Positions 1 to 64,000 of a DNA stretch of 64,000 nucleotides are shown one piece after another. The notes beneath the pieces are model-generated. The model was not told the origin of the DNA. It saw only the letters and a program-made list of their open reading frames with translations, and ran no database searches. Origin of the DNA: Cetorhinus maximus. Taxonomy: Eukaryota. Where the stretch lies: the NCBI RefSeq assembly GCF_964194155.1, contig NC_135906.1, positions 28,768,001 through 28,832,000 of the forward strand, read 5' to 3'. A program made the position numbers and the translations under genes. Each line of letters starts with the position of its first letter. Position 1 is the first letter of the stretch.

Positions 1-765
1 GCCTCCAGTTGAATGAAAGGCAAAACGGCAGCCCTGCCTGGAATGCTGAAGCACTATCTTCCTTCCCCCATCCTCCAAATGCTGATTAAGGACATAGGAA
101 CAGGAGTTGGCCATTCAACCCTGAGCCTGCTCTGCCATTCAGCTGGATTGCTGATCAGTAACTCAGCTCCATCTCTCTCCCTGCCTGCTTCCTTAATACC
201 CCTCCCTAATAAAAATCCGTTTTTACATTTCCCACTTGCTTTCTCTTGTGAGCTTTGTTCGCAGTAAAGGTTAGGGGTAAACCAGGGGCACGGAACACTT
301 TCCATTCAGGTACCCAGTGTCAGCGCTCCCAGTTGCCAAGTAAATCTCTGTGATGTTTTTTTTCCATTTCCTTCACCAGTCATCCAGTGCCCTCTATGGG
401 TGAGGCTGTCTACTTAACATTAAGTTAGTTTTACAGTAGTTTTGTGCTCTGGGTCAACATTAAGGGAAACCGATTTAGACTCACTAAATACTCTTCAGCA
501 AGATCTTTACCATCAACAGCCAAACTAGTCTAGACTATTGAACTTAATCCATCATCAGCGCAATGTACCAGTCATTTTATGAACATGAGCTCTTAACACA
601 TTAAAAACTGGATAGTAAACATTTACAACATGCCTAACCATGGCTTTGGCCAGGGTGCTGTCAGGTCTCCACACCACCCACATCTTACATGTAATCCAGA
701 TTCTGTCCAAGTTGCTGCTGTCTGCTTGAATCACAAGGGTTACTGCAGCTTGGCCTTAGTCTCAC

Positions 766-890
766 CTTACTTATTCGGTAGTATTTTGTCGCAAGCTCGG
801 TGTCCCCACCGCGTTTGGCTTGCAGTGCTGCCAGTTTGTATTCTCTCTGTCTGCTCATCGCAGTGCCCTTCATGCTTGAATTGATTGATA
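766..890 (-). CDS. CC2D1A: CC2D1A coding exon 7, start of DM14 repeat 2 (...MSRQREYKLAALQAKRGGDTELATKYYRISK); the gene continues left of the window
   Basis: ttgcttag acceptor and AAG|gtgaga donor, 125 nt, phase 1 to 0. Matches human SRQRDYKLAALHAKQQGD. Confidence 0.93.
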
Positions 891-1227
891 CTAAGCAAAA
901 TATAGAATAGAAAAAGGTTATAGATTAGCAGGATTGCAGTGCCTCATATTCATAAAAATAATTCAACAACAGTGGCACCAGTGAGTGACATGAAGGTAGA
1001 TTTCTGCCAGTTTTCCGTTAATTGCATGGGAATTGAGAGGGTGCGGACTGAACTACACAAAGACTTTCCCCTTCTTGTCATTCAGCTTAGGTTCAAACTT
1101 CTCTTTAAACTTTTACAGCCTTCAAGCTAAAGGAGACTTTTACCCCAGCAGTCTGGCCCAAGAATTGTCCCAATGTTCATGCATATTGGGAATAGCTGGA
1201 AAAATGGAAGATTTGTAATTCTGGAAA

Positions 1228-1446
1228 AGAGAGAGACATGTCGAAGCTTTTTGTCTTGTACTCATCAGGACACTTTGCAAGAATACTAAGAATGCACCAT
1301 GGCAACACCTCTACCAGAGTCCACTTGCCAACCAATTAGCACTCTCTTCTCATGCAGTATAAATTGTTGTCTTCCCCTTATATTGGTATTCTTGTGAAGT
1401 GTCATGATGAGTGCAAGAAAAAAAGCTTCAACATGTCTCTTTTCTC
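1228..1446. mobile_element. Short element with about 60-bp inverted arms, each carrying a degenerate hammerhead-like motif
   Basis: 1231-1289 is the near reverse complement of 1382-1440; the minus strand of the left arm reads GTC-CTGATGA-GTACAAGAC-AAAA-AGCTTC-GAC. Confidence 0.7.
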
Positions 1447-2099
1447 AGCAATACTCAAGTTCTATAATACCAAATGACGGTTTGTAATTCTACATAACAT
1501 TCAGTGAAACAAACTTCAGCATCACTTGATTCAATGGCTCTGCAGTTAAACAAAGCACTAAACTCACAGTAGTTAAAGATATGCTTCAAAATTAATGTAT
1601 TTGTTATATCTTCTAGGCTTCACAAGGTATTTCTTCTGCCTGGCATTCAGGAGTACACCTGTAAGCAATTCCATGCTCTTTATAAACCAATGTGTTGTTT
1701 TTAAACATGCAAACCTGGAATTTCTGCCCAGACAACAGTTTGACCTAAAGATGATTTTTAGTGTAAAAGATAGGCAATTCAGGCCCAAGCGACTCACTCA
1801 CTAGTTTCCTCGATCTTTTACAACAATGAAACTTCAACCAAAACCCTGTGCCTTTCATTAGCATAGCCCTGCCCCCTCATGCAAAAGACCAGAGAACACA
1901 CGTTTCCTGCATTTATAAAATTTCATGACTAGAATTCTGGGTGCAGAAAGGCACAAAGCTACATTTCTAATGTTGCTCTTGATTTTTTTAAACAATTTTT
2001 GTTTAAATGCTCTTCAAGGAGGGCCCGTCTATGTATTTTCAAATGCATTTAATGGCATCAGAATGAGATACATTAAAATCCAAAAGGCTTCAATTATTT

Positions 2100-2812
2100 C
2101 ATTTTTATTCATTCATGGGATGTGGGCTTCGTTGGCTGGGCCAGCATTTACTGCCCATCCCTAGTTGCCCTTGAGAAGGTGGTGATGAGCTGCCGCCTTG
2201 AACCGCTGCAGTCCATGTGGTGTAGGTACACCCACAGTGCTGTTAGGGAGGGAGTTCCAGGATTTTGACCTAGCGACAGTGAAGGAACAGCGATATATTT
2301 CCAAGTCAGGATGGTGAGTGGCTTGGAGGGGAGCTTCCAGGCGGTGGTGTTCCCATCTGTCTGCTGCCCTTGTCCTTCCAGATAGCAGTGGTGATGGGTT
2401 TGGAAGGTGCTGTCTAAGGAGACTTAGTGAATTCCTGCAGTGCATCTTGTAGATGGTACACGCTGCTGGTACTGTGTGTCGCTGGTGGAGGGAGTGAATG
2501 TTTGTGGATGGGGTGACAATTAAGCGGTCTGCTTTGTCTTGTATGGTATCAAGCTTCTTGAGTGTTGTGGGAGCTGCACTCATCCAGGCAAGTGGAGAGC
2601 ATTCCATCACACTCCTGACTTGTGCTTTGTAGCTGGTGGACAGGCTTCGGGGAATCAGGTGGTGAGTTACTTGTCACACGATTCCTAGCCTCTGACCTGC
2701 TCCTGTAGCCACAATATTTACCTAGTTAGTCCAGTTCAGTTTCTGGTCAATGGTAACCCCCCCAGGATGTTGGTAGTGGGTGATTCAGTGATGGTAATGC
2801 CATTGAACGTCA
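2100..2812 (-). mobile_element. 3' fragment of the same LINE family (another copy at 63820-64000 on the plus strand)
   Basis: ORF 2161..2610 (-): WMSAAPTTLKKLDTIQDKA...LQRFKAAAHHHLL. Confidence 0.9.
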
Positions 2813-3491
2813 ATTATTATGTTGTCTTAAACACACTACACTTAATATGCAAAGAGGCTGGTCTGACAGTTTTAAACTCCATTTTTTAATGCAGAGGAAC
2901 TTAAGAAAGAGACAGAATATGTTGTAAGCTCCATATTTCTCTTGAACTGATTTCTGCTCATCTTACACCCCAAGTTCTGACATGTGCAAATGAGATTATC
3001 AGAAAATTACATTGTAAAGCTGCCATCAGTAAGGTCTGTGATAATTTTGGAACTTGCTGTTTAGAGAAAATTTCAGGGTAATTAAGCAATTTCTGCTGTA
3101 TAGTCACTTATATAGCATAGAAACCGAAGCAGTTAATCCATGCACAGTGAGGTCCCACATACAGCAATGAGATAACAACCAGATTATGATGTTGGCTGAG
3201 GGATAAACATTGGCCTGGACACTGGGGAGAACTCCCCTGCTTTTCTTCGAACTGGTGTCATGGGATCCCCCGAGAGGGGACAGGATTTAATGTTTCATCC
3301 AAAAGACAGCACCTCCAAAAGTGCACCACTCCCTCAGAGTCAGTCTGGATTTTGTGTTCAAGTCTCTGAAGTGGTTTGAAGTCACAGCCTGCTGACTCAG
3401 AGGTGACACAGAATCAAATCTGACAGTTCAAAGAAAAATACACCCTCAAGAAATAGAAATCTGCTGACTGCAGATGCCATTCTGATCCTAC

Positions 3492-3840
3492 CTGCTTTGT
3501 TATTGGCCACTGGGGTAGGTGCCTCCATTTTGGCAGGCAGTGGCATTTCCACCAGTGTGTTTGGTCTTTTGACTGGCGGAGGTGGTGCAACCTTGGGTAC
3601 AGACATCTTTGGTTTGGGTAATAAGGGAGGTGGTGCAGGCTGTGCTGCTGGCACTGGGTCCTCTCTGGGCACAGTCAGGTCAGGTGAGACAGAATTGCTT
3701 TCAGTTAAAGGTGTTGAGGTCCCGGAGGTGGCTGGGGCTTTTGTGGTATTACTGCTCTTTCCAGAAGCCACAGGGGGTGGGATGTCCTCTTCATTAATAT
3801 GCCTTCCCTTCTTCACAGATGTAAGCATGGATTGTAAAGT
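3492..3840 (-). CDS. CC2D1A: CC2D1A coding exon 6 (TLQSMLTSVKKGRHINEEDIPPPVASGK plus Pro-rich linker)
   Basis: tttttag acceptor and GCAG|gtagga donor, 349 nt; overlaps ORF 3397..3828. End of DM14-1 (human TLENLLASIRKGNAIDEADIPPPVAIGK). Confidence 0.93.
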
Positions 3841-4446
3841 CTAAAAATAGAAGATCAAAGTAAAAATTAGTTATGGAAATGAAAAAGCTAGTTTTCTGCT
3901 TGTGACCACCGTGGGTCAAAATCCTTGACCATCAATTTCAAGACAGTGCAAGTCTGATAGGTCACCAACGGTCAGAAGCTGTGTGTTATTTCTGAACTTG
4001 AGGATATAATCTAAACTGACACTTCAACGCAGAAGCAAAAGGAGGTTGCATTTCATATTGAAGCAGCATCACACCACAGAAACAGAAGTATCCATTCTGA
4101 TTGTCCAGGAATCCATTAATACGCATCGGCCAATAGTGCCTGCATTATTGGAAGAAATAAAAACAGTGGGTGAATGGTTCTTAGTGTCTAGCCTCTGCCA
4201 TCATGTCGAATCCCGATTATTCTGCTGTCTTAGGAAGGATTAGCTTTGGATTTCTCTAACAGAGGAATTACAGATAACGATGGCTTCTATCCATGGTGGA
4301 AACTGCTATAGAAGTAACCCAGCACATACCAGGGGCTGGAGGTGGGGTGGGGGGGAATGCTTTCAGGTCGATATGGCCCCAGTACCACTTAAGCAGTTCT
4401 TTAACCAGCAGATATCTCAGTTAATTAGTTAACATTTTATTCTAAC

Positions 4447-4584
4447 CTTAAGGCCACGTTCATATCTCCGAATTTTGGAGCTCTCGCCAGATTGTTTGGC
4501 AGCCTCGATCGCAGATCTGTACATGTCAATCCTCTCTGCCAGAGTGCCTTCCAGTCCATCTGTGATTACAGGTGTTGTATTGGA
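4447..4584 (-). CDS. CC2D1A: CC2D1A coding exon 5, first part of DM14 repeat 1 (...LEGTLAERIDMYRSAIEAAKQSGESSKIRRYERGLK)
   Basis: ctgcag acceptor and AAG|gttaga donor, 138 nt. DM14 pattern like human LQERLALYQTAIESARQAGDSAKMRRYDRGLK. Confidence 0.95.
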
Positions 4585-5044
4585 CTGCAGTTAAAAACAG
4601 ATTTAATTACAGTTAAGTGTCAACGCGAAATGCTACCTACAAAAGATATACCATGAAGTTAAATTGTTGGTTAACTTTAGATCCCAAAGTGAAAAATATA
4701 TTAATTTATGCTTTGATTGATACAACAGTCTCAAACTCATTATATCTAGTTGTATAAGTTACTAGTAGCTTCTTGTAGCAGATACTGAATTACTATCATA
4801 TTCTGTTGACTGGCTATGATCATGTCAGATTCTGGACCAGGACCCTTACTAAGATATGAAACTCTGGAACCTAGTTCTGAATTCAGAGTATCCTCTCTGA
4901 CAGGAGGTAAAGATCCAAAGTAAAATGAATCTTAGCACTTTTCACTTGGCACCTCCAAAATTAAATTTGACATTAAGTTTGGAACAATGCTCTCAATTTA
5001 GATATTTCTCCACGAAATAAAAAAAAAATCAGACTGTAAACAGA

Positions 5045-5790
5045 GGTCACAGAGTCAGAGAGATCTATAGCACAGAAAAAAGGCCCTTTGGCCCATCGAG
5101 TCTGCACCGGTCAAACAAGTACCTAACTATTCTAATCCCATTTTCCAGCACTAGGCCCATAGCCTTGTATGCCAAGGCATCGCAAATGCCCATCCAAATA
5201 CTTCTTCAATGTTATGAGGGTTTCTGCCTCTACCACCCTTTCAGGCAGTGAGTTCCAGATTCCCACCACCCTCTGGTGAAAAAATTCTTCCTCACATCCC
5301 CTCTAAACCTCCTGCCCCTTACCTTAAATCTATGCCCCCTGGTTATTGATCCCTCCACCAAGGGGAAAAGTTCCTTCCTATCTACCCTATCTATGCCCCT
5401 CATAATTTTATACACTTCAATCATGTCCCCCCTCAATCTCCTCTGCTCCAGGGAAAATAACCCCAGTCTATCCAATCTCTCCTCATAACTAAAACTCTCC
5501 AGCCCAGGCAACATCCTGGTAAATCTCCTCTGCACTCTCTCTAGTGCAATCACATCCTTCCTATAATGCGGATTCCAGAACTGCACACAATACTCTAGCT
5601 GTGGCCTAACCAGCATCTTATACAGTTCCAGCATAACCTCCCTGCTCTTATATTCTATGCCTCGGCTAATAAAGGCAAGTATCCCATATGCCTTCTTAAC
5701 CACCTTACCTACCTATCCCGCTACCGTAAGGGACCGGTGGACATGCACACCAAGGTCCCTCTGATCCTCGGTACTTCCCACGGTCCTTCC
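5045..5790 (-). mobile_element. CR1 LINE 3' fragment, followed by a short plus-strand CR1 ORF1-like fragment (about 5790-6100)
   Basis: ORF 5230..5703 (-): LYKMLVRPQLEYCVQFWNPHYRKD...LERVQRRFTRM, the CR1 ORF2 C-terminus. Confidence 0.9.
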
Positions 5791-6741
5791 TAGTGTCATC
5801 AGCTGCAGAAACACGAGCTTTGGGTTTCAGAACTCGAGTGACCACTGGAGTCACAATGGCACATCGCAAGGCTAGGAACTATGTGGATAGCATGTTTTAG
5901 AGGGGTGGCCACACCAGAGGTTAAGAGAGTGCAGGCAGGGAGGGAATGAGTTAACAGCCAGACAGTCTAGGAGGATCAGGCAGATCGTGCAGGAGTCCCC
6001 TGAGTCCATCTCACTCACTAACTAGTGGCACAGCTGCACAGGAGGAGAGGAAGAGCGTGCAAACAGTGATAGGGGATTCGGACAAGGAGAAGTACTATTT
6101 CGGAAGCAATGAATTATATTGTCCAACTGAGTGACTACGACACTGGATCCAAGCAGCCCTGGTTTTGAAAATCCATTAAGTTTTTTCAGAGATGCAAACA
6201 TCATTAAAACTTAAAAATATAAGGAGCTTGTTTGGCCCAGAAGGGCAATTTGTTCCAATCTACTCTTTTCTCAAATCTTCTGATATTTTTATTCAAGTGA
6301 TCATCTAATTTCTTCTTAAATGCCACAATGCGTCATTGAAGCTGTGACAGACGTTCATTGTAATGCATTCCATATCCCAATAATTTGTCACAGAAAATAA
6401 AACTCTCCTTGCCTTTTCCTTGTCTGAACTAATCTGAACTGTTTTGTGTGCTCCACTCCCAAGTATGGTAGTCTCATTGCACACACACTATTAACCAAAT
6501 GATCTTAATCGAGGGAGATTTTAGTCCCTTCTTAAAACATCATGCCAACAACAAACTGGAGATAACCCTCGAGGGCTGGTAGCCCATGTGTAGAGTGTGT
6601 CATTCTTTAAAGGGGAGAGAAACAAAATAAAATGTACTAATTACAGCACCAATGTCAAAAGAGAGAGTTAACTGCAAGAGACAATATCAATTAATTATTT
6701 TTTTTTGGAAAATTGATCAAGGAGACAAGGCCACAACCTAC

Positions 6742-6834
6742 CTGTGGAATATAATCAGCAGCAGGTTTACCTTCTACAGGGGGTGGTACATTCTCGTTCT
6801 GTCTATCGTCCTCCAGCACTTCATTCAGTTCAGC
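6742..6834 (-). CDS. CC2D1A: CC2D1A coding exon 4 (AELNEVLEDDRQNENVPPPVEGKPAADYIPQ)
   Basis: atctag acceptor and CAG|gtaggt donor, 93 nt, phase 0-0. AELNEVL is conserved with human. Confidence 0.88.
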
Positions 6835-7149
6835 CTAGATAAGCAATACCTTCATCAAAATAGTGTCAAGACACCACGCAGCTTATTTTAAAACACAAAC
6901 AAGACATGTTTATAATTAGCCCCAAGCACTCATTTCAAGTACAAAGGAGCGTCAGTGAGTTTCTTCTTAATATCAGCAGATGAAGAATTTGGAAAATAGT
7001 CAGAGCTTTGGAAAATAAAAAGGGTTTCATTCTATTGGGACATTCTTATAAATGCATTCTTGTAAAGTTCCTTCCTATTTTAGCAGTGTTGCTCACCATG
7101 ATGTCAACCCAACCGTGTTAGGAAAAGCAAATTCCAGTAGAAGTTAGAA

Positions 7150-7350
7150 GCAAAATACTGCGGATGCTGGAAATCTGAAATAAAAACAGAAAATGCTGCA
7201 AATACTCAGCAGGTCAGGCAGCATCGGTGCAGACAGAATCAGAATTATGACAAAAGGTCATGGTCTGAAATGTTAACTCTGTTTCTCTCTCCACAGATGC
7301 GCTGCCAGACTTGCTAGGTATTTCCAGCATTTTCTGTTTTTATTCCAGCA
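7150..7350. mobile_element. Palindromic Penelope pLTR-derived short element (shorter relatives at about 37465-37562, 59782-59870, 61925-61965 and 63752-63820)
   Basis: Inverted arms aataaaaacagaaaatgctg...cagcatc / gatgc...cagcattttctgtttttatt around a degenerate hammerhead-like centre. Confidence 0.75.
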
Positions 7351-7884
7351 GAAGTTAAACCTGGAGTGAAAGAGAAGTTGAAGGATCTGCATTAGGCCAT
7401 AGTTTGTTGTTCTGCTGAAATTGTAAGAGAAAAAACCAACAGTTTCTCTTTATCAATCAACAAGGTTGTGGAGTAATTCCAGGCATATCACTCCTAAGCC
7501 TAAAAGACAAGGGTCTTGTGTACCCACTCACTGATTTACTCAACAAATCTAGTTCAGTCCAATATCTTATTTAATTAATGCTATATGAGAGGTGCAAACC
7601 CTGATTCCTTAAAAAGAGAGACCTTGCACCTATATAGCATTTTTCACGATGACACAACATCTCAATGCACTTTACAGTTAAAGTGCTTCTGAAGCGATGT
7701 CACTGTGGAAACATGGCAGCCACTTTGTGCACAGCAGGATCCCATAAACAGCAATGTGCTAAACACAATCTGTTTGACAGATTTGGGCTGCGGGCTAAAT
7801 ATTGATCAGGAATTCTGTTCTTCTTCCAAAGGTGATATGGGATCTTTACTTGCAACCTGAGGGCATCTCAGGTTGACACTGGGA

Positions 7885-8278
7885 AGATGCTGGCATAGCG
7901 GTAATTTCACTGGATTCCAGAGGACCAGGCTAACACTCTGGGGATATGGGTTCAAATCCCACCATGGCAGCTGGTGGAATTTAAATTCAATTAATAAAGT
8001 TGGAATTGAAAACTAGTCTCAGTAATAGTGACCATGAACCCATCATCGGTTGTTTTAAAAACGCACCTGGTTCACAAATATCCCTTAGGGAAGGAAATCT
8101 GCCATCCTTGCCTGGTCTGACCCGCATGTGACTCCAGACCTGCAGCAATGTGGTTGACTCTTCATTTCCCTCTGAAATGGCCTAGCAAGCCTCTCAGTTC
8201 AAGGCCAACTAGGGGTAGGCAACAAATGCTGGGCTGGTCAGCAATGCCCACATCACCTGAAATCATTTTAAAAAAAAT
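7885..8278 (+). mobile_element. tRNA-derived SINE family B (other copies about 18320-18640, 58765-59130 and 62700-62910)
   Basis: A-box TGGCATAGCGG, B-box GGTTCAAATCC, core cccttagggaaggaaatctgcc...gtgactccagacc, tail shared with the single-ORF LINE. Confidence 0.85.
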
Positions 8279-8489
8279 TCCAAAGGCGGCACCTGAAAAG
8301 AGCAGTACTCCCTCCATCCTACACTGGAGTACTAATCTAGATGATGTGCTCAAGTCTCTGGAGTGGGCCTTGCACTTATGGCCATCTGGCTCAGCAGTGA
8401 GAATGGACCAGTCAAGGCCACTGGGCTGAGTACAATCTTGCTCTTCACTGTCCTCCCATCTCAACATCTGTAATCCAGTAAGTTAGAAT

Positions 8490-8922
8490 TTTTTAAAACA
8501 TTTTTCTTTTCCCACCTATTTCCATTATTTTTAAATGAATTTCCATCTATTGTTTTATCTCCACCTTTTAGCCTATTTCGATCCCTTCCCCCCACCCCCA
8601 CTAGGGCTATCTGTACCTTGCTCGTCCTGCTTTCTACCCTTAATGTCACCATTAGCACATTCCTTAGCTAATATCACCACCGTCAACACCTCTTTGTCCT
8701 TTTGCCTATAACATCTTTGGCAATCTCTTCTTTGCCTCCACCTATCACTGGCCCCCTATCCAGCTCCACCTGTCCCACCTCCCTCAACCAGCTTATATTT
8801 CACCACATTCCTATATTTCCTTAGTTCTGATGAAGAGTCATACGGACTCAAAACGTTAACTGTATTCCTCTCCGCAGATGCTGTCAGGACTGCTGAGTTT
8901 TTCCAGCTATTTTGGTTTTGAT
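8490..8922 (+). mobile_element. Penelope-like 3' UTR/pLTR fragment with hammerhead-like motif (8823-8861)
   Basis: Similar to 21540-21890 and 48800-49240; CTGATGAAGAGTCATACGGACTCAAAACGTTAACT. Confidence 0.85.
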
Positions 8923-9665
8923 TCAACACCTGTAATGCCTGAAATAGTGTGCAGCTGTTTGAAAAACTGATCGAGACAAGCTGAAAGAGGATGATGGTAA
9001 ATGGAAGTAAACTAAATGCTCATTGAAGGAAGGGGTTAACAAGCACTTGTAGAAATAATAATGACAGATGGGAGAGCAAGCAACAGAATACATACAGCTT
9101 TGTGGTGGACTGGAAAATTCCAGGTAGAATGGGCAGCAAATGTGTCTCAATGTCATGTGCAAAACTCATTATATTAGCACATCAATCTTGTTCTCCTAAC
9201 CCTTTCCACCTCCACCTGCAACCGTTAATGGTACTGTACCTAAAGCTGCAGGAGGAAGTCTCTTAATTGAAAACACGTATTGCAACTGTTTGTTACAAAG
9301 ACATTTGGCAGTAAAATCCATGAATATGTTTAAAACACTAAACACCAAGCCTTACGGTAAACAAAACTAAATATTAAACATGCTCTTGGGCTTGTAAAGC
9401 CCATGGGTATGGCAGTTTGTAGCTCCAATTGAAAGCATGTCTTGGGGGAAAAATAGTGTGTGCAATACTGAACCAGTCACACCAACATGGTCTCAGGTTT
9501 AGTTTGTGAAAGTCCTTGCATGTAAACGTTAAATCAGGAGCACAATATTTAAATGCTAAGTGCACAATGGCTTCATTATATTCTGCAAGCCTTCAACATC
9601 ATAATGTGACTGGAAAGCAACCACGATAGTGGGCACAGTTTACTTCACATTTTAATGGTTAAAGG

Positions 9666-9887
9666 GTAGGGGTTGATTAATTCAGTTGGCTAGATGGCTA
9701 GAGTGCGATGCAGAGTGATGCCAACGGCATGGGGCTCAATCCCCATACCGGCTGTGGTAATTCATGGAGGCCCACTTCCTCACCTTGCCGCACCCTTGTA
9801 GAGTGGTGCCCCTCATATTTAACCAATTGTCTCTCTCTAATGGAGAGATTTGTCTATGGTCCTTTGTGGTCTATGTCTAATTACCTA
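9666..9887 (+). mobile_element. Short tRNA-like SINE with 12-bp target-site duplication AATGGTTAAAGG
   Basis: Duplication at 9654-9665 and 9888-9899; degenerate A and B boxes (ttcagttggctaga, gggctcaatccc). Confidence 0.65.
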
Positions 9888-10163
9888 AATGGTTAAAGGA
9901 TTTGAATGCTAGGCACTGACAAATGTCCATAGTCTATGTTAGGAATGGAATGCAGAATGAGATACTCTGGCTGAGGCAAGGGCTTCTCAACAGTTTGCTT
10001 TCCATCTGAAGCGTTAGTAGTAGCACTGTCTATTGGTGTAGTGTTGAGTGCTAATGGTGCTCAGGTCACATAACACAATGATTTTCCCAATTACCAACGA
10101 AGCTGGAGAAAAGAAAGCGAGTGAAAGCAGTGAATATTAAAGGTTTTTTCAAAACTAATTTAC

Positions 10164-10270
10164 CATCAAGTCTGCATCATCATCATCCACATCGTCATCA
10201 AAGGCTTCTTCATCAAGGTCCTTCATGCACAGAGCAGCCATTCTCTCAATATCTTCCATTGGGAGTGGGG
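10164..10270 (-). CDS. CC2D1A: CC2D1A coding exon 3 (PLPMEDIERMAALCMKDLDEEAFDDDVDDDDADLM)
   Basis: ttctgtag acceptor and ATG|gtaaat donor, 107 nt, phase 1 to 0. Matches human PLPMEAIEKMASLCMRD plus acidic tract. Confidence 0.93.
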
Positions 10271-11984
10271 CTACAGAAATAGAAGCCTTGTCAAGACTAG
10301 ACATGTTTGTTTTGAATAACCTTGTATATCGGCTTTTCCGCTCCCCACTCAAAAGCACAATAGGATTGTACTGCTTTTGAACTCAATCCTTGCACTTTTG
10401 GGATCAGCATTCAAATCTAGCAAGACTGATGGAAATTTGACATCTATCTTTGCTGTTTCTGTTTGTCCTAGCTGAAATAAATCTGGAGTTGTTTCAATTT
10501 AATTTCCAAGTGGGCCCAAGTGCAAGCTGCTCTCAATTCCCTACATGTTGACTCTCTCCTTTAGAGCCTCCTTACAACCTGGCTCTTTGGCAAATGTTTG
10601 GTCATCTGTCCTAATATCTATGTATGTAGCTTGGTGCCAAATTTTGTTTGATAACGCTCCTCTGAAGGGCCTTGGGAAGAACCGTAATATTAAAGGTGGT
10701 ATATAAATGCATATTGTTGTTTTTATATATTGGCAGAGTAATAATGGCTGCTGATAGAAAAGGAAAAATACAGGGGTGCTCGTCTTGAGCACGGCTTTAA
10801 GAAGCATTGTTAGATGAAAAAGAAGGTGCACACCTGATCAGGAAGTGTTAGATACTGATATCAAAAATGTTTTATTCTCAGCTTGATCCGTAGATAAATT
10901 AAGTTTTGTTGGGTGTGTGTGTGGGGAAGTTCCAGGGGATATGATTTACAGCAAGAACATGATTTGCCTGTTCCCTTTTTTAACCCTCGACTTCAACAAG
11001 CAGTCACTTGCTGCAATAGGATTCAACATTGTTCAAACCCAAGAAGCAAAGAGAGGTTTGGTATGGGATTATTATTGGCTGTGAGTCTATGCATTGAGTT
11101 TATGCAGTCAGTCAGTCTGGCAACATTTTTAAAAAATACTTTGAATATGAACATTTGTAGCAGAAAAGAACATTTAAATTCAATTAATTTAGGCTCCAGA
11201 TTCCTCCAAATTTCACCTGGTCATCCAGAGACCAGGTGAAGAGAGAAGAGATTTATTTTCACTTTTGAAACATGAGAAGCTCAGCCAGCAAGCATCAACT
11301 TTTCCCACTTCCTAGCTGTTTAAAAGGAATACCGGAAGAGGTGAGGGAAACAGGAAGGCTGCCTGCCTCATTAATCAGGAAATGATCTGTTGAGAAGGGA
11401 AGGTGCTTAAAAGGACACAGTGGCAGGAGTTAAGTTGTTGAATTTGATGGGAATAATTGTAAAGAACAAAAATGTAAATATTGATCCAATTAATGCATAA
11501 GCCACTATGGGTTTGTACAACCATACCGAGTATTCTATGTATTTACCATGGCCGAACACTTTTCACAATCAAACATAAGGCAGAGACTCTAGTCATTTGA
11601 AAGAGAAAGGATAACTTGGGATTTATAAAGCAGCATTCCTGTCCTAAAGCACTTGACAGCCAAAGAAGCATTTTGAAATGTAATCACTGTTGGGCTGTAT
11701 GAAATGGAGCAGGAAGATCCCACATCAGCAGTGAGGCAAATGAGTAAATAATCAGTTTTGTGCAGTGTCGATTGAGGGGCAAATTTGGGCCAGGACACCA
11801 GGAGAACTCCCTGCTCTTCTTTGAACAGTGCCATGGACTGATAAGTGGTAAATAATCCTAAACAAGAGACAACTACAGCACCATCATCCAATTCCCATAG
11901 TTACCATTGGCCAGAAATTTAACTGGACCAGATACATCAACACTGGTCGCAAGGCCAGGGCAGAGGCTGGGTACTCTGTGTAGA

Positions 11985-14900
11985 GCACAGGAGGCCATTC
12001 AAGAGTGGGGAGCAAAAAGACAAGTGGTAGTTGTAGGGGATTCTATAATTAGGGGAATTGATAGCATCCTTTGTAAGCAGGATCGAGAGTCCCGCATGGT
12101 ATGTTGCCTGCCCGGTGCCAGGGTGAGGGACATCTCTGACCAGCTTGAAAGGATATTGGAGAGGGAGGGGGAGAATCCAGTTGTTGTGGTCCACATCGGG
12201 ACAAATAACATAGGTAAGACTAGGAAAGAGGACCTGTTTGGGGATTATCAGAAACTAGGAACTAAATTAAAGAACAGGTCCTCAAGGGTTATAATCTCTG
12301 GATTACTACCCGAACCATGTGCAAATTGGCATAGGGACGCGAGAATAAGGGAAGTAAACACGTGGCTAAAGGAGTGGTGTGGGAAAGAGGGGTTCCATTT
12401 CGTGGGGCACTGGCATCAGTATTGGAACAGGAGGGATCTGTACCGTTGGGACGGTCTCCACCTGAACCGCTCTGGGACCAATGTTCTAGCGAAAAGGGTA
12501 AATAGGGTGGTCAACAGGACTTTAAACTAGAAAGTGGGGGGGGGAAGGGAAGGGTAAAACTCCAAGAAGTATGACTAATGGGAAACAAAGCAGCAGGTTA
12601 GCGTGTGGGGGGGTGGATTCAACTTCATGGAAAATTATGAAAAAACTGAAAAGGAGAGCCCAGGAGAGGCTATTAAAGTCTCACAAAATAGGACAGAGTG
12701 TTTGGAAAGGGCTAGGAATCTAACTTCAAGCACATCAGATAAAGGGACGACAATGAGAAAGGGGACGGGAAATACAGGACTGAAGGTGTTGTATCTGAAT
12801 GCACACAGTATACGAAATAAGGTAAATGAGCTTGTGGCGCAGATTGAAATTGGCAGGTATGATGTGGTGGGCATCACGGAGACATGGCTGCAAGGGGATC
12901 AGGACTGGGAGCTAAATATCCAAGGATATACATGCTATCGAAAAGATAGGCAGGTTGGCAGAGGGGGTGGGGTTGCTTTGTTAGTAAGAAATGAAATTAA
13001 ATCGATAGCAAGAAACGACGTAGGGACAGATGATGTAGGATCTGTGTGAGTAGAGTTGAGGAACCGCAAAGGTTAAAAAACCATAATGGGAGTTATGTAC
13101 AGGCCTCCGAACAGTAGTCAGGATGTAGGGCACAAGATACACCAGGAGATAGAAAAGGCGTGTAAGAAAGGCAAGGTTACAGTGATCATGGGGGATTTCA
13201 ATATGCAGGTAGACTAGGAAAATCAGGTTGGTAGTGGATCCCAAGAAAAGGAATTTGTGGAATGTCTACGAGATGGCTTTTTGGAGCAGCTTGTGGTGGA
13301 GCCCACAAGGGAACAGGCAATTCTAGACTTAGTGATGTGTAATGAGGCAGATTTGATAAGGGAGCTTAAGGTGAAGGAACCCTTAGGAGGAAGTGACCAT
13401 AATATGATAGAATTTACCCTGCAATTTGAGAGGAAAAAGCTGGAATCAGATGTAACGGTATTACAGTTGAATAAAGACATGAGGGAGGAGCTGGCCAGAA
13501 TTGACTGGGAGATGAGCCTAGCAGGAAAGACAGTGGAACAGCAATGGCAGGAGTTTCTGGGAGTAATTTGGGAGACACAGCAAAAATTCATCCCTAGGAA
13601 GAAGAAGCATACTAAAGGGAGGACGAGGCAACCATGGCTGACAAGGGAAGTCAGGGACAGCATAAAAGCTAAAGAGAAAGCATACAATGCAGTGAAGAGC
13701 AGTGGGAAACCAGGGGATTGGGAAGCCTACAAAGACCAACAGAGGACAACTAAAAAAGAAATAAGGAGGGAGAAGATTAAATATGAGGGTAAACTAGCCA
13801 GTAATATAAAAGAAGATTGCAAGAGTTTTTTTTTAGATATATAAAGGGTAAGAGAGAGGCAAAAGTAGACATTGGGCTGCTGGAAAATGACGCTGGAGAA
13901 GTAGTAGTGGGGAACAAAGAAGTGGCGGAGGAACTGAATAGGTACTTTGCATCAGTCTTCACGGTGGAAGACACAAGTAACATCCCCAAAGTTCAAGAGA
14001 GTCAGGGGGCAGAGGTGAGTATGGTGGCCATTACCAAGGAGAAGGTGCTAGGAAAACTGAAAGGTCTGAAGGTGGATAAATCACCTGGACCAGATGGATA
14101 ACACCCCAGAGTTCTGAAGGAGATAGCTGAAGAGATAGTGGAAGCGTTAGTGGTGATCTTTCAGGAATCACTTGAGACAGGGAGGATCCCGGAGGACTGG
14201 AAAATCGCTAATGTAACCCCCCTGTTTAAGAAGGGAGTGAGGCAAAAGAGGGGAAATTACAGGCCGATTAGCCTGACCTCGGTCGTTGGTAAGATTTTAG
14301 AGTCCATTATTAAGGATGAGATTTCAGAATACTTGGAAGTCCATGGTAAAATAGGGCAAAGTCAGCATGGTTTCATCAAGGGGAGGTCATGCCTGACAAA
14401 TCTGTTAGAATTCTTTGAGGAGGTAATGAGCAGGTTAGACAAAGGAGAGCCAATGGATGTTATCTACTTGGACTTCCAGAAGGCCTTTGACAAGGTGCTG
14501 CACAGGAGGCTGCTCAGTAAGATAAGAGCCCATGGTGTTAGAGGCAAGGTACTAGCATGGATAGAAGATTGGCTGTCTGGCAGGAGGCAGAGAGTGGGGG
14601 TAAGGGGGTCCTTCTCAGGATGGCGACCGGTGACTAGTGGAGTTCCGCAGGGGTCAGTGTTGGGACCACAACTTTTCACTTTATACATTAATGATCTAGA
14701 TGAAGGAACTGAGGCCATTCTGGCTAAGTTTGCAGATGATACAAAGATAGGTGGAGGGACAGGTAGTATTGAGGAGGCGGGGAGGCTGCAGAAGGATTTA
14801 GACCGGTTAGGAGAATGGGCAAAGAAGTGGCAGATGGAATACAACATGGGGAAGTGTGAGGTCATGCACTTTGGTAGGAAGAGGCATAGACTATTTTCTA

Positions 14901-15644
14901 AATGGGGAGAGAATTCAGAAATCTGGAGTGCAAAGGGACTTGGGAGTCCTAGTCCAGGATTCTCTTAAGGTTAACTTGCAGGTTGAGTTGGTAGTTAGGA
15001 AGGCAAATGCAATGTTGGCATTTATTTCGAGAGGATTAGAATATAAAAGCAGGAATGTGCTGCTGAGGCTTTATAAGGCTCTGGTCAGACCACATTTAGA
15101 ATATTGTGACCAATTTTGGGTCCCATATCTCAGGAAGGATGTGCTGGCCCTGGAGAGGATCCAGAGGAGGTTCACGAGAATGATCCCAGGAATGAAAGGC
15201 TTAACATAGGAGGAACGATTGAGGACTCTGGGTCTATACTCGACGGAGTTTAAAAGGATGAGGGGGGAAATCTGATTGAAACTTACAGAATACTGAAAGG
15301 CCTGGATAGAGTGGATGTGGGGAAGATGTTTCCATTAGGAGAGACTAGGACCCGAGGGCACAGCCTCAGAGTAAAGGGAAGACCTTTTAGAACAGAGATG
15401 AGGAGAAACTTCTTTAGCCAGAGAGTGGTGAATCTATGGAATTCATTGCCACAGAAGGCTGGGGAGGCCAGGTCATTGAGTGTAGTTAAGACCGAGATAG
15501 ATAGGTTCTTGATTGGTAAGGGGATCAAAGGTTACGGGGAAAAGGCGGGAGAATGGGGTTGAGAAACTTATCAGCCATGATTGAATAACGGAGCAGATTA
15601 GATGGGCCGAATGGCCTAATTTCTGCTCCTATGTCTTATGGTCA
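11985..15644 (+). mobile_element. CR1 LINE, long 5'-truncated and disrupted copy: ORF1 SGNH esterase, ORF2 APE plus RT, intact 3' end
   Basis: ORF1 motifs VVVGDSIIRG and DGLHLN; APE motifs YLNAHSIRNK, ITETWL, SDHN; RT motifs QHGF, GVPQGSVLGP, FADD. In-frame stops (e.g. 13047, 14099, 15207) and frameshifts; CR1-type 3' tail. Confidence 0.95.
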
Positions 15645-16159
15645 CTGTCACTGAACTCAGTATGCACCCCTCTATCACAGAACACAGTGGTAGCAGTCCA
15701 AGTGGTCTACAAGATGCACTCCAGGAAGTTACTTGGACAGCACACCCCCTGCTTTGCAACCCCCTATCCCTTAAAGGACCACAATGTCATGGGAAGATCA
15801 TCAGCTCTAAATCATGCATCATTCTGATTTGGAACTATATTGCTGTTCCTTCATTGTTGCTGGGTGAATATTCTGTAACTCCTTAACACCATTGTGTGAA
15901 CATCGTCGCCACAAAGCTAACAGCAGTTTAAGCAGAAGGCCCAGCATTACCTTCTGAGAAGGTAAGAATGAACAATAAACATGATTGCACTATGTCACCA
16001 CAACCAATGGAAAAGATTTACAAAGGCATTGCAACATTGTATATGAAGAGTCTCTGAAATGCTTCAGTGATGGTAAATGCTACATAAATGCAGGTCTTTC
16101 TGTTCTGTTGTCAGGTGAAACATATATATTCATTAAATAGGTGTAGAGACCAGAAACCA

Positions 16160-16620
16160 CAACAACAACTTGCATTTATTGAATACTTCCTTCAGTAAAA
16201 TTTCCCAAGGTGCTTTATAGCAATTTTTCAAACAAAATTTGATACTGAGCCACATAAGCAGATTAGGTAGAGGGCCAGAAGCTTGGTCAAAGGGGCAGGT
16301 TTCAAATTGTCTTAGAGGAGAAAAGAGGCAGAAAAGTTTAGGAAAGGAACTCTGGAGATCAGGGCCTTAGCAGCAGCAGAAGGTATGGCCACCAATCGTG
16401 GAGTGATTAAAATAGCGATGTTCAAGAGGCTAGAATTGGAGGAGTGCAGATATCTTGGAGGGTTGTAGGGCTGCAGGAGATTACAGAAAAAGGGAGGGAC
16501 AAGGTCATGGAGGGATTTTAAAATCAAGGAGTTGCTAACCCAGGAGCCAATGCAGGTCAGCGAGCACAGATGTGATGGGTGAATGGGACTCGTCGCGAGT
16601 TAGGGCACAGGCAGCAAAGT
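16160..16620 (-). mobile_element. L2-like LINE 3' fragment (others at about 10550-10720 +, 26480-26720 - and 28260-28450 -)
   Basis: ORF 16312..16527 (-) reads ILKSLHDLVPPFFCNLLQPYNPPRYL; tail taaatgcaagttgttgttg. Confidence 0.68.
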
Positions 16621-17099
16621 TTTGCAACTTGCTGAAACTTGAGTTAAGGTTTTTAAAATCTCCAAAGTTTCTTGTAACAAGATGATAACTAGCAATATTT
16701 ACATATTTTCAATTCCATTTAGTTTAAGGCCCAGAATTATTTTACCTACAACTCCTTTCAGACTCTGTACTACCTTTTCAGTCCTAGTCTAACTTGCGTT
16801 CTTTGCCACTGCACTCCTGGCCGTTACTACTCCCAAACCAATTGGTTGAGACCTGATTTGAGAGGCTGGGCCATTCATTTTCTTCCTTTTTAGACAGCCA
16901 TGTAATGATTTCTCACTGTGCAAAAAGAAACTGGAGTTCAGCGCTAAGCAGAAGTTTAAAAGACAGGTCTTGACGAATCCTTGTCCCTACACGTGACAGT
17001 TACGGGAAACTTGCACTAAACTTTAATACCATTTCACATTGAAGGGTGGGGAGTATCTACTGTGCTTTTGGAGAGGGGGAAGGATTTCAGGTTACATAC

Positions 17100-17238
17100 C
17101 TTTTCCTTTTGGTTTTCCTCTGTTAGCTGGCTTTTCTCCAGTAATCGCTGCCAGTTCAGCTTCCAAATCAGCATCATTCTCATCACCATTCATATCCATC
17201 ATCATACTGTCCGGTGAGAGGTCTACCAGTAATCCAAG
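17100..17238 (-). CDS. CC2D1A: CC2D1A coding exon 2 (LGLLVDLSPDSMMMDMNGDENDADLEAELAAITGEKPANRGKPKGK)
   Basis: tttcacag acceptor and G|gtatgt donor, 139 nt. LGLLVDLSPD matches human CC2D1A as recalled. Confidence 0.93.
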
Positions 17239-19339
17239 CTGTGAAAACATGCATTTTCTATGAACTTAGTGATCTATAACAAAGAGGGACAGCATTTCCA
17301 TATAAAAAATTTCAATGAAATCAGCGCTATCACTAGGCTTATTTACTATATCAATAAAAAAACAGGAACGAGAAAAGGAAATAAAAGATCACACATTGAA
17401 ATATGCTGTTTTGCATGTCCTCAATTCATCATCTCAGCCATACAAACCCAGGAAAAGACTACCCCATCCATATATGGTGCAATCACAAACATCATTTACC
17501 CACCCCATTACATAAAAAAAAACTAATTCAAGAAATCTCTGGGCAATTCCTCATCTCGCTTAGGTACTTAACAAGGACTGAAATATCCCTCACTACTTCA
17601 CCCCAACACTACAAAGTTCAATATACTGTGTTCAGACACACCCTAAATGTTAATGCGGCATGCTAAATAAGCAGATCTACTTCAAGCTTTAAAAGACAGT
17701 TTTGGACAGTACCTTTCCAAACGTTGCCAGTCCTCTTGGGGCCAGTAAACCTGCTGTACAACCTTTACTGGCACTGATGGTACCAATGTCACAATACCAT
17801 CACATATATGCACAGTGATTCTCAGTTGCTTGCTACTGATGTCATGGCGCCATGCACATGGCCCACTTGTCAGAGACAGCTTGTGCGTGCATGGAGTAGT
17901 GAACACACTGCACAATGGTTTAAAAGAAGATGCTCCGTACTGTGAATAAATGCGAGCTAGCGGTGTGCTACATTGTTCCTCCCATAGCCCAGGTCTCCGT
18001 GTAACCACTGTTAACTCTACGGCTACACTGCTGAACATTGTTCAAATGGACATAACTGAAGATTGCACACAGGCAGCTTTACTGAAGTCCTAGTGGCAAC
18101 ACTAAATAAAACTTGATATCATCCAGATCCTGTGGCCTCTCTGTCCAAGCGCCAGAGCTAAAGCAATGTAAATTGCTGTTGGTCTTGACCACCGTTGACA
18201 CAGAACATACATCCTCCTAGGTTAATTTCATCTGATATTAAATGCATCAAAAATGAAATAAACCTCATGGTTGGAAAAGACACTGATTAAGCACACTTAG
18301 GCTCAATTTACATGATCTGCCACTGGATTAATAATCCAGAGTCACAAATTCAAATCCTTATCACAGCAGCTAGGGAATTTAAATTCAGTTAACTAAATTA
18401 ATTTGGAATTTAAAAGCTAGTTGTAGTAATGGTGACTACTTAAACTACAGGATTGTCATAAAAGACAATAGTGAAAGGGATGTGGTTTTATGACATTATC
18501 TGGTGGGCTCAGATTCCAGACCCACACCTATGTTGGTGATTCTTAACTGCCCTCGAATAGCTGAGCAGGCCCCTCAACTGTATTCAAGAAGATGGCTCAC
18601 CAACATCGAGGGCAATTAGGGATCGGCAATAACCCCATGAATGTACAAAACACTGGCACAAAGTTCGTGTCCCATGAATTATTTGGATTTCCACTTCACA
18701 CACACTGAAGCTAGAGTAATGCAAGCTCAGAGTCAAGGTCTGAACACTTATTCATCCTTCAGGACCAAGATGACCATGTTGATCTCTGGGGTGTTTTGTA
18801 GGGTTCTGGTGGGTTATGTAGGTGAACCCTAAGGCTGATTTGTGCCCAGGAGGTTCTGTTACAAACAAGATATCGGAGACGATTGAGTTTTGGATGAGTT
18901 GCAGGCTTAAGATTTCCTCTCCTTGTGTTTTCTCTCTGCCTCTGATATGGGCTTCCTTTCAAAGGAACTGCACCGTTTTTTTTGCTTGGTTGCACTCGGT
19001 GCCATGATCCTGGGCAAGCTTCTCCCAGGGATAAAATTCAATAACAAATCTCCTAAGGGAAGCTTTCAGAGAGTCTTGAAGCTCTGAATTACCTTACAGG
19101 TAAAGCACAGCAAGCTGTCCTCCTTCAAAGATGGCACCACTGCAAAGCAGAGTTGGATCCCAGGTCCCAGGCCCAACACTGCAATGCTATCAATTGTGCT
19201 GTCAATACATCATTAGCTGCTGCCAATAAAACTTCAAATGAAAAGAAAAAAGAGCTTGTTGTTGTGTAGCACCTCATGTCCTCAAAACAGCTTAAAACAT
19301 TTTACAATGAAAACTTAAATACCATTAATTTGTTTCCTG

Positions 19340-20130
19340 GCGCAAAATATGAACTTGTCCACTTTGGCAGGAAGAATAAAAGAGCAGTATACTATTTAAA
19401 TGGAGAGTGATTGCAGAACTTGATGGTACAGAGGGATCTGGGTGTCTTGGTAAATGAATCACAGAGTTAGTATGCAGGTACAGCAAGTGGTTAGGAAGGC
19501 AAATGGAATGTTGTCGTTTATTGCAAAGTGCATGAAATATAAGAGTGGGGAAGTTTTGCTACAGTTTATACAGCATTGGTGCATCTGGAGTGCTATGTAC
19601 AGTTTTGTTCTCCTTAATGAAGAAAGGATATAATTGCATTAGAAGTTTAGAGAAGGTTCACTCGACTGATACCTGGCCCGAAGGCATTATCCTATGAGGA
19701 AAGGTTGGACTAGTTGGGCCTGTATCCACTGGACATGGAAAGAATGAGAGGTGATCTTATTGAAACATTTAAAGGGACTTGACAGGGTGGATGCTGAGGT
19801 GCTACCCCTCATGAGAAAGACTAGAACTAGGGAGCGCAACTTAGAAATAAGGAGCCTCCCATTTAAGTCAGAGAGGAGGAGAATTTATTTCTCAGAGGGT
19901 CGTTCGTCTATGATGTTCTCTTCCCCAGGCAGCAATGGAGGCAGGGTCATGGAATATTTTTAAGACTGAGTCAGTTAGATTCTTGATTGACAAGGGAGTC
20001 AAAGGGTATAGGGGGTAGGAAGGAAAGTGGAGTTGAGGTCACAAACGGATCAGCCTTGATCTTATCAAATAGCGGAGCATGCTCGAGAGGCCGAAAGGCT
20101 TACTCATGCTCCTAATTGCTATGTTCCATA
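19340..20130 (+). mobile_element. Degenerate CR1 3' fragment
   Basis: Similar to 14870-15640 (ttaggaaggcaaatggaatgttg, gagaaggttcactcgactgatacc, 3' tail). Confidence 0.85.
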
Positions 20131-20240
20131 CAACAGGATGTCAAACAATCATAATATTACAATGAAGTTTTCTTTACTGCAGCCTTAATATTTAATTTAA
20201 CAAGCTGAATTATACTTTTCCTAAAGGCTACAAAAGTCAC

Positions 20241-21890
20241 ACTGAACAATTTCTCCTTTAACTCCTCTCACTTCCTCCAAATAAAAGGTGTGGCTATGGG
20301 TACCCGCATGGGCCCCAGCTATGCCTGTCTCTTTATGGGGTATGTGGAACATTCCTTGTTCCAGTCCTACTCCAGCCCCCTCCCACAACTCTTTCTCCGG
20401 TACATCGATGATTACTTCGGTGCTGCTTCATGCTCTCGTCGGGACCTGGAAAAATTTATTAATTTTGCTTCCAATCTCCACCCCTCCATCATTTTCACAT
20501 GGTCCATCTCTGACACTTCCCTTCCCTTCCTTGACCTCTCTGTCTCAATTTCTGGTGATAGACTGTCCACCAATATCCATTACAAGCCTACCGACTCCCA
20601 CAGCTACCTCGACTACAGTTCCTCACACCCCGCTTCCAGTAAAGACTCCATCCCATTCTCTCAGTTCCTTCGCCTCCATCGCATCTGTTCTGATGATGCT
20701 ACCTTCAAAAACAGTTCCTCTGACATGTCCTGCTTCTTCCTTAACCGAGGTTTTCCACCCACGGTGGTTGACAGGGCCCTCAACCGTGTCCGGCCCATAT
20801 CCCGCGCATCCGCCCTCACGCCTTCTCCTCCCTCCCAGAAACATGATAGGGTCCCACTTGTCCTCACTTATCACCCCACCAACCTCCGCATTCAAAGGAT
20901 CATCCTCCGCTGTTTCCGCCAACTCCAGCATGATGCCACCACCAAACACATCTTCCCTTCACCCCCCCTGGCGCCATTCCGTAGGGATCTTTCCCTCCGG
21001 GACACCCTGGTCCACTCCTCCATCACCCCCTACTCCTCAACCCCCACCTATGGCACCTCCCCATGCCCACGCAAAAGATGCAACACCTGCTCCTTCACTT
21101 CCTCTCTCCTCACCGTCCAAGGGCCCAAACACTCCTTTCAAGTGAAGCAGCATTTCACTTGCATTTCCCTTAACTTAGTCTACTGCATTCGTTGCTCCCA
21201 ATGCGGTTTCCTCTACATTGGAGAGACCAAACGTAAACTGGGCGACCGCTTTGCAGAATACCTGCGGTCTGTCCGCAAGAAAGACCTAAACCTCCCTGTC
21301 GCTTGCCATTTTAACACTCCACCCTGTTCTCTTGCCCACATGTCTGTCCTTGGCTTGCTGCATTGTTCCAGTGAAGCCCAGCACAAACTGGAGGAACAGC
21401 ACCTCATCTTCCGACTAGGCACTTTACAGCCTTCCGGACTGAATATTGAATTCAACAATTTTAGATCTTGAACTCCCTCCTCCATCCTCACCCCCTTTCC
21501 GTTTCTTCTCCCTCCCTTTTGTTTTTTCCAATAATTTATACAGATTTTCCTTTTCCCATCTATTTCCATTATTTTTAAATCTATACCTTTAATGCCCTGT
21601 TAGTCTTTCCACCCCACCCCCACTAGAGCTGTACCTTGAGTGTCCTGCCATCCATTCTTAATTAGCACATTCGTTTAGATAATATCACTGCTTGCTTGTC
21701 CCTACAACCACCCCACCCTCCTAACTTCTCTCCCCCAACCCTCCCCCACCTTAAACCAGCTTATATTTCACCCCTCTCCTAATATTACTCAGTTCTGTTG
21801 AAGGGTCATGAGGACTCCAAACATCAACTCTTTTCTTCTCCGCCGATGCTGCCAGACCTGAGTTTTTCCAGGTAATTCTGTTCTGGTTTT
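20241..21890 (+). mobile_element. Penelope-like element, 5'-truncated: RT C-terminal half plus GIY-YIG endonuclease, 3' pLTR with hammerhead-like motif
   Basis: Uninterrupted ORF 20290..21471 with AMGTRMGPSYA, RYIDD, and LVYCIRCSQCGFLYIGET...GDRF. Confidence 0.93.
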
Positions 21891-22439
21891 ACAAAAGTAT
21901 AGTACATCATTTAATTTATCCATTAGAAATAGTTTAACTATAAGTGATACTGAGCTTGTATATATTCTCAGGTTATTCGGGCCTCTGCACAGACCAGCTA
22001 TTTAATTAATCAATCAGATAGATACAAGGGATAAAACCACACTAGAGTAATCCCATGTCCTACACCGTGCAGCAGTGTTGTTGCTATACTTTACTGGAAA
22101 AGGCAGTAATCATGCTTGAGCCAATACCTTTTAATGCCATGTGATAAACTACACAGAATACTTTTTAATTCATCATCTCACATTGCACCTGCCATCACTG
22201 GGAGATCAGTTACAACCCTGATTACTACAGTCCAGTAAAGTCCCAGTGAGTAACAATCTACCATGATGGTGGGAGCAGTGAGGCAGTTAGAAGGCTAGTT
22301 ACAAGATTGGAAAGGCAGCATCTAAATTAACGCCATGCAAAATTATACAAAAAGGACAACATACCTAAAACAGTGGCCTGCTGTTGGTTTCTTTTTAAGT
22401 GCTTTGCTTTTGGTGCAACATTTTCATCACAGAATTCCC

Positions 22440-23057
22440 AAAATCACAGAATTGTTACAGCGCAGGATGCCGCCATTTGGCCCACTGTGTCTCCACCAGT
22501 TGTTTGAATGAGTAACTCACCTAATACCATTCCCCTGGCTTCTCCCTGTAACCCTGCACATTCTTCTTTTTCAGATAAGAGTCTAATTCCTGTTTGAAAG
22601 CCTCAATTGAACCCATCTCCACCACACACTCAGGCAGTGCATTGCAAACCCAAACACTCATTGCATAAAAAAAGTTTATCCTCATATCACTGTTGCTTCT
22701 TTGCTAATTACCTTAAATCTGTGCCCTCCGGATCCTTTCATGAATGGGAACAGTTTCTCCCTATCTATGCTGTCTAGACCCCTTGTGATTTTGAATACAT
22801 CTTTCAAATCTCCTCTCAACCTTCTTTGCTCTGAGGAAAACAGACTTAACTTATCTAATCTATCTTCATAACTGAAGCTTCTCACCCCCGGAATCATTCT
22901 CGTGAATCTTTTCTGCACCCTCTCGAAAGCATCACAACCTTTCTAAAGTGCGGCGCCCAGAACTGGACGCAATGCTCTAGTGGAGGCTGAACTAGTGACT
23001 TATACAAACTCAACATAACATCCTTGCTCTTGTACTCTATGCCCCTATTAATAAAGC

Positions 23058-23092
<35 letters not shown>
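22440..23092 (-). mobile_element. CR1 3' fragment abutting a (TA)n microsatellite (about 23060-23092)
   Basis: ORFs 22682..22918 and 22894..23256 (-) encode CR1 C-terminal motifs. Confidence 0.87.
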
Positions 23093-23095
<3 letters not shown>

Positions 23096-23194
23096 TACTG
23101 CAAAATACTGTATTCATAAAATGTTTTCATGTAAAACGTTGCAATGTTTATGTGTTTTTTCAGAGACTCTATAAATTTCCCAAAAGTCAGCCAG

Positions 23195-23710
23195 AGCTCA
23201 GTTGGTAGCACTCTCATCACCGGGTGAGGGGGTTGTGGGTACAAGTCCCATTCCAAAACTTATGCACAAAAATCAAGGCTGATGCTCCAGTGCAATACTG
23301 AGGGAATGTTGTACTGTTGGGAAATGCTGTTTACTCTTTCAGGTGGACGTCAAAGATCCCACAACACTGCTTTGAAGAGGGGGTGGTGTTCCTGGCTGAT
23401 ATTTATTCCTCAATCAACGTCCCAAAAAAAGTTTTCCTACACCATACTCCATTGGCTATAAAGCACTTTGAGGCGTCCAGTGGTCCTGAAAAGCGTTCTA
23501 TGAACGTTAGTCTCTTTCTTACCCCCACAAAAAATAAATAAATGATCCGGTCGTTGTCAAATGGCTCTTTGTGGGATCTTGCTCTGCGCAAACTGGCTTC
23601 CCGGTTTCCGACATAACAGCAGTGACAACATTGCTAAGGTGCTCCATTGGCTGTGAAGCGCTTTGGGACGTCCTGCGGTGGTGAAAGGCGCTACATCAAT
23701 GCAAGTCTTT
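23195..23710 (+). mobile_element. tRNA-derived SINE family A, DeuSINE/SacSINE1-like (copies about 3120-3405, 7615-7870 plus 8280-8410, 11620-11840, 25385-25715, 28815-29120, 30175-30365, 43195-43560)
   Basis: tRNA head gctcagttggtagcactct...gggtacaagtccc, core aggtggacgtcaaagatccc, L2-like tail aaggcgctacatcaatgcaagt. The family name is from memory. Confidence 0.72.
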
Positions 23711-23747
23711 CTCGGTTTGCCCCTGAATGGTCGCCAGGTGCCCCTGA

Positions 23748-24438
23748 CTCTCACCTGTCCCCCTCCCCCCCCAACCACTCACCTGTCCCCCTCCCCCCCC
23801 AACCACTCACCGGTCCCCCTCCCCCCCCCAACCACTCACCGGTCCCCCTCCCCCCCCCAACCACTCACCTGTCCCCCTCTCCCCCCCCAACCACTCACCT
23901 GTCCCCCTCTCCCCCCCAACCACTCACCTGTCCCCCTCTCCCCCCCCCCAACCACTCACCTGTCCCCCTCTCCCCCCCCCCAACCACTCACCTGTCCCCC
24001 TCTCCCCCCCCAACCACTCACCTGTCCCCCTCTCCCCCCCCAACCACTCACCTGTCCCCCTCTCCCCCCCCAACCACTCACCTGTCCCCCTCTCCCCCAA
24101 CCACTCACCTGTCCCCCTCTACCCCCCCAACCACTCACCTGTCCCCCTCTCCCCCCCAACCACTCACCTGTCCCCCTCTCCCCCCCCCAACCACTCACCT
24201 GTCCCCCCCCCAACCACTCACCTGTCCCCCTCCCCCCCCAACCACTCACCTGTCCCCCTCCCCCCCCAACCACTCACCTGTCCCCCTCCCCCCCAACCAC
24301 TCACCTGTCCCCCTCCCCCCCCAACCACTCACCTGTCGTCCCCCCTCCCCCTCTCTTACCTGTCCCCCCCCCAACCACTCACCTGTCCCCCCTCCCCCCC
24401 CCCTCTCTTACCTGTCCCCCCTCCCCCCCCTCTCTTAC
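23748..24438 (-). repeat. G-rich minisatellite of about 27-31 bp, unit GGGGGACAGGTGAGTGGTTG(n)A(GA), about 21 units plus 3 variants, at the start of CC2D1A intron 1
   Basis: Direct reading of repeated caaccactcacctgtccccctc(t)cccc on the plus strand. Confidence 0.97.
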
Positions 24439-24498
24439 CTGTCGGGCCTTCGCCGCTCCCCGGCCCTTGGGCTCGGGAGGTCTTTTATTCCTGTTCAT
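24439..24498 (-). CDS. CC2D1A: CC2D1A coding exon 1 (MNRNKRPPEPKGRGAAKARQ)
   Basis: ATG at 24498 (context AAGATGA), 60 nt, ends CAG|GTAAGA. Resembles the human CC2D1A N-terminus MHKRKGPPGPPGRGAAAARQ; lies at the edge of the CpG island; phase 0 joins exon 2. Confidence 0.9.
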
Positions 24499-25520
24499 CT
24501 TGGGGACAGTCTCACGGCTGACAGGAGACAGACATTTAAATCCTTGTCTTTATTTTACTGCCGGGCGGGACGGTGAAGGTCACAGGAGCATCTCGATTCT
24601 AATCCGATTAACCCGAGGGCCTCGGGTCGGGGGGGGGCCGGAGTCCAACAACCGCCCCCCACTTTGCAACTGTTTTCCCGGCCGGTAACCACCTCAGTAA
24701 TTCGGGGTTTTTTCTTCCCCTGTCCTTTCCGCTTTCTCCTGCTTATTTTTCTTTTTTAATTAGAACTGCGTCTGGTTTCCTCCCCAGCGCTAAATAACAA
24801 TCAGACGGCTCTGCCCGCACCGTCGCAAAGAGCATGACGAACCGCCCGCACCGTCGCAAAGAGGCTGACGTAGTGCCCAGACTGTCGCAAAGAAGCTCAC
24901 GCATTGACCGTACTGTCGTGAAAAAGGCGGTCAAGGTGCTGGAGACCCGCGGTTGACGAGGGGGGGGGGTCGGCCGGCGCAGTGCATGCCGGATGTTGTA
25001 GTTTTTAACCGGGAGCCCAGCTCCCCGGAGAGAACTACATTAACCGTGGGGCGGCGGAGGTGGGGGTAGGGGAGGGGCGCGATGGCGCGCATGCGCACTG
25101 CCTTCGCACGGTAGGCGGGAAAAAGCCGGCGTCGTGTGAAGAGGCAGGTGGGCGGGGCGGGAGGCTCTTCATTAATAACCTGTCAGCACCGAAAATAAAC
25201 AGGTAGTTTGTCACAATTTCATATCGGGCTTTGACATTAAAGAAGGTTTTAATGTGAGAAAAGCGATTTAAAAAAAAAACCGAACCCCAGTTTGCCAAGG
25301 CCGAGGTGCTGGAGCCATTAATGAAGCCTCAGGCCGCCCCTCACTGGGTAAACAGGCTTTACCCTTTCAGTTAGAAAGGCAAGAGACCTGGGCACAGAAT
25401 CCAGGCTGACCCCTCAGAGCAGTACCGAGGGAGTGCCACACTGCCGGCGGTGCCGCCTCCTGAGGTGAGACTGGCACCCCACCCGCCCTCTTAGCCGGGC
25501 AACGACAGACCCCCCAAAGC
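24440..25520. promoter_or_regulatory. CpG island and bidirectional promoter shared by CC2D1A (-) and BRME1 (+)
   Basis: Dense CpG and GC-rich sequence in an otherwise CpG-poor window, between divergent genes. Contains NRF1-type GCGCATGCGC (25087-25096), ZNF143/THAP11-type ACTACAACATCCGGCATGC on the minus strand (about 24984-25003) and GC boxes (about 25150-25161). Confidence 0.8.
24813..24936. repeat. 31-bp-period degenerate tandem repeat (x4) in the promoter
   Basis: GCCCGCACCGTCGCAAAGAG at 24813 and 24844, GCCCAGACTGTCGCAAAGAA at 24875, GACCGTACTGTCGTGAAAAA at 24906. Confidence 0.75.
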
Positions 25521-26849
25521 CCTCTTGGCGAGTCCTGTTTCAATATTTATCCAGCCAATACTCAACCTCACACACACACACAAAAAAAATATACATGACC
25601 CAGTCACCGTCACATTGCTGCTTGTGGGATCTTGCTGTGCGCAAATTGGCACCCGCTTTCCGCCTTACATCAAAGGTGCGCCATTGGCTGCAAAGTGCTT
25701 TGCAGCCTCCTGATGGTGCAAATGTAGGAAACCAAGCTCTTAATGTGTTTTCCCCCCATTGCAGCATCCCCGCTTCAGTTTCACCGCGTTCATGGTTGTT
25801 TTTGTTTTCTGTGTTTTTCCTCGCTGGTTAACGGCATATAATTGAAGGATTATATTTCTCTGTGAGCCCTATAATTATTGGGCATTAGCAGTAAACGTGC
25901 AGTATAGATGCACCATTAAAGGCTGTAATCAGCATAATAATTTAAAACATCTGGTCGTGCCTTGCCATCACTGGCCGTCACTGAGCCGTTGGCAGCGTGG
26001 AGTGGATTTTATGGTAAAAATGTATGTTTTTGTACATTTACTGAAGCCTGCCTCAGAATGTGGGACTGCCATTATAACAAAATAGGGATAATATTACACT
26101 CTGCAATTCCAGCTTTTAAATTATATGATAAAATGAAGCTTATTCTGTGTGATTTCCTGGAAATGGTATAATGAAAGTCTGAAATTGAAGCGAAACAAAG
26201 TAGTTGTTAGTGAGATAATTATTACAAGATGTTGTGGATGTCAAGTTTCTCTATAATCGACTGCAGATTATTATTCCCTGATACATTTCCCAAAAATAAC
26301 ATCACATGGGGAATAATTGATATTTGGGAGTATTTACAGAGCAGCAATCTCACTCAGATGGTCTTGGAAATACTGAGCCACATCTCTGTGGCTTATAAAC
26401 TGAGGCCTAAAGTTAGAATACAGTCCTGTCTCACTTGTGTAGTTTTGGCACTGCTCTGATGGACTATAATGGTATCTTCTGATCTTGTACAACTTCATTT
26501 GTTTAGGTCCTTTAACGTAGTAGAATGTCCTGAGGTACTTAACCAGAGAATAATCAAAAAAGAAAGGCATTAGGACAGGGTACCAAAAACTTAGCCAAAC
26601 AGGTAAGGGTGAAGGTCCATCTTAAAGAAGGCGGAGAGTTTTAGAGAGGGAATTCCAGAGTTTAGGGCTTAGGCAGCTGAAGGCACAACCACCAATGGGG
26701 CTGAGGAAGAGGTGCACAAGAGATGTACAATGAATCTACATTCCTATATAACCATTATTTGTTTATCTACATTGCAGTTGGGGCAGTTTTATTTTGTATT
26801 GCTTCAATCAATTTGATAACATGGTGAGTGACAAACAAGGTAGTGACAT

Positions 26850-28000
26850 TGCAACAATCCTCATCACTATCTCCCTCGCTGCAATACTGCACCCCACATC
26901 CAGCAAATTACCCATAGTTGTTGAGATAATCTACAGAACAGACAGAAAAGGGTTCAACCTAGGCCACTTTCATTCCAAAACCAAAACCACTCCAACTTCA
27001 GTCATTGAGTTCCATTATTCAGATCACGCTTATGTGTGCGCTCACTCAGAAACTGAGCTCCAGGGGGCCAGGAACTCCTTCTCTGAAGCGTATAAGAAAT
27101 TGGACCTTTCTCTAAATATCCTGAATCCAAAGATCCTGTCCCAACCAGGCCCCACAGCACAAAACCTCCCCTGATCAATTAAGATCATTGGTGAGATCCT
27201 GAAAATTGTGGACCATTTTCCATACCTTGGGAGCCTCCTCTCAAGAAAGGCAGACATAGCCGACAAAATTCATCATCGCCTCCAATGTGGTAGCTCAGCC
27301 TTTGGCTGATTGAGGAAAAGAGCATTTGAGGACCAGGATCTCAAATCCGAGATTAAGGTCATGGTTTACTGGGCAGCTGTGATCCCTGTGCTCCTGTATA
27401 ATTCAGAGACCTACACCAGGCACCTCAGAGCACTGCAGAAGTACCACGAGTGCTGCCTTCGCAAGATCCTCCAAATCCGGTGGCAAAAAAGGCAGCCCAA
27501 CAGCAGCGTCCTCTACCAAGCCAACAGGCCCAGCATCGAGTGATGAATCACTCAAAACCACCTCCGTTGGGCAGGACATGTCATTCGAACATGACACCAG
27601 ACTCCCAAAGCAGCTGCTGTACTTGGAACTTGGTCCTGGCAGAAGACTCCCAGGAAGATAACGGAAACACTTTAGGGATGGCCTCAAAGCATCCCTGAAG
27701 AGGTCCAACATCCCCGCTGACTCATGGGAGTCCCTGGCAAGTGGCTGACCAAAATGGAGGAGGTTAATTTGGGAAGGCACCAATGCATCAAGAGACTTTG
27801 TTGGGAACATGCAGAGATGAAGTCGAGATGTCGGAGAGAATGCACAAACCTCCCAGCAACTCCTCTATCTGACCCTTCAAACATCACCTTCCCAGCATGT
27901 TGCAGAGCCTGCAGATCACTCATTGTACTTAACAGCCAGCTCAGAACCCATCGAACCAGAGTGAAAGCAGGTCATCCTCGATCCTGAGGGGCTGCCTAAA
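26850..28000 (+). mobile_element. Decayed RTE-clade (BovB-like) LINE 3' fragment
   Basis: Peptides YRTDRKGFNL, AHSETELQ, VDHFPYLGSLLS, VYWAAVIPVLLYNSET, and a C-terminal C..C..H-like motif (CCRACRSLIVLNSQLRTH); several stops. Confidence 0.8.
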
Positions 28001-30864
28001 TGGAAGATGAGAAATGGCAGAATCAAAGACCATATACCATGCACTTAATGTATGCTGACTTTGGCATTGGTTTAGCTCATTAATCTTGCATTTACCATGC
28101 TATAGTCATTATCAGCTGCAGACTGATAATTAGCAGAAGGTAAAACATAGCATAAACCATTAGATCATCTTTTGAAATTATTGAGCTCACTGATCATCAG
28201 TTTGTGTACTTGATGTTCACTAGTGCAAAAATAGAATTAATTTAATCATTCGTGAGTCAACAATAGCTTGCATTTACTGGTACATGTCACCGTTAATATT
28301 GCAAATGCCCCAAGGCACACCGTGGATGTGTCATTAAAAAAATGGATGCTGAGGCAAAGAAGGGTGACAAAAGGCTTGTTCAAAAGGTGGCTTTTAAGAA
28401 ATGTCTTACAGCAGGGGAGGAAGTGAAAGGGCAGGTGGACTGAGTGGGGAAAATTCCATGTGTTGTATCTGATGAGAGTTTTTTTTTGGTTGCTGATGCA
28501 ACTACTCATTCTCTGGTTTTTTCCTCCCTTTTCGTTCCTTGAACTATGTACACTCTACACCATCAATGGTAGAGAGAAGGGGCAGTTAACCTATTCCTAA
28601 AGCTTTCCTGTGAATAGCAGCTGGGAGGTGAGCATCCATTTTACTTTGCTACTTATGAGACAGTGATTGTTCTCTTGCCATGGAAAACCAGCTAAGACTC
28701 AAGGTGTAGATCTCAGATCTGATCCCTTCTTCTGTATTGCATGTCAATGTTTCAATCCACTGTGTCACTCCTAAAGTCACACAATGTCTATAAACCTTTG
28801 CAGATTTGATCACTTTGCACGCAGCAAGGTCCCACAAGCAGCAATGTGTTAACAACCAGATAATCTGTTTCAGTGGTGCAGTGATATTGGTTGAGGGATA
28901 AATATTGGCCAGGTCACTGAGGAGAACTCATTTGCTCTTCTTCAGAATAGTGACATGGGACATTATGCATTGGTTTAACATGTCATCTGAGAGACAGCAC
29001 CTCTGACACTGTAACACTCCCTTAGTTCTGCATTGGATTATGTGCTCAAGTGGCTGGAGTAGGCCTTGAGTCCATGACTTTCTGACCCAGAGGCAAATGT
29101 GCTACCACTGAATCAAGGCTGAAATGACTGACGGTGTTGCTGTATACAATGGGTTAGAGCTTGCAGTTCTCCTGCTCTCCTGCCATAACCTTGGTTGAAA
29201 CAGCCATTTACACCATTTCTCCAGGGTTTTCAATGAGGTAATAGTGGGAGATGGGCAGAGCCTCTAATTAATCTATCATTTATCCTTATCTGTTCTTCTC
29301 ATTGACCTGGAAGTCTAGTCATAATTTCAATAGCTTCTCAAAATATATTTATTTTCCAAATGTTGTGCAATGATGATTTTAATGCAGTTAAATAAAATTG
29401 ACCATTTGAAAGTGAAATCTAAATTCTATATAAACAATTAAGCATATTTTTTCACAATTTATAATTTAGTGCTTTTTTGTATCCCTTTGTTCTCCGAACC
29501 GTGAATGTGCTGTTTCAATTTTCCCGCCATACACGGTGGCCGGTATAACGCTTTAGCAAACTTCAGGGCAGATGAGCGTCCAAAATAATGCCACTGCCAC
29601 CACTTTTAGTAAGACATTATTGCAAGTGTAGGGAACATTGCCAAACTGTATGGGCTAGCAGAGAGTATCATGATGCCTGTAAGCACCCTGTAATTAGGGA
29701 AACTCTTTCGAGTTACCAACAGTCACAGATTGCAACTTCTTTCGAGTACAATCACAGTTCTTGGTTTTCCAGGAGAGGGACATGAACCCACAACCCTCTA
29801 ATTCAAAGGCGAGGGTGCTATGAACTGAGCCACAGCTGACACTTCCCTGTAATTAGGGAACTTGAAAGATATTTGAAGTCTCTATCTGGCTGTTGCCACA
29901 GCTGCCAAAGATTTCTAACTTGACTCGAAAGCCACTGTTATGAGTTTCTTGCAGACAACATAATTGAAACAGCGTTGTGCTAATTATGTAGAGAATGCTC
30001 GTTCCAATTTGAAGAGCATAATGTAAATTAACAAAGGCTGAACTTAATTGGTGAAATGATCACTTTTTGCTTCTCTTGGAAGGTAGCGGATTTAATTAAA
30101 AAATTCCTTCTAATAGCAAAAAAAAACTGGCAGCTTTTATACCTTATTTTTTAAAAAAGTGCTGCTGGGCTTAAAAACTGGTAGCACTCTCGCTTCTGAG
30201 TCAGTGTTATATATTCAGCTCCACTCCAAGGTCTGAGCACAAACAAAAGATCAAGGCTGATCCTCCAGTGTAGTACTGAGAGAGTGCTACAATGCCAGAC
30301 AAGACTTCTTTCAGATGAGATGTTAAGTCATGAAAACCGCTATATAAATACAAGTATATCTTTCTTTAAAACATGAGCATTCTTGTTTTTCTTGATTAAT
30401 CCAATCTATGTGATATAGGATACCTTCCATACAGGATACTTATAGGTTTTATATTAGTTTGTACTGTGTGCATTACTATTGGGTACAGGTGTTGCACACA
30501 CTGGTGATGAATCCTATGCTGATATAACTACGTAATTAGTATTACTGCTACAATACAGGGATGGTAATTTTATTTTAACATTCAGTGCATCTTAGTGAGG
30601 TGTGAGCTAGTGAGTAAACACAGCTGTTTCTATCGAATTAAATGGAGCACTTAAGACACCATAACTGGCAGTTTTGAAATTTGCGTCAATGCAAATGATC
30701 ATTTTATTCAATTTTTAGCATTTAATTCCCACTTTGCTGTACTATTTATATTGTTTTAAATTATTGAATAATTCAGTCTTTTAATGCAAAACATGATTGA
30801 TTTATCAGAAGACAACTGTACCTGTGCTGGTTCCAATCTAAATTATTAATCCAGCTGCAGTTTT

Positions 30865-32205
30865 CATCAGTAAAGTGATGGAAAGGGTCATCAACAGGGC
30901 TATCAAGCGGTACTTGCTTAGCAATAACCTGCTTACTGATGTTCAGTTGGGTTCTGCCAGGGCCACTCAGCTCCTGACCTCATTACAGCCTTGGTTCAAA
31001 CATGGACAAAAGAGCTGAACTCCCCAGGTGAGGTGAGAGTGACTGCCCTTGCCATCAAGGCCGCATTTGACTGAGTGTGGCATCAAGGAGCCCGAGCAAA
31101 ACTGGAGTCAATGGGAATCAGGGGGGAAACTCTCCGCTGGTTGGAGTCATACCTGGCACAAAGGAAGATGGCTGTGGTTGTTGGAGGTCAATCATCTCAG
31201 TTCCAGGACATCACTGCAGGAGTTCCTCAGGGTAGTGTCCTCAGCCCAATCATCTTCAGCTGTTTCATCAATGACCTTCCTCCCATCATAAGGTCAGAAA
31301 TGGGGATGTTCGCTGATGATTGCACAATGTTCAGCACCATTCACAACTCCTCAGATATTGAAGCAATCCATGTCCAAATGCAGCAAGACCTGGACAATAT
31401 TCAAGCTTGGGTTGACAAGTGGCAAGTAACATTTGCACCACACAAGTGTCAGGCAATGACCATCTCCAACAAGAGAGAATCCAACCATCACCCCTTGACA
31501 TTCAATGGCGTTACCTTCACTGAATCCCCCACTATCAACATCCTGGAGATTAGCATTGACCAGAAACTGAACTGGACTAGCCATATAAATACTGTGACTA
31601 CAAGAACAGGCCAGGGGCAAGGAATCCTGCAGCGAGTAACTCACCTCCTGACTTCCCAAAGCCTGCCCACCATCTACAAGGCACAAGTCAGAAGTGTGAT
31701 GGAAGACTCTCCATTTGCCTGGATGAGCACAGCTCCAAAAACACTCAAGAAGCTTGACACCATCCAGGGCAAAGCAGCCTGCTTGATTGGTCCCACATCC
31801 ATAAACATTCACTCCCTCCACCACTGACGAACAGTGGCAACAGTGTGTACCATCTACAAGATGCATGCAGGAACTCACCAAGGCTCCTTAGGTGGCACTT
31901 TCCAAACTCACGACCGCAACCATTTAGAAGGACAAGGGCAGCAGATAGCTGGGAACACCACCGCCTGGAATTTCCCCTCCAGGCCACTCATCATCCTGAC
32001 TTGGATTTATATTGCAATTCCTTCACTGTCATTGGGTCAAAGTCCTGGAGTTCCCTCCCTGACAGCACTATGGGTGTACCTACACCGTATGGACTGCAGC
32101 GGTTTAAGAAGGCAGCTCACCACCACCTTCTCGAGGGCAATTAGGAATGGGCAATAATCGCTGGCCTAACCAGCGACATTCACATCCCATAGATGAATTT
32201 AAAAA
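30865..32205 (+). mobile_element. 3' fragment of the same LINE family (RT to 3' tail)
   Basis: ORF 31075..31827 with GVPQGSVLSP and FADD; tail gagggcaattaggaatgggcaataa...cacatccc. Confidence 0.9.
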
Positions 32206-32342
32206 ATGTTACTGGCAGACTTGCTGATACATATTCTGTTTTTACTTCAGCTTTCAGATTTTGTTTTCAGTCGTGCACTTTGTTATGGTATTTGATGTTT
32301 ATGGATTTTGTTGCTTTGTAGATATCCCTTGGGGAAAGTGAC

Positions 32343-32379
32343 ATGAATAAACGGAAGAAGTCTCTCCCTGTGGCTGCAA
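32343..32379 (+). CDS. BRME1: BRME1 (C19orf57) first coding exon (MNKRKKSLPVAA); exon acceptor at 32322
   Basis: ttgctttgtag acceptor, ATG at 32343, A|gtaagt donor. Resembles human MTKRKK; phase 1 fits the next exon. Confidence 0.8.
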
Positions 32380-34795
32380 GTAAGTACGAGCATTTCTCCC
32401 CTGAGAAATGTCTGCCACCATTATTCACCAGCCTTGCTGAGAAATTTTCTCAGATCTGCTTTTACTTTCAAGTTAATAACTAAAACAAAATATGCTCACA
32501 GTATTTGTAAGTTCACATTCAGACATAAGCAATATTGAGTTCTATACATATGAACTGTCAAATTGGAAGCAGGCCGGTATTAAAGCCATAAGGAACCTGT
32601 ACTGAAAGATGGTGCCATCGTGGTCCTATCATAAGTGCTATCCTGCCACCTCTCTTTCACAGACAATTTCTTGACTGTCTCTTGAATCAATAGATACAGA
32701 CATTGTTCCTCTGAACTTTTCTCCTAACTCTAAATATGCAATTTCATACATCCTTACTCCTTCCTAAATCCTCAGCATCAAAATCAAAGCTCATGTTCAT
32801 TTGTTCCCAAGGTATCAAAGTTGTTCTTACTTTCCTCATTCTTCCTCCAAACTTGCAGACTTTTAGGATCGAAGTTGGAGGGATCATCCACATCTTTCCC
32901 CTTGACCTAACTTACATTCTGTCCCCTTTTCATACTTGGTATCATCCTGCACCATAGGCCTTCACCTAATTTTCAGAGAGAGACAGATTTTTGATCTCTC
33001 AGGGAATTAAGGGATATGGGAAGCAGGCAGGAAAATGGAGTTGGAGCCCAAGGTCACCCATGATCGTATTGAATGGCAGAGCCAGCTTTATGGGCGTGCG
33101 GTCTACTTCTGCTCCTATTTCTCGTGTTCTTGTTTCTCACTCATCCAGTCATCTGTTCCATTTTATTGAGAAGATGCCCTTCAAAAAAGTGCTGAATCAG
33201 TTTTACATGCATAAATACTTGTTGCTGCACAAATTAAAAACCCAGTGGATACTATTATCTTTCTAGTGTTTGTAAATTAATTAAATCCACGATTAAAAGC
33301 ATGTCCGATGGAAAATGCCCATTCTTTTTGTTCTGTGGAGCTGTGGTGTTTGAATCTAATGGTGCAGTAACAGTACTCAGCACTCCTGCTTTGCAAAATT
33401 CATCATTTTCTATGAGCTAAGTGGTATATTCAAAGTTTATGAAATTTCCAGCCTATTTGAGAGGATTATCCCAGATCATCCAAGGGGAATTGTGAGATGT
33501 ATTATCCTATTGCTTGTAAGAACACTGCGTTTCAGTATCACAACAAATACACATGAAGGAACCAGATGAATCCTTAATCCCCTAACCAACTCCTTACCTG
33601 GGAACTGTCTGTACTTTATCATCCAGCTTTGCTGTGGGAGTGAGTGATAGTGAAGTTGACTTGCCAAACTGTCGTACGTCACTCAGTTCGGGTTGAATTT
33701 GAGTTTAGCTTATCCACCCTCAGTTAGGATGCCCGCAATCTACAATGTGAGTGAATTAACCCTTTCATATCAAATCACTAGAGAAGCTGGAGAACAATTG
33801 ATGCACGAACAATTATTTGTCTAAAAATCACAATGATCACCACTTCAAATTAAGCATTAAGTTCGCAAACAATCAAGAGATCTAAGCAGTTAGAAACAGG
33901 GCTATCCAGCAATTTAGGTAAGAATTAAAAGATAATTAAACAGATAACAGGTTGCAAAGAAAATTTACAAATATTACTTTCAAATGTTAACAGAATTGCT
34001 GATAAAGCTATAGTTGAAATCAGTTTCTCAGACTATTTTGGGAGTAAATAATTTAGATTTCTTAAAAGTTAATCCCATTGGATATCCTATCTCTTGTTAG
34101 ATTATGGTGCATGTGCAGGTGATTAACAATGTTTCCAGAGTTTATATGACCTTGACCATGTAGATCGAATGGTTCAGTTGATATTCTTCCTTCCAAGCAT
34201 GACAGTGTTTGCTTCTGGAATGTCAGGTTGATGAGCACTTTCAGTGACAGGAATCCGCTGCGATCCTCTGTTCTGGCTGAACCGACTTTAGGCTTGAGTG
34301 ATTGTGTCGGAACTAGCTGGCTTAATGTCACCTTACACACTCTCAGACAACTTGTACGGTTAGCAACGCTCTTAACTCTACCTGTAACTGGCTTGTATAG
34401 CCACATAATCTGATTTTTCTGACCTCTTACTCTCTATCCGAAGTATATTTTGTACTTGTAAAGGTACTAACGTCTGCCAGTTAAGATTACTACTGAAGAA
34501 TAGAAGGCAAAGAGAATCTTCTTGTAACTAACAGGAAGGAACTATACTTAACAAAGACAAAGAAAATCTGCAGAGCGGGGTGCCAAGCATCCTCACATAC
34601 CCTAAACTTAGAGAAAAACCCCTTTCCATGCACTTGACCAATCTGGATGGTGCGTGATCCAGGGTATGTCTCTTTGGGTGTCAGTTACTTTTTGAGTCCC
34701 ATAATTTTCTGCAAAATGTCAAAGTTAACAAGGCTGAGTGCATAGGGATAGAAATAGACAATTTTTCTTTATCAAACTGGACCAGATAAGGAATA

Positions 34796-35105
34796 GAAAA
34801 CAAAAACACAGTTACCTGGAAAAATTCAGCAGGTCTGGCAGCATCGGCGGAGAAGAAAAGAGTTGACGTTTCGAGTCCTCATGACCCTTCAGCAGAACTG
34901 AGTATAGTTGGGAGAGGGGTGAAATATAAGCTGATTTACGGGGCGGGGTGGAGGGGGGGGGGGGGGGGGGTGGGGGGGTGGAGGTGGGAGGTTGTAGGGA
35001 TAAGCAAGCAGTGATAGGAGCAGATAATCAAAAGATGTCACAGACAAAAGGATCAAAGAGGTGTTGAAGGTGGTGATATTATCTAAGAAAATGTGCTAAT
35101 TAAGA
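34796..35105 (-). mobile_element. Penelope-like pLTR fragment with hammerhead-like motif (34861-34900)
   Basis: Reverse complement matches 21650-21890; contains a poly-G tract; flanked by ATAAGGAATAG-like duplications. Confidence 0.85.
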
Positions 35106-35404
35106 ATAAGGAATAAGAATAAGGAATAGCACATTTATGGCCCACTAGTGAGCTATTCCTGATCTCTGTCCTCAATATTAACTTCTTGTCACTGGTAAAT
35201 TCCAACAAGCATTTTTCTCGTCATCATTTGTTCTGATTTCCCAATATTCATTTTAGCTACTGACTCCATTTTGTGTGACCACTTTTAAACTCAAACTCCA
35301 TTTTGAGAACACCATTCAGTCAACTTACAGGGGATTTTTACATTCTGTTAGTGAGTGTGGAAAGCATTTCTTTAAGAGTAACTTTGATTTTTTAACTGAT
35401 ATAG

Positions 35405-35606
35405 AAGAGGATGGCGCATTGTTACCTGTTGTAAAGAAGGTGAGAAAGAAAAATGTGCAGCCTGGTGAGGAACAGAACACAGACACAGTAGAAACAGAAT
35501 GCAAGACCATGACAGAAGAACAAGAAACGGAGGATATTACAATGAAACCAACTGAGGAGGAAGAATTAGCAAGCAGAAGTCACAGCGTGGAACATACTGA
35601 GAAAAG
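35405..35606 (+). CDS. BRME1: BRME1 coding exon 2 (EDGALLPVVKKVRKK...HTEK)
   Basis: gatatag acceptor and AAG|gtaaag donor, 202 nt, phase 1 to 2; lies within ORF 35275..35610. Confidence 0.8.
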
Positions 35607-36976
35607 GTAAAGGAATTTTCTGTGTGATCTCTCTCCTTGTACATTGATTTCGTGTGGGAAGCCACACAATTGAAATAACAAGGAACTAGGGATGCAATTC
35701 ACTGGGACATTTTGTTATTTTGTTTCTGAGTAGTTGTGACAAAAACAATGCATTTTTATCTAAGGCAAAGGATCATATTTTAATTATACCAACATGGATA
35801 AGGGAACAAAAAGCAGCCACTGTGTAGAACAAGTCTTACTTCGGCAGACCACCTCAACTAGCACCTGCCACCTCAAACACAGACCTTTTTGACCCCGGAT
35901 TGTTAATCCTAATACTAAGACAAATATATTCAGTGGTAAAGTTTTTAAAAGTTCTCACTGATCATAGAAACAGGTAACTGTGTAAACATCCAATTATTTT
36001 GCTTGATAATCAGACACAGGGCAGGATGTTTAGTTCAGCAGGTGCGTGCGATTGGTGGGCCCAGGAGCAGCCAGGGAACGGATCCCAAACCATGATCAGC
36101 CCTGACTGCAATTTCACACTTCCTGGCCAGCCAGTGTGAAATGCGCGCTGAAAGGCTCAGTGCTGCCGGGGTGGGGGGCAGGAGGAGGATGAGCATTGAA
36201 GTCAGCGGGGGAAGCGTGGAATGAAAGCTCCCTGGAGGCAGAGAGCTTCCTCAGGGAGCGGAAGAATTTAAAAGCAATAAAAACATATTTGAAATCCAGA
36301 AAAAATGCCCACGCATCAGAATCAGTCACCTGAACATATACAAGATGAAAGTTCTGTCCATACATTTTTATTTTTTCTTTATTTAATAACAGAAACCTCA
36401 TCCCGCCCGTGGATGAGGTTTCCTGAAAAATGCAGTGGCTGATGCACCTGCCGGCCATCCGTAACATTGGATGAATAACGAAAGATCTCCGTTAATTACA
36501 ATTTTAATGGCCTTAATAGGCCTCTTAATTGTCAGCAGGCACGCTTCCAACTCTTGCGTGCGCCTACCGACGGAAATATCACGTGAGTGCGCCATGACAT
36601 CAGGCAAGTGCGCTATTTCACACTCGAGCGGGTCGGGCACGTGCCCACACACCAAGCGAAAAATTCTGCCATCGAGTGATCCCACAGCTGAGAGGGCCTA
36701 TTCATGCAGCTTCCAATTATTCCGGTAGCCTCGCCACGTATCATTAAATGGGGAGAAGCAAATGGTTCGTTTGTATATGCTGAATGCTTAACTTAACAGT
36801 GCCTCTTGTTATCTGTGCAGTAGTTGGTCCTTTTCCCACTGTACTCGTGTTTTTTGTAGAAAAACAGTAGTGATGCTGGTAAAAGACTGGCTGTATATTA
36901 CTGTTTTCAGTCCTGCTCATTGTGTTGTGCATTTGTGATTTGAATCATGTTCACTTCAGTTTCCTTCTTGTTTTAG

Positions 36977-37067
36977 AGCTGTTCTGGTTGCACAAGAGGT
37001 AGGAGAAAAAGGCTGCAGAGAAAATGGATCCCAGGACAGAGAACATTTCTTGTTTCCACTTTCTCAG
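36977..37067 (+). CDS. BRME1: BRME1 coding exon 3 (AVLVAQEVGEKGCRENGSQDREHFLFPLSQ)
   Basis: ttgttttag acceptor and CAG|gtttgt donor, 91 nt, phase 2 to 0. Ends PLSQ, compare human LPPSQ. Confidence 0.8.
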
Positions 37068-38786
37068 GTTTGTTGATGTACCACATGAGTTCGAGTGTAG
37101 TGTTTTTCACAGGATTTCAATTTACTTGACTTTGTTGATCCTGAGTCCAAATATAAAAATCCACCTATGTGGGGAAAAAAGGCTGCGTTGTTTATCTCAG
37201 ATTAGTCTTGTGTTCTATCAGTCCTAGATCTTAACCACTGCAAGGTTATAGTGTTCCTTGTGTCTATAGTGCCATTGGATCATGTTGAAAGCGAATTGGT
37301 TCACATACGAAAAACTTGAAACTCATTTGTAAAACATTGAGGAACTAACCTTGTCTCTTAGAGCTAAGATATACTTATAAATTCGGGCAAGTTGTTTCAA
37401 CAAAAGTGCTGGAAGCTCATGTTCATAGTTGAGTATTCTGCCAACACTCACCGTTCAAATTCAAATGAATAATAAAAACAGATGCTGGAAATACTCGGCA
37501 GGTTATGGCAGCATCTGTGAAGAAGAACAGAGATTTCCAGCATCTGCAGTATTCTGCTTTTTAAATGAATAATGGCCACTTGGACATGGAACTGGATGGT
37601 TGCTGATGCCAGTGGTATTTGCAAAATGGTGGATGTCCCATTTTCGGGATGGTTTCTGGGACCGAAGTCTGCATCAGCGTGAGGTGAGACTTCCCCTGAG
37701 ATATTGCCAGGAGAAGGCAATTAAGAGCCGGCAGGAGTGAAGGCAGCCAATTAAAAACGGCGAGTGAGCCAATCAGAGGGAGCCTTGGCAGTGCCACCAA
37801 GAGAGGTGGCCAGCGCTGAGAGAGCTAGGAGAAGGTGATGCGACCTCAAAATGGAGGCACCCCCCCCCCCCCCCCCCCCCCCCAGAAGGGTGAGCATCGC
37901 TTTATTTTTTTGATGAGCCAAGCAGGCAGGTCCATGAGAACATTTCCAGGTATTTTTATTTTTGTTTTGGAAAACTCCTCCACTGGCAGCGTCAGGGGCA
38001 TGGGGACCATCTTTGCCGCCAGAGGCCGCCTCGCCTCCCTGGACCTGTGCCGTTTCAACGCTGCCAAAATAACGGTGGCCTGGGAATATCGCCCTTAATT
38101 AGCCTGTAATTATTCAAATTGTCTGCCCGCTTCACTTCGGCAAGAACTTGATAACCGGTCCTGCCGCTGGCGTTCAGAATGAGTCAGGAAGCCATTCCAA
38201 CATGGCTCTTTGCTATTTTCCCAGCTTCATCAACACCCAGGACTAAGGTAAAATTCCACCCCTTATCCCAGCAAAAGTGAACACCCTTTAGCAGAGGAAT
38301 ATCAAGAGAAAAGGATAGGTTTGAAAAAAAAAGCTCCAGTGTCACTTTTTGACATTTTTAGCTTACGTCTCATAGAAACAAAGATTTTCTGAAAAAATTG
38401 TAACATAAGATTTAGAGAGATCAGTAGTTTACCTCCCACGATATTCTCATTAAAATACTCAATGTGGAATGTAGACTAAAGCTCAGTCATTGTAATACAC
38501 TACAGCAAATGTAGCACTAATCAGATATAACTATTAAATTATTAACTGTCTTAGCTATAGGAATCACGGATATATATTTATAACACCATTATCTACCATT
38601 ATATTAAACACGTTTAAGGTTCCAAGTAATTTTAACCGTGAGGAACAATCCCCCGTTCAGCTGCTGGTTATTGGAGACTTGACAGCAGGGATCAAGCCTC
38701 CCTTTCAACGTTTCTCAGTCATTTACAGAATTGTAAAAAAAATTGTACAAGATGGGGCTGTATTATTGCTCAAGTTGTTACTGATC

Positions 38787-39070
38787 ATAAGAATTAGGAG
38801 CCCATTAGGCCCATCAAGCCTGCTCCACTATTCAGGAAGGTCATGCCTGATTTGATTGTGGCTTTAACTCCATTTTCCTGCTAGCCTTCCATAACCCTTG
38901 ACTACTTTGTAGATCAAAAATATGTCTAACTCAGCCTTGGATCACTGATCCAGCCTCCACTGCTCTTTGCGGAAAAGAATTCCAAAGATTAACGACCCTC
39001 TGAGAGAAGAAATCTCTTCTCAGCTCCATATTAAATGGGAGACCCTTTATTTGTACACTCTGTCCCCTAG
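38787..39070 (-). mobile_element. CR1 3' end fragment (further short CR1 tails at about 90-215, 32975-33130, 55590-55705 and 56980-57050)
   Basis: FFSQRVVNLWNSFPQRAVEA motif in ORF 38931..39311 (-) and a CR1 3' UTR. Confidence 0.8.
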
Positions 39071-39277
39071 TTGTAGGTTTACACTGCAGTGAGCTGGTAC
39101 TTAGTGGCATCAATATCTCAGTCAACCAGGTTAATTGTAGATGAAATAATTGTTTTGCTAATGTTGTCTGCAATAATATCAAATGTTTCATTCTGTATAA
39201 TGTAAACATTTTTAAAAATCCATCACTCAAACAAATTTCAGTTTTGTTTTGCCTACTTTTGTACTTTGACCTGATAG

Positions 39278-39376
39278 AATTCACTGGGAAAATATGTTCC
39301 TGTCTTTCCAAAACCGAAAAGTCGACTTTCCCGCAGTAACCCTGTGAGGAACGATATGGAGATCAGCGACAAAGAG
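39278..39376 (+). CDS. BRME1: BRME1 coding exon 4 (NSLGKYVPVFPKPKSRLSRSNPVRNDMEISDKE)
   Basis: ctgatag acceptor and GAG|gtaata donor, 99 nt. NSLGKYVPVFPKPK resembles human NSFGRFVPQFAKSRK. Confidence 0.88.
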
Positions 39377-40106
39377 GTAATATGTAGTCCTGTCATGTTG
39401 CTACAATACAATAATAACTGTGTTATCACAATTATTTTTGCTCTAAACTATTTTAAAGAATACCGTGTAAATCACGCCAGTGTACTTACCTCCCGAGTGA
39501 AAATCTGGGTCTTTGACTCCAACATCCATATACCCACAGTCTCCAAAAGGAGTAACAGGATGGTTGTTCAAAATTCCCTCTCTCTAGCTTGTGGGACATT
39601 GAAGCCAATAATAACATGCCTTCCAGTGCTTTGGTGGAGATCAGAATTGAGCCTGAGTCCTACCTGGTCTGCATGGCTTGACACCATACCAGGCAGTGTG
39701 CTTATCAGCCAATGGGCACTATACAATCTTTCTAATGCTCCTATAATCAGCTATCACACCATACCTTGGCACACTTGTGTACTAGTATGTTGTAGCAATG
39801 ACCTGCCGTAGATTCTTGTGTTTTTTCTACAGTTTAGTGTTGCAGCAGCTACTGTAGAAGGGAACTCATTAGCCTGTACTTTATAAAAGTGATATTCCAG
39901 TAAATTGCATATTTTTATATCGTGTGTACATTGTGCTCCTTTTGCATACATTGTAAATAAACCATGCTGCTCGCATGCTTCTACTTCAGAAGCTCAATAA
40001 CATACATCGAAAATCATCCTGTATACCAGCTAAGGTAATATAAGTAACTGCATTCAGTCAGATGTAGACAAGTTTTTATTTAATTTTTTGCATTTTATTA
40101 CTTAAG

Positions 40107-42728
40107 AGCTTAAACAACAGTAAAGCGGAAGGTGACAGTAGTCCTCAGAACATGGATCTTGAAAATTCAGGATTTTGCCTGCCTGCTGCCAAGCACCAAC
40201 TACAGGTATCACAGCAATCACTGGAACAGATTGCTTGTAACACAATATCAAGTCAACCAAATGCAATAGAGTCAGGGAAAGAGCAGGAGACTGAGACAGA
40301 TGATTACTGCGTTAAACAAAGGAGTGATGGTGATGTATCGCTTTCAGACACGCAAATGGGGCCACAGCTTGTAGGCTGTGAGCTAGAGGAGTTGACTTGC
40401 CACTCAGACCAAAAAATTACTGAAGTAGAGAATAAAAGCAACAAACTAGACGACCATCAGATTGAAATAGATGTGTTTTGCAGCACTTTGATCCCAATAG
40501 CTCACAGCACACCAGATGAACGGCCACTAACTCAGTCAGAGTGTAAAATACAGAATTTCCCTGAAGAGAAGCCTGACCTTGAGCTTTTGCATCATTCTCT
40601 TTACCAGGAAAAGACTGATGTTGTGCCAGTCACCCTTGAGGAATTGACTCTTTGCCGAGGTGTAAAAAGGGAATGCACTATAGAACTCAATAACAATATT
40701 GATGGGAATGGAGAAAGATGTGTTCTTGTACCTGAAGCTTTTAAGAACTCTAGTTGCAGAGAGAAGACACGTAATCTTGTAGTAGTCTGTGAAGAGTTAA
40801 CTGGAACTGAGGTTAACAGACAAGAACTAGCTGTCCAAATGAAATTGACCACAGATATACCTGAACAGAATGATCTGAAAGACATAACCTGTTCACAGCC
40901 TCCTGACCTCTTGTGTTCCAACACCCTCCACCATTCACTTGATACTAATGCTGCAAATCAGGCAAAGAACACCTTTAATTCCCAAGCTAATATAATGAAT
41001 AGACATGAAAATGTAAATGAGAAACTGCAGGAGACACCCAGCTGTGAGGCTAAATTAAGCATTGCTATAAGAAGTAATGTCCTGCAAAACTTTGATGCTT
41101 GCCAAAAGGATGGTGATTGGTCTGACATAAATGGTGCTTGCAACCCTGGGTCTGAAGTGACTATCAGCAAAATACTGCACAAAGACTCAAATGACCATCA
41201 AGTTAAACCTCAACAGCAGCCCAGCCAATGCTTTCTGGAAGATGAAACAATGGAGATTGATCATGAGACTTTATCTGGCCACCAAGGTGAACTTGAGTCT
41301 GAAAGTCAGAAAATTGCCCAGAATCTTTGCAACAGCTTTCATGATCATGATGTTAGTATAGAGGGGCGCAGTTCTGCAAATTGTAGTGATGCTGGTGAGG
41401 AAACAAAGCAGCTGATCCAAGAGGCGTTAAATAATAGTCATAGCAACAATCCATTAACAACTGACTTTGCAGACCAAAAACATAATTCTACTGCACGAAG
41501 TCAAGCTGGGCTGGGAGAACAATGCGTTAGATCCAGGCAATCTGAGTTTCCAGAAGCTCCATTACTTAACACAGTGCTCAATTACTCACAAACCAATCTG
41601 CTTTCAGCAAACAAGACAGCTGATGTGTCTGCGAGCACTGGGGCTTTTAAGGTATATAATGGAAACAGCTGTAACACAGAACCTCAACTTGGCCTGCAAA
41701 CTGGCATCACTAGATCGCAAGAGCGGGAAATCACAGAAAAGGCGCTACCTGTTGCAAACCTCAACCCTTCACAACAAGCTATCTGTCCAATCAAGAGTGA
41801 AGCCATTCTTTCTACTGAAGTCAACGATCATCAGATGCTTTTTGATGGTAATTACAATGGAAAGGTTACGAAGGACAACAAAGAGTTAGACAGTAAAACA
41901 ACAGTGGTCATAACCGATGAGCTAAAATCCAGCATGTTTTTATCGTTATATAACGTAGACTTCCAAATTGAAAGCAATTTGAGCAATGTCACTGAAGAAA
42001 AAGACAAAGAAGATTTAGGTAGAAAAGAGATTCAATGTAAGACCGGCATTAAAAGAACGAAAGAAGATGTTACTGTAACTTTACTGTTACCAGGCATTGG
42101 AATGGAAGACTGTGTTGATGGGCATCAGCCGGAAGATAAAATGAAGAAAGCAATTCAAGCTGGAGGGAGTATATCCACAGGCATAGACTGTGGTGGTGTG
42201 AACATCAGTAATAATCAGAAGTCAGGCATAGAAGAACAGTCTGTCCCGCCTTTAATGGACCATATTGCAGAGAGAGAAAGTTTAAATGAAAGTGGTACTT
42301 TTGATGAAATAGGTTTCCCTGTGGAGAAGATAGATATGGAACTGGGTTGTGAGATGTCTGGAGATGTGAATGCATTACCCAAAACTGATCCAAATCTAGC
42401 AGCCATTCCACAGTATCAGTCACCGGAAGATTTCACAAAGAGGCACGGATACCTTTCAATGGTATTTCCACCCTCAAGAAATGAAATGCCAAGTCATTGT
42501 TCTGATGGTAGTGATGTTAACATAGAAACAAGCCACTATAACAAAATAAATGAACGTGAAAGGATAAGTAGCATTAATGAAAGCAAAAGCTGCAGTATTT
42601 CTTTGGTGGATGTGGGCTCCTCCAGTAAGGAACAGGAGAACAATAAGATTCAGTATGTACCAGCACCTCAGAGCGCGAACCAAAGGAATAAAAGTGAACA
42701 AAAACCATTCTCCTGTACAAAAAGCAAG
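40107..42728 (+). CDS. BRME1: BRME1 large central exon (874 codons, acidic and Ser/Asn/Gln-rich, probably disordered)
   Basis: Open frame 40152..42800. In-frame acceptor after a pyrimidine tract (cttaag|AGC) and strong AAG|gtaagg donor; 2622 nt, phase 0-0. Confidence 0.85.
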
Positions 42729-43791
42729 GTAAGGATGTTTTTATTAATAAGGGTTAAAAGCAGCACTGACGTGCAAATATTCAACCAAAAAACACTATAA
42801 AAGTTACCAACATCTACTTTTAACTGGTAGAATTGTATACCCTAACCTCAGGACTTCAAAAGAAGTGTACCAGGGGAAGAATTCCTCTGATTCTAAAGCT
42901 AGGACATTGTAAATGTGTTCATGAAGATTTCTCTCTTTATTTCTAGGAACAGTGTAAGCTTGTTCAAAAAGAAAAGAAAGACTTGCATTTATTTAGAAAC
43001 ACTGACCAAGGGAAATAGTCATGAAAATGTTTACGATGTTGCTACACAAACTGACCAGAGTAATTCCTCCCTCAATATTTAGTGGGATGAATTTCCTCTA
43101 ATTGTGTGCTAATTCCCAGCTCTTGATCTCCGCTGTAGCAAGAATATAATCAGATTTTTTTGGAGCCATTTCCATTTTTCTGTGCCAAGCGTCACTGGCT
43201 CAGTTGGTGGCACTGTAGCCTCTGGATCAAAAGGCTGTAGGTACAAACGCCACTGTAGCACGTAATCTAGGCTGATAATTCAGTGTTGTACTGTGGAAGT
43301 ATAGCATCATAAGAGCTATTGTACTTCCGATTACTTCAGATGAGACTTTAAACTGAGGCACCTTCCTGGTGATCCAGGTGGGAATGAAAGATTCCGTGGT
43401 ACATGTGAGTTGTCCTGACCTAAATTTCATCCCCAACCAACATCATAAAAACAGAGTAACTGGTTATTCATTTCATTACTGTTTGTGGGACCTTTCTGTA
43501 GTCAAAAATGATCATAGTGTTTACTCTTAACCGTACAATGTAATTCATTCCACGTGTCTTGTACACGGTTATTTTACTGAGTGGACATTAGCACATCCCT
43601 AATAAATCGGAAGAGTTTAAGCTATCCTCCATGAATACATTTGTACCAGTTAGAGCACATTGTTACAAAATAACTCTCGTCAGCATGTGATGTAAAAATT
43701 TTAATAATGATCATTCAATAAACATAAAACCTCTATTCCCCTATTGTAGAGTTTTTGACATTTCACTTAGCTCTCGTTTCTCTTGTTTTAG

Positions 43792-43828
43792 GCACTAACC
43801 AAACTCACTAATGACGAGGTACAACCAG
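43792..43828 (+). CDS. BRME1: BRME1 small exon (ALTKLTNDEVQP)
   Basis: ttctcttgttttag acceptor and CAG|gtaatt donor, 37 nt. Supplies the phase 0 to 1 shift needed to keep the next exon open. Confidence 0.65.
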
Positions 43829-45310
43829 GTAATTAAACAAAAAGTTTATTATATAATAATGTTTACATGGCAGAAATACTATTTCCACCATTTAAATTGA
43901 GGAGTATTGTTTTATTTATCTGTTTGGTATAAGTTACTTTATTTTCTTTTTACCTTTTCTCTTTGGAATCTTCCATGGCACACATCATTCTTGAAAGAGC
44001 ACATAGGGCTGGAGGCTTGTTAGAAGATGTGAAGTTGGCCCAGAGTGACTGGCTGCCTTCATTTTTCAATCCCTTTCTATGGTTAAGTCCCCAGTTACTG
44101 CACAGCAGAGAGTCTGAGATCAAGGACTGGAGTGCAGAAAGAAACCTTGTTATAGCACCTGGTACAGTGTATTGGAACTCCTTTAGCAAACAGCTTTAGG
44201 TTTTGTTTTTTTTTCATTCCTACTCAGTAAATCCTTTTGCACTGCTCATTGATCCTTTGGGAAGCAGCCAACCGGATTCAAGGCTTCTGTCAGTGATAAA
44301 CTGGAACTGGTTGCTAGGAGATATTTAAGAGTACCACAGGCTGACCTTCTCGCTGACTTTCCAGCCTTTTTCTCCAGTCTGGAAGCATTTCAATACCATT
44401 TGGCCGTTCACCGTGACAGTGTGGTCAAAATTGAGAATTTGCTGTGTGAAGCATTTTAGGCACAGATTCCACTCCCTGTTGTGCAGCCTGTTCATGTGCT
44501 AATTTATTCTCCCCCCCCTCCCAAAACGATTAAAGAACGGGAACACTTCCTGGCACCTGGTTATTCCTGGAGCTGTATTCTGTAGAAGTCGCAACGTTCA
44601 TTAAACAATGCATTGTCCCTATGTTGATCTAAATTTTGGATGTAATTTAGCTCATTTATATGTAATTTGTCAACAAAACTAAGAAATAAGTTCAAATACA
44701 TTGCATTGTAGAGGTGGAGGCTGGTATATTGTGAACATGATCACCATAAGGAAGCTTGCAACGTAAGCATTCAGCCCAGGACTTAAGCAATTGTGGGCTC
44801 TTTACCCCTTCTGTTCTAAAGATCTTTATGCTCTTTTCCTAAAGCTCTGTGAATCAAATGTATCTATTACTATCTCGATACATCTCAGTATGGTTTTTTT
44901 GATGGGGTATTGATCCAGTCACGTTTTGGGCAAAATATCATTTTAAACATATCAATTCACCAAGAATAATTTATTCTGGTATCCTGATGAATTCACAATC
45001 TCAGCTGTTCTGTTATAGGGAAATGTGATTCTAATCTAGGTGCTTCCTCACAGGGAAGGACATGAAATTAGTAAGAGCTAACCCAGGGCCACCCCCAGTT
45101 TGGAATGGTATTGACAGAACCCTTGGTAGCAAGTTGATTGTGGTACCTTATGTAAATAGACCATAAGAAAGCAAGGAAAGTAGATCTTAATATTGACAAA
45201 TTTATCTGAAGGTCTGAGAACCATAATACAGTATAGGGTATTAACAAAACTGGAAAGAGTAAGAGAGAAAGATCACAATAAATTAAGGAATGAATTGAGT
45301 GAATTGAGAT

Positions 45311-45357
45311 GACATGATCTTAAATGACATGGATCTTAAATGACATGGATCTTAAAT
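45311..45357. repeat. 16-bp tandem repeat x3 (gacatggatcttaaat)
   Basis: Direct reading. Confidence 0.85.
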
Positions 45358-46127
45358 GCCTGTAGATTATAGAAAGAAGAGAATATTGAGGGAGGAATAA
45401 TACCTCAACTAAACAACTACTGGGATTTTTTGACATCTGGTAAACACATAGTTGTGTCTGCTCCAATGAAAGGCTGCTATTCAGTTTAATTTACAGTGTT
45501 TGTGATTTGGTCCCAAAGACTTCTTGGGAGTTGCTGTTGAGTAATACTCAATGGACTCTTGAAAAACAATGGGATATCTGTAATAGGGCTGACCTGTAAG
45601 TGTCAGCGAAAGGGAGATCCTCAAGTTATGTGGCAGGCATATTGAAGGGGAGCCCCTACTGGCATTGCTCCTTTATCTGTCCCACACAGTTTAGCTGAGA
45701 TAGAGATTAAAAGAGAAAGGTGAGAGTGCTGGAAATCTTAAATTATGAATGCTGGGACAGGTCTGATAGAAAGTAAGGGGGAAGGAAAGGTTATCATCAG
45801 AACTGGAGACTTTCTTGCTTCCACAAAGAATCCTTTTAAACCATGATTTCTGCAAAACTAAATGTTAAAAATGTCATTGTGGTGGAAGAACTTTATACCA
45901 CTTGCTTGTATTGGAACTTTCTCAGAGAATTACACAATTGTTTCTGACTGCAAACACATAGTTTCGCATTGAATATAATTTACAAAAACTTTTACAACAT
46001 GTTTCCATGACCCGAGATGAATGGAGCATAAACTTTCAGATTCATCGTGATTTCTAAAATTGTCAATGGATCGAAAGCTATTGTAATTCGTGATTAAACC
46101 AATGAACCGGTCATCTCTTCCTCGTAG

Positions 46128-46260
46128 GTGATAAAGATTATGAATTACAACTCTTTAAACCGACATTAGAAAACAAGGCTGTGACAGAACTTCCAGCACT
46201 CAATGCCCCTCAGGAAGATAATGCCAATTTTGCATCTGAGCTCGAAGATCTGCATTTAAG
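46128..46260 (+). CDS. BRME1: BRME1 exon (DKDYELQLFKPTLENKAVTELPALNAPQEDNANFASELEDLHL)
   Basis: ctcttcctcgtag acceptor and AAG|gtgtca donor, 133 nt. Open in phase 1 (phase 0 hits TAG); ends in phase 2, matching the next exon. Confidence 0.68.
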
Positions 46261-46582
46261 GTGTCAATAGTTTTTAATTAATATATGTGATATTAGACAT
46301 TAGATACTGGATGATGAGACCTTATCTTTCATCTCTAGGACTTGAGTTTAAACCCCATCTAGACCATAAGGATCTATTGTGTAATGAGTTTGAGGTATTC
46401 TCCACACAGTTCCTAGTTGCCATCAACTCTTAGTACAAAACTGCCTCAATCTACATTAGTAGGTACTAAATTGGCAGCCTTATTCATAGATACTACTGGA
46501 CAGCTGATAGGTGTGGACAAATAGATGAGTGTCTCACTGGGAAAGCTAGGCCAATTGGTTTGAGTCTGAGCCTGCAATTGCT

Positions 46583-46746
46583 GTGACCTACCTTAGCTTA
46601 GAGTGCTGAATAATAATATTGGTGTGACCTGCCTTGGCTGAGAGTGCTGAATAATAATATTGGTGTGACCTGCCTTAGCTGAGAATGCTGAATAATAATA
46701 TTGGTGTGACCTGCCTTAGCTGAGAGTGCTGAATAATAATATTGGT
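46583..46746. repeat. 41-bp tandem repeat x4
   Basis: gtgacctgccttagctgagagtgctgaataataatattggt at 46583, 46624, 46665 and 46706. Confidence 0.95.
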
Positions 46747-47157
46747 GCTAGAAGTAGAAAACTGTCATAAGTAATTATTGAAAAGATTTAATCATTTTCT
46801 ATTCTTTTGTAAACCTCAAAGGGCCTCAAGGCCTGAACTATTGTAAGGATGAATGGATCTGAAGTTATGCCATGTTTAATTATATCTAATACTTAAATGG
46901 GTGGGAAGCAGTCAGTGGCATTTAAAAGAGACCCAGGAGTTAGAATGTCCTGGGCTTCATTTTTACTGCAGCAGATGAGCTTTGAACTGATCCCAGTTAA
47001 AATTAGGGACCACAGATGGGACACCAGACAGGAAATGGGCAGTCAGCGGTTTAAAACTACCCCTGACAACACTTTTCAGATATGTTTTGTCACTGGCTGT
47101 TTGAGTGCTTCCATAATGATAAAGTCTAAAGTGAATCTGTCCTTGATATGGTTACAG

Positions 47158-47253
47158 TGAATCCGATTGGCAGGCCTTTTCTCCTTCCACAGAAGAAGAG
47201 GAAGACGCTACACATGTTGTCTGTGGGCTCATTAGTGAACTTTCCAAAATAAA
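47158..47253 (+). CDS. BRME1: BRME1 conserved C-terminal helix exon (…EEEEDATHVVCGLISELSKIN)
   Basis: ggttacag acceptor and AA|gtgagt donor, 96 nt. Matches human EDATNVVRGLIVELSNLN, in the region reported to bind HSF2BP/MEILB2. Confidence 0.92.
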
Positions 47254-47854
47254 GTGAGTAATCTTTAGGGACCCCAAATCATTTGTGTGCTCTAAAAAGA
47301 TTTTCAGTATTTTTGACAACTGTTTAAAGCAATTTCTAAATGCTGAAGGAAAAGCAACTAATAGAAGTGATATGATCACAGTGATTATTTTTATAGTGAG
47401 TCATTGAGTGCTGTGTGGATCTTGTGTTGTGACATTTAATGCCGTGATTGCTGCTGACTATCTCACACATGAGTGACAGAGATACAAATGTGCTGTGTTT
47501 AGGCCCATCATTTGTACAAAAATGTGACTCACTGGGGAATTAACTGTTTTCCCTGGTCATAATCATTTCATAAATTATTAATGCTGTAAGGAGTATTTGG
47601 GCAGTCAGTCCCACACCAGCTAAGTGTGGAGGTGCTGAATATGAGTCAGGCAACTCCATGAGAGAGGGAAGCCCACTTGTGAACATTTTGGTAGGCAACC
47701 AAAAACAGCACTATTTCAATGTCTTGTCAGTTACATTGTTAAGGTTAAGAGAAATAGGTGATGGGTATTGATTGTCTTTGAGCTCATATAAATAGGGGAT
47801 AACTGGGACACTGGGTTGAGTGGGAGAAGAGCTGTAAAACTGAACAAGTCAATA

Positions 47855-49275
47855 CACTGACTCCGACAGCTACCTTGACTATAAATCCTCACACCCCACT
47901 TCCTGCAAGGACTCCATCCCATTCTCTCAGTTCCTTTGCTTCTGTCGCATCTGTTCCGATGATGCCACTTTCCAAAACAGTGTGTCTGACATGTCTTCCT
48001 TCTTCCTTAACCGAGGTTTCCCACCCACGGTGGTTGACAGGGCCCTCAACCGTGTCCGACCCATCTCCCGTGCCTCTGCCCTCACACCTTCCTCTCCCTC
48101 CCAGAACCATGATAGGGTCCCCCTTGTCCTCACTTTTTACCCCTCCAGCCTTTGCATTCAAAGGATCATCCTCCACCATTTCCACCAACTCCAGCATGTT
48201 GCCACCACCAAACACATCTTCCCTTCACCCCTCTGTCAGCATTCCGGAGGGCCCGTTCCCTCCGGGACACCCTGGTCCACTCCTCCATCACCCCCTACAC
48301 CTCAACCCCCTCTCACGACACCTTCCCATGCAATTGCAGAAGGTGCAACACCTGCACCTTTACTTCCCCCCGCGTCATCGTCCAAGGGCCCAAACACTCC
48401 TTTCAAATGAAGCAGCATTTCACTTGCACTTCCCTCAATTTGGTCTACTGCATACGCTGCTCCCAGTGCGGTTTCCTCTACATTGGAGAGACCAAACGCA
48501 GACTGGGTGACCGCTTTGCAGAACACCTTCGGTCTGTCCACAAACATGACCCAGACCTCCCTGTCGCTTGCCATTTTAACACCCCACCCTGCTCTCTTGC
48601 CCACATGTCCGTCCTTGGCCTGCTGCATTGTTCCAGTGAAGCTCAACGCAAACTGGAGGAACAGCACCTCATCTTCCGATTAGGCACTTCACAGCCTCCC
48701 GGACTTAACATTGAGTTCAACAACTTCAGATCATGAACTCTCTCCTCCATCCTTACCCCTTTTTGATCCCTTTTTTCAATATTCATTTTTTAATTTACAT
48801 GTATATATTTTTTTCCCGCCCATTTCTATTATTATTTTAAAATTTATTTCCATCCATTGTTTTATCTCCACCTTTTAGCCTATTTCCATCTTTTTTCCCA
48901 CACTGTCCCCTCCCCCACCCCACCCCCACGAGGGCCACCTGTCACTTGCTCATTCTGCTTTCTACTTTTAACGTCACCATTAGCACTTCCTTTAGCCAGT
49001 ATCACCACCATCAACACCCCTTCGACTTTTTGTCTATGACATCTTTTGCAATCTCTTCTTTGCCTCCACCTATCACTGGCCTTCTATCCAGCTTCACCTG
49101 TCTCACCCCCCTTAAACAGTGTATATTTCACCACATTTCTACTTCTCTTTAGTCCTGAAGAAGAGTCGAAACGTTCACTCTGTCTTTCTCTCCGTAGATG
49201 CTGTCAGACCTGCTGAGTTTTTCCAGCAATTTTTGTTTTTGTTTCAGATTTCCAGCATCCGCCGTATTTTGCTTC
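47855..49275 (+). mobile_element. Penelope-like element 3' fragment with frameshift
   Basis: ORFs 47982..48410 and 48152..48736 carry the GIY-YIG region and are highly similar to 20600-21470; 3' pLTR with a damaged hammerhead at about 49151-49180. Confidence 0.92.
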
Positions 49276-49861
49276 TAACTTAAGTCAATAAACTTTCTCA
49301 ATAAAGAAAAGCCCTTGGTTTTGTCTTCACCAATCCGCGTGGATCTGTTAACGCACTAGATATGGCCAACTTGGTTGCAGCAGGCTCATTAGGGAAATGT
49401 CAGGAAGGGATGGAAACCTGGGGAAAGTAGGAGGTAATACACTCGCAAAAGAAATTTGCTATCAGCAAACAAGAGTGTGAGGAAACCTTTCTGTTCGAAG
49501 TACTCCTTTATTCCAAGCACAAATTGTCAGCCTCACATTATATTTCTTTTACGTTTTCTTGCCAATATGAACGCCTTCAATTATTGTCTCACTCCCTGCT
49601 TGACCCACTATAATTATGGTAATTGCAGGTAACCTCCCAGACATGCACCATTTTAAGCACTAGCAGTCTTTGTTTCAAAATAGCGTCTGGCCCACTCTGT
49701 AGCTGTGCAGCCTTGAGAAACCATTGTAGGGAATGGGAAACCTGCATCTCTAACTGGTAGTACAGTGTGCCAGAGTTGGGTAGCTATCAGACCTGTTTGA
49801 AGTTATGCCCCTGTGGAACTGCCCAAGAATGCTGCATATAATCAATGTCATGGGACAAGCA

Positions 49862-50447
49862 GGGGTGGATTTTACAGGGTGGGGGAGGGGGGGGGGTGCG
49901 GATCACCTGCACCCCCGACTCCAACCAAAAAGTCATTTGGCACTGCGCTGACCAGAAACCTGCGGTGATATTATGCTGGGATCAGCCTTAATTGTTTCAG
50001 AGTGGGACTTCCGCCCTCACCTAGGAGGAAATCCCACCCTGGAGACCTACTGGCCAATCTCATTGGCTGCCAGCTGTGTGGTCCCAGCGGCGCCAGGTTT
50101 GAGTAGTGGTCACTGTTGGGACTACAGGCAGCCCTCGAGAAGAAGTGTCATGGATCCCGGACTTAAGGTAATTCCAGGGATCTTGGATAGGCCTGCCACA
50201 GCCCACACAGTGAAAGCTACCCAGCTTGCTTCTGCCTCCCCCTGCTGCATGTATTCAGGTGATAGAGGTGGAATGAGGCCCCACTTAAGGGCCACACTAC
50301 GCCTAAAGGTCAGTGGGCTGCTTGAGTTACCCACCCATTGTAATATGGGAGATGTGAGAGAATGGTGGTGGGCAGGCCATCCAATTTATCTTATGAGCCC
50401 TCCCACCTTAAGATACACCAGCGGGTGGGGGGCATAAAATTCACCCC
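49862..50447. mobile_element. GC-rich MITE-like element with terminal inverted repeats GGGGTG(G/A)ATTTTA; related elements at about 36019-36670 and 37590-38260
   Basis: Left end ggggtggatttta, right end taaaattcacccc; no coding capacity. Confidence 0.65.
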
Positions 50448-51049
50448 TATGTTCAGATGCAATCGTGTTTCACTTTTCTGCACTAGTGAAAGTTCCCTGA
50501 AGGAACAGATACTGTCTGAGGTGAATGTGGGACATGCCATGTTTTGTACCTTGCATTACTTTCTAAAGTGGAATCGCTTTTGAAGTTGAAGAATGGAACA
50601 AACAGGAGAGCAAATGAAACGTGGATTTCATAATAGCATCAGCTAGTGAACCTAGCCGTTTTCTTCCTCTTGCCCCAGCCATCCTGTGCCCATATTTTCT
50701 CTCCCTGCAAAGCGAAGTTGAAATGTGGAGCTCTTGCTGTTTCATGTACAGCCATTGAGTTTGTTTTTCTCAGCATTAGGGCTGGTTTCTTCCCCCTGCA
50801 AGATGGAGCAACACCATAAGTTTAGAATTTAGAAAGGAACATCTAGAAAGCATTTAATGTACAGCAATTTACGCTAAAAATGCAGTGACCATTCTAAAGT
50901 AAGCAAACACACAGCAGCCTTTTCTGAACAATGACTGCAGTGAGATGAGAGCCAGCTGGAAGCTGGAAGAATTCATGTCTTGAAAAAGGAACAAGGCAAA
51001 GCGTGGCAGAAAGAGCCTGGAGAGTTGCTGCTGGCTTTATTGTAAATAG

Positions 51050-53965
51050 ATGGTAGTGGTCATGGGTTTGGAAGGTGCTGTCCAAGGATCCTTGGTGAAT
51101 TCTTGCAGTGCATCTTGTAGATGGTACACACTGCTGCTACTGTGCATCGGTGATGGAGGGAGTGAATGGTTGTGGATCTGGTGCCAATCAAGCGGGCTGC
51201 TTTGCCCTGGACGATGTCAAGCTTCTTGAGTGTTGTGGGAGCTGCACTCATCCAGGCAAGTGGGCAGTATACCATCGCACTCCTGACTTGTGCCTTATAG
51301 ATGATGGACAGGCTTTAGGGAGTCAGGAGGTAAGTTACTCGTCACACGATTCCTAACCTCTGATCTGCTCTTGTAGCCACAGTATTTATATGGCTAGTCC
51401 AGTTCAGTTTCTGGTCAGTGGTAACCCCTAGGATGTTGATAGTGGGGGATTCAGTGATCGTAATGCCATTGAACATCAAGGAGCGATGGTTAGATTCTCT
51501 CGTTGGAGATGGTGATTGCTTGACACTTGTGTGACGCAAATGTTACTTGCCACTTGTCAGCCCAAGCCTGGATATTGTCCAGGTCTTGTTGCATTTGGAC
51601 ATGGACTGCTTCAGTATCTGAGGAGTCGTGAATGGTGCTGAACATTGTGCAATCATCAGCGAACATCCCCACTTCTGACCTTATAATGGAAGGAAGGTCA
51701 TTGATGAAGCAGCTGAAGATGGTTGGGCCGAGGACACTACCATGAGGACCTCCTGCAGTGATGTCCTGGAGCTGAGATAACTGACCTCCAACAACCACAA
51801 CCATCTTCCTTTGTGCTAGGTACGACTCCAACCTGAGGAGAGTTTTCCCCCTGATTCCCATTGAACCCAGGGCTCCTTGATGCTGCACTCGGTCAAATGC
51901 TGCCTTTATGTCAAGGGCAGTCACTTTCACCTCACCTCTGGAGTTCAGCTCTTTTGTCCATGTTTGAACCAAGGCTATAATGAGGTCAGGAGCTGAGTGA
52001 TCCTGGCGGAACCCAAACTGGGCGTCAGTGAGCAGGTTATTGCTAAGCTAGTGCTGCTTGATAGCACTGTTGATGACTCCTTCCATTACCTTACTGATGA
52101 TTGAAAGTAGACTGTCAGGGCGGTAATTCGCTGGGTTGGATTTGTCCTGCTTTTAGTGTACAGGACATATCTGGGCAATTTTTCACATAGCCGGGTAGAT
52201 GCCAGTGTTGTAGCTGTACTGGAACAGCTTGGTTAGGGGTGCGGCAAGTTCTGGAGCACAAGTCTTCAGTAGTATTGGCGGCATATTGTCAAGGCCCATA
52301 GCCTTTGCAGAATCCAGTGCCTTCAGTCGTTTCTTGATGTCACGTGGAGTGAATCAAATTGGCTGAAGACTGGCATCTGTGATGCTGGGGACCTCCGGAG
52401 GAGGCCGAGATGAATCATCCACTCAACACTTCTGGCTGAAGATTGTAGCAAATGCTTCAGCCTTATCTTTTGTGCTGATGTGCTGGGCTTCTCCATCATT
52501 GAGGATGGGGATATTTGTGGAGCCTCCTCCTCCAGTGAGTTGTTTAATTGTCCACCACCATTCACGACAGGACGTGGCAGGACTGCAGAGCTTAGATCCG
52601 ATCTGTTGGTTGTAGGATCGTTTAGCTCTGTCTATCACTTGCTGCTTATGCTGTTTGGCACGCAAGTAGTCCTGTGTTGTAGCTTCATCAGGTTGACACC
52701 TTATTTTTTAGGTATGCCTGGTGCTGCTTCTGTCATGCCTTCCTGCACTCTTCATTGAACCAGGGTTGATCCCCTGTCTTGATGGTAATGTTAGAGTAGG
52801 GGATATGCTGGGCCATGAGGCTATAGATTGTGTCCAAGTACAATTCTGGCACTGCTGATGGCCCACAGCACCTCATGGATGCCCAATCTTGAGTTGCTAG
52901 ATCTGTTCGAAATCTATTCCATTTAGCACAGTGGTCGTGCCACACAACACGATGGAGGGTATCCTCAATGTGAAGGCAGGGCTTCACCTCCACAATGACT
53001 GTGTGGTGCTCACCCCTGCCGATACTGTCATGGACAGATGCATCTGCGGCAGACAGGTTGGTGAGGATGAGGTCAACTATGTTTTTCCCTTACCACCTGC
53101 CGCAGACCCAGTCTAGCAGCTATGTCATTTAGGACTCGGCCAGCTCGGTCAGTAGTGGTGCTACTAAGCCACTCTTGGTGATGGACATTGAAGTCCCCCA
53201 CCCAGAGTACATTCTGCACCCTTGCCACCCTCAGGGCTTCCTCCAAGTGGTGTTCAACGTGGAGGAGCACTGATTCATCAGCTGAGGGAGGGTGGTACGT
53301 GGTAATCAGCAGGAGGTTTCCTTGCCCATGTTTGACCTGATGCCGTGAGACTTCATGGGGTCCGGAGTCGATGTTGAGGATCCCAGGATAACTCCCTCCT
53401 GACTGTATGCTGCTGTGCTGTCACCTCTGCTGGGTCTTCCCTACCGGTGGAACAGGACATACCCAGGGAAAGTGATGGTGGTGTCTGGAACAATGCCTGT
53501 AAGGTATGATTCCGTAAGGATGACAGTGGGAGGCTTGTTTGACTAGCCCGCAGATGTTAGTAAGGAGCACTTTGCAGGGTTGACAAGGCTGAGTTTGCCA
53601 CTGGTGGTCTGTCCGGGTTCATTCCTTTTTTGTGACTTTGTGAGCAGTTTGTTACAATTGAAAGGCTTGCTGGGCCACTTCAGAGTCAACCACGTTGCTC
53701 TGGGTCTGGAGTCACAGATAGGCCAGACAGATTTCCTTCCCTAAAGGGGCATTAAGGAACCAGATGGGTTTTTACAAAAATTTGGTCATCATTGGACTTT
53801 TAATTCCAGATTTGTTTTTAATTGAATTCAAATTCCACCATCTGCCATGATGGGATTGAAACCCAGAGCATTATTCTGGGTGTTTGGATTACCAATCCAG
53901 CAAAAATACCGCTACGCCGGCAACAATACCACTACGCCGGCAACAATACCACTACGCCATCGCCT
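51050..53965 (-). mobile_element. Single-ORF APE-RT non-LTR retrotransposon (CR1/L2 group, clade unassigned), decayed, with tRNA-like 5' head; 3' end truncated
   Basis: ORF fragments WVGDFNVHH (APE), ALDIKAAFDRV, GSVLGP and FADD (RT), MSAAPTTLKKLD; 53660-53965 resembles the SINE at 7885-8200. Confidence 0.88.
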
Positions 53966-54300
53966 CCAAGACTGCTGGTCATCATTAAGGGGGAAAGTGT
54001 TAGAATGCTGAGAGCACTCTGCCTTTCTTTATACACTGCCCTGGGTCCTTACTGCACACCTGAACCATCAGAAATGGTAGACAGCACTGCTGACAATGCA
54101 GCACATCCATTATTGCACTGAAGAGTCAGCTTTATCAACTCCAGCCCTATTGTGGGATTTAAGCCGCAGCCATCTGACTCTGAGGTGAGAACACTACAAA
54201 CTGAACCAAGCTGAAATAATGAATCATTGATAATGTTATCCTATAAAGTACATGCTCAGGCATAACATTGTAACTGTTTCGTGTGTGATAATCTCCTCAG

Positions 54301-54442
54301 TCGTGTCATTATGATCACCCATCGGGAGCTGGAAAGCATGAGGCGACACAAAAACAGGAGAGTGAGACCAGTTGGCAGACAACCACACATCTCAAAAGGA
54401 GCAACAAATGTACCATATTCAGTGAAGAGGAAAGATCTATGA
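54301..54442 (+). CDS. BRME1: BRME1 last coding exon (RVIMITHRELESMRRHKNRRVRPVGRQPHISKGATNVPYSVKRKDL*)
   Basis: atctcctcag acceptor, phase 2, TGA at 54440-54442. Matches human RLIMGTHRDLEAFKR...PYPSKG. Confidence 0.92.
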
Positions 54443-54828
54443 AAAATATTACAACTTGCAACCTGATATTTACAAAGTATTTACTGCCCAGAAACAGGCT
54501 ATTCAGCCCAATAGGTCCATGCTGGTTTCAATGCTCCACACAACCTTCCTTCCCTTCTTAATATAACCCCATCAATATATGCTTTTATTCCTTTCTCCCT
54601 CACATGCTTACTAGCTTCCCCTTAAATGCATCCACACTAACTGCCTCAGCTACTCCTTGAGGAGCAAGGTTTACATTCTAACCACCGTCTGGTATAAGAA
54701 GTTTCTCCTGAATTCCTTATTGGATTTATTAATGATTGTTTTATACTTATATCTCCCAGTTCTGATCTTGCCTGTAAGTAACATCTTCTCTATATATATT
54801 CTATCAAACAATTTCATAATTTTAAATA

Positions 54829-55838
54829 CGGTAAGCCCAAACTTAAAGTTGTAGTTCCATTCCTGAAAAACGCAACTTTTAATGAAACAATTTTAAGAAA
54901 ATCAAATTTTCCCTTTAAAACCAATGTAAAAACTATAGTTAGGTACTTTAGGACGTTTCTCTTCAGGAAAAGCATTAAAACATTATACCCTGTAAGCTGG
55001 AATACTTTACATTACTAAATTCGAATATTGACAAATGAAATAAAATCAATTTTAAAATATAAAAGAGCTATGCTAATTTCTACTTACCTCCTGCTCATCG
55101 CTGATCCTGTTCATCGCTGATCCTGCTCATCGCTGATCCTGCTGTGTGCCACACATCCCGCTCCCTGACCCTCATTCTCCCTGCTGACCCTCTGGTTTGC
55201 AGCCTCTGCCACTTTCTAACCCTCCCTCTCACTGCAGACCCTCTGGTTTGTGGCCTGTGCCACTCCCTGACCCTCCCGGTTATTGCAGACCATCTGGGTT
55301 GTGCCCTGTGTCACTACCAGACCCTTCCTCTCACTGCTAATCCTCTGGTTTGAGACCTCTGCCATTCCCTGACCCTCCTGGTTGCTGCGGACCCTCCGGT
55401 TCATGGCCTCTGCTGCTCCCTGGCCATCCTGCTCGCTGCTCCCCTCTCCCGAACGCTTGCCGTGAGTGAGGGCACTGGAGATGAGTGGCTAGAGGCAGGA
55501 GGAGCAGCTTCAAATTGCAGGAGGTAAATCGTGAACCGGAGGGTCTGCAGCAACTGGTATGGACAGTGAGCAGCAGAAACTGCAGCAAAACAAGTCTATG
55601 GGCCAAGTGCTGGTGAATGGTATTAGGTAGGTAAGTCAGGTGTTTCTCACGTGTTGGTGCAGACTCGATGGGCTGAAGGGCCTCTTCTGCACTGTGATTC
55701 TGTGAAAATGGTGCCGATTCACCCACAAGGTCCTACATCAGACTTACTTGGTGCTAAATGATAATGCCGGCCTCATCAACTGACTGAAGTTAAAGCGAAA
55801 TGACTTAAAACAGGGTGACTCAAAACAGGGACTTACTG
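54829..55838. mobile_element. Non-autonomous Tc1/mariner-pogo (Tigger-like) DNA transposon with TA target duplication
   Basis: TA|CGGTAAGCCC ... GGGACTTACTG|TA imperfect terminal inverted repeats; no transposase ORF; internal 18-bp and 51-bp tandem repeats. Confidence 0.72.
55158..55412. repeat. 51-bp degenerate tandem repeat x5, preceded by an 18-bp repeat x3 (about 55090-55143)
   Basis: Units of the form ccactccctgaccctc...ctgc(a/t)gaccctctggtttgtggcctctg. Confidence 0.85.
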
Positions 55839-58800
55839 TACCTTTACCAGGTCACCCCTTGGTCCTCCCTTTTCTCGAGAAAATAGCCTCAATCTCTCCT
55901 GATAGGTATAACCTCTCAGTTCTGGTATCAACCTGGTTAATCTTTTTTTGCATCTTCACCAATGCCTCTATATCCTTTTTTAAAATGTGGAGACCAGAAA
56001 TGTTCCAAATATGATCTAACCAAAGTTCCATACAAGGTTAATATAACTTTGCTGCTTTTAAATTCTAACCCTCCTAAAAATGAACCCCAGTGTTTTGCTT
56101 GGTTTTTTTTAATTGTCTTATTAACCTTCATCACTACTTAGCTTTTTGTATATCTCTATCCGCAGATCCCGCTGCTCCTCTAACTCATTTAGACATGTAC
56201 TTTCCAAGGGGTATGCAGCCTCCTCATTATTCCTACCAATTGGAACACCTCACACCTCTCTGTATTGAAATTAATTTGCCAATTTCATGCCCGTTCTGAA
56301 AGTTTATTAATATGTTCCAGCATTTTGTTACAATCCTCCATAGTATTAACAATAGCCTCCCCTTAACCCCCACCCCGCCGCCCCCAAATTTGGTGTCATC
56401 TGCATATTTTGAATTTGTACTTCTGACTCCCCCAAATGTAAACTGTTTATGTAAATGGTGAACGACAGTGGTCCCAGTTTCAATCCTTGTGGATTGCCAC
56501 TTAACACCCGTTGCCAGCCTGAATAATTACCTTTAACTTTTACTCTGTGTTTTCTGTTTTATATCCAGCTTTAAATTGTCATAAGAGCAAAGATTGCTGC
56601 CTTTGGTAAAAATATTGGGGAGGAGGGATGGAAAAATTAAGGAAGAGGAACAGAAACGAAAAGGTCACCTTCAGCAGGCTGATTTACATCTGCCACAAAG
56701 CAGGGATTATTGTAAAATGGTTATCTGAAAAATACAATGCAAGGGGCTTTAACAGTGAAGGAAACAACTAGTAAGTGTAGTTAAAACCCCAATGGGAATC
56801 ATTCTCATCACTGGGCAGAAATTTCAGTCATGGCTGTTCTTGTGTAGTCCCTTTCTCACCTTGTATGAGAACAGTACCAGCTAGAACTTTTAAATTTAGG
56901 TGTAGTGATTCATAAACGAGTGTGAGAGAATGTCCTCTGGTCAGTATTTCTCTTTAAGTTACAAAGTATAGTATACTCCAATGCAAAGGGCTGGCATGGA
57001 CAAGATGGGCTGAATGGCCTCCTTCTGTGCTGTAACTTTTCTATGGTTCTAATGTTTACTCCAATGTTTGTAAATCTGAATATAGTGATTGGGGAAAGTC
57101 ACCCCCTCAGAATTACAGGCATAATCTGAGTTTGTTGGTTAAATGGCATGTGTTAGAGTATACTCCTGCAATGAATGACTGTTCAGTAGGTAACAGGTGC
57201 CACCAGCTCACTTATTAGCAAATATTGTTGTCTCATTATGTTCAAATGTTTGTAAACTGTAACTGAAATAAAGTTTACTCAAGCAGATTTGCGTATATCA
57301 GAAGTTAGAAAGTTTTGTTTTTGCGGCGCACAGATATTGAACATCAGAGCCTCATCTCAGCTCACCATGGGTAAGAATCCCTCTGGTTGCTGTGTGCAAT
57401 AATGTCTTTAAGCTCATTGGTAAAAGTTCCCTCAGTTTGCCAATTCTAATGGAATTAGACACAGACAGACTAGAAGAATTCTTGCTCACTGGTCATTCTG
57501 TAGCTATCTTGAAAGAAAGCACAAATTGAAACTCAGCAGTAATTCCAGGTCTGCAGGGGAGTAAACACATTGTCAGCTCTCCAAGCTTCGCAGTGAGAAT
57601 CTCCTGTGTGGTCTTACCAGCCGAGTGTTTTATTGGCTGCCACTTTAACCCTCCTGCTGATAAGATACTTCAATCAAAATACCAAGATGCAAATTTTGAT
57701 TGGTATTATTTGGAGAGGTTTCATCACATGACTTCCAACCCCACGCTCCCATCATTAGTGGCTCATCGTGCTGCCGCTTTGCCATTCCGTACCAATTGGA
57801 AAGTGAACAAACTCTTCTGTTACCTAATCAGGTCCATCAGTCTTTTCCCCATCTCCAATATTTTTGCAACAAACAAAAGTATTCAAAAGGAAATGAAAAA
57901 GAACACTTTTTTTTAATGCCCCTGTGATTATTTTTCTCTCTTGCCGATTTTCTCACAGCAGTGTCCCATTCCTGGAGACTCCAGGACAATCCTGGCAAGT
58001 TGGCCACTCTAGTAGCTTATACCTCCTAAAGGCAGGGGGGGTGGTTTAATCAGGAGGAGGGCCAAGATCTGAAGAGCACTGTAAATTAGGTATTAAACAG
58101 CAAAGCTGAAGATAGACTTGTGGCAATGGAAAGGATTCAGTAGGGCCCTAGAATGATTAGCAATCAGCCTCAGGACTCAGTGGCACCATTTGTTGATTTT
58201 CACAGCAACACCTATGAGTTAACCACGTGTCACTTGTTTCACATCACTGTTCCTAGCTAACAAAGAGATTGTCAAGGACTTATCCCCTTCCTTTTTTATA
58301 GTGTAATTTTAGTAGCATAAGGAGAATTAAAAAGATTTCAAGTCTGCAAAGTGGTTTCACTACACTGACACTGCAACAATAAAAATCATTTTCCGTGGTC
58401 CGACAGCACAGTGAAACCTCACCTACAGCCAACATATACTGGAAAATCCGACCGATGGGTTGTGGCTTTGGTGGTGTGGATTTCACCCTCTGGGATGAAC
58501 ACAGTAGCTTGCGCCCCCCCCCCCCCCCCTCCCCAAGTAGCTTCGCTATGAATTAGCCGAGCAGGGGAGGGGACAGAAGTCATAGGCTGCTGTGTCTCAC
58601 CTCAGGAGCTACATCTTTACAAGGCTGCCTAGTTGGGGCAGAGCCAGGGATCTGCAGCCAGCAGCCATGACCGTTTTGTCACACTCCATGATCATAGCGC
58701 TCCTCGTCTGCAGGAGGACATCTTAAAAGTGCTTATATCAGAGCTGGCAAAAAATAGGGGGAAGACAGTGGCGTAGTGGTCATGTCATTGGACTAGTAAT

Positions 58801-60353
58801 CCCAAGACCCAGGCTAATGCCCTGGAGACATGGGTTCAAGCCCCTCTATGGTAGCTGGTGGAATTTGAACTCAGTTAATAACAAAACTGAAAACCCATCT
58901 CAGTAATAATGATCATGATTGATGATTGTAAAAACCCATCTGGTTCATTAGTGCCCTTCAGGGAAGGAATCTTGCCATCCTTACCTGGTCTGCTCTACGT
59001 GTGACTCCAGACCCACAGCGATGTGGTTGACTTAGTCACCCTTTGAAATGGTCAAGCAAGTCACTCAATTCAAGGGCAGTTAGGGATGCTGGCCTTACCA
59101 GTGACACCCACATCACCCATGGAAGAATGAAAAGGACACCAAGATGGGGGGATGGGGGGGGGGTACAAAAAAAGTGTCTTTTCATCCTATGTTCCACCCT
59201 TTGCCCCTGTTAGAGACCATTAAGCAGAAGTGTTTTTCAATCTGATTTAAAACCACAGTTGAACTAGCAGAAGATTTGAACGGGTTAAATCGCTGCCTGG
59301 ACCAGACCAGACAAACACACACTTGATGGGTGATTCTCTTGATGCCTTTTCTATTGAACCTATAAAGGAGGCAGAGAGGTGCCCTACTGATGCCGAACAA
59401 AAACCCAACTAAAGGTGCCCACCCCTCACCGCGGCACCCCACCCCCCCCCCACCACCCCACCCCCGCAACCCCCACCCCCCCTTCTTAAATGTGCAAAAC
59501 TAAAAAAATTTATGAGCTTTAAATCATTCACATTTGCCCTTCAATTCCTGCGGGTCCCACTTGTTTGAGTTTTGAGTTCCGTTCCTGAGCACTGGGATTA
59601 GTTTCAGCATGAGCTTTGGAAAATTGCCAGAGACAGAGCCAGTGGAAGGAGCTGGATGAAGTGGAGAGAAGTCTCTGAAGTGATTACACAGGAATGGTCC
59701 TGGCCCCGAGTTAATTTCAGCAACCACACACAGACGGTGGTGGGCAAAGAGTTACCCAAAGGAACCCCCTCAATCCCTCAACAAAAACCAAAAACAGCTG
59801 GAAAAACTCAGCAGGTCTGACAGCATCTGTGGAGAGGATTTCCAGCATCCCGCACTATTTTGGTTTTTATCCACTCAATCCCCCCAGTGTCCGGCCAACA
59901 GCCCCCGTTTACTTTTCATCCGCAGCCTCTGTCGCATTTGCCGAACTGCATCGCTTCCAATCATTTGCAAATTCAGTGGCCGCTGCTGACCCACTGATGG
60001 ACGGGAGCAGTTGGTTGGGCGCCACCCTCCTCATGCTTTTGGCTGGGGGTTTACTCAGGATGAAGACACCCTTCTTAAGGGCTGTTGGCCGACCAGTTGG
60101 CCGGAGTGCTGCAGCCACTCGCCCACTCACTGGCGGCAGAGGTGGAATGTGGTGACCACAGAAGTGGATTTAACGGTGCCCCCCACAGTCGAATAGTCTA
60201 GTCCGTGCTCGCTGCCTGGACAGGCACAAAAAGAAAGGCCAGCTGGGGGTTGTCAAAAGGATCGGAAAGGACCAAGTGTCATTTTCACTGTCATTTGTAC
60301 TTCAAAATTGCATTAATACGACAAAATCCTTTTTAATTATAAGAAAGTTTTTT

Positions 60354-60359
60354 TTTATT
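60354..60359 (-). terminator. Candidate nanos3 polyadenylation signal AATAAA (ATTAAA also at 60332-60337)
   Basis: First AATAAA on the minus strand, about 210 nt after the stop codon, in an AU-rich stretch. Confidence 0.55.
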
Positions 60360-60570
60360 CAGAACGGTATAAATCTATAATATTTAAACAAAGTGATGGT
60401 TAAAGATAGTGACTTCCCATTGTTGAGTAAACTGACTTGTCCTGACAGCTGACACTGAGACCAGAACACGTCCGAAACAGACCTTCACTGAATATTACAG
60501 GCGTTCAGAAACAACCCTTACAGCGTGTGGGAGACATCAAACTCTTCCTTTCATTGTTCATCCAGGTGAC

Positions 60571-61365
60571 TTATAAATGCCGTGTCCCTTGGTGCTTCTT
60601 GTACATTGACCTGTAGTTACCTGGCAGCAGGTGACAGAAGCGCTTGGTATGTGCGTTGTCACCAGTCGCATGGCACAGTGGACAGGTGTACCCACGGAGA
60701 ATGGGGCACACGATGCTGCCGTTCGCACCTTTCAGAACATGCGAGGAGTAGACTTTCTTCGACTCTCCGTTTTGTTTGCAGAAGGTGCACACGCTGCAAC
60801 CTTGACTGATCTTGCCGGCGGGCTGTGCAGCAGCCGAGTCGCATTTTGTTTCCTCCCCCCTCTTATCCCCCCAGAGGCGGGGGGCTAAAAGCTCAGGCTC
60901 CTGATGTCCAGAACTGACTGTCGATTCAAACAGGTCTCCCAGCACATTGTGCCTTTGGACCCCTCCCATGCACCTCTGTGCCAGGGTATCCTTGCTACTG
61001 GGTTTCCCACCAATCAAACCACGCTGTCCTTCCGTGTCTCTGTTGCAGTTCATGAAATCAAGCCAGCTGTGTCTTTCTGTTTCACCTCCGCAATGCATTT
61101 TTTCTACGCCTCTGGTGTTTAATGTCAAGTAGAGTCCAGCGCCGATTTCCATAGTTAAGCTGTGACTCCCTGTATTTGCTGGTCTGTGTTGCAGCTGAGG
61201 GACTCTGTCCTCCAGTTCCCGCCTTTCCACTTGCCCAGTCCTCAACTGCCTTTCCATTGGCTCCATGTTCGAATGGGTTTCCCTGTGCCGAGATTGGAAA
61301 ATGCTCTCCAGCACCTGACTCAATCCGAGATAGTCAGTCCAAATGTCGAAGGCTCTGTTTGCCAT
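60571..61365 (-). CDS. NANOS3: Nanos homolog, most likely nanos3 (264 aa from MANRAF), single coding exon
   Basis: N-terminal NOT1-interacting motif FDIWTDYLGL; C-terminal tandem CCHC fingers CTFCKQNGE..H..C..C..C..H..C; YRSMY tail like NANOS3 YTSVY; GAGATGG Kozak context. Adjacency to BRME1 and CC2D1A supports nanos3 over nanos2. Confidence 0.88.
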   Translation of the reverse strand: MANRAFDIWTDYLGLSQVLESIFQSRHRETHSNMEPMERQLRTGQVERRELEDRVPQLQHRPANTGSHSLTMEIGAGLYLTLNTRGVEKMHCGGETERHSWLDFMNCNRDTEGQRGLIGGKPSSKDTLAQRCMGGVQRHNVLGDLFESTVSSGHQEPELLAPRLWGDKRGEETKCDSAAAQPAGKISQGCSVCTFCKQNGESKKVYSSHVLKGANGSIVCPILRGYTCPLCHATGDNAHTKRFCHLLPGNYRSMYKKHQGTRHL

Positions 61366-63025
61366 CTCCACATTGGACTTTTCCTTCCCTGTTTTTTTTA
61401 AAAAACCAACCCCCCCCTCGCCAAAAGAAAAATATTCTTTATTCATAAAATTTGCAAAAGCACATTCCAAAACATTTCCAATTGAGTATCACAGGAAGCG
61501 CAGCAGGATTGAACTTTTCTCCATACAGTCTCCATAGACTCTGAGGTACTCCAGATGAGGATCTTTTAAAAAGAGGGGAGGTTGGCATTTTGCTTTCCAT
61601 CAATTGAAGGACAGAGGTGCTAGGATTGGTTAAAGATTGTTATCAGTCTCTGCCGTGTTGTCAAGGGAAGAATTCCTCAAGTAAAGGCTGTTTTGTCGCC
61701 TGATTTGGTTCCATAACTATCACAGGAAAATATGCGTGTCGTATCCTAGCTATAAAAATCTACATTGGATTTTCACAAGTGGTCAAACTATTTTCTGTTG
61801 TGTGTGTGTGTGTGTGATATAAGATGATTTTTGTGGTTCACAGTGAATCGCATCACTATCTACATTGAGAGTGTTGTTGACCAATGCGGTGGGAGGGGAA
61901 GACCAGCTACTTTTCAGTTAACAGCAAAAACAAACTGCGGATGCTGCAAATCCAAAACAAAAACTGCTTCTCAGTTTCTGGACACCGGAGTCAACATTGA
62001 GGAAGTCAGTATCTCTCTCTGCCTTTCCCCCCTGGTGCTCTGCCCTTCCCCAGTCTCGGACCTGAGTCCAGCCTTCCTTTTTTAGCCACTGGAATGTATC
62101 AAGCTGAACAGGCATCCCAGACTCTTGATTATTTCCTATCCCTGAACCCAGAGTGAGCCCTGGCCTTTCTCAGTCTCCATCAGCAGCAGCGAGTCCACCC
62201 TGCTCTCGCTCGCCCAAGCGCCGACTTTTCCTCGACACTTTTATTTTCCAGTCGCCTTCTCCATCCCCACTGCCCCACAACCTGTGCTTTAGAATATTTG
62301 TGTTTAGTACCAGGAGAGACGCGCTTGGTTTTATTCACCACGTTGTGCACTGCGAGTGGGACAATCCTATTTACAGAACATCACTGGGACGCTGATGTCT
62401 CACAATGCGAGTGAGTGGGGAATGAATAAATGGTTCATTTCAACCGCCGCAGAGAGTGAGACCAGCAACCCCACAGTCAGGGAGGGGAACGGACTTGGAT
62501 TGCTTTTCCCAGTTGCTGCAAGTGTTGCGAAAAGCCACTTTCCAATCGTCAGGCACCTGCCCTCTGCCTCAAACTCTCTCAGCTCAAACCCTTATAATAA
62601 AACATGCAAATAACCGACATGCCTGGTACTTGGTCAAGCTGGTGTCAGTAAAAGTGACCAGGAAGCTGTTGGGTTGTTTTAAGAGACCAGCTCTAGGGGA
62701 GTGAGATCTGCTGCCCTCACGTCAGGTCCTGTCTGTCACTCCAGCCCCACCTCAGAGTTCTTAGGCTTTTAACTGCCCCCTGAAGTGACCCAGCAAACTA
62801 CTCAGGTGGACCAAAGCTGATACCCAGCAGTTCCAGAGGGCCCATCAGAACAATGAGGGATGGGCAATAAATGCCAGCCTCGCCAGGACGCCTGAGGATT
62901 TAAAAAAAAATTTGCGCTTACGCGATTTTTAAACATTTTTAGTGAAATTTAAATTTTTCTTAGCTAAAGCACAGAGACACTTGGGACAATGTAAACTGCT
63001 TGAATCACAACTGTAACCACAACAC

Positions 63026-63065
63026 TAGGGTGACCAGATTTTCAAAAGTCAAAACCGGGACACAG
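63026..63065 (+). mobile_element. hAT (Blackjack-like) terminal fragment
   Basis: TAGGGTGACCAGATTTT...AAAACCGGGACA resembles a hAT left end; no partner end seen. Confidence 0.4.
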
Positions 63066-64000
63066 TGAAAATTATTATTGTTAAAACAAACTATGGATTC
63101 CCTGAGGTAATCCTCCCTCACAGCACAGACTGTGAAAAAAGTGCTCATTGCCACAGTAACCTGGACTCTCTGAGCGATCTGTAACCCATCACCACTTTGT
63201 AAATCCAGCTCTCATTTTGATCCAGGTAAGTTGCAACCTCTCAGTAAAATCGACCCTTTGGTTCGTTATCTCGAAGACCCTTTGCGGGTTTTTTTGAGAT
63301 GGTGAAGGAGAGCAGACAGGTAGGATTGCTGCATTATTGAATAAGGCCCTCTCCCCATGGGTAAATGGTGCCTACGGAGGCAGTCAGACTAGAAAAGCCT
63401 TGGGCTGGAATCCTGTGCTGTGCTGAGTTAGCCACAAACTCAGCCTCAAGAAGAAACCAATTGAGTCGGGGCTCACGTTCCAGATAACTGTCCAGTTGCA
63501 CCTGATTGAAAATAGGTTTGTCAGCATCGGGCACAAAGAGGATGGGATTGTTTGCAATACTGTTTGTGGCTGGAGGGCCTGTGTTCACTGCCTGTGTGCA
63601 AACAAAAAACATAGACACTAAGGTGAAGTAACAGAATACTCAGCAGTTATGGATGTGTGTGTCCAGCTGAGTGTCTTCCGGAGGGGAGAGAATTATCTTC
63701 TATTATACATTCTGGGAAGGTAGGTGATGGATTCCATCTACTGCCCACTAAAATAAAAACAAAATACTGCCGATGCTGGAAATCTGAAATACAAACAGAA
63801 AATGCTGGAAAAGCTCAGATAGACAGGCTCCTTAGACAGCACCGTCCAAACCCACGGCCACTGCCATCTAGAAGGACAAGGGCAGCAGATAGATGGGAGC
63901 ACCACCACCTGCAAGTCCCCCTCCAAGTCACTCACCATCCTGACTTGGAAATATATCACCATTCCTTCACTGTCGCTGGGTCAAAATCCTGGAACTCCCT

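Follow-up and report, generated by a model that had tools for sequence, protein, structure and literature searches.

Minisatellites that reiterate a 5' splice donor have been described in the human genes F7, IFI6, CBS, LMNB2, and PDGF (Borensztajn et al. 2006, PMC1557585). The VNTR of F7 is located in intron 7 and has a 37-bp unit, and the most upstream donor is the sole donor used in F7, LMNB2, and PDGF (PMC1557585). IFI6 (6-16) contains 25 extra sites, two of which are used, and two are also used in CBS (both cited in PMC1557585). In F7, the most upstream donor is chosen even against stronger downstream copies, with the exception of CAG/gtgagt, which overrode this upstream-first selection in minigenes and accounted for ~70-90% of splicing (PMC1557585). 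The 'mirage' minisatellites of amphioxus (Adh3 and globins) leave splicing apparently undisturbed (Ebner et al. 2010, PMC3087553). In addition, G-runs located between donors, as in TP53 intron 6 (PMC12062376) and at hnRNP F/H sites (PMC1326234), favour the upstream donor.

A G-rich array of donor-like sites is present at the first coding exon of CC2D1A in the window, i.e. the whole 64-kb stretch of Cetorhinus maximus DNA that was analysed. The array and the adjoining parts of the gene are organized as follows:

24439..24498, minus strand: coding part of the first coding exon of CC2D1A, 20 codons (tblastn, residues 1-20 of P0001)
24433..24441, minus strand: authentic donor CAG/GTAAGA, first unit of the array (tblastn of P0001; also matched, up to 24429, by contigs from organisms B and C)
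24406..24414, minus strand: second donor, identical to the real one, at +27 nt (unit 1 in the X3 contig, gap-free bin)
24377..24385, minus strand: first CAG/GTGAGT donor, at +56, causing a frameshift; its TGA is the codon 40 stop for more distal donors
23750..24438, minus strand: minisatellite rich in G, with 24 units (23-32 nt each), a donor at its end, and 46 runs of G
23749..23757, minus strand: terminal donor-like site CAG/GTGAGA
23400..23712, no strand assigned: high-copy dispersed repeat, ~40 nt beyond the array (23400 being an approximate limit)
17100..17238, minus strand: CC2D1A exon 2 (acceptor at 17238), with an in-frame Met cluster at residues 32-34

Over 46 residues, exon 2 (17238-17100) shows 100% identity with the CC2D1A protein P0001, which is labelled Cetorhinus maximus. 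Because residues 1-20 of this protein map to 24498-24439, the first donor is the annotated donor, and the array lies directly behind CC2D1A exon 1 and starts at the real donor, as the sequence-only reading of the locus had proposed. Twenty-five donor-like 9-mers were identified on the minus strand between 24439 and 23755 at a spacing of 23-32 nt: three CAG/GTAAGA (24439, 24412, and 24360), 19 CAG/GTGAGT, two CCG/GTGAGT (23840 and 23811), and one CAG/GTGAGA (23755). This recount agrees with the earlier tally and its site types. TRF detected a single array (23750-24430; period, 29-30; 23.8 copies; 88% match), which consists of 67% G and contains long G-runs upstream of every extra donor. The usable G figure is the number of runs of 5-10 (46), the count obtained with a four-run G-quadruplex pattern (2) being an artefact of greedy matching. 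Since CAGGTGAGT does not occur on either strand in the rest of the 64-kb window, the local donor excess is not due to chance, and it represents one amplification history, not 24 independent sites.

When G-run length is disregarded, the 24 units are reduced to seven ordered variants. The first intronic letters of the real donor are shared by units 1, 2, and 4 only, and the remaining 21 units form a second, homogenised type that differs from the real junction at five of the first 10 intronic positions. In 22 of the 24 extra sites, the donor is preceded by a repeat of the five letters that end the exon. Contigs from organism B (X5) and organism C (X14) agree with the window across exon 1 as far as 24429, at ~7 mismatches per 100 letters, and then extend by a further 100 and 113 letters, respectively, which fail to align with the remainder of unit 1; these contigs share with unit 1 only the first 10 nt of the intron. 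As these intronic letters are common to the contigs and unit 1, units 1, 2, and 4 are copies of the junction. The earlier view that the units duplicate the junction itself thus applies to the start of the array (three units) but not to the 21 main units. The contigs suggest that the array, in the form seen here, is likely to be lineage-restricted; organisms B and C may possess a different array.

Three structural features place the array among those known from human and lancelet genes: a unit of minisatellite size, as given by the TRF period and copy number; a first unit that spans the real boundary, residues 1-20 of P0001 ending at 24439; and reiteration of the donor as two exact copies and 22 variants, the exact-copy form accounting for only two of 24. 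As in the F7 and IFI6 kind, the exon-intron boundary lies within the first unit and the donor recurs along the intron, with 24 extra sites in CC2D1A compared with 25 in IFI6 (PMC1557585). The copies of the F7 type are described as having the exact sequence of the real donor, whereas 22 of the 24 differ in CC2D1A, 19 of them being perfect CAG/GTGAGT; moreover, the real donor is weak in F7 but strong in CC2D1A, and, unlike the F7 type, G makes up two-thirds of the CC2D1A units, which adjoin the first coding exon (PMC1557585). The mirages resemble the CC2D1A array in their tandemly duplicated exon-intron boundary and in having splice signals in many units, but the CC2D1A unit holds only ~5 exonic letters, and length and somatic instability have been demonstrated for the mirages, whereas the CC2D1A array is known from one assembly (PMC3087553). 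The TP53 and hnRNP F/H systems resemble CC2D1A in having G-runs that separate a real donor from a stronger one downstream, and they provide the model for retention of the first donor, but they contain no tandem array and concern human cells or extracts, not shark (PMC12062376, PMC1326234). Distinct to this locus is that most copies are predicted to be stronger than the real donor and are embedded in G-runs. The claim that no such array had been described holds for the CC2D1A locus, our literature search for a minisatellite or VNTR in its intron 1 having found none among the papers listed (a weak negative), but not for the kind, which is described in PMC1557585 and PMC3087553.

U1 pairing was scored as the ViennaRNA duplex energy. 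The real donor is predicted to pair with U1 at eight positions, and the duplex energies are -11.0 kcal/mol for this donor and its two copies and -13.3 kcal/mol for CAG/GTGAGT; 19 extra sites have better predicted pairing than the real donor. These predictions are in line with the previous description of the extra sites as strong U1 targets. The open frame is kept only by the real donor and the +27 copy, and the recomputed frames agree with those given before (+27 in frame and +56 out of frame). As an NMD switch would require, 23 of the 24 extra donors would yield an early stop, i.e. at codon 44 from the +56 donor and at a TGA at codon 40 from all 22 more distal donors. Both stops precede the exon-2 Met cluster (residues 32-34), and translation could possibly restart there. 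The annotated isoforms P0014 and P0028, from two other sharks, begin at the Met of exon 2. Among 28 cartilaginous-fish CC2D1A proteins retrieved, 21 contain exon 1 and seven do not; all 21 join at the first donor and none contains a junction insertion, these proteins being gene models, which would not list RNAs removed by decay, and only P0001 coming from a genome known to carry the array.

We consider it probable (~0.7) that the array is a passenger, i.e. a G-rich minisatellite at the CC2D1A exon-1 donor in which, by analogy with the human systems, the first donor would nearly always be chosen and its 24 copies would stay silent; we infer that the array is neutral. A short duplication of the junction (three units) would have occurred first, and the second unit type (21 units) would then have expanded in this lineage by the usual turnover of minisatellites. 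G-runs upstream of an extra donor would behave as exonic silencers if that donor were used and as intronic enhancers for the first donor, and, combined with upstream-first selection, they may cause the array to silence itself. The first donor would also benefit from cap-proximal preference. Leakage beyond +27 would lead to a stop at codon 40 or 44 and then to RNA decay or to a restart at the exon-2 Met cluster, and, because such RNAs would be degraded or restarted, the cost of leakage is likely small. This splicing mechanism is carried over from human systems and would operate at the CC2D1A array only to the extent that the analogy holds. The main counter-evidence to the passenger reading is the CAG/gtgagt exception in F7, where, however, the real donor is weak; the use of two extra donors in IFI6 and CBS also speaks against it (PMC1557585).

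The same observations bear on a second reading, in which much of the splicing goes to the perfect downstream donors and the length of the array or of its G-runs tunes CC2D1A dose through early stops and decay or yields a protein with nine additional residues or a shortened N-terminus. Such a leaky switch would profit from the 19 sites whose predicted U1 pairing exceeds that of the real donor, from the success of the CAG/GTGAGT 9-mer in F7 constructs and the use of the two nearest copies in IFI6 and CBS (PMC1557585), from the in-frame +27 donor, and from the isoforms P0014 and P0028 that begin at the exon-2 Met. We nevertheless regard it as unlikely, since the insertion isoform is absent from all 21 exon 1-containing proteins and G-runs between donors favour the upstream one (PMC12062376, PMC1326234). 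A related proposal, that CC2D1A relies on the array's own G-runs to hide the better U1 matches, and that changes in G-runs, copy number, or hnRNP F/H would provide heritable control over dose or over a form without the first 31 residues, is decidedly doubtful.

That the array is an assembly artefact or has an inflated copy number appears quite improbable. Long G-runs are error-prone, and the run contig reaches no further than the beginning of unit 2; however, the units comprise seven ordered variants, the region contains no Ns, and the locus is single-copy in the assembly. The X3 contig (organism A) matches 24410-25500 with one mismatch and three gaps and extends nine letters into unit 2, which confirms the start of the array and the +27 spacing and bears on unit 1 and the start of unit 2, not on length, although run X3 is possibly derived from the source sample. 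Raw reads of a second individual (X21) cover only ~24595-24816 and a dispersed-repeat fragment near 25380-25460. In the distal flank (23640-23790), positions 23724-23735 are uncovered in all four runs, including that of organism A, and the flank is uninformative on an empty site in relatives. The dispersed repeat at 23400..23712, which is presumably SINE-like, is aligned by 1,576-2,463 contigs per run, most of which end at ~23712. The share of words in X1 (0.79, compared with 0.74 expected from the flanks alone) was too weak to use. No RNA data set was listed as sharing sequence with 23300-25300, a result that carries no information on expression.

Similar arrays are present elsewhere in the same genome. 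A search for three CAGGTRAGT words 15-30 nt apart yielded 915 matches compared with 939 for the reversed word, both figures being counts of overlapping matches dominated by long arrays. Among the matches listed (the first 100), 18 separate arrays were distinguished, at least two of which start at the ends of coding exons. One of these (contig C6 of assembly G000, 156.386 Mb, minus strand; L063:2891) follows a GPATCH1 exon (E 4e-21, residues 1-48 of 49) and contains 31 donor-like sites in 39-nt units, i.e. a first AAG/GTGAGT, 16 CAG/GTGAGT, and 14 CAG/GTGGGT. The other (C8 of G000, 62.633 Mb, minus strand; L067:2092) follows an exon encoding a DGK accessory domain (E 3e-4) and contains 13 donor-like sites in G-rich 24-nt units, including a CCG/GTGAGT variant and one CAG/GTGAGA, both of which, along with the G-runs, are common to the DGK and CC2D1A arrays. 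The GPATCH1 and DGK arrays begin at a coding-exon end and repeat CAG/GTGAGT, like that of CC2D1A, but they adjoin internal exons, have unrelated units (39 and 24 nt), and show no promoter nearby. The 39-nt unit of the GPATCH1 array is a multiple of 3, and one frame is open through many units.

No Pfam match was found upstream of the other 16 of the 18 arrays among the matches listed. In the Pfam search of 26 frames upstream of 24 arrays or pairs, only the DGK exon was matched and the GPATCH1 exon was missed; the count of exon-seeded arrays, which refers to coding exons and includes one array (L060) whose start lies outside its stretch, is therefore a lower bound. A tighter G-run pattern gave 58 matches at 16 places compared with 15 for the control, 29 of the matches coming from the CC2D1A and DGK arrays, and Pfam detected no coding exon upstream in the six extra stretches found with this pattern. 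Four stretches (L069-L071 and L078; C3372, C3548, and C2947 of G000) derive from small contigs and are G-rich satellite throughout, made up of CAGGTGAG-containing units of 28 or 20 nt. Seven of the 16 arrays without an upstream Pfam match have one 28-nt donor-like unit in common; these short arrays are located on five contigs (L051, L052, L061, L062, L064, L065, and L066), five of them with similar upstream flanks, which looks like a minisatellite inside a mobile element. A derivation of the main CC2D1A unit from a dispersed 28-nt family or from the large satellite of C3372 was considered and rejected; the mean best identity of the 41 units was 0.797 compared with 0.758 +/- 0.055 for tail-shuffled units, and mostly reflects G content. 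In this genome, donor arrays thus arise repeatedly as a side effect of minisatellite growth, and some of them begin at real donors.

Upstream of CC2D1A, the window contains two further features:

24500..25250, no strand assigned: CpG island, presumed divergent promoter (CpG observed/expected, 0.98-1.09)
35365..54439, plus strand: coding exons of a BRME1-like gene, head-to-head with CC2D1A (PF15710 in homologues)

The first coding exon of the BRME1-like gene is located near 35365, and its large exon carries PF15710 (Brme1) in seven of nine homologues, the direct Pfam match being weak (E 0.2). A promoter common to the two genes is plausible. Several additional elements were noted in this region. 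The annotated isoform P0015 starts with an upstream exon (25600-25767, minus strand) whose sequence is similar to a dispersed repeat and whose donor is weak, and it omits the ATG exon; this isoform may be a modelling artefact. An acceptor-like pyrimidine tract with AG is located at 24518-24535 (minus strand), ~20 nt before the CC2D1A ATG, and given this tract the ATG exon may sometimes be internal. A 31-nt unit is repeated ~3 times at 24813-24918, inside the CpG island between both genes; of two further minisatellites, one lies within the BRME1-like gene at 46577-46747 (41 nt x 4.2) and the other shortly past it at 55161-55429 (51 nt x 5.3).

U1 protects nascent RNA, and CC2D1A intron 1 (~7 kb) contains four AATAAA hexamers downstream of the array on the transcribed strand. 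A selected U1-loading or G-quadruplex platform that protects this intron from premature polyadenylation, or shifts the balance of the divergent promoter from BRME1 to CC2D1A, would accord with these hexamers and with the promoter-proximal position, the CpG island, and the head-to-head gene, but it is highly improbable, because the promoter and the exon, but not unit 1, are present in relatives, similar arrays lie behind internal exons of unrelated genes, there is no genome-wide excess over the reversed word, and the real donor is strong already. The dedicated U1-loading platform or switch advanced earlier is not supported, since the kind of array was already described, recurs at unrelated genes, and shows no excess over the reversed word; it is further weakened by the mismatch of the B and C contigs to unit 1 beyond 10 nt and by the absence of the nine-residue insertion from the 21 proteins. 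The sequence-only reading is thus partly supported overall.

The CC2D1A array is a further example of an oddity already known, and a function for it is conjectural. This oddity, an array at an exon donor, recurs in this shark genome, where three genes (CC2D1A, GPATCH1, and DGK) have been identified. The CC2D1A locus is also a ready-made test substrate, in which 19 CAG/GTGAGT sites naturally lie behind a strong donor with G-runs between them, the F7 constructs having lost upstream-first selection with CAG/gtgagt (PMC1557585). If CC2D1A does rely on its G-runs to hide the better U1 matches, the locus would be a natural test of G-runs and upstream-first selection against perfect donors, and if the sites leak in proportion to array length, the array would be a repeat-length splicing dial on CC2D1A.
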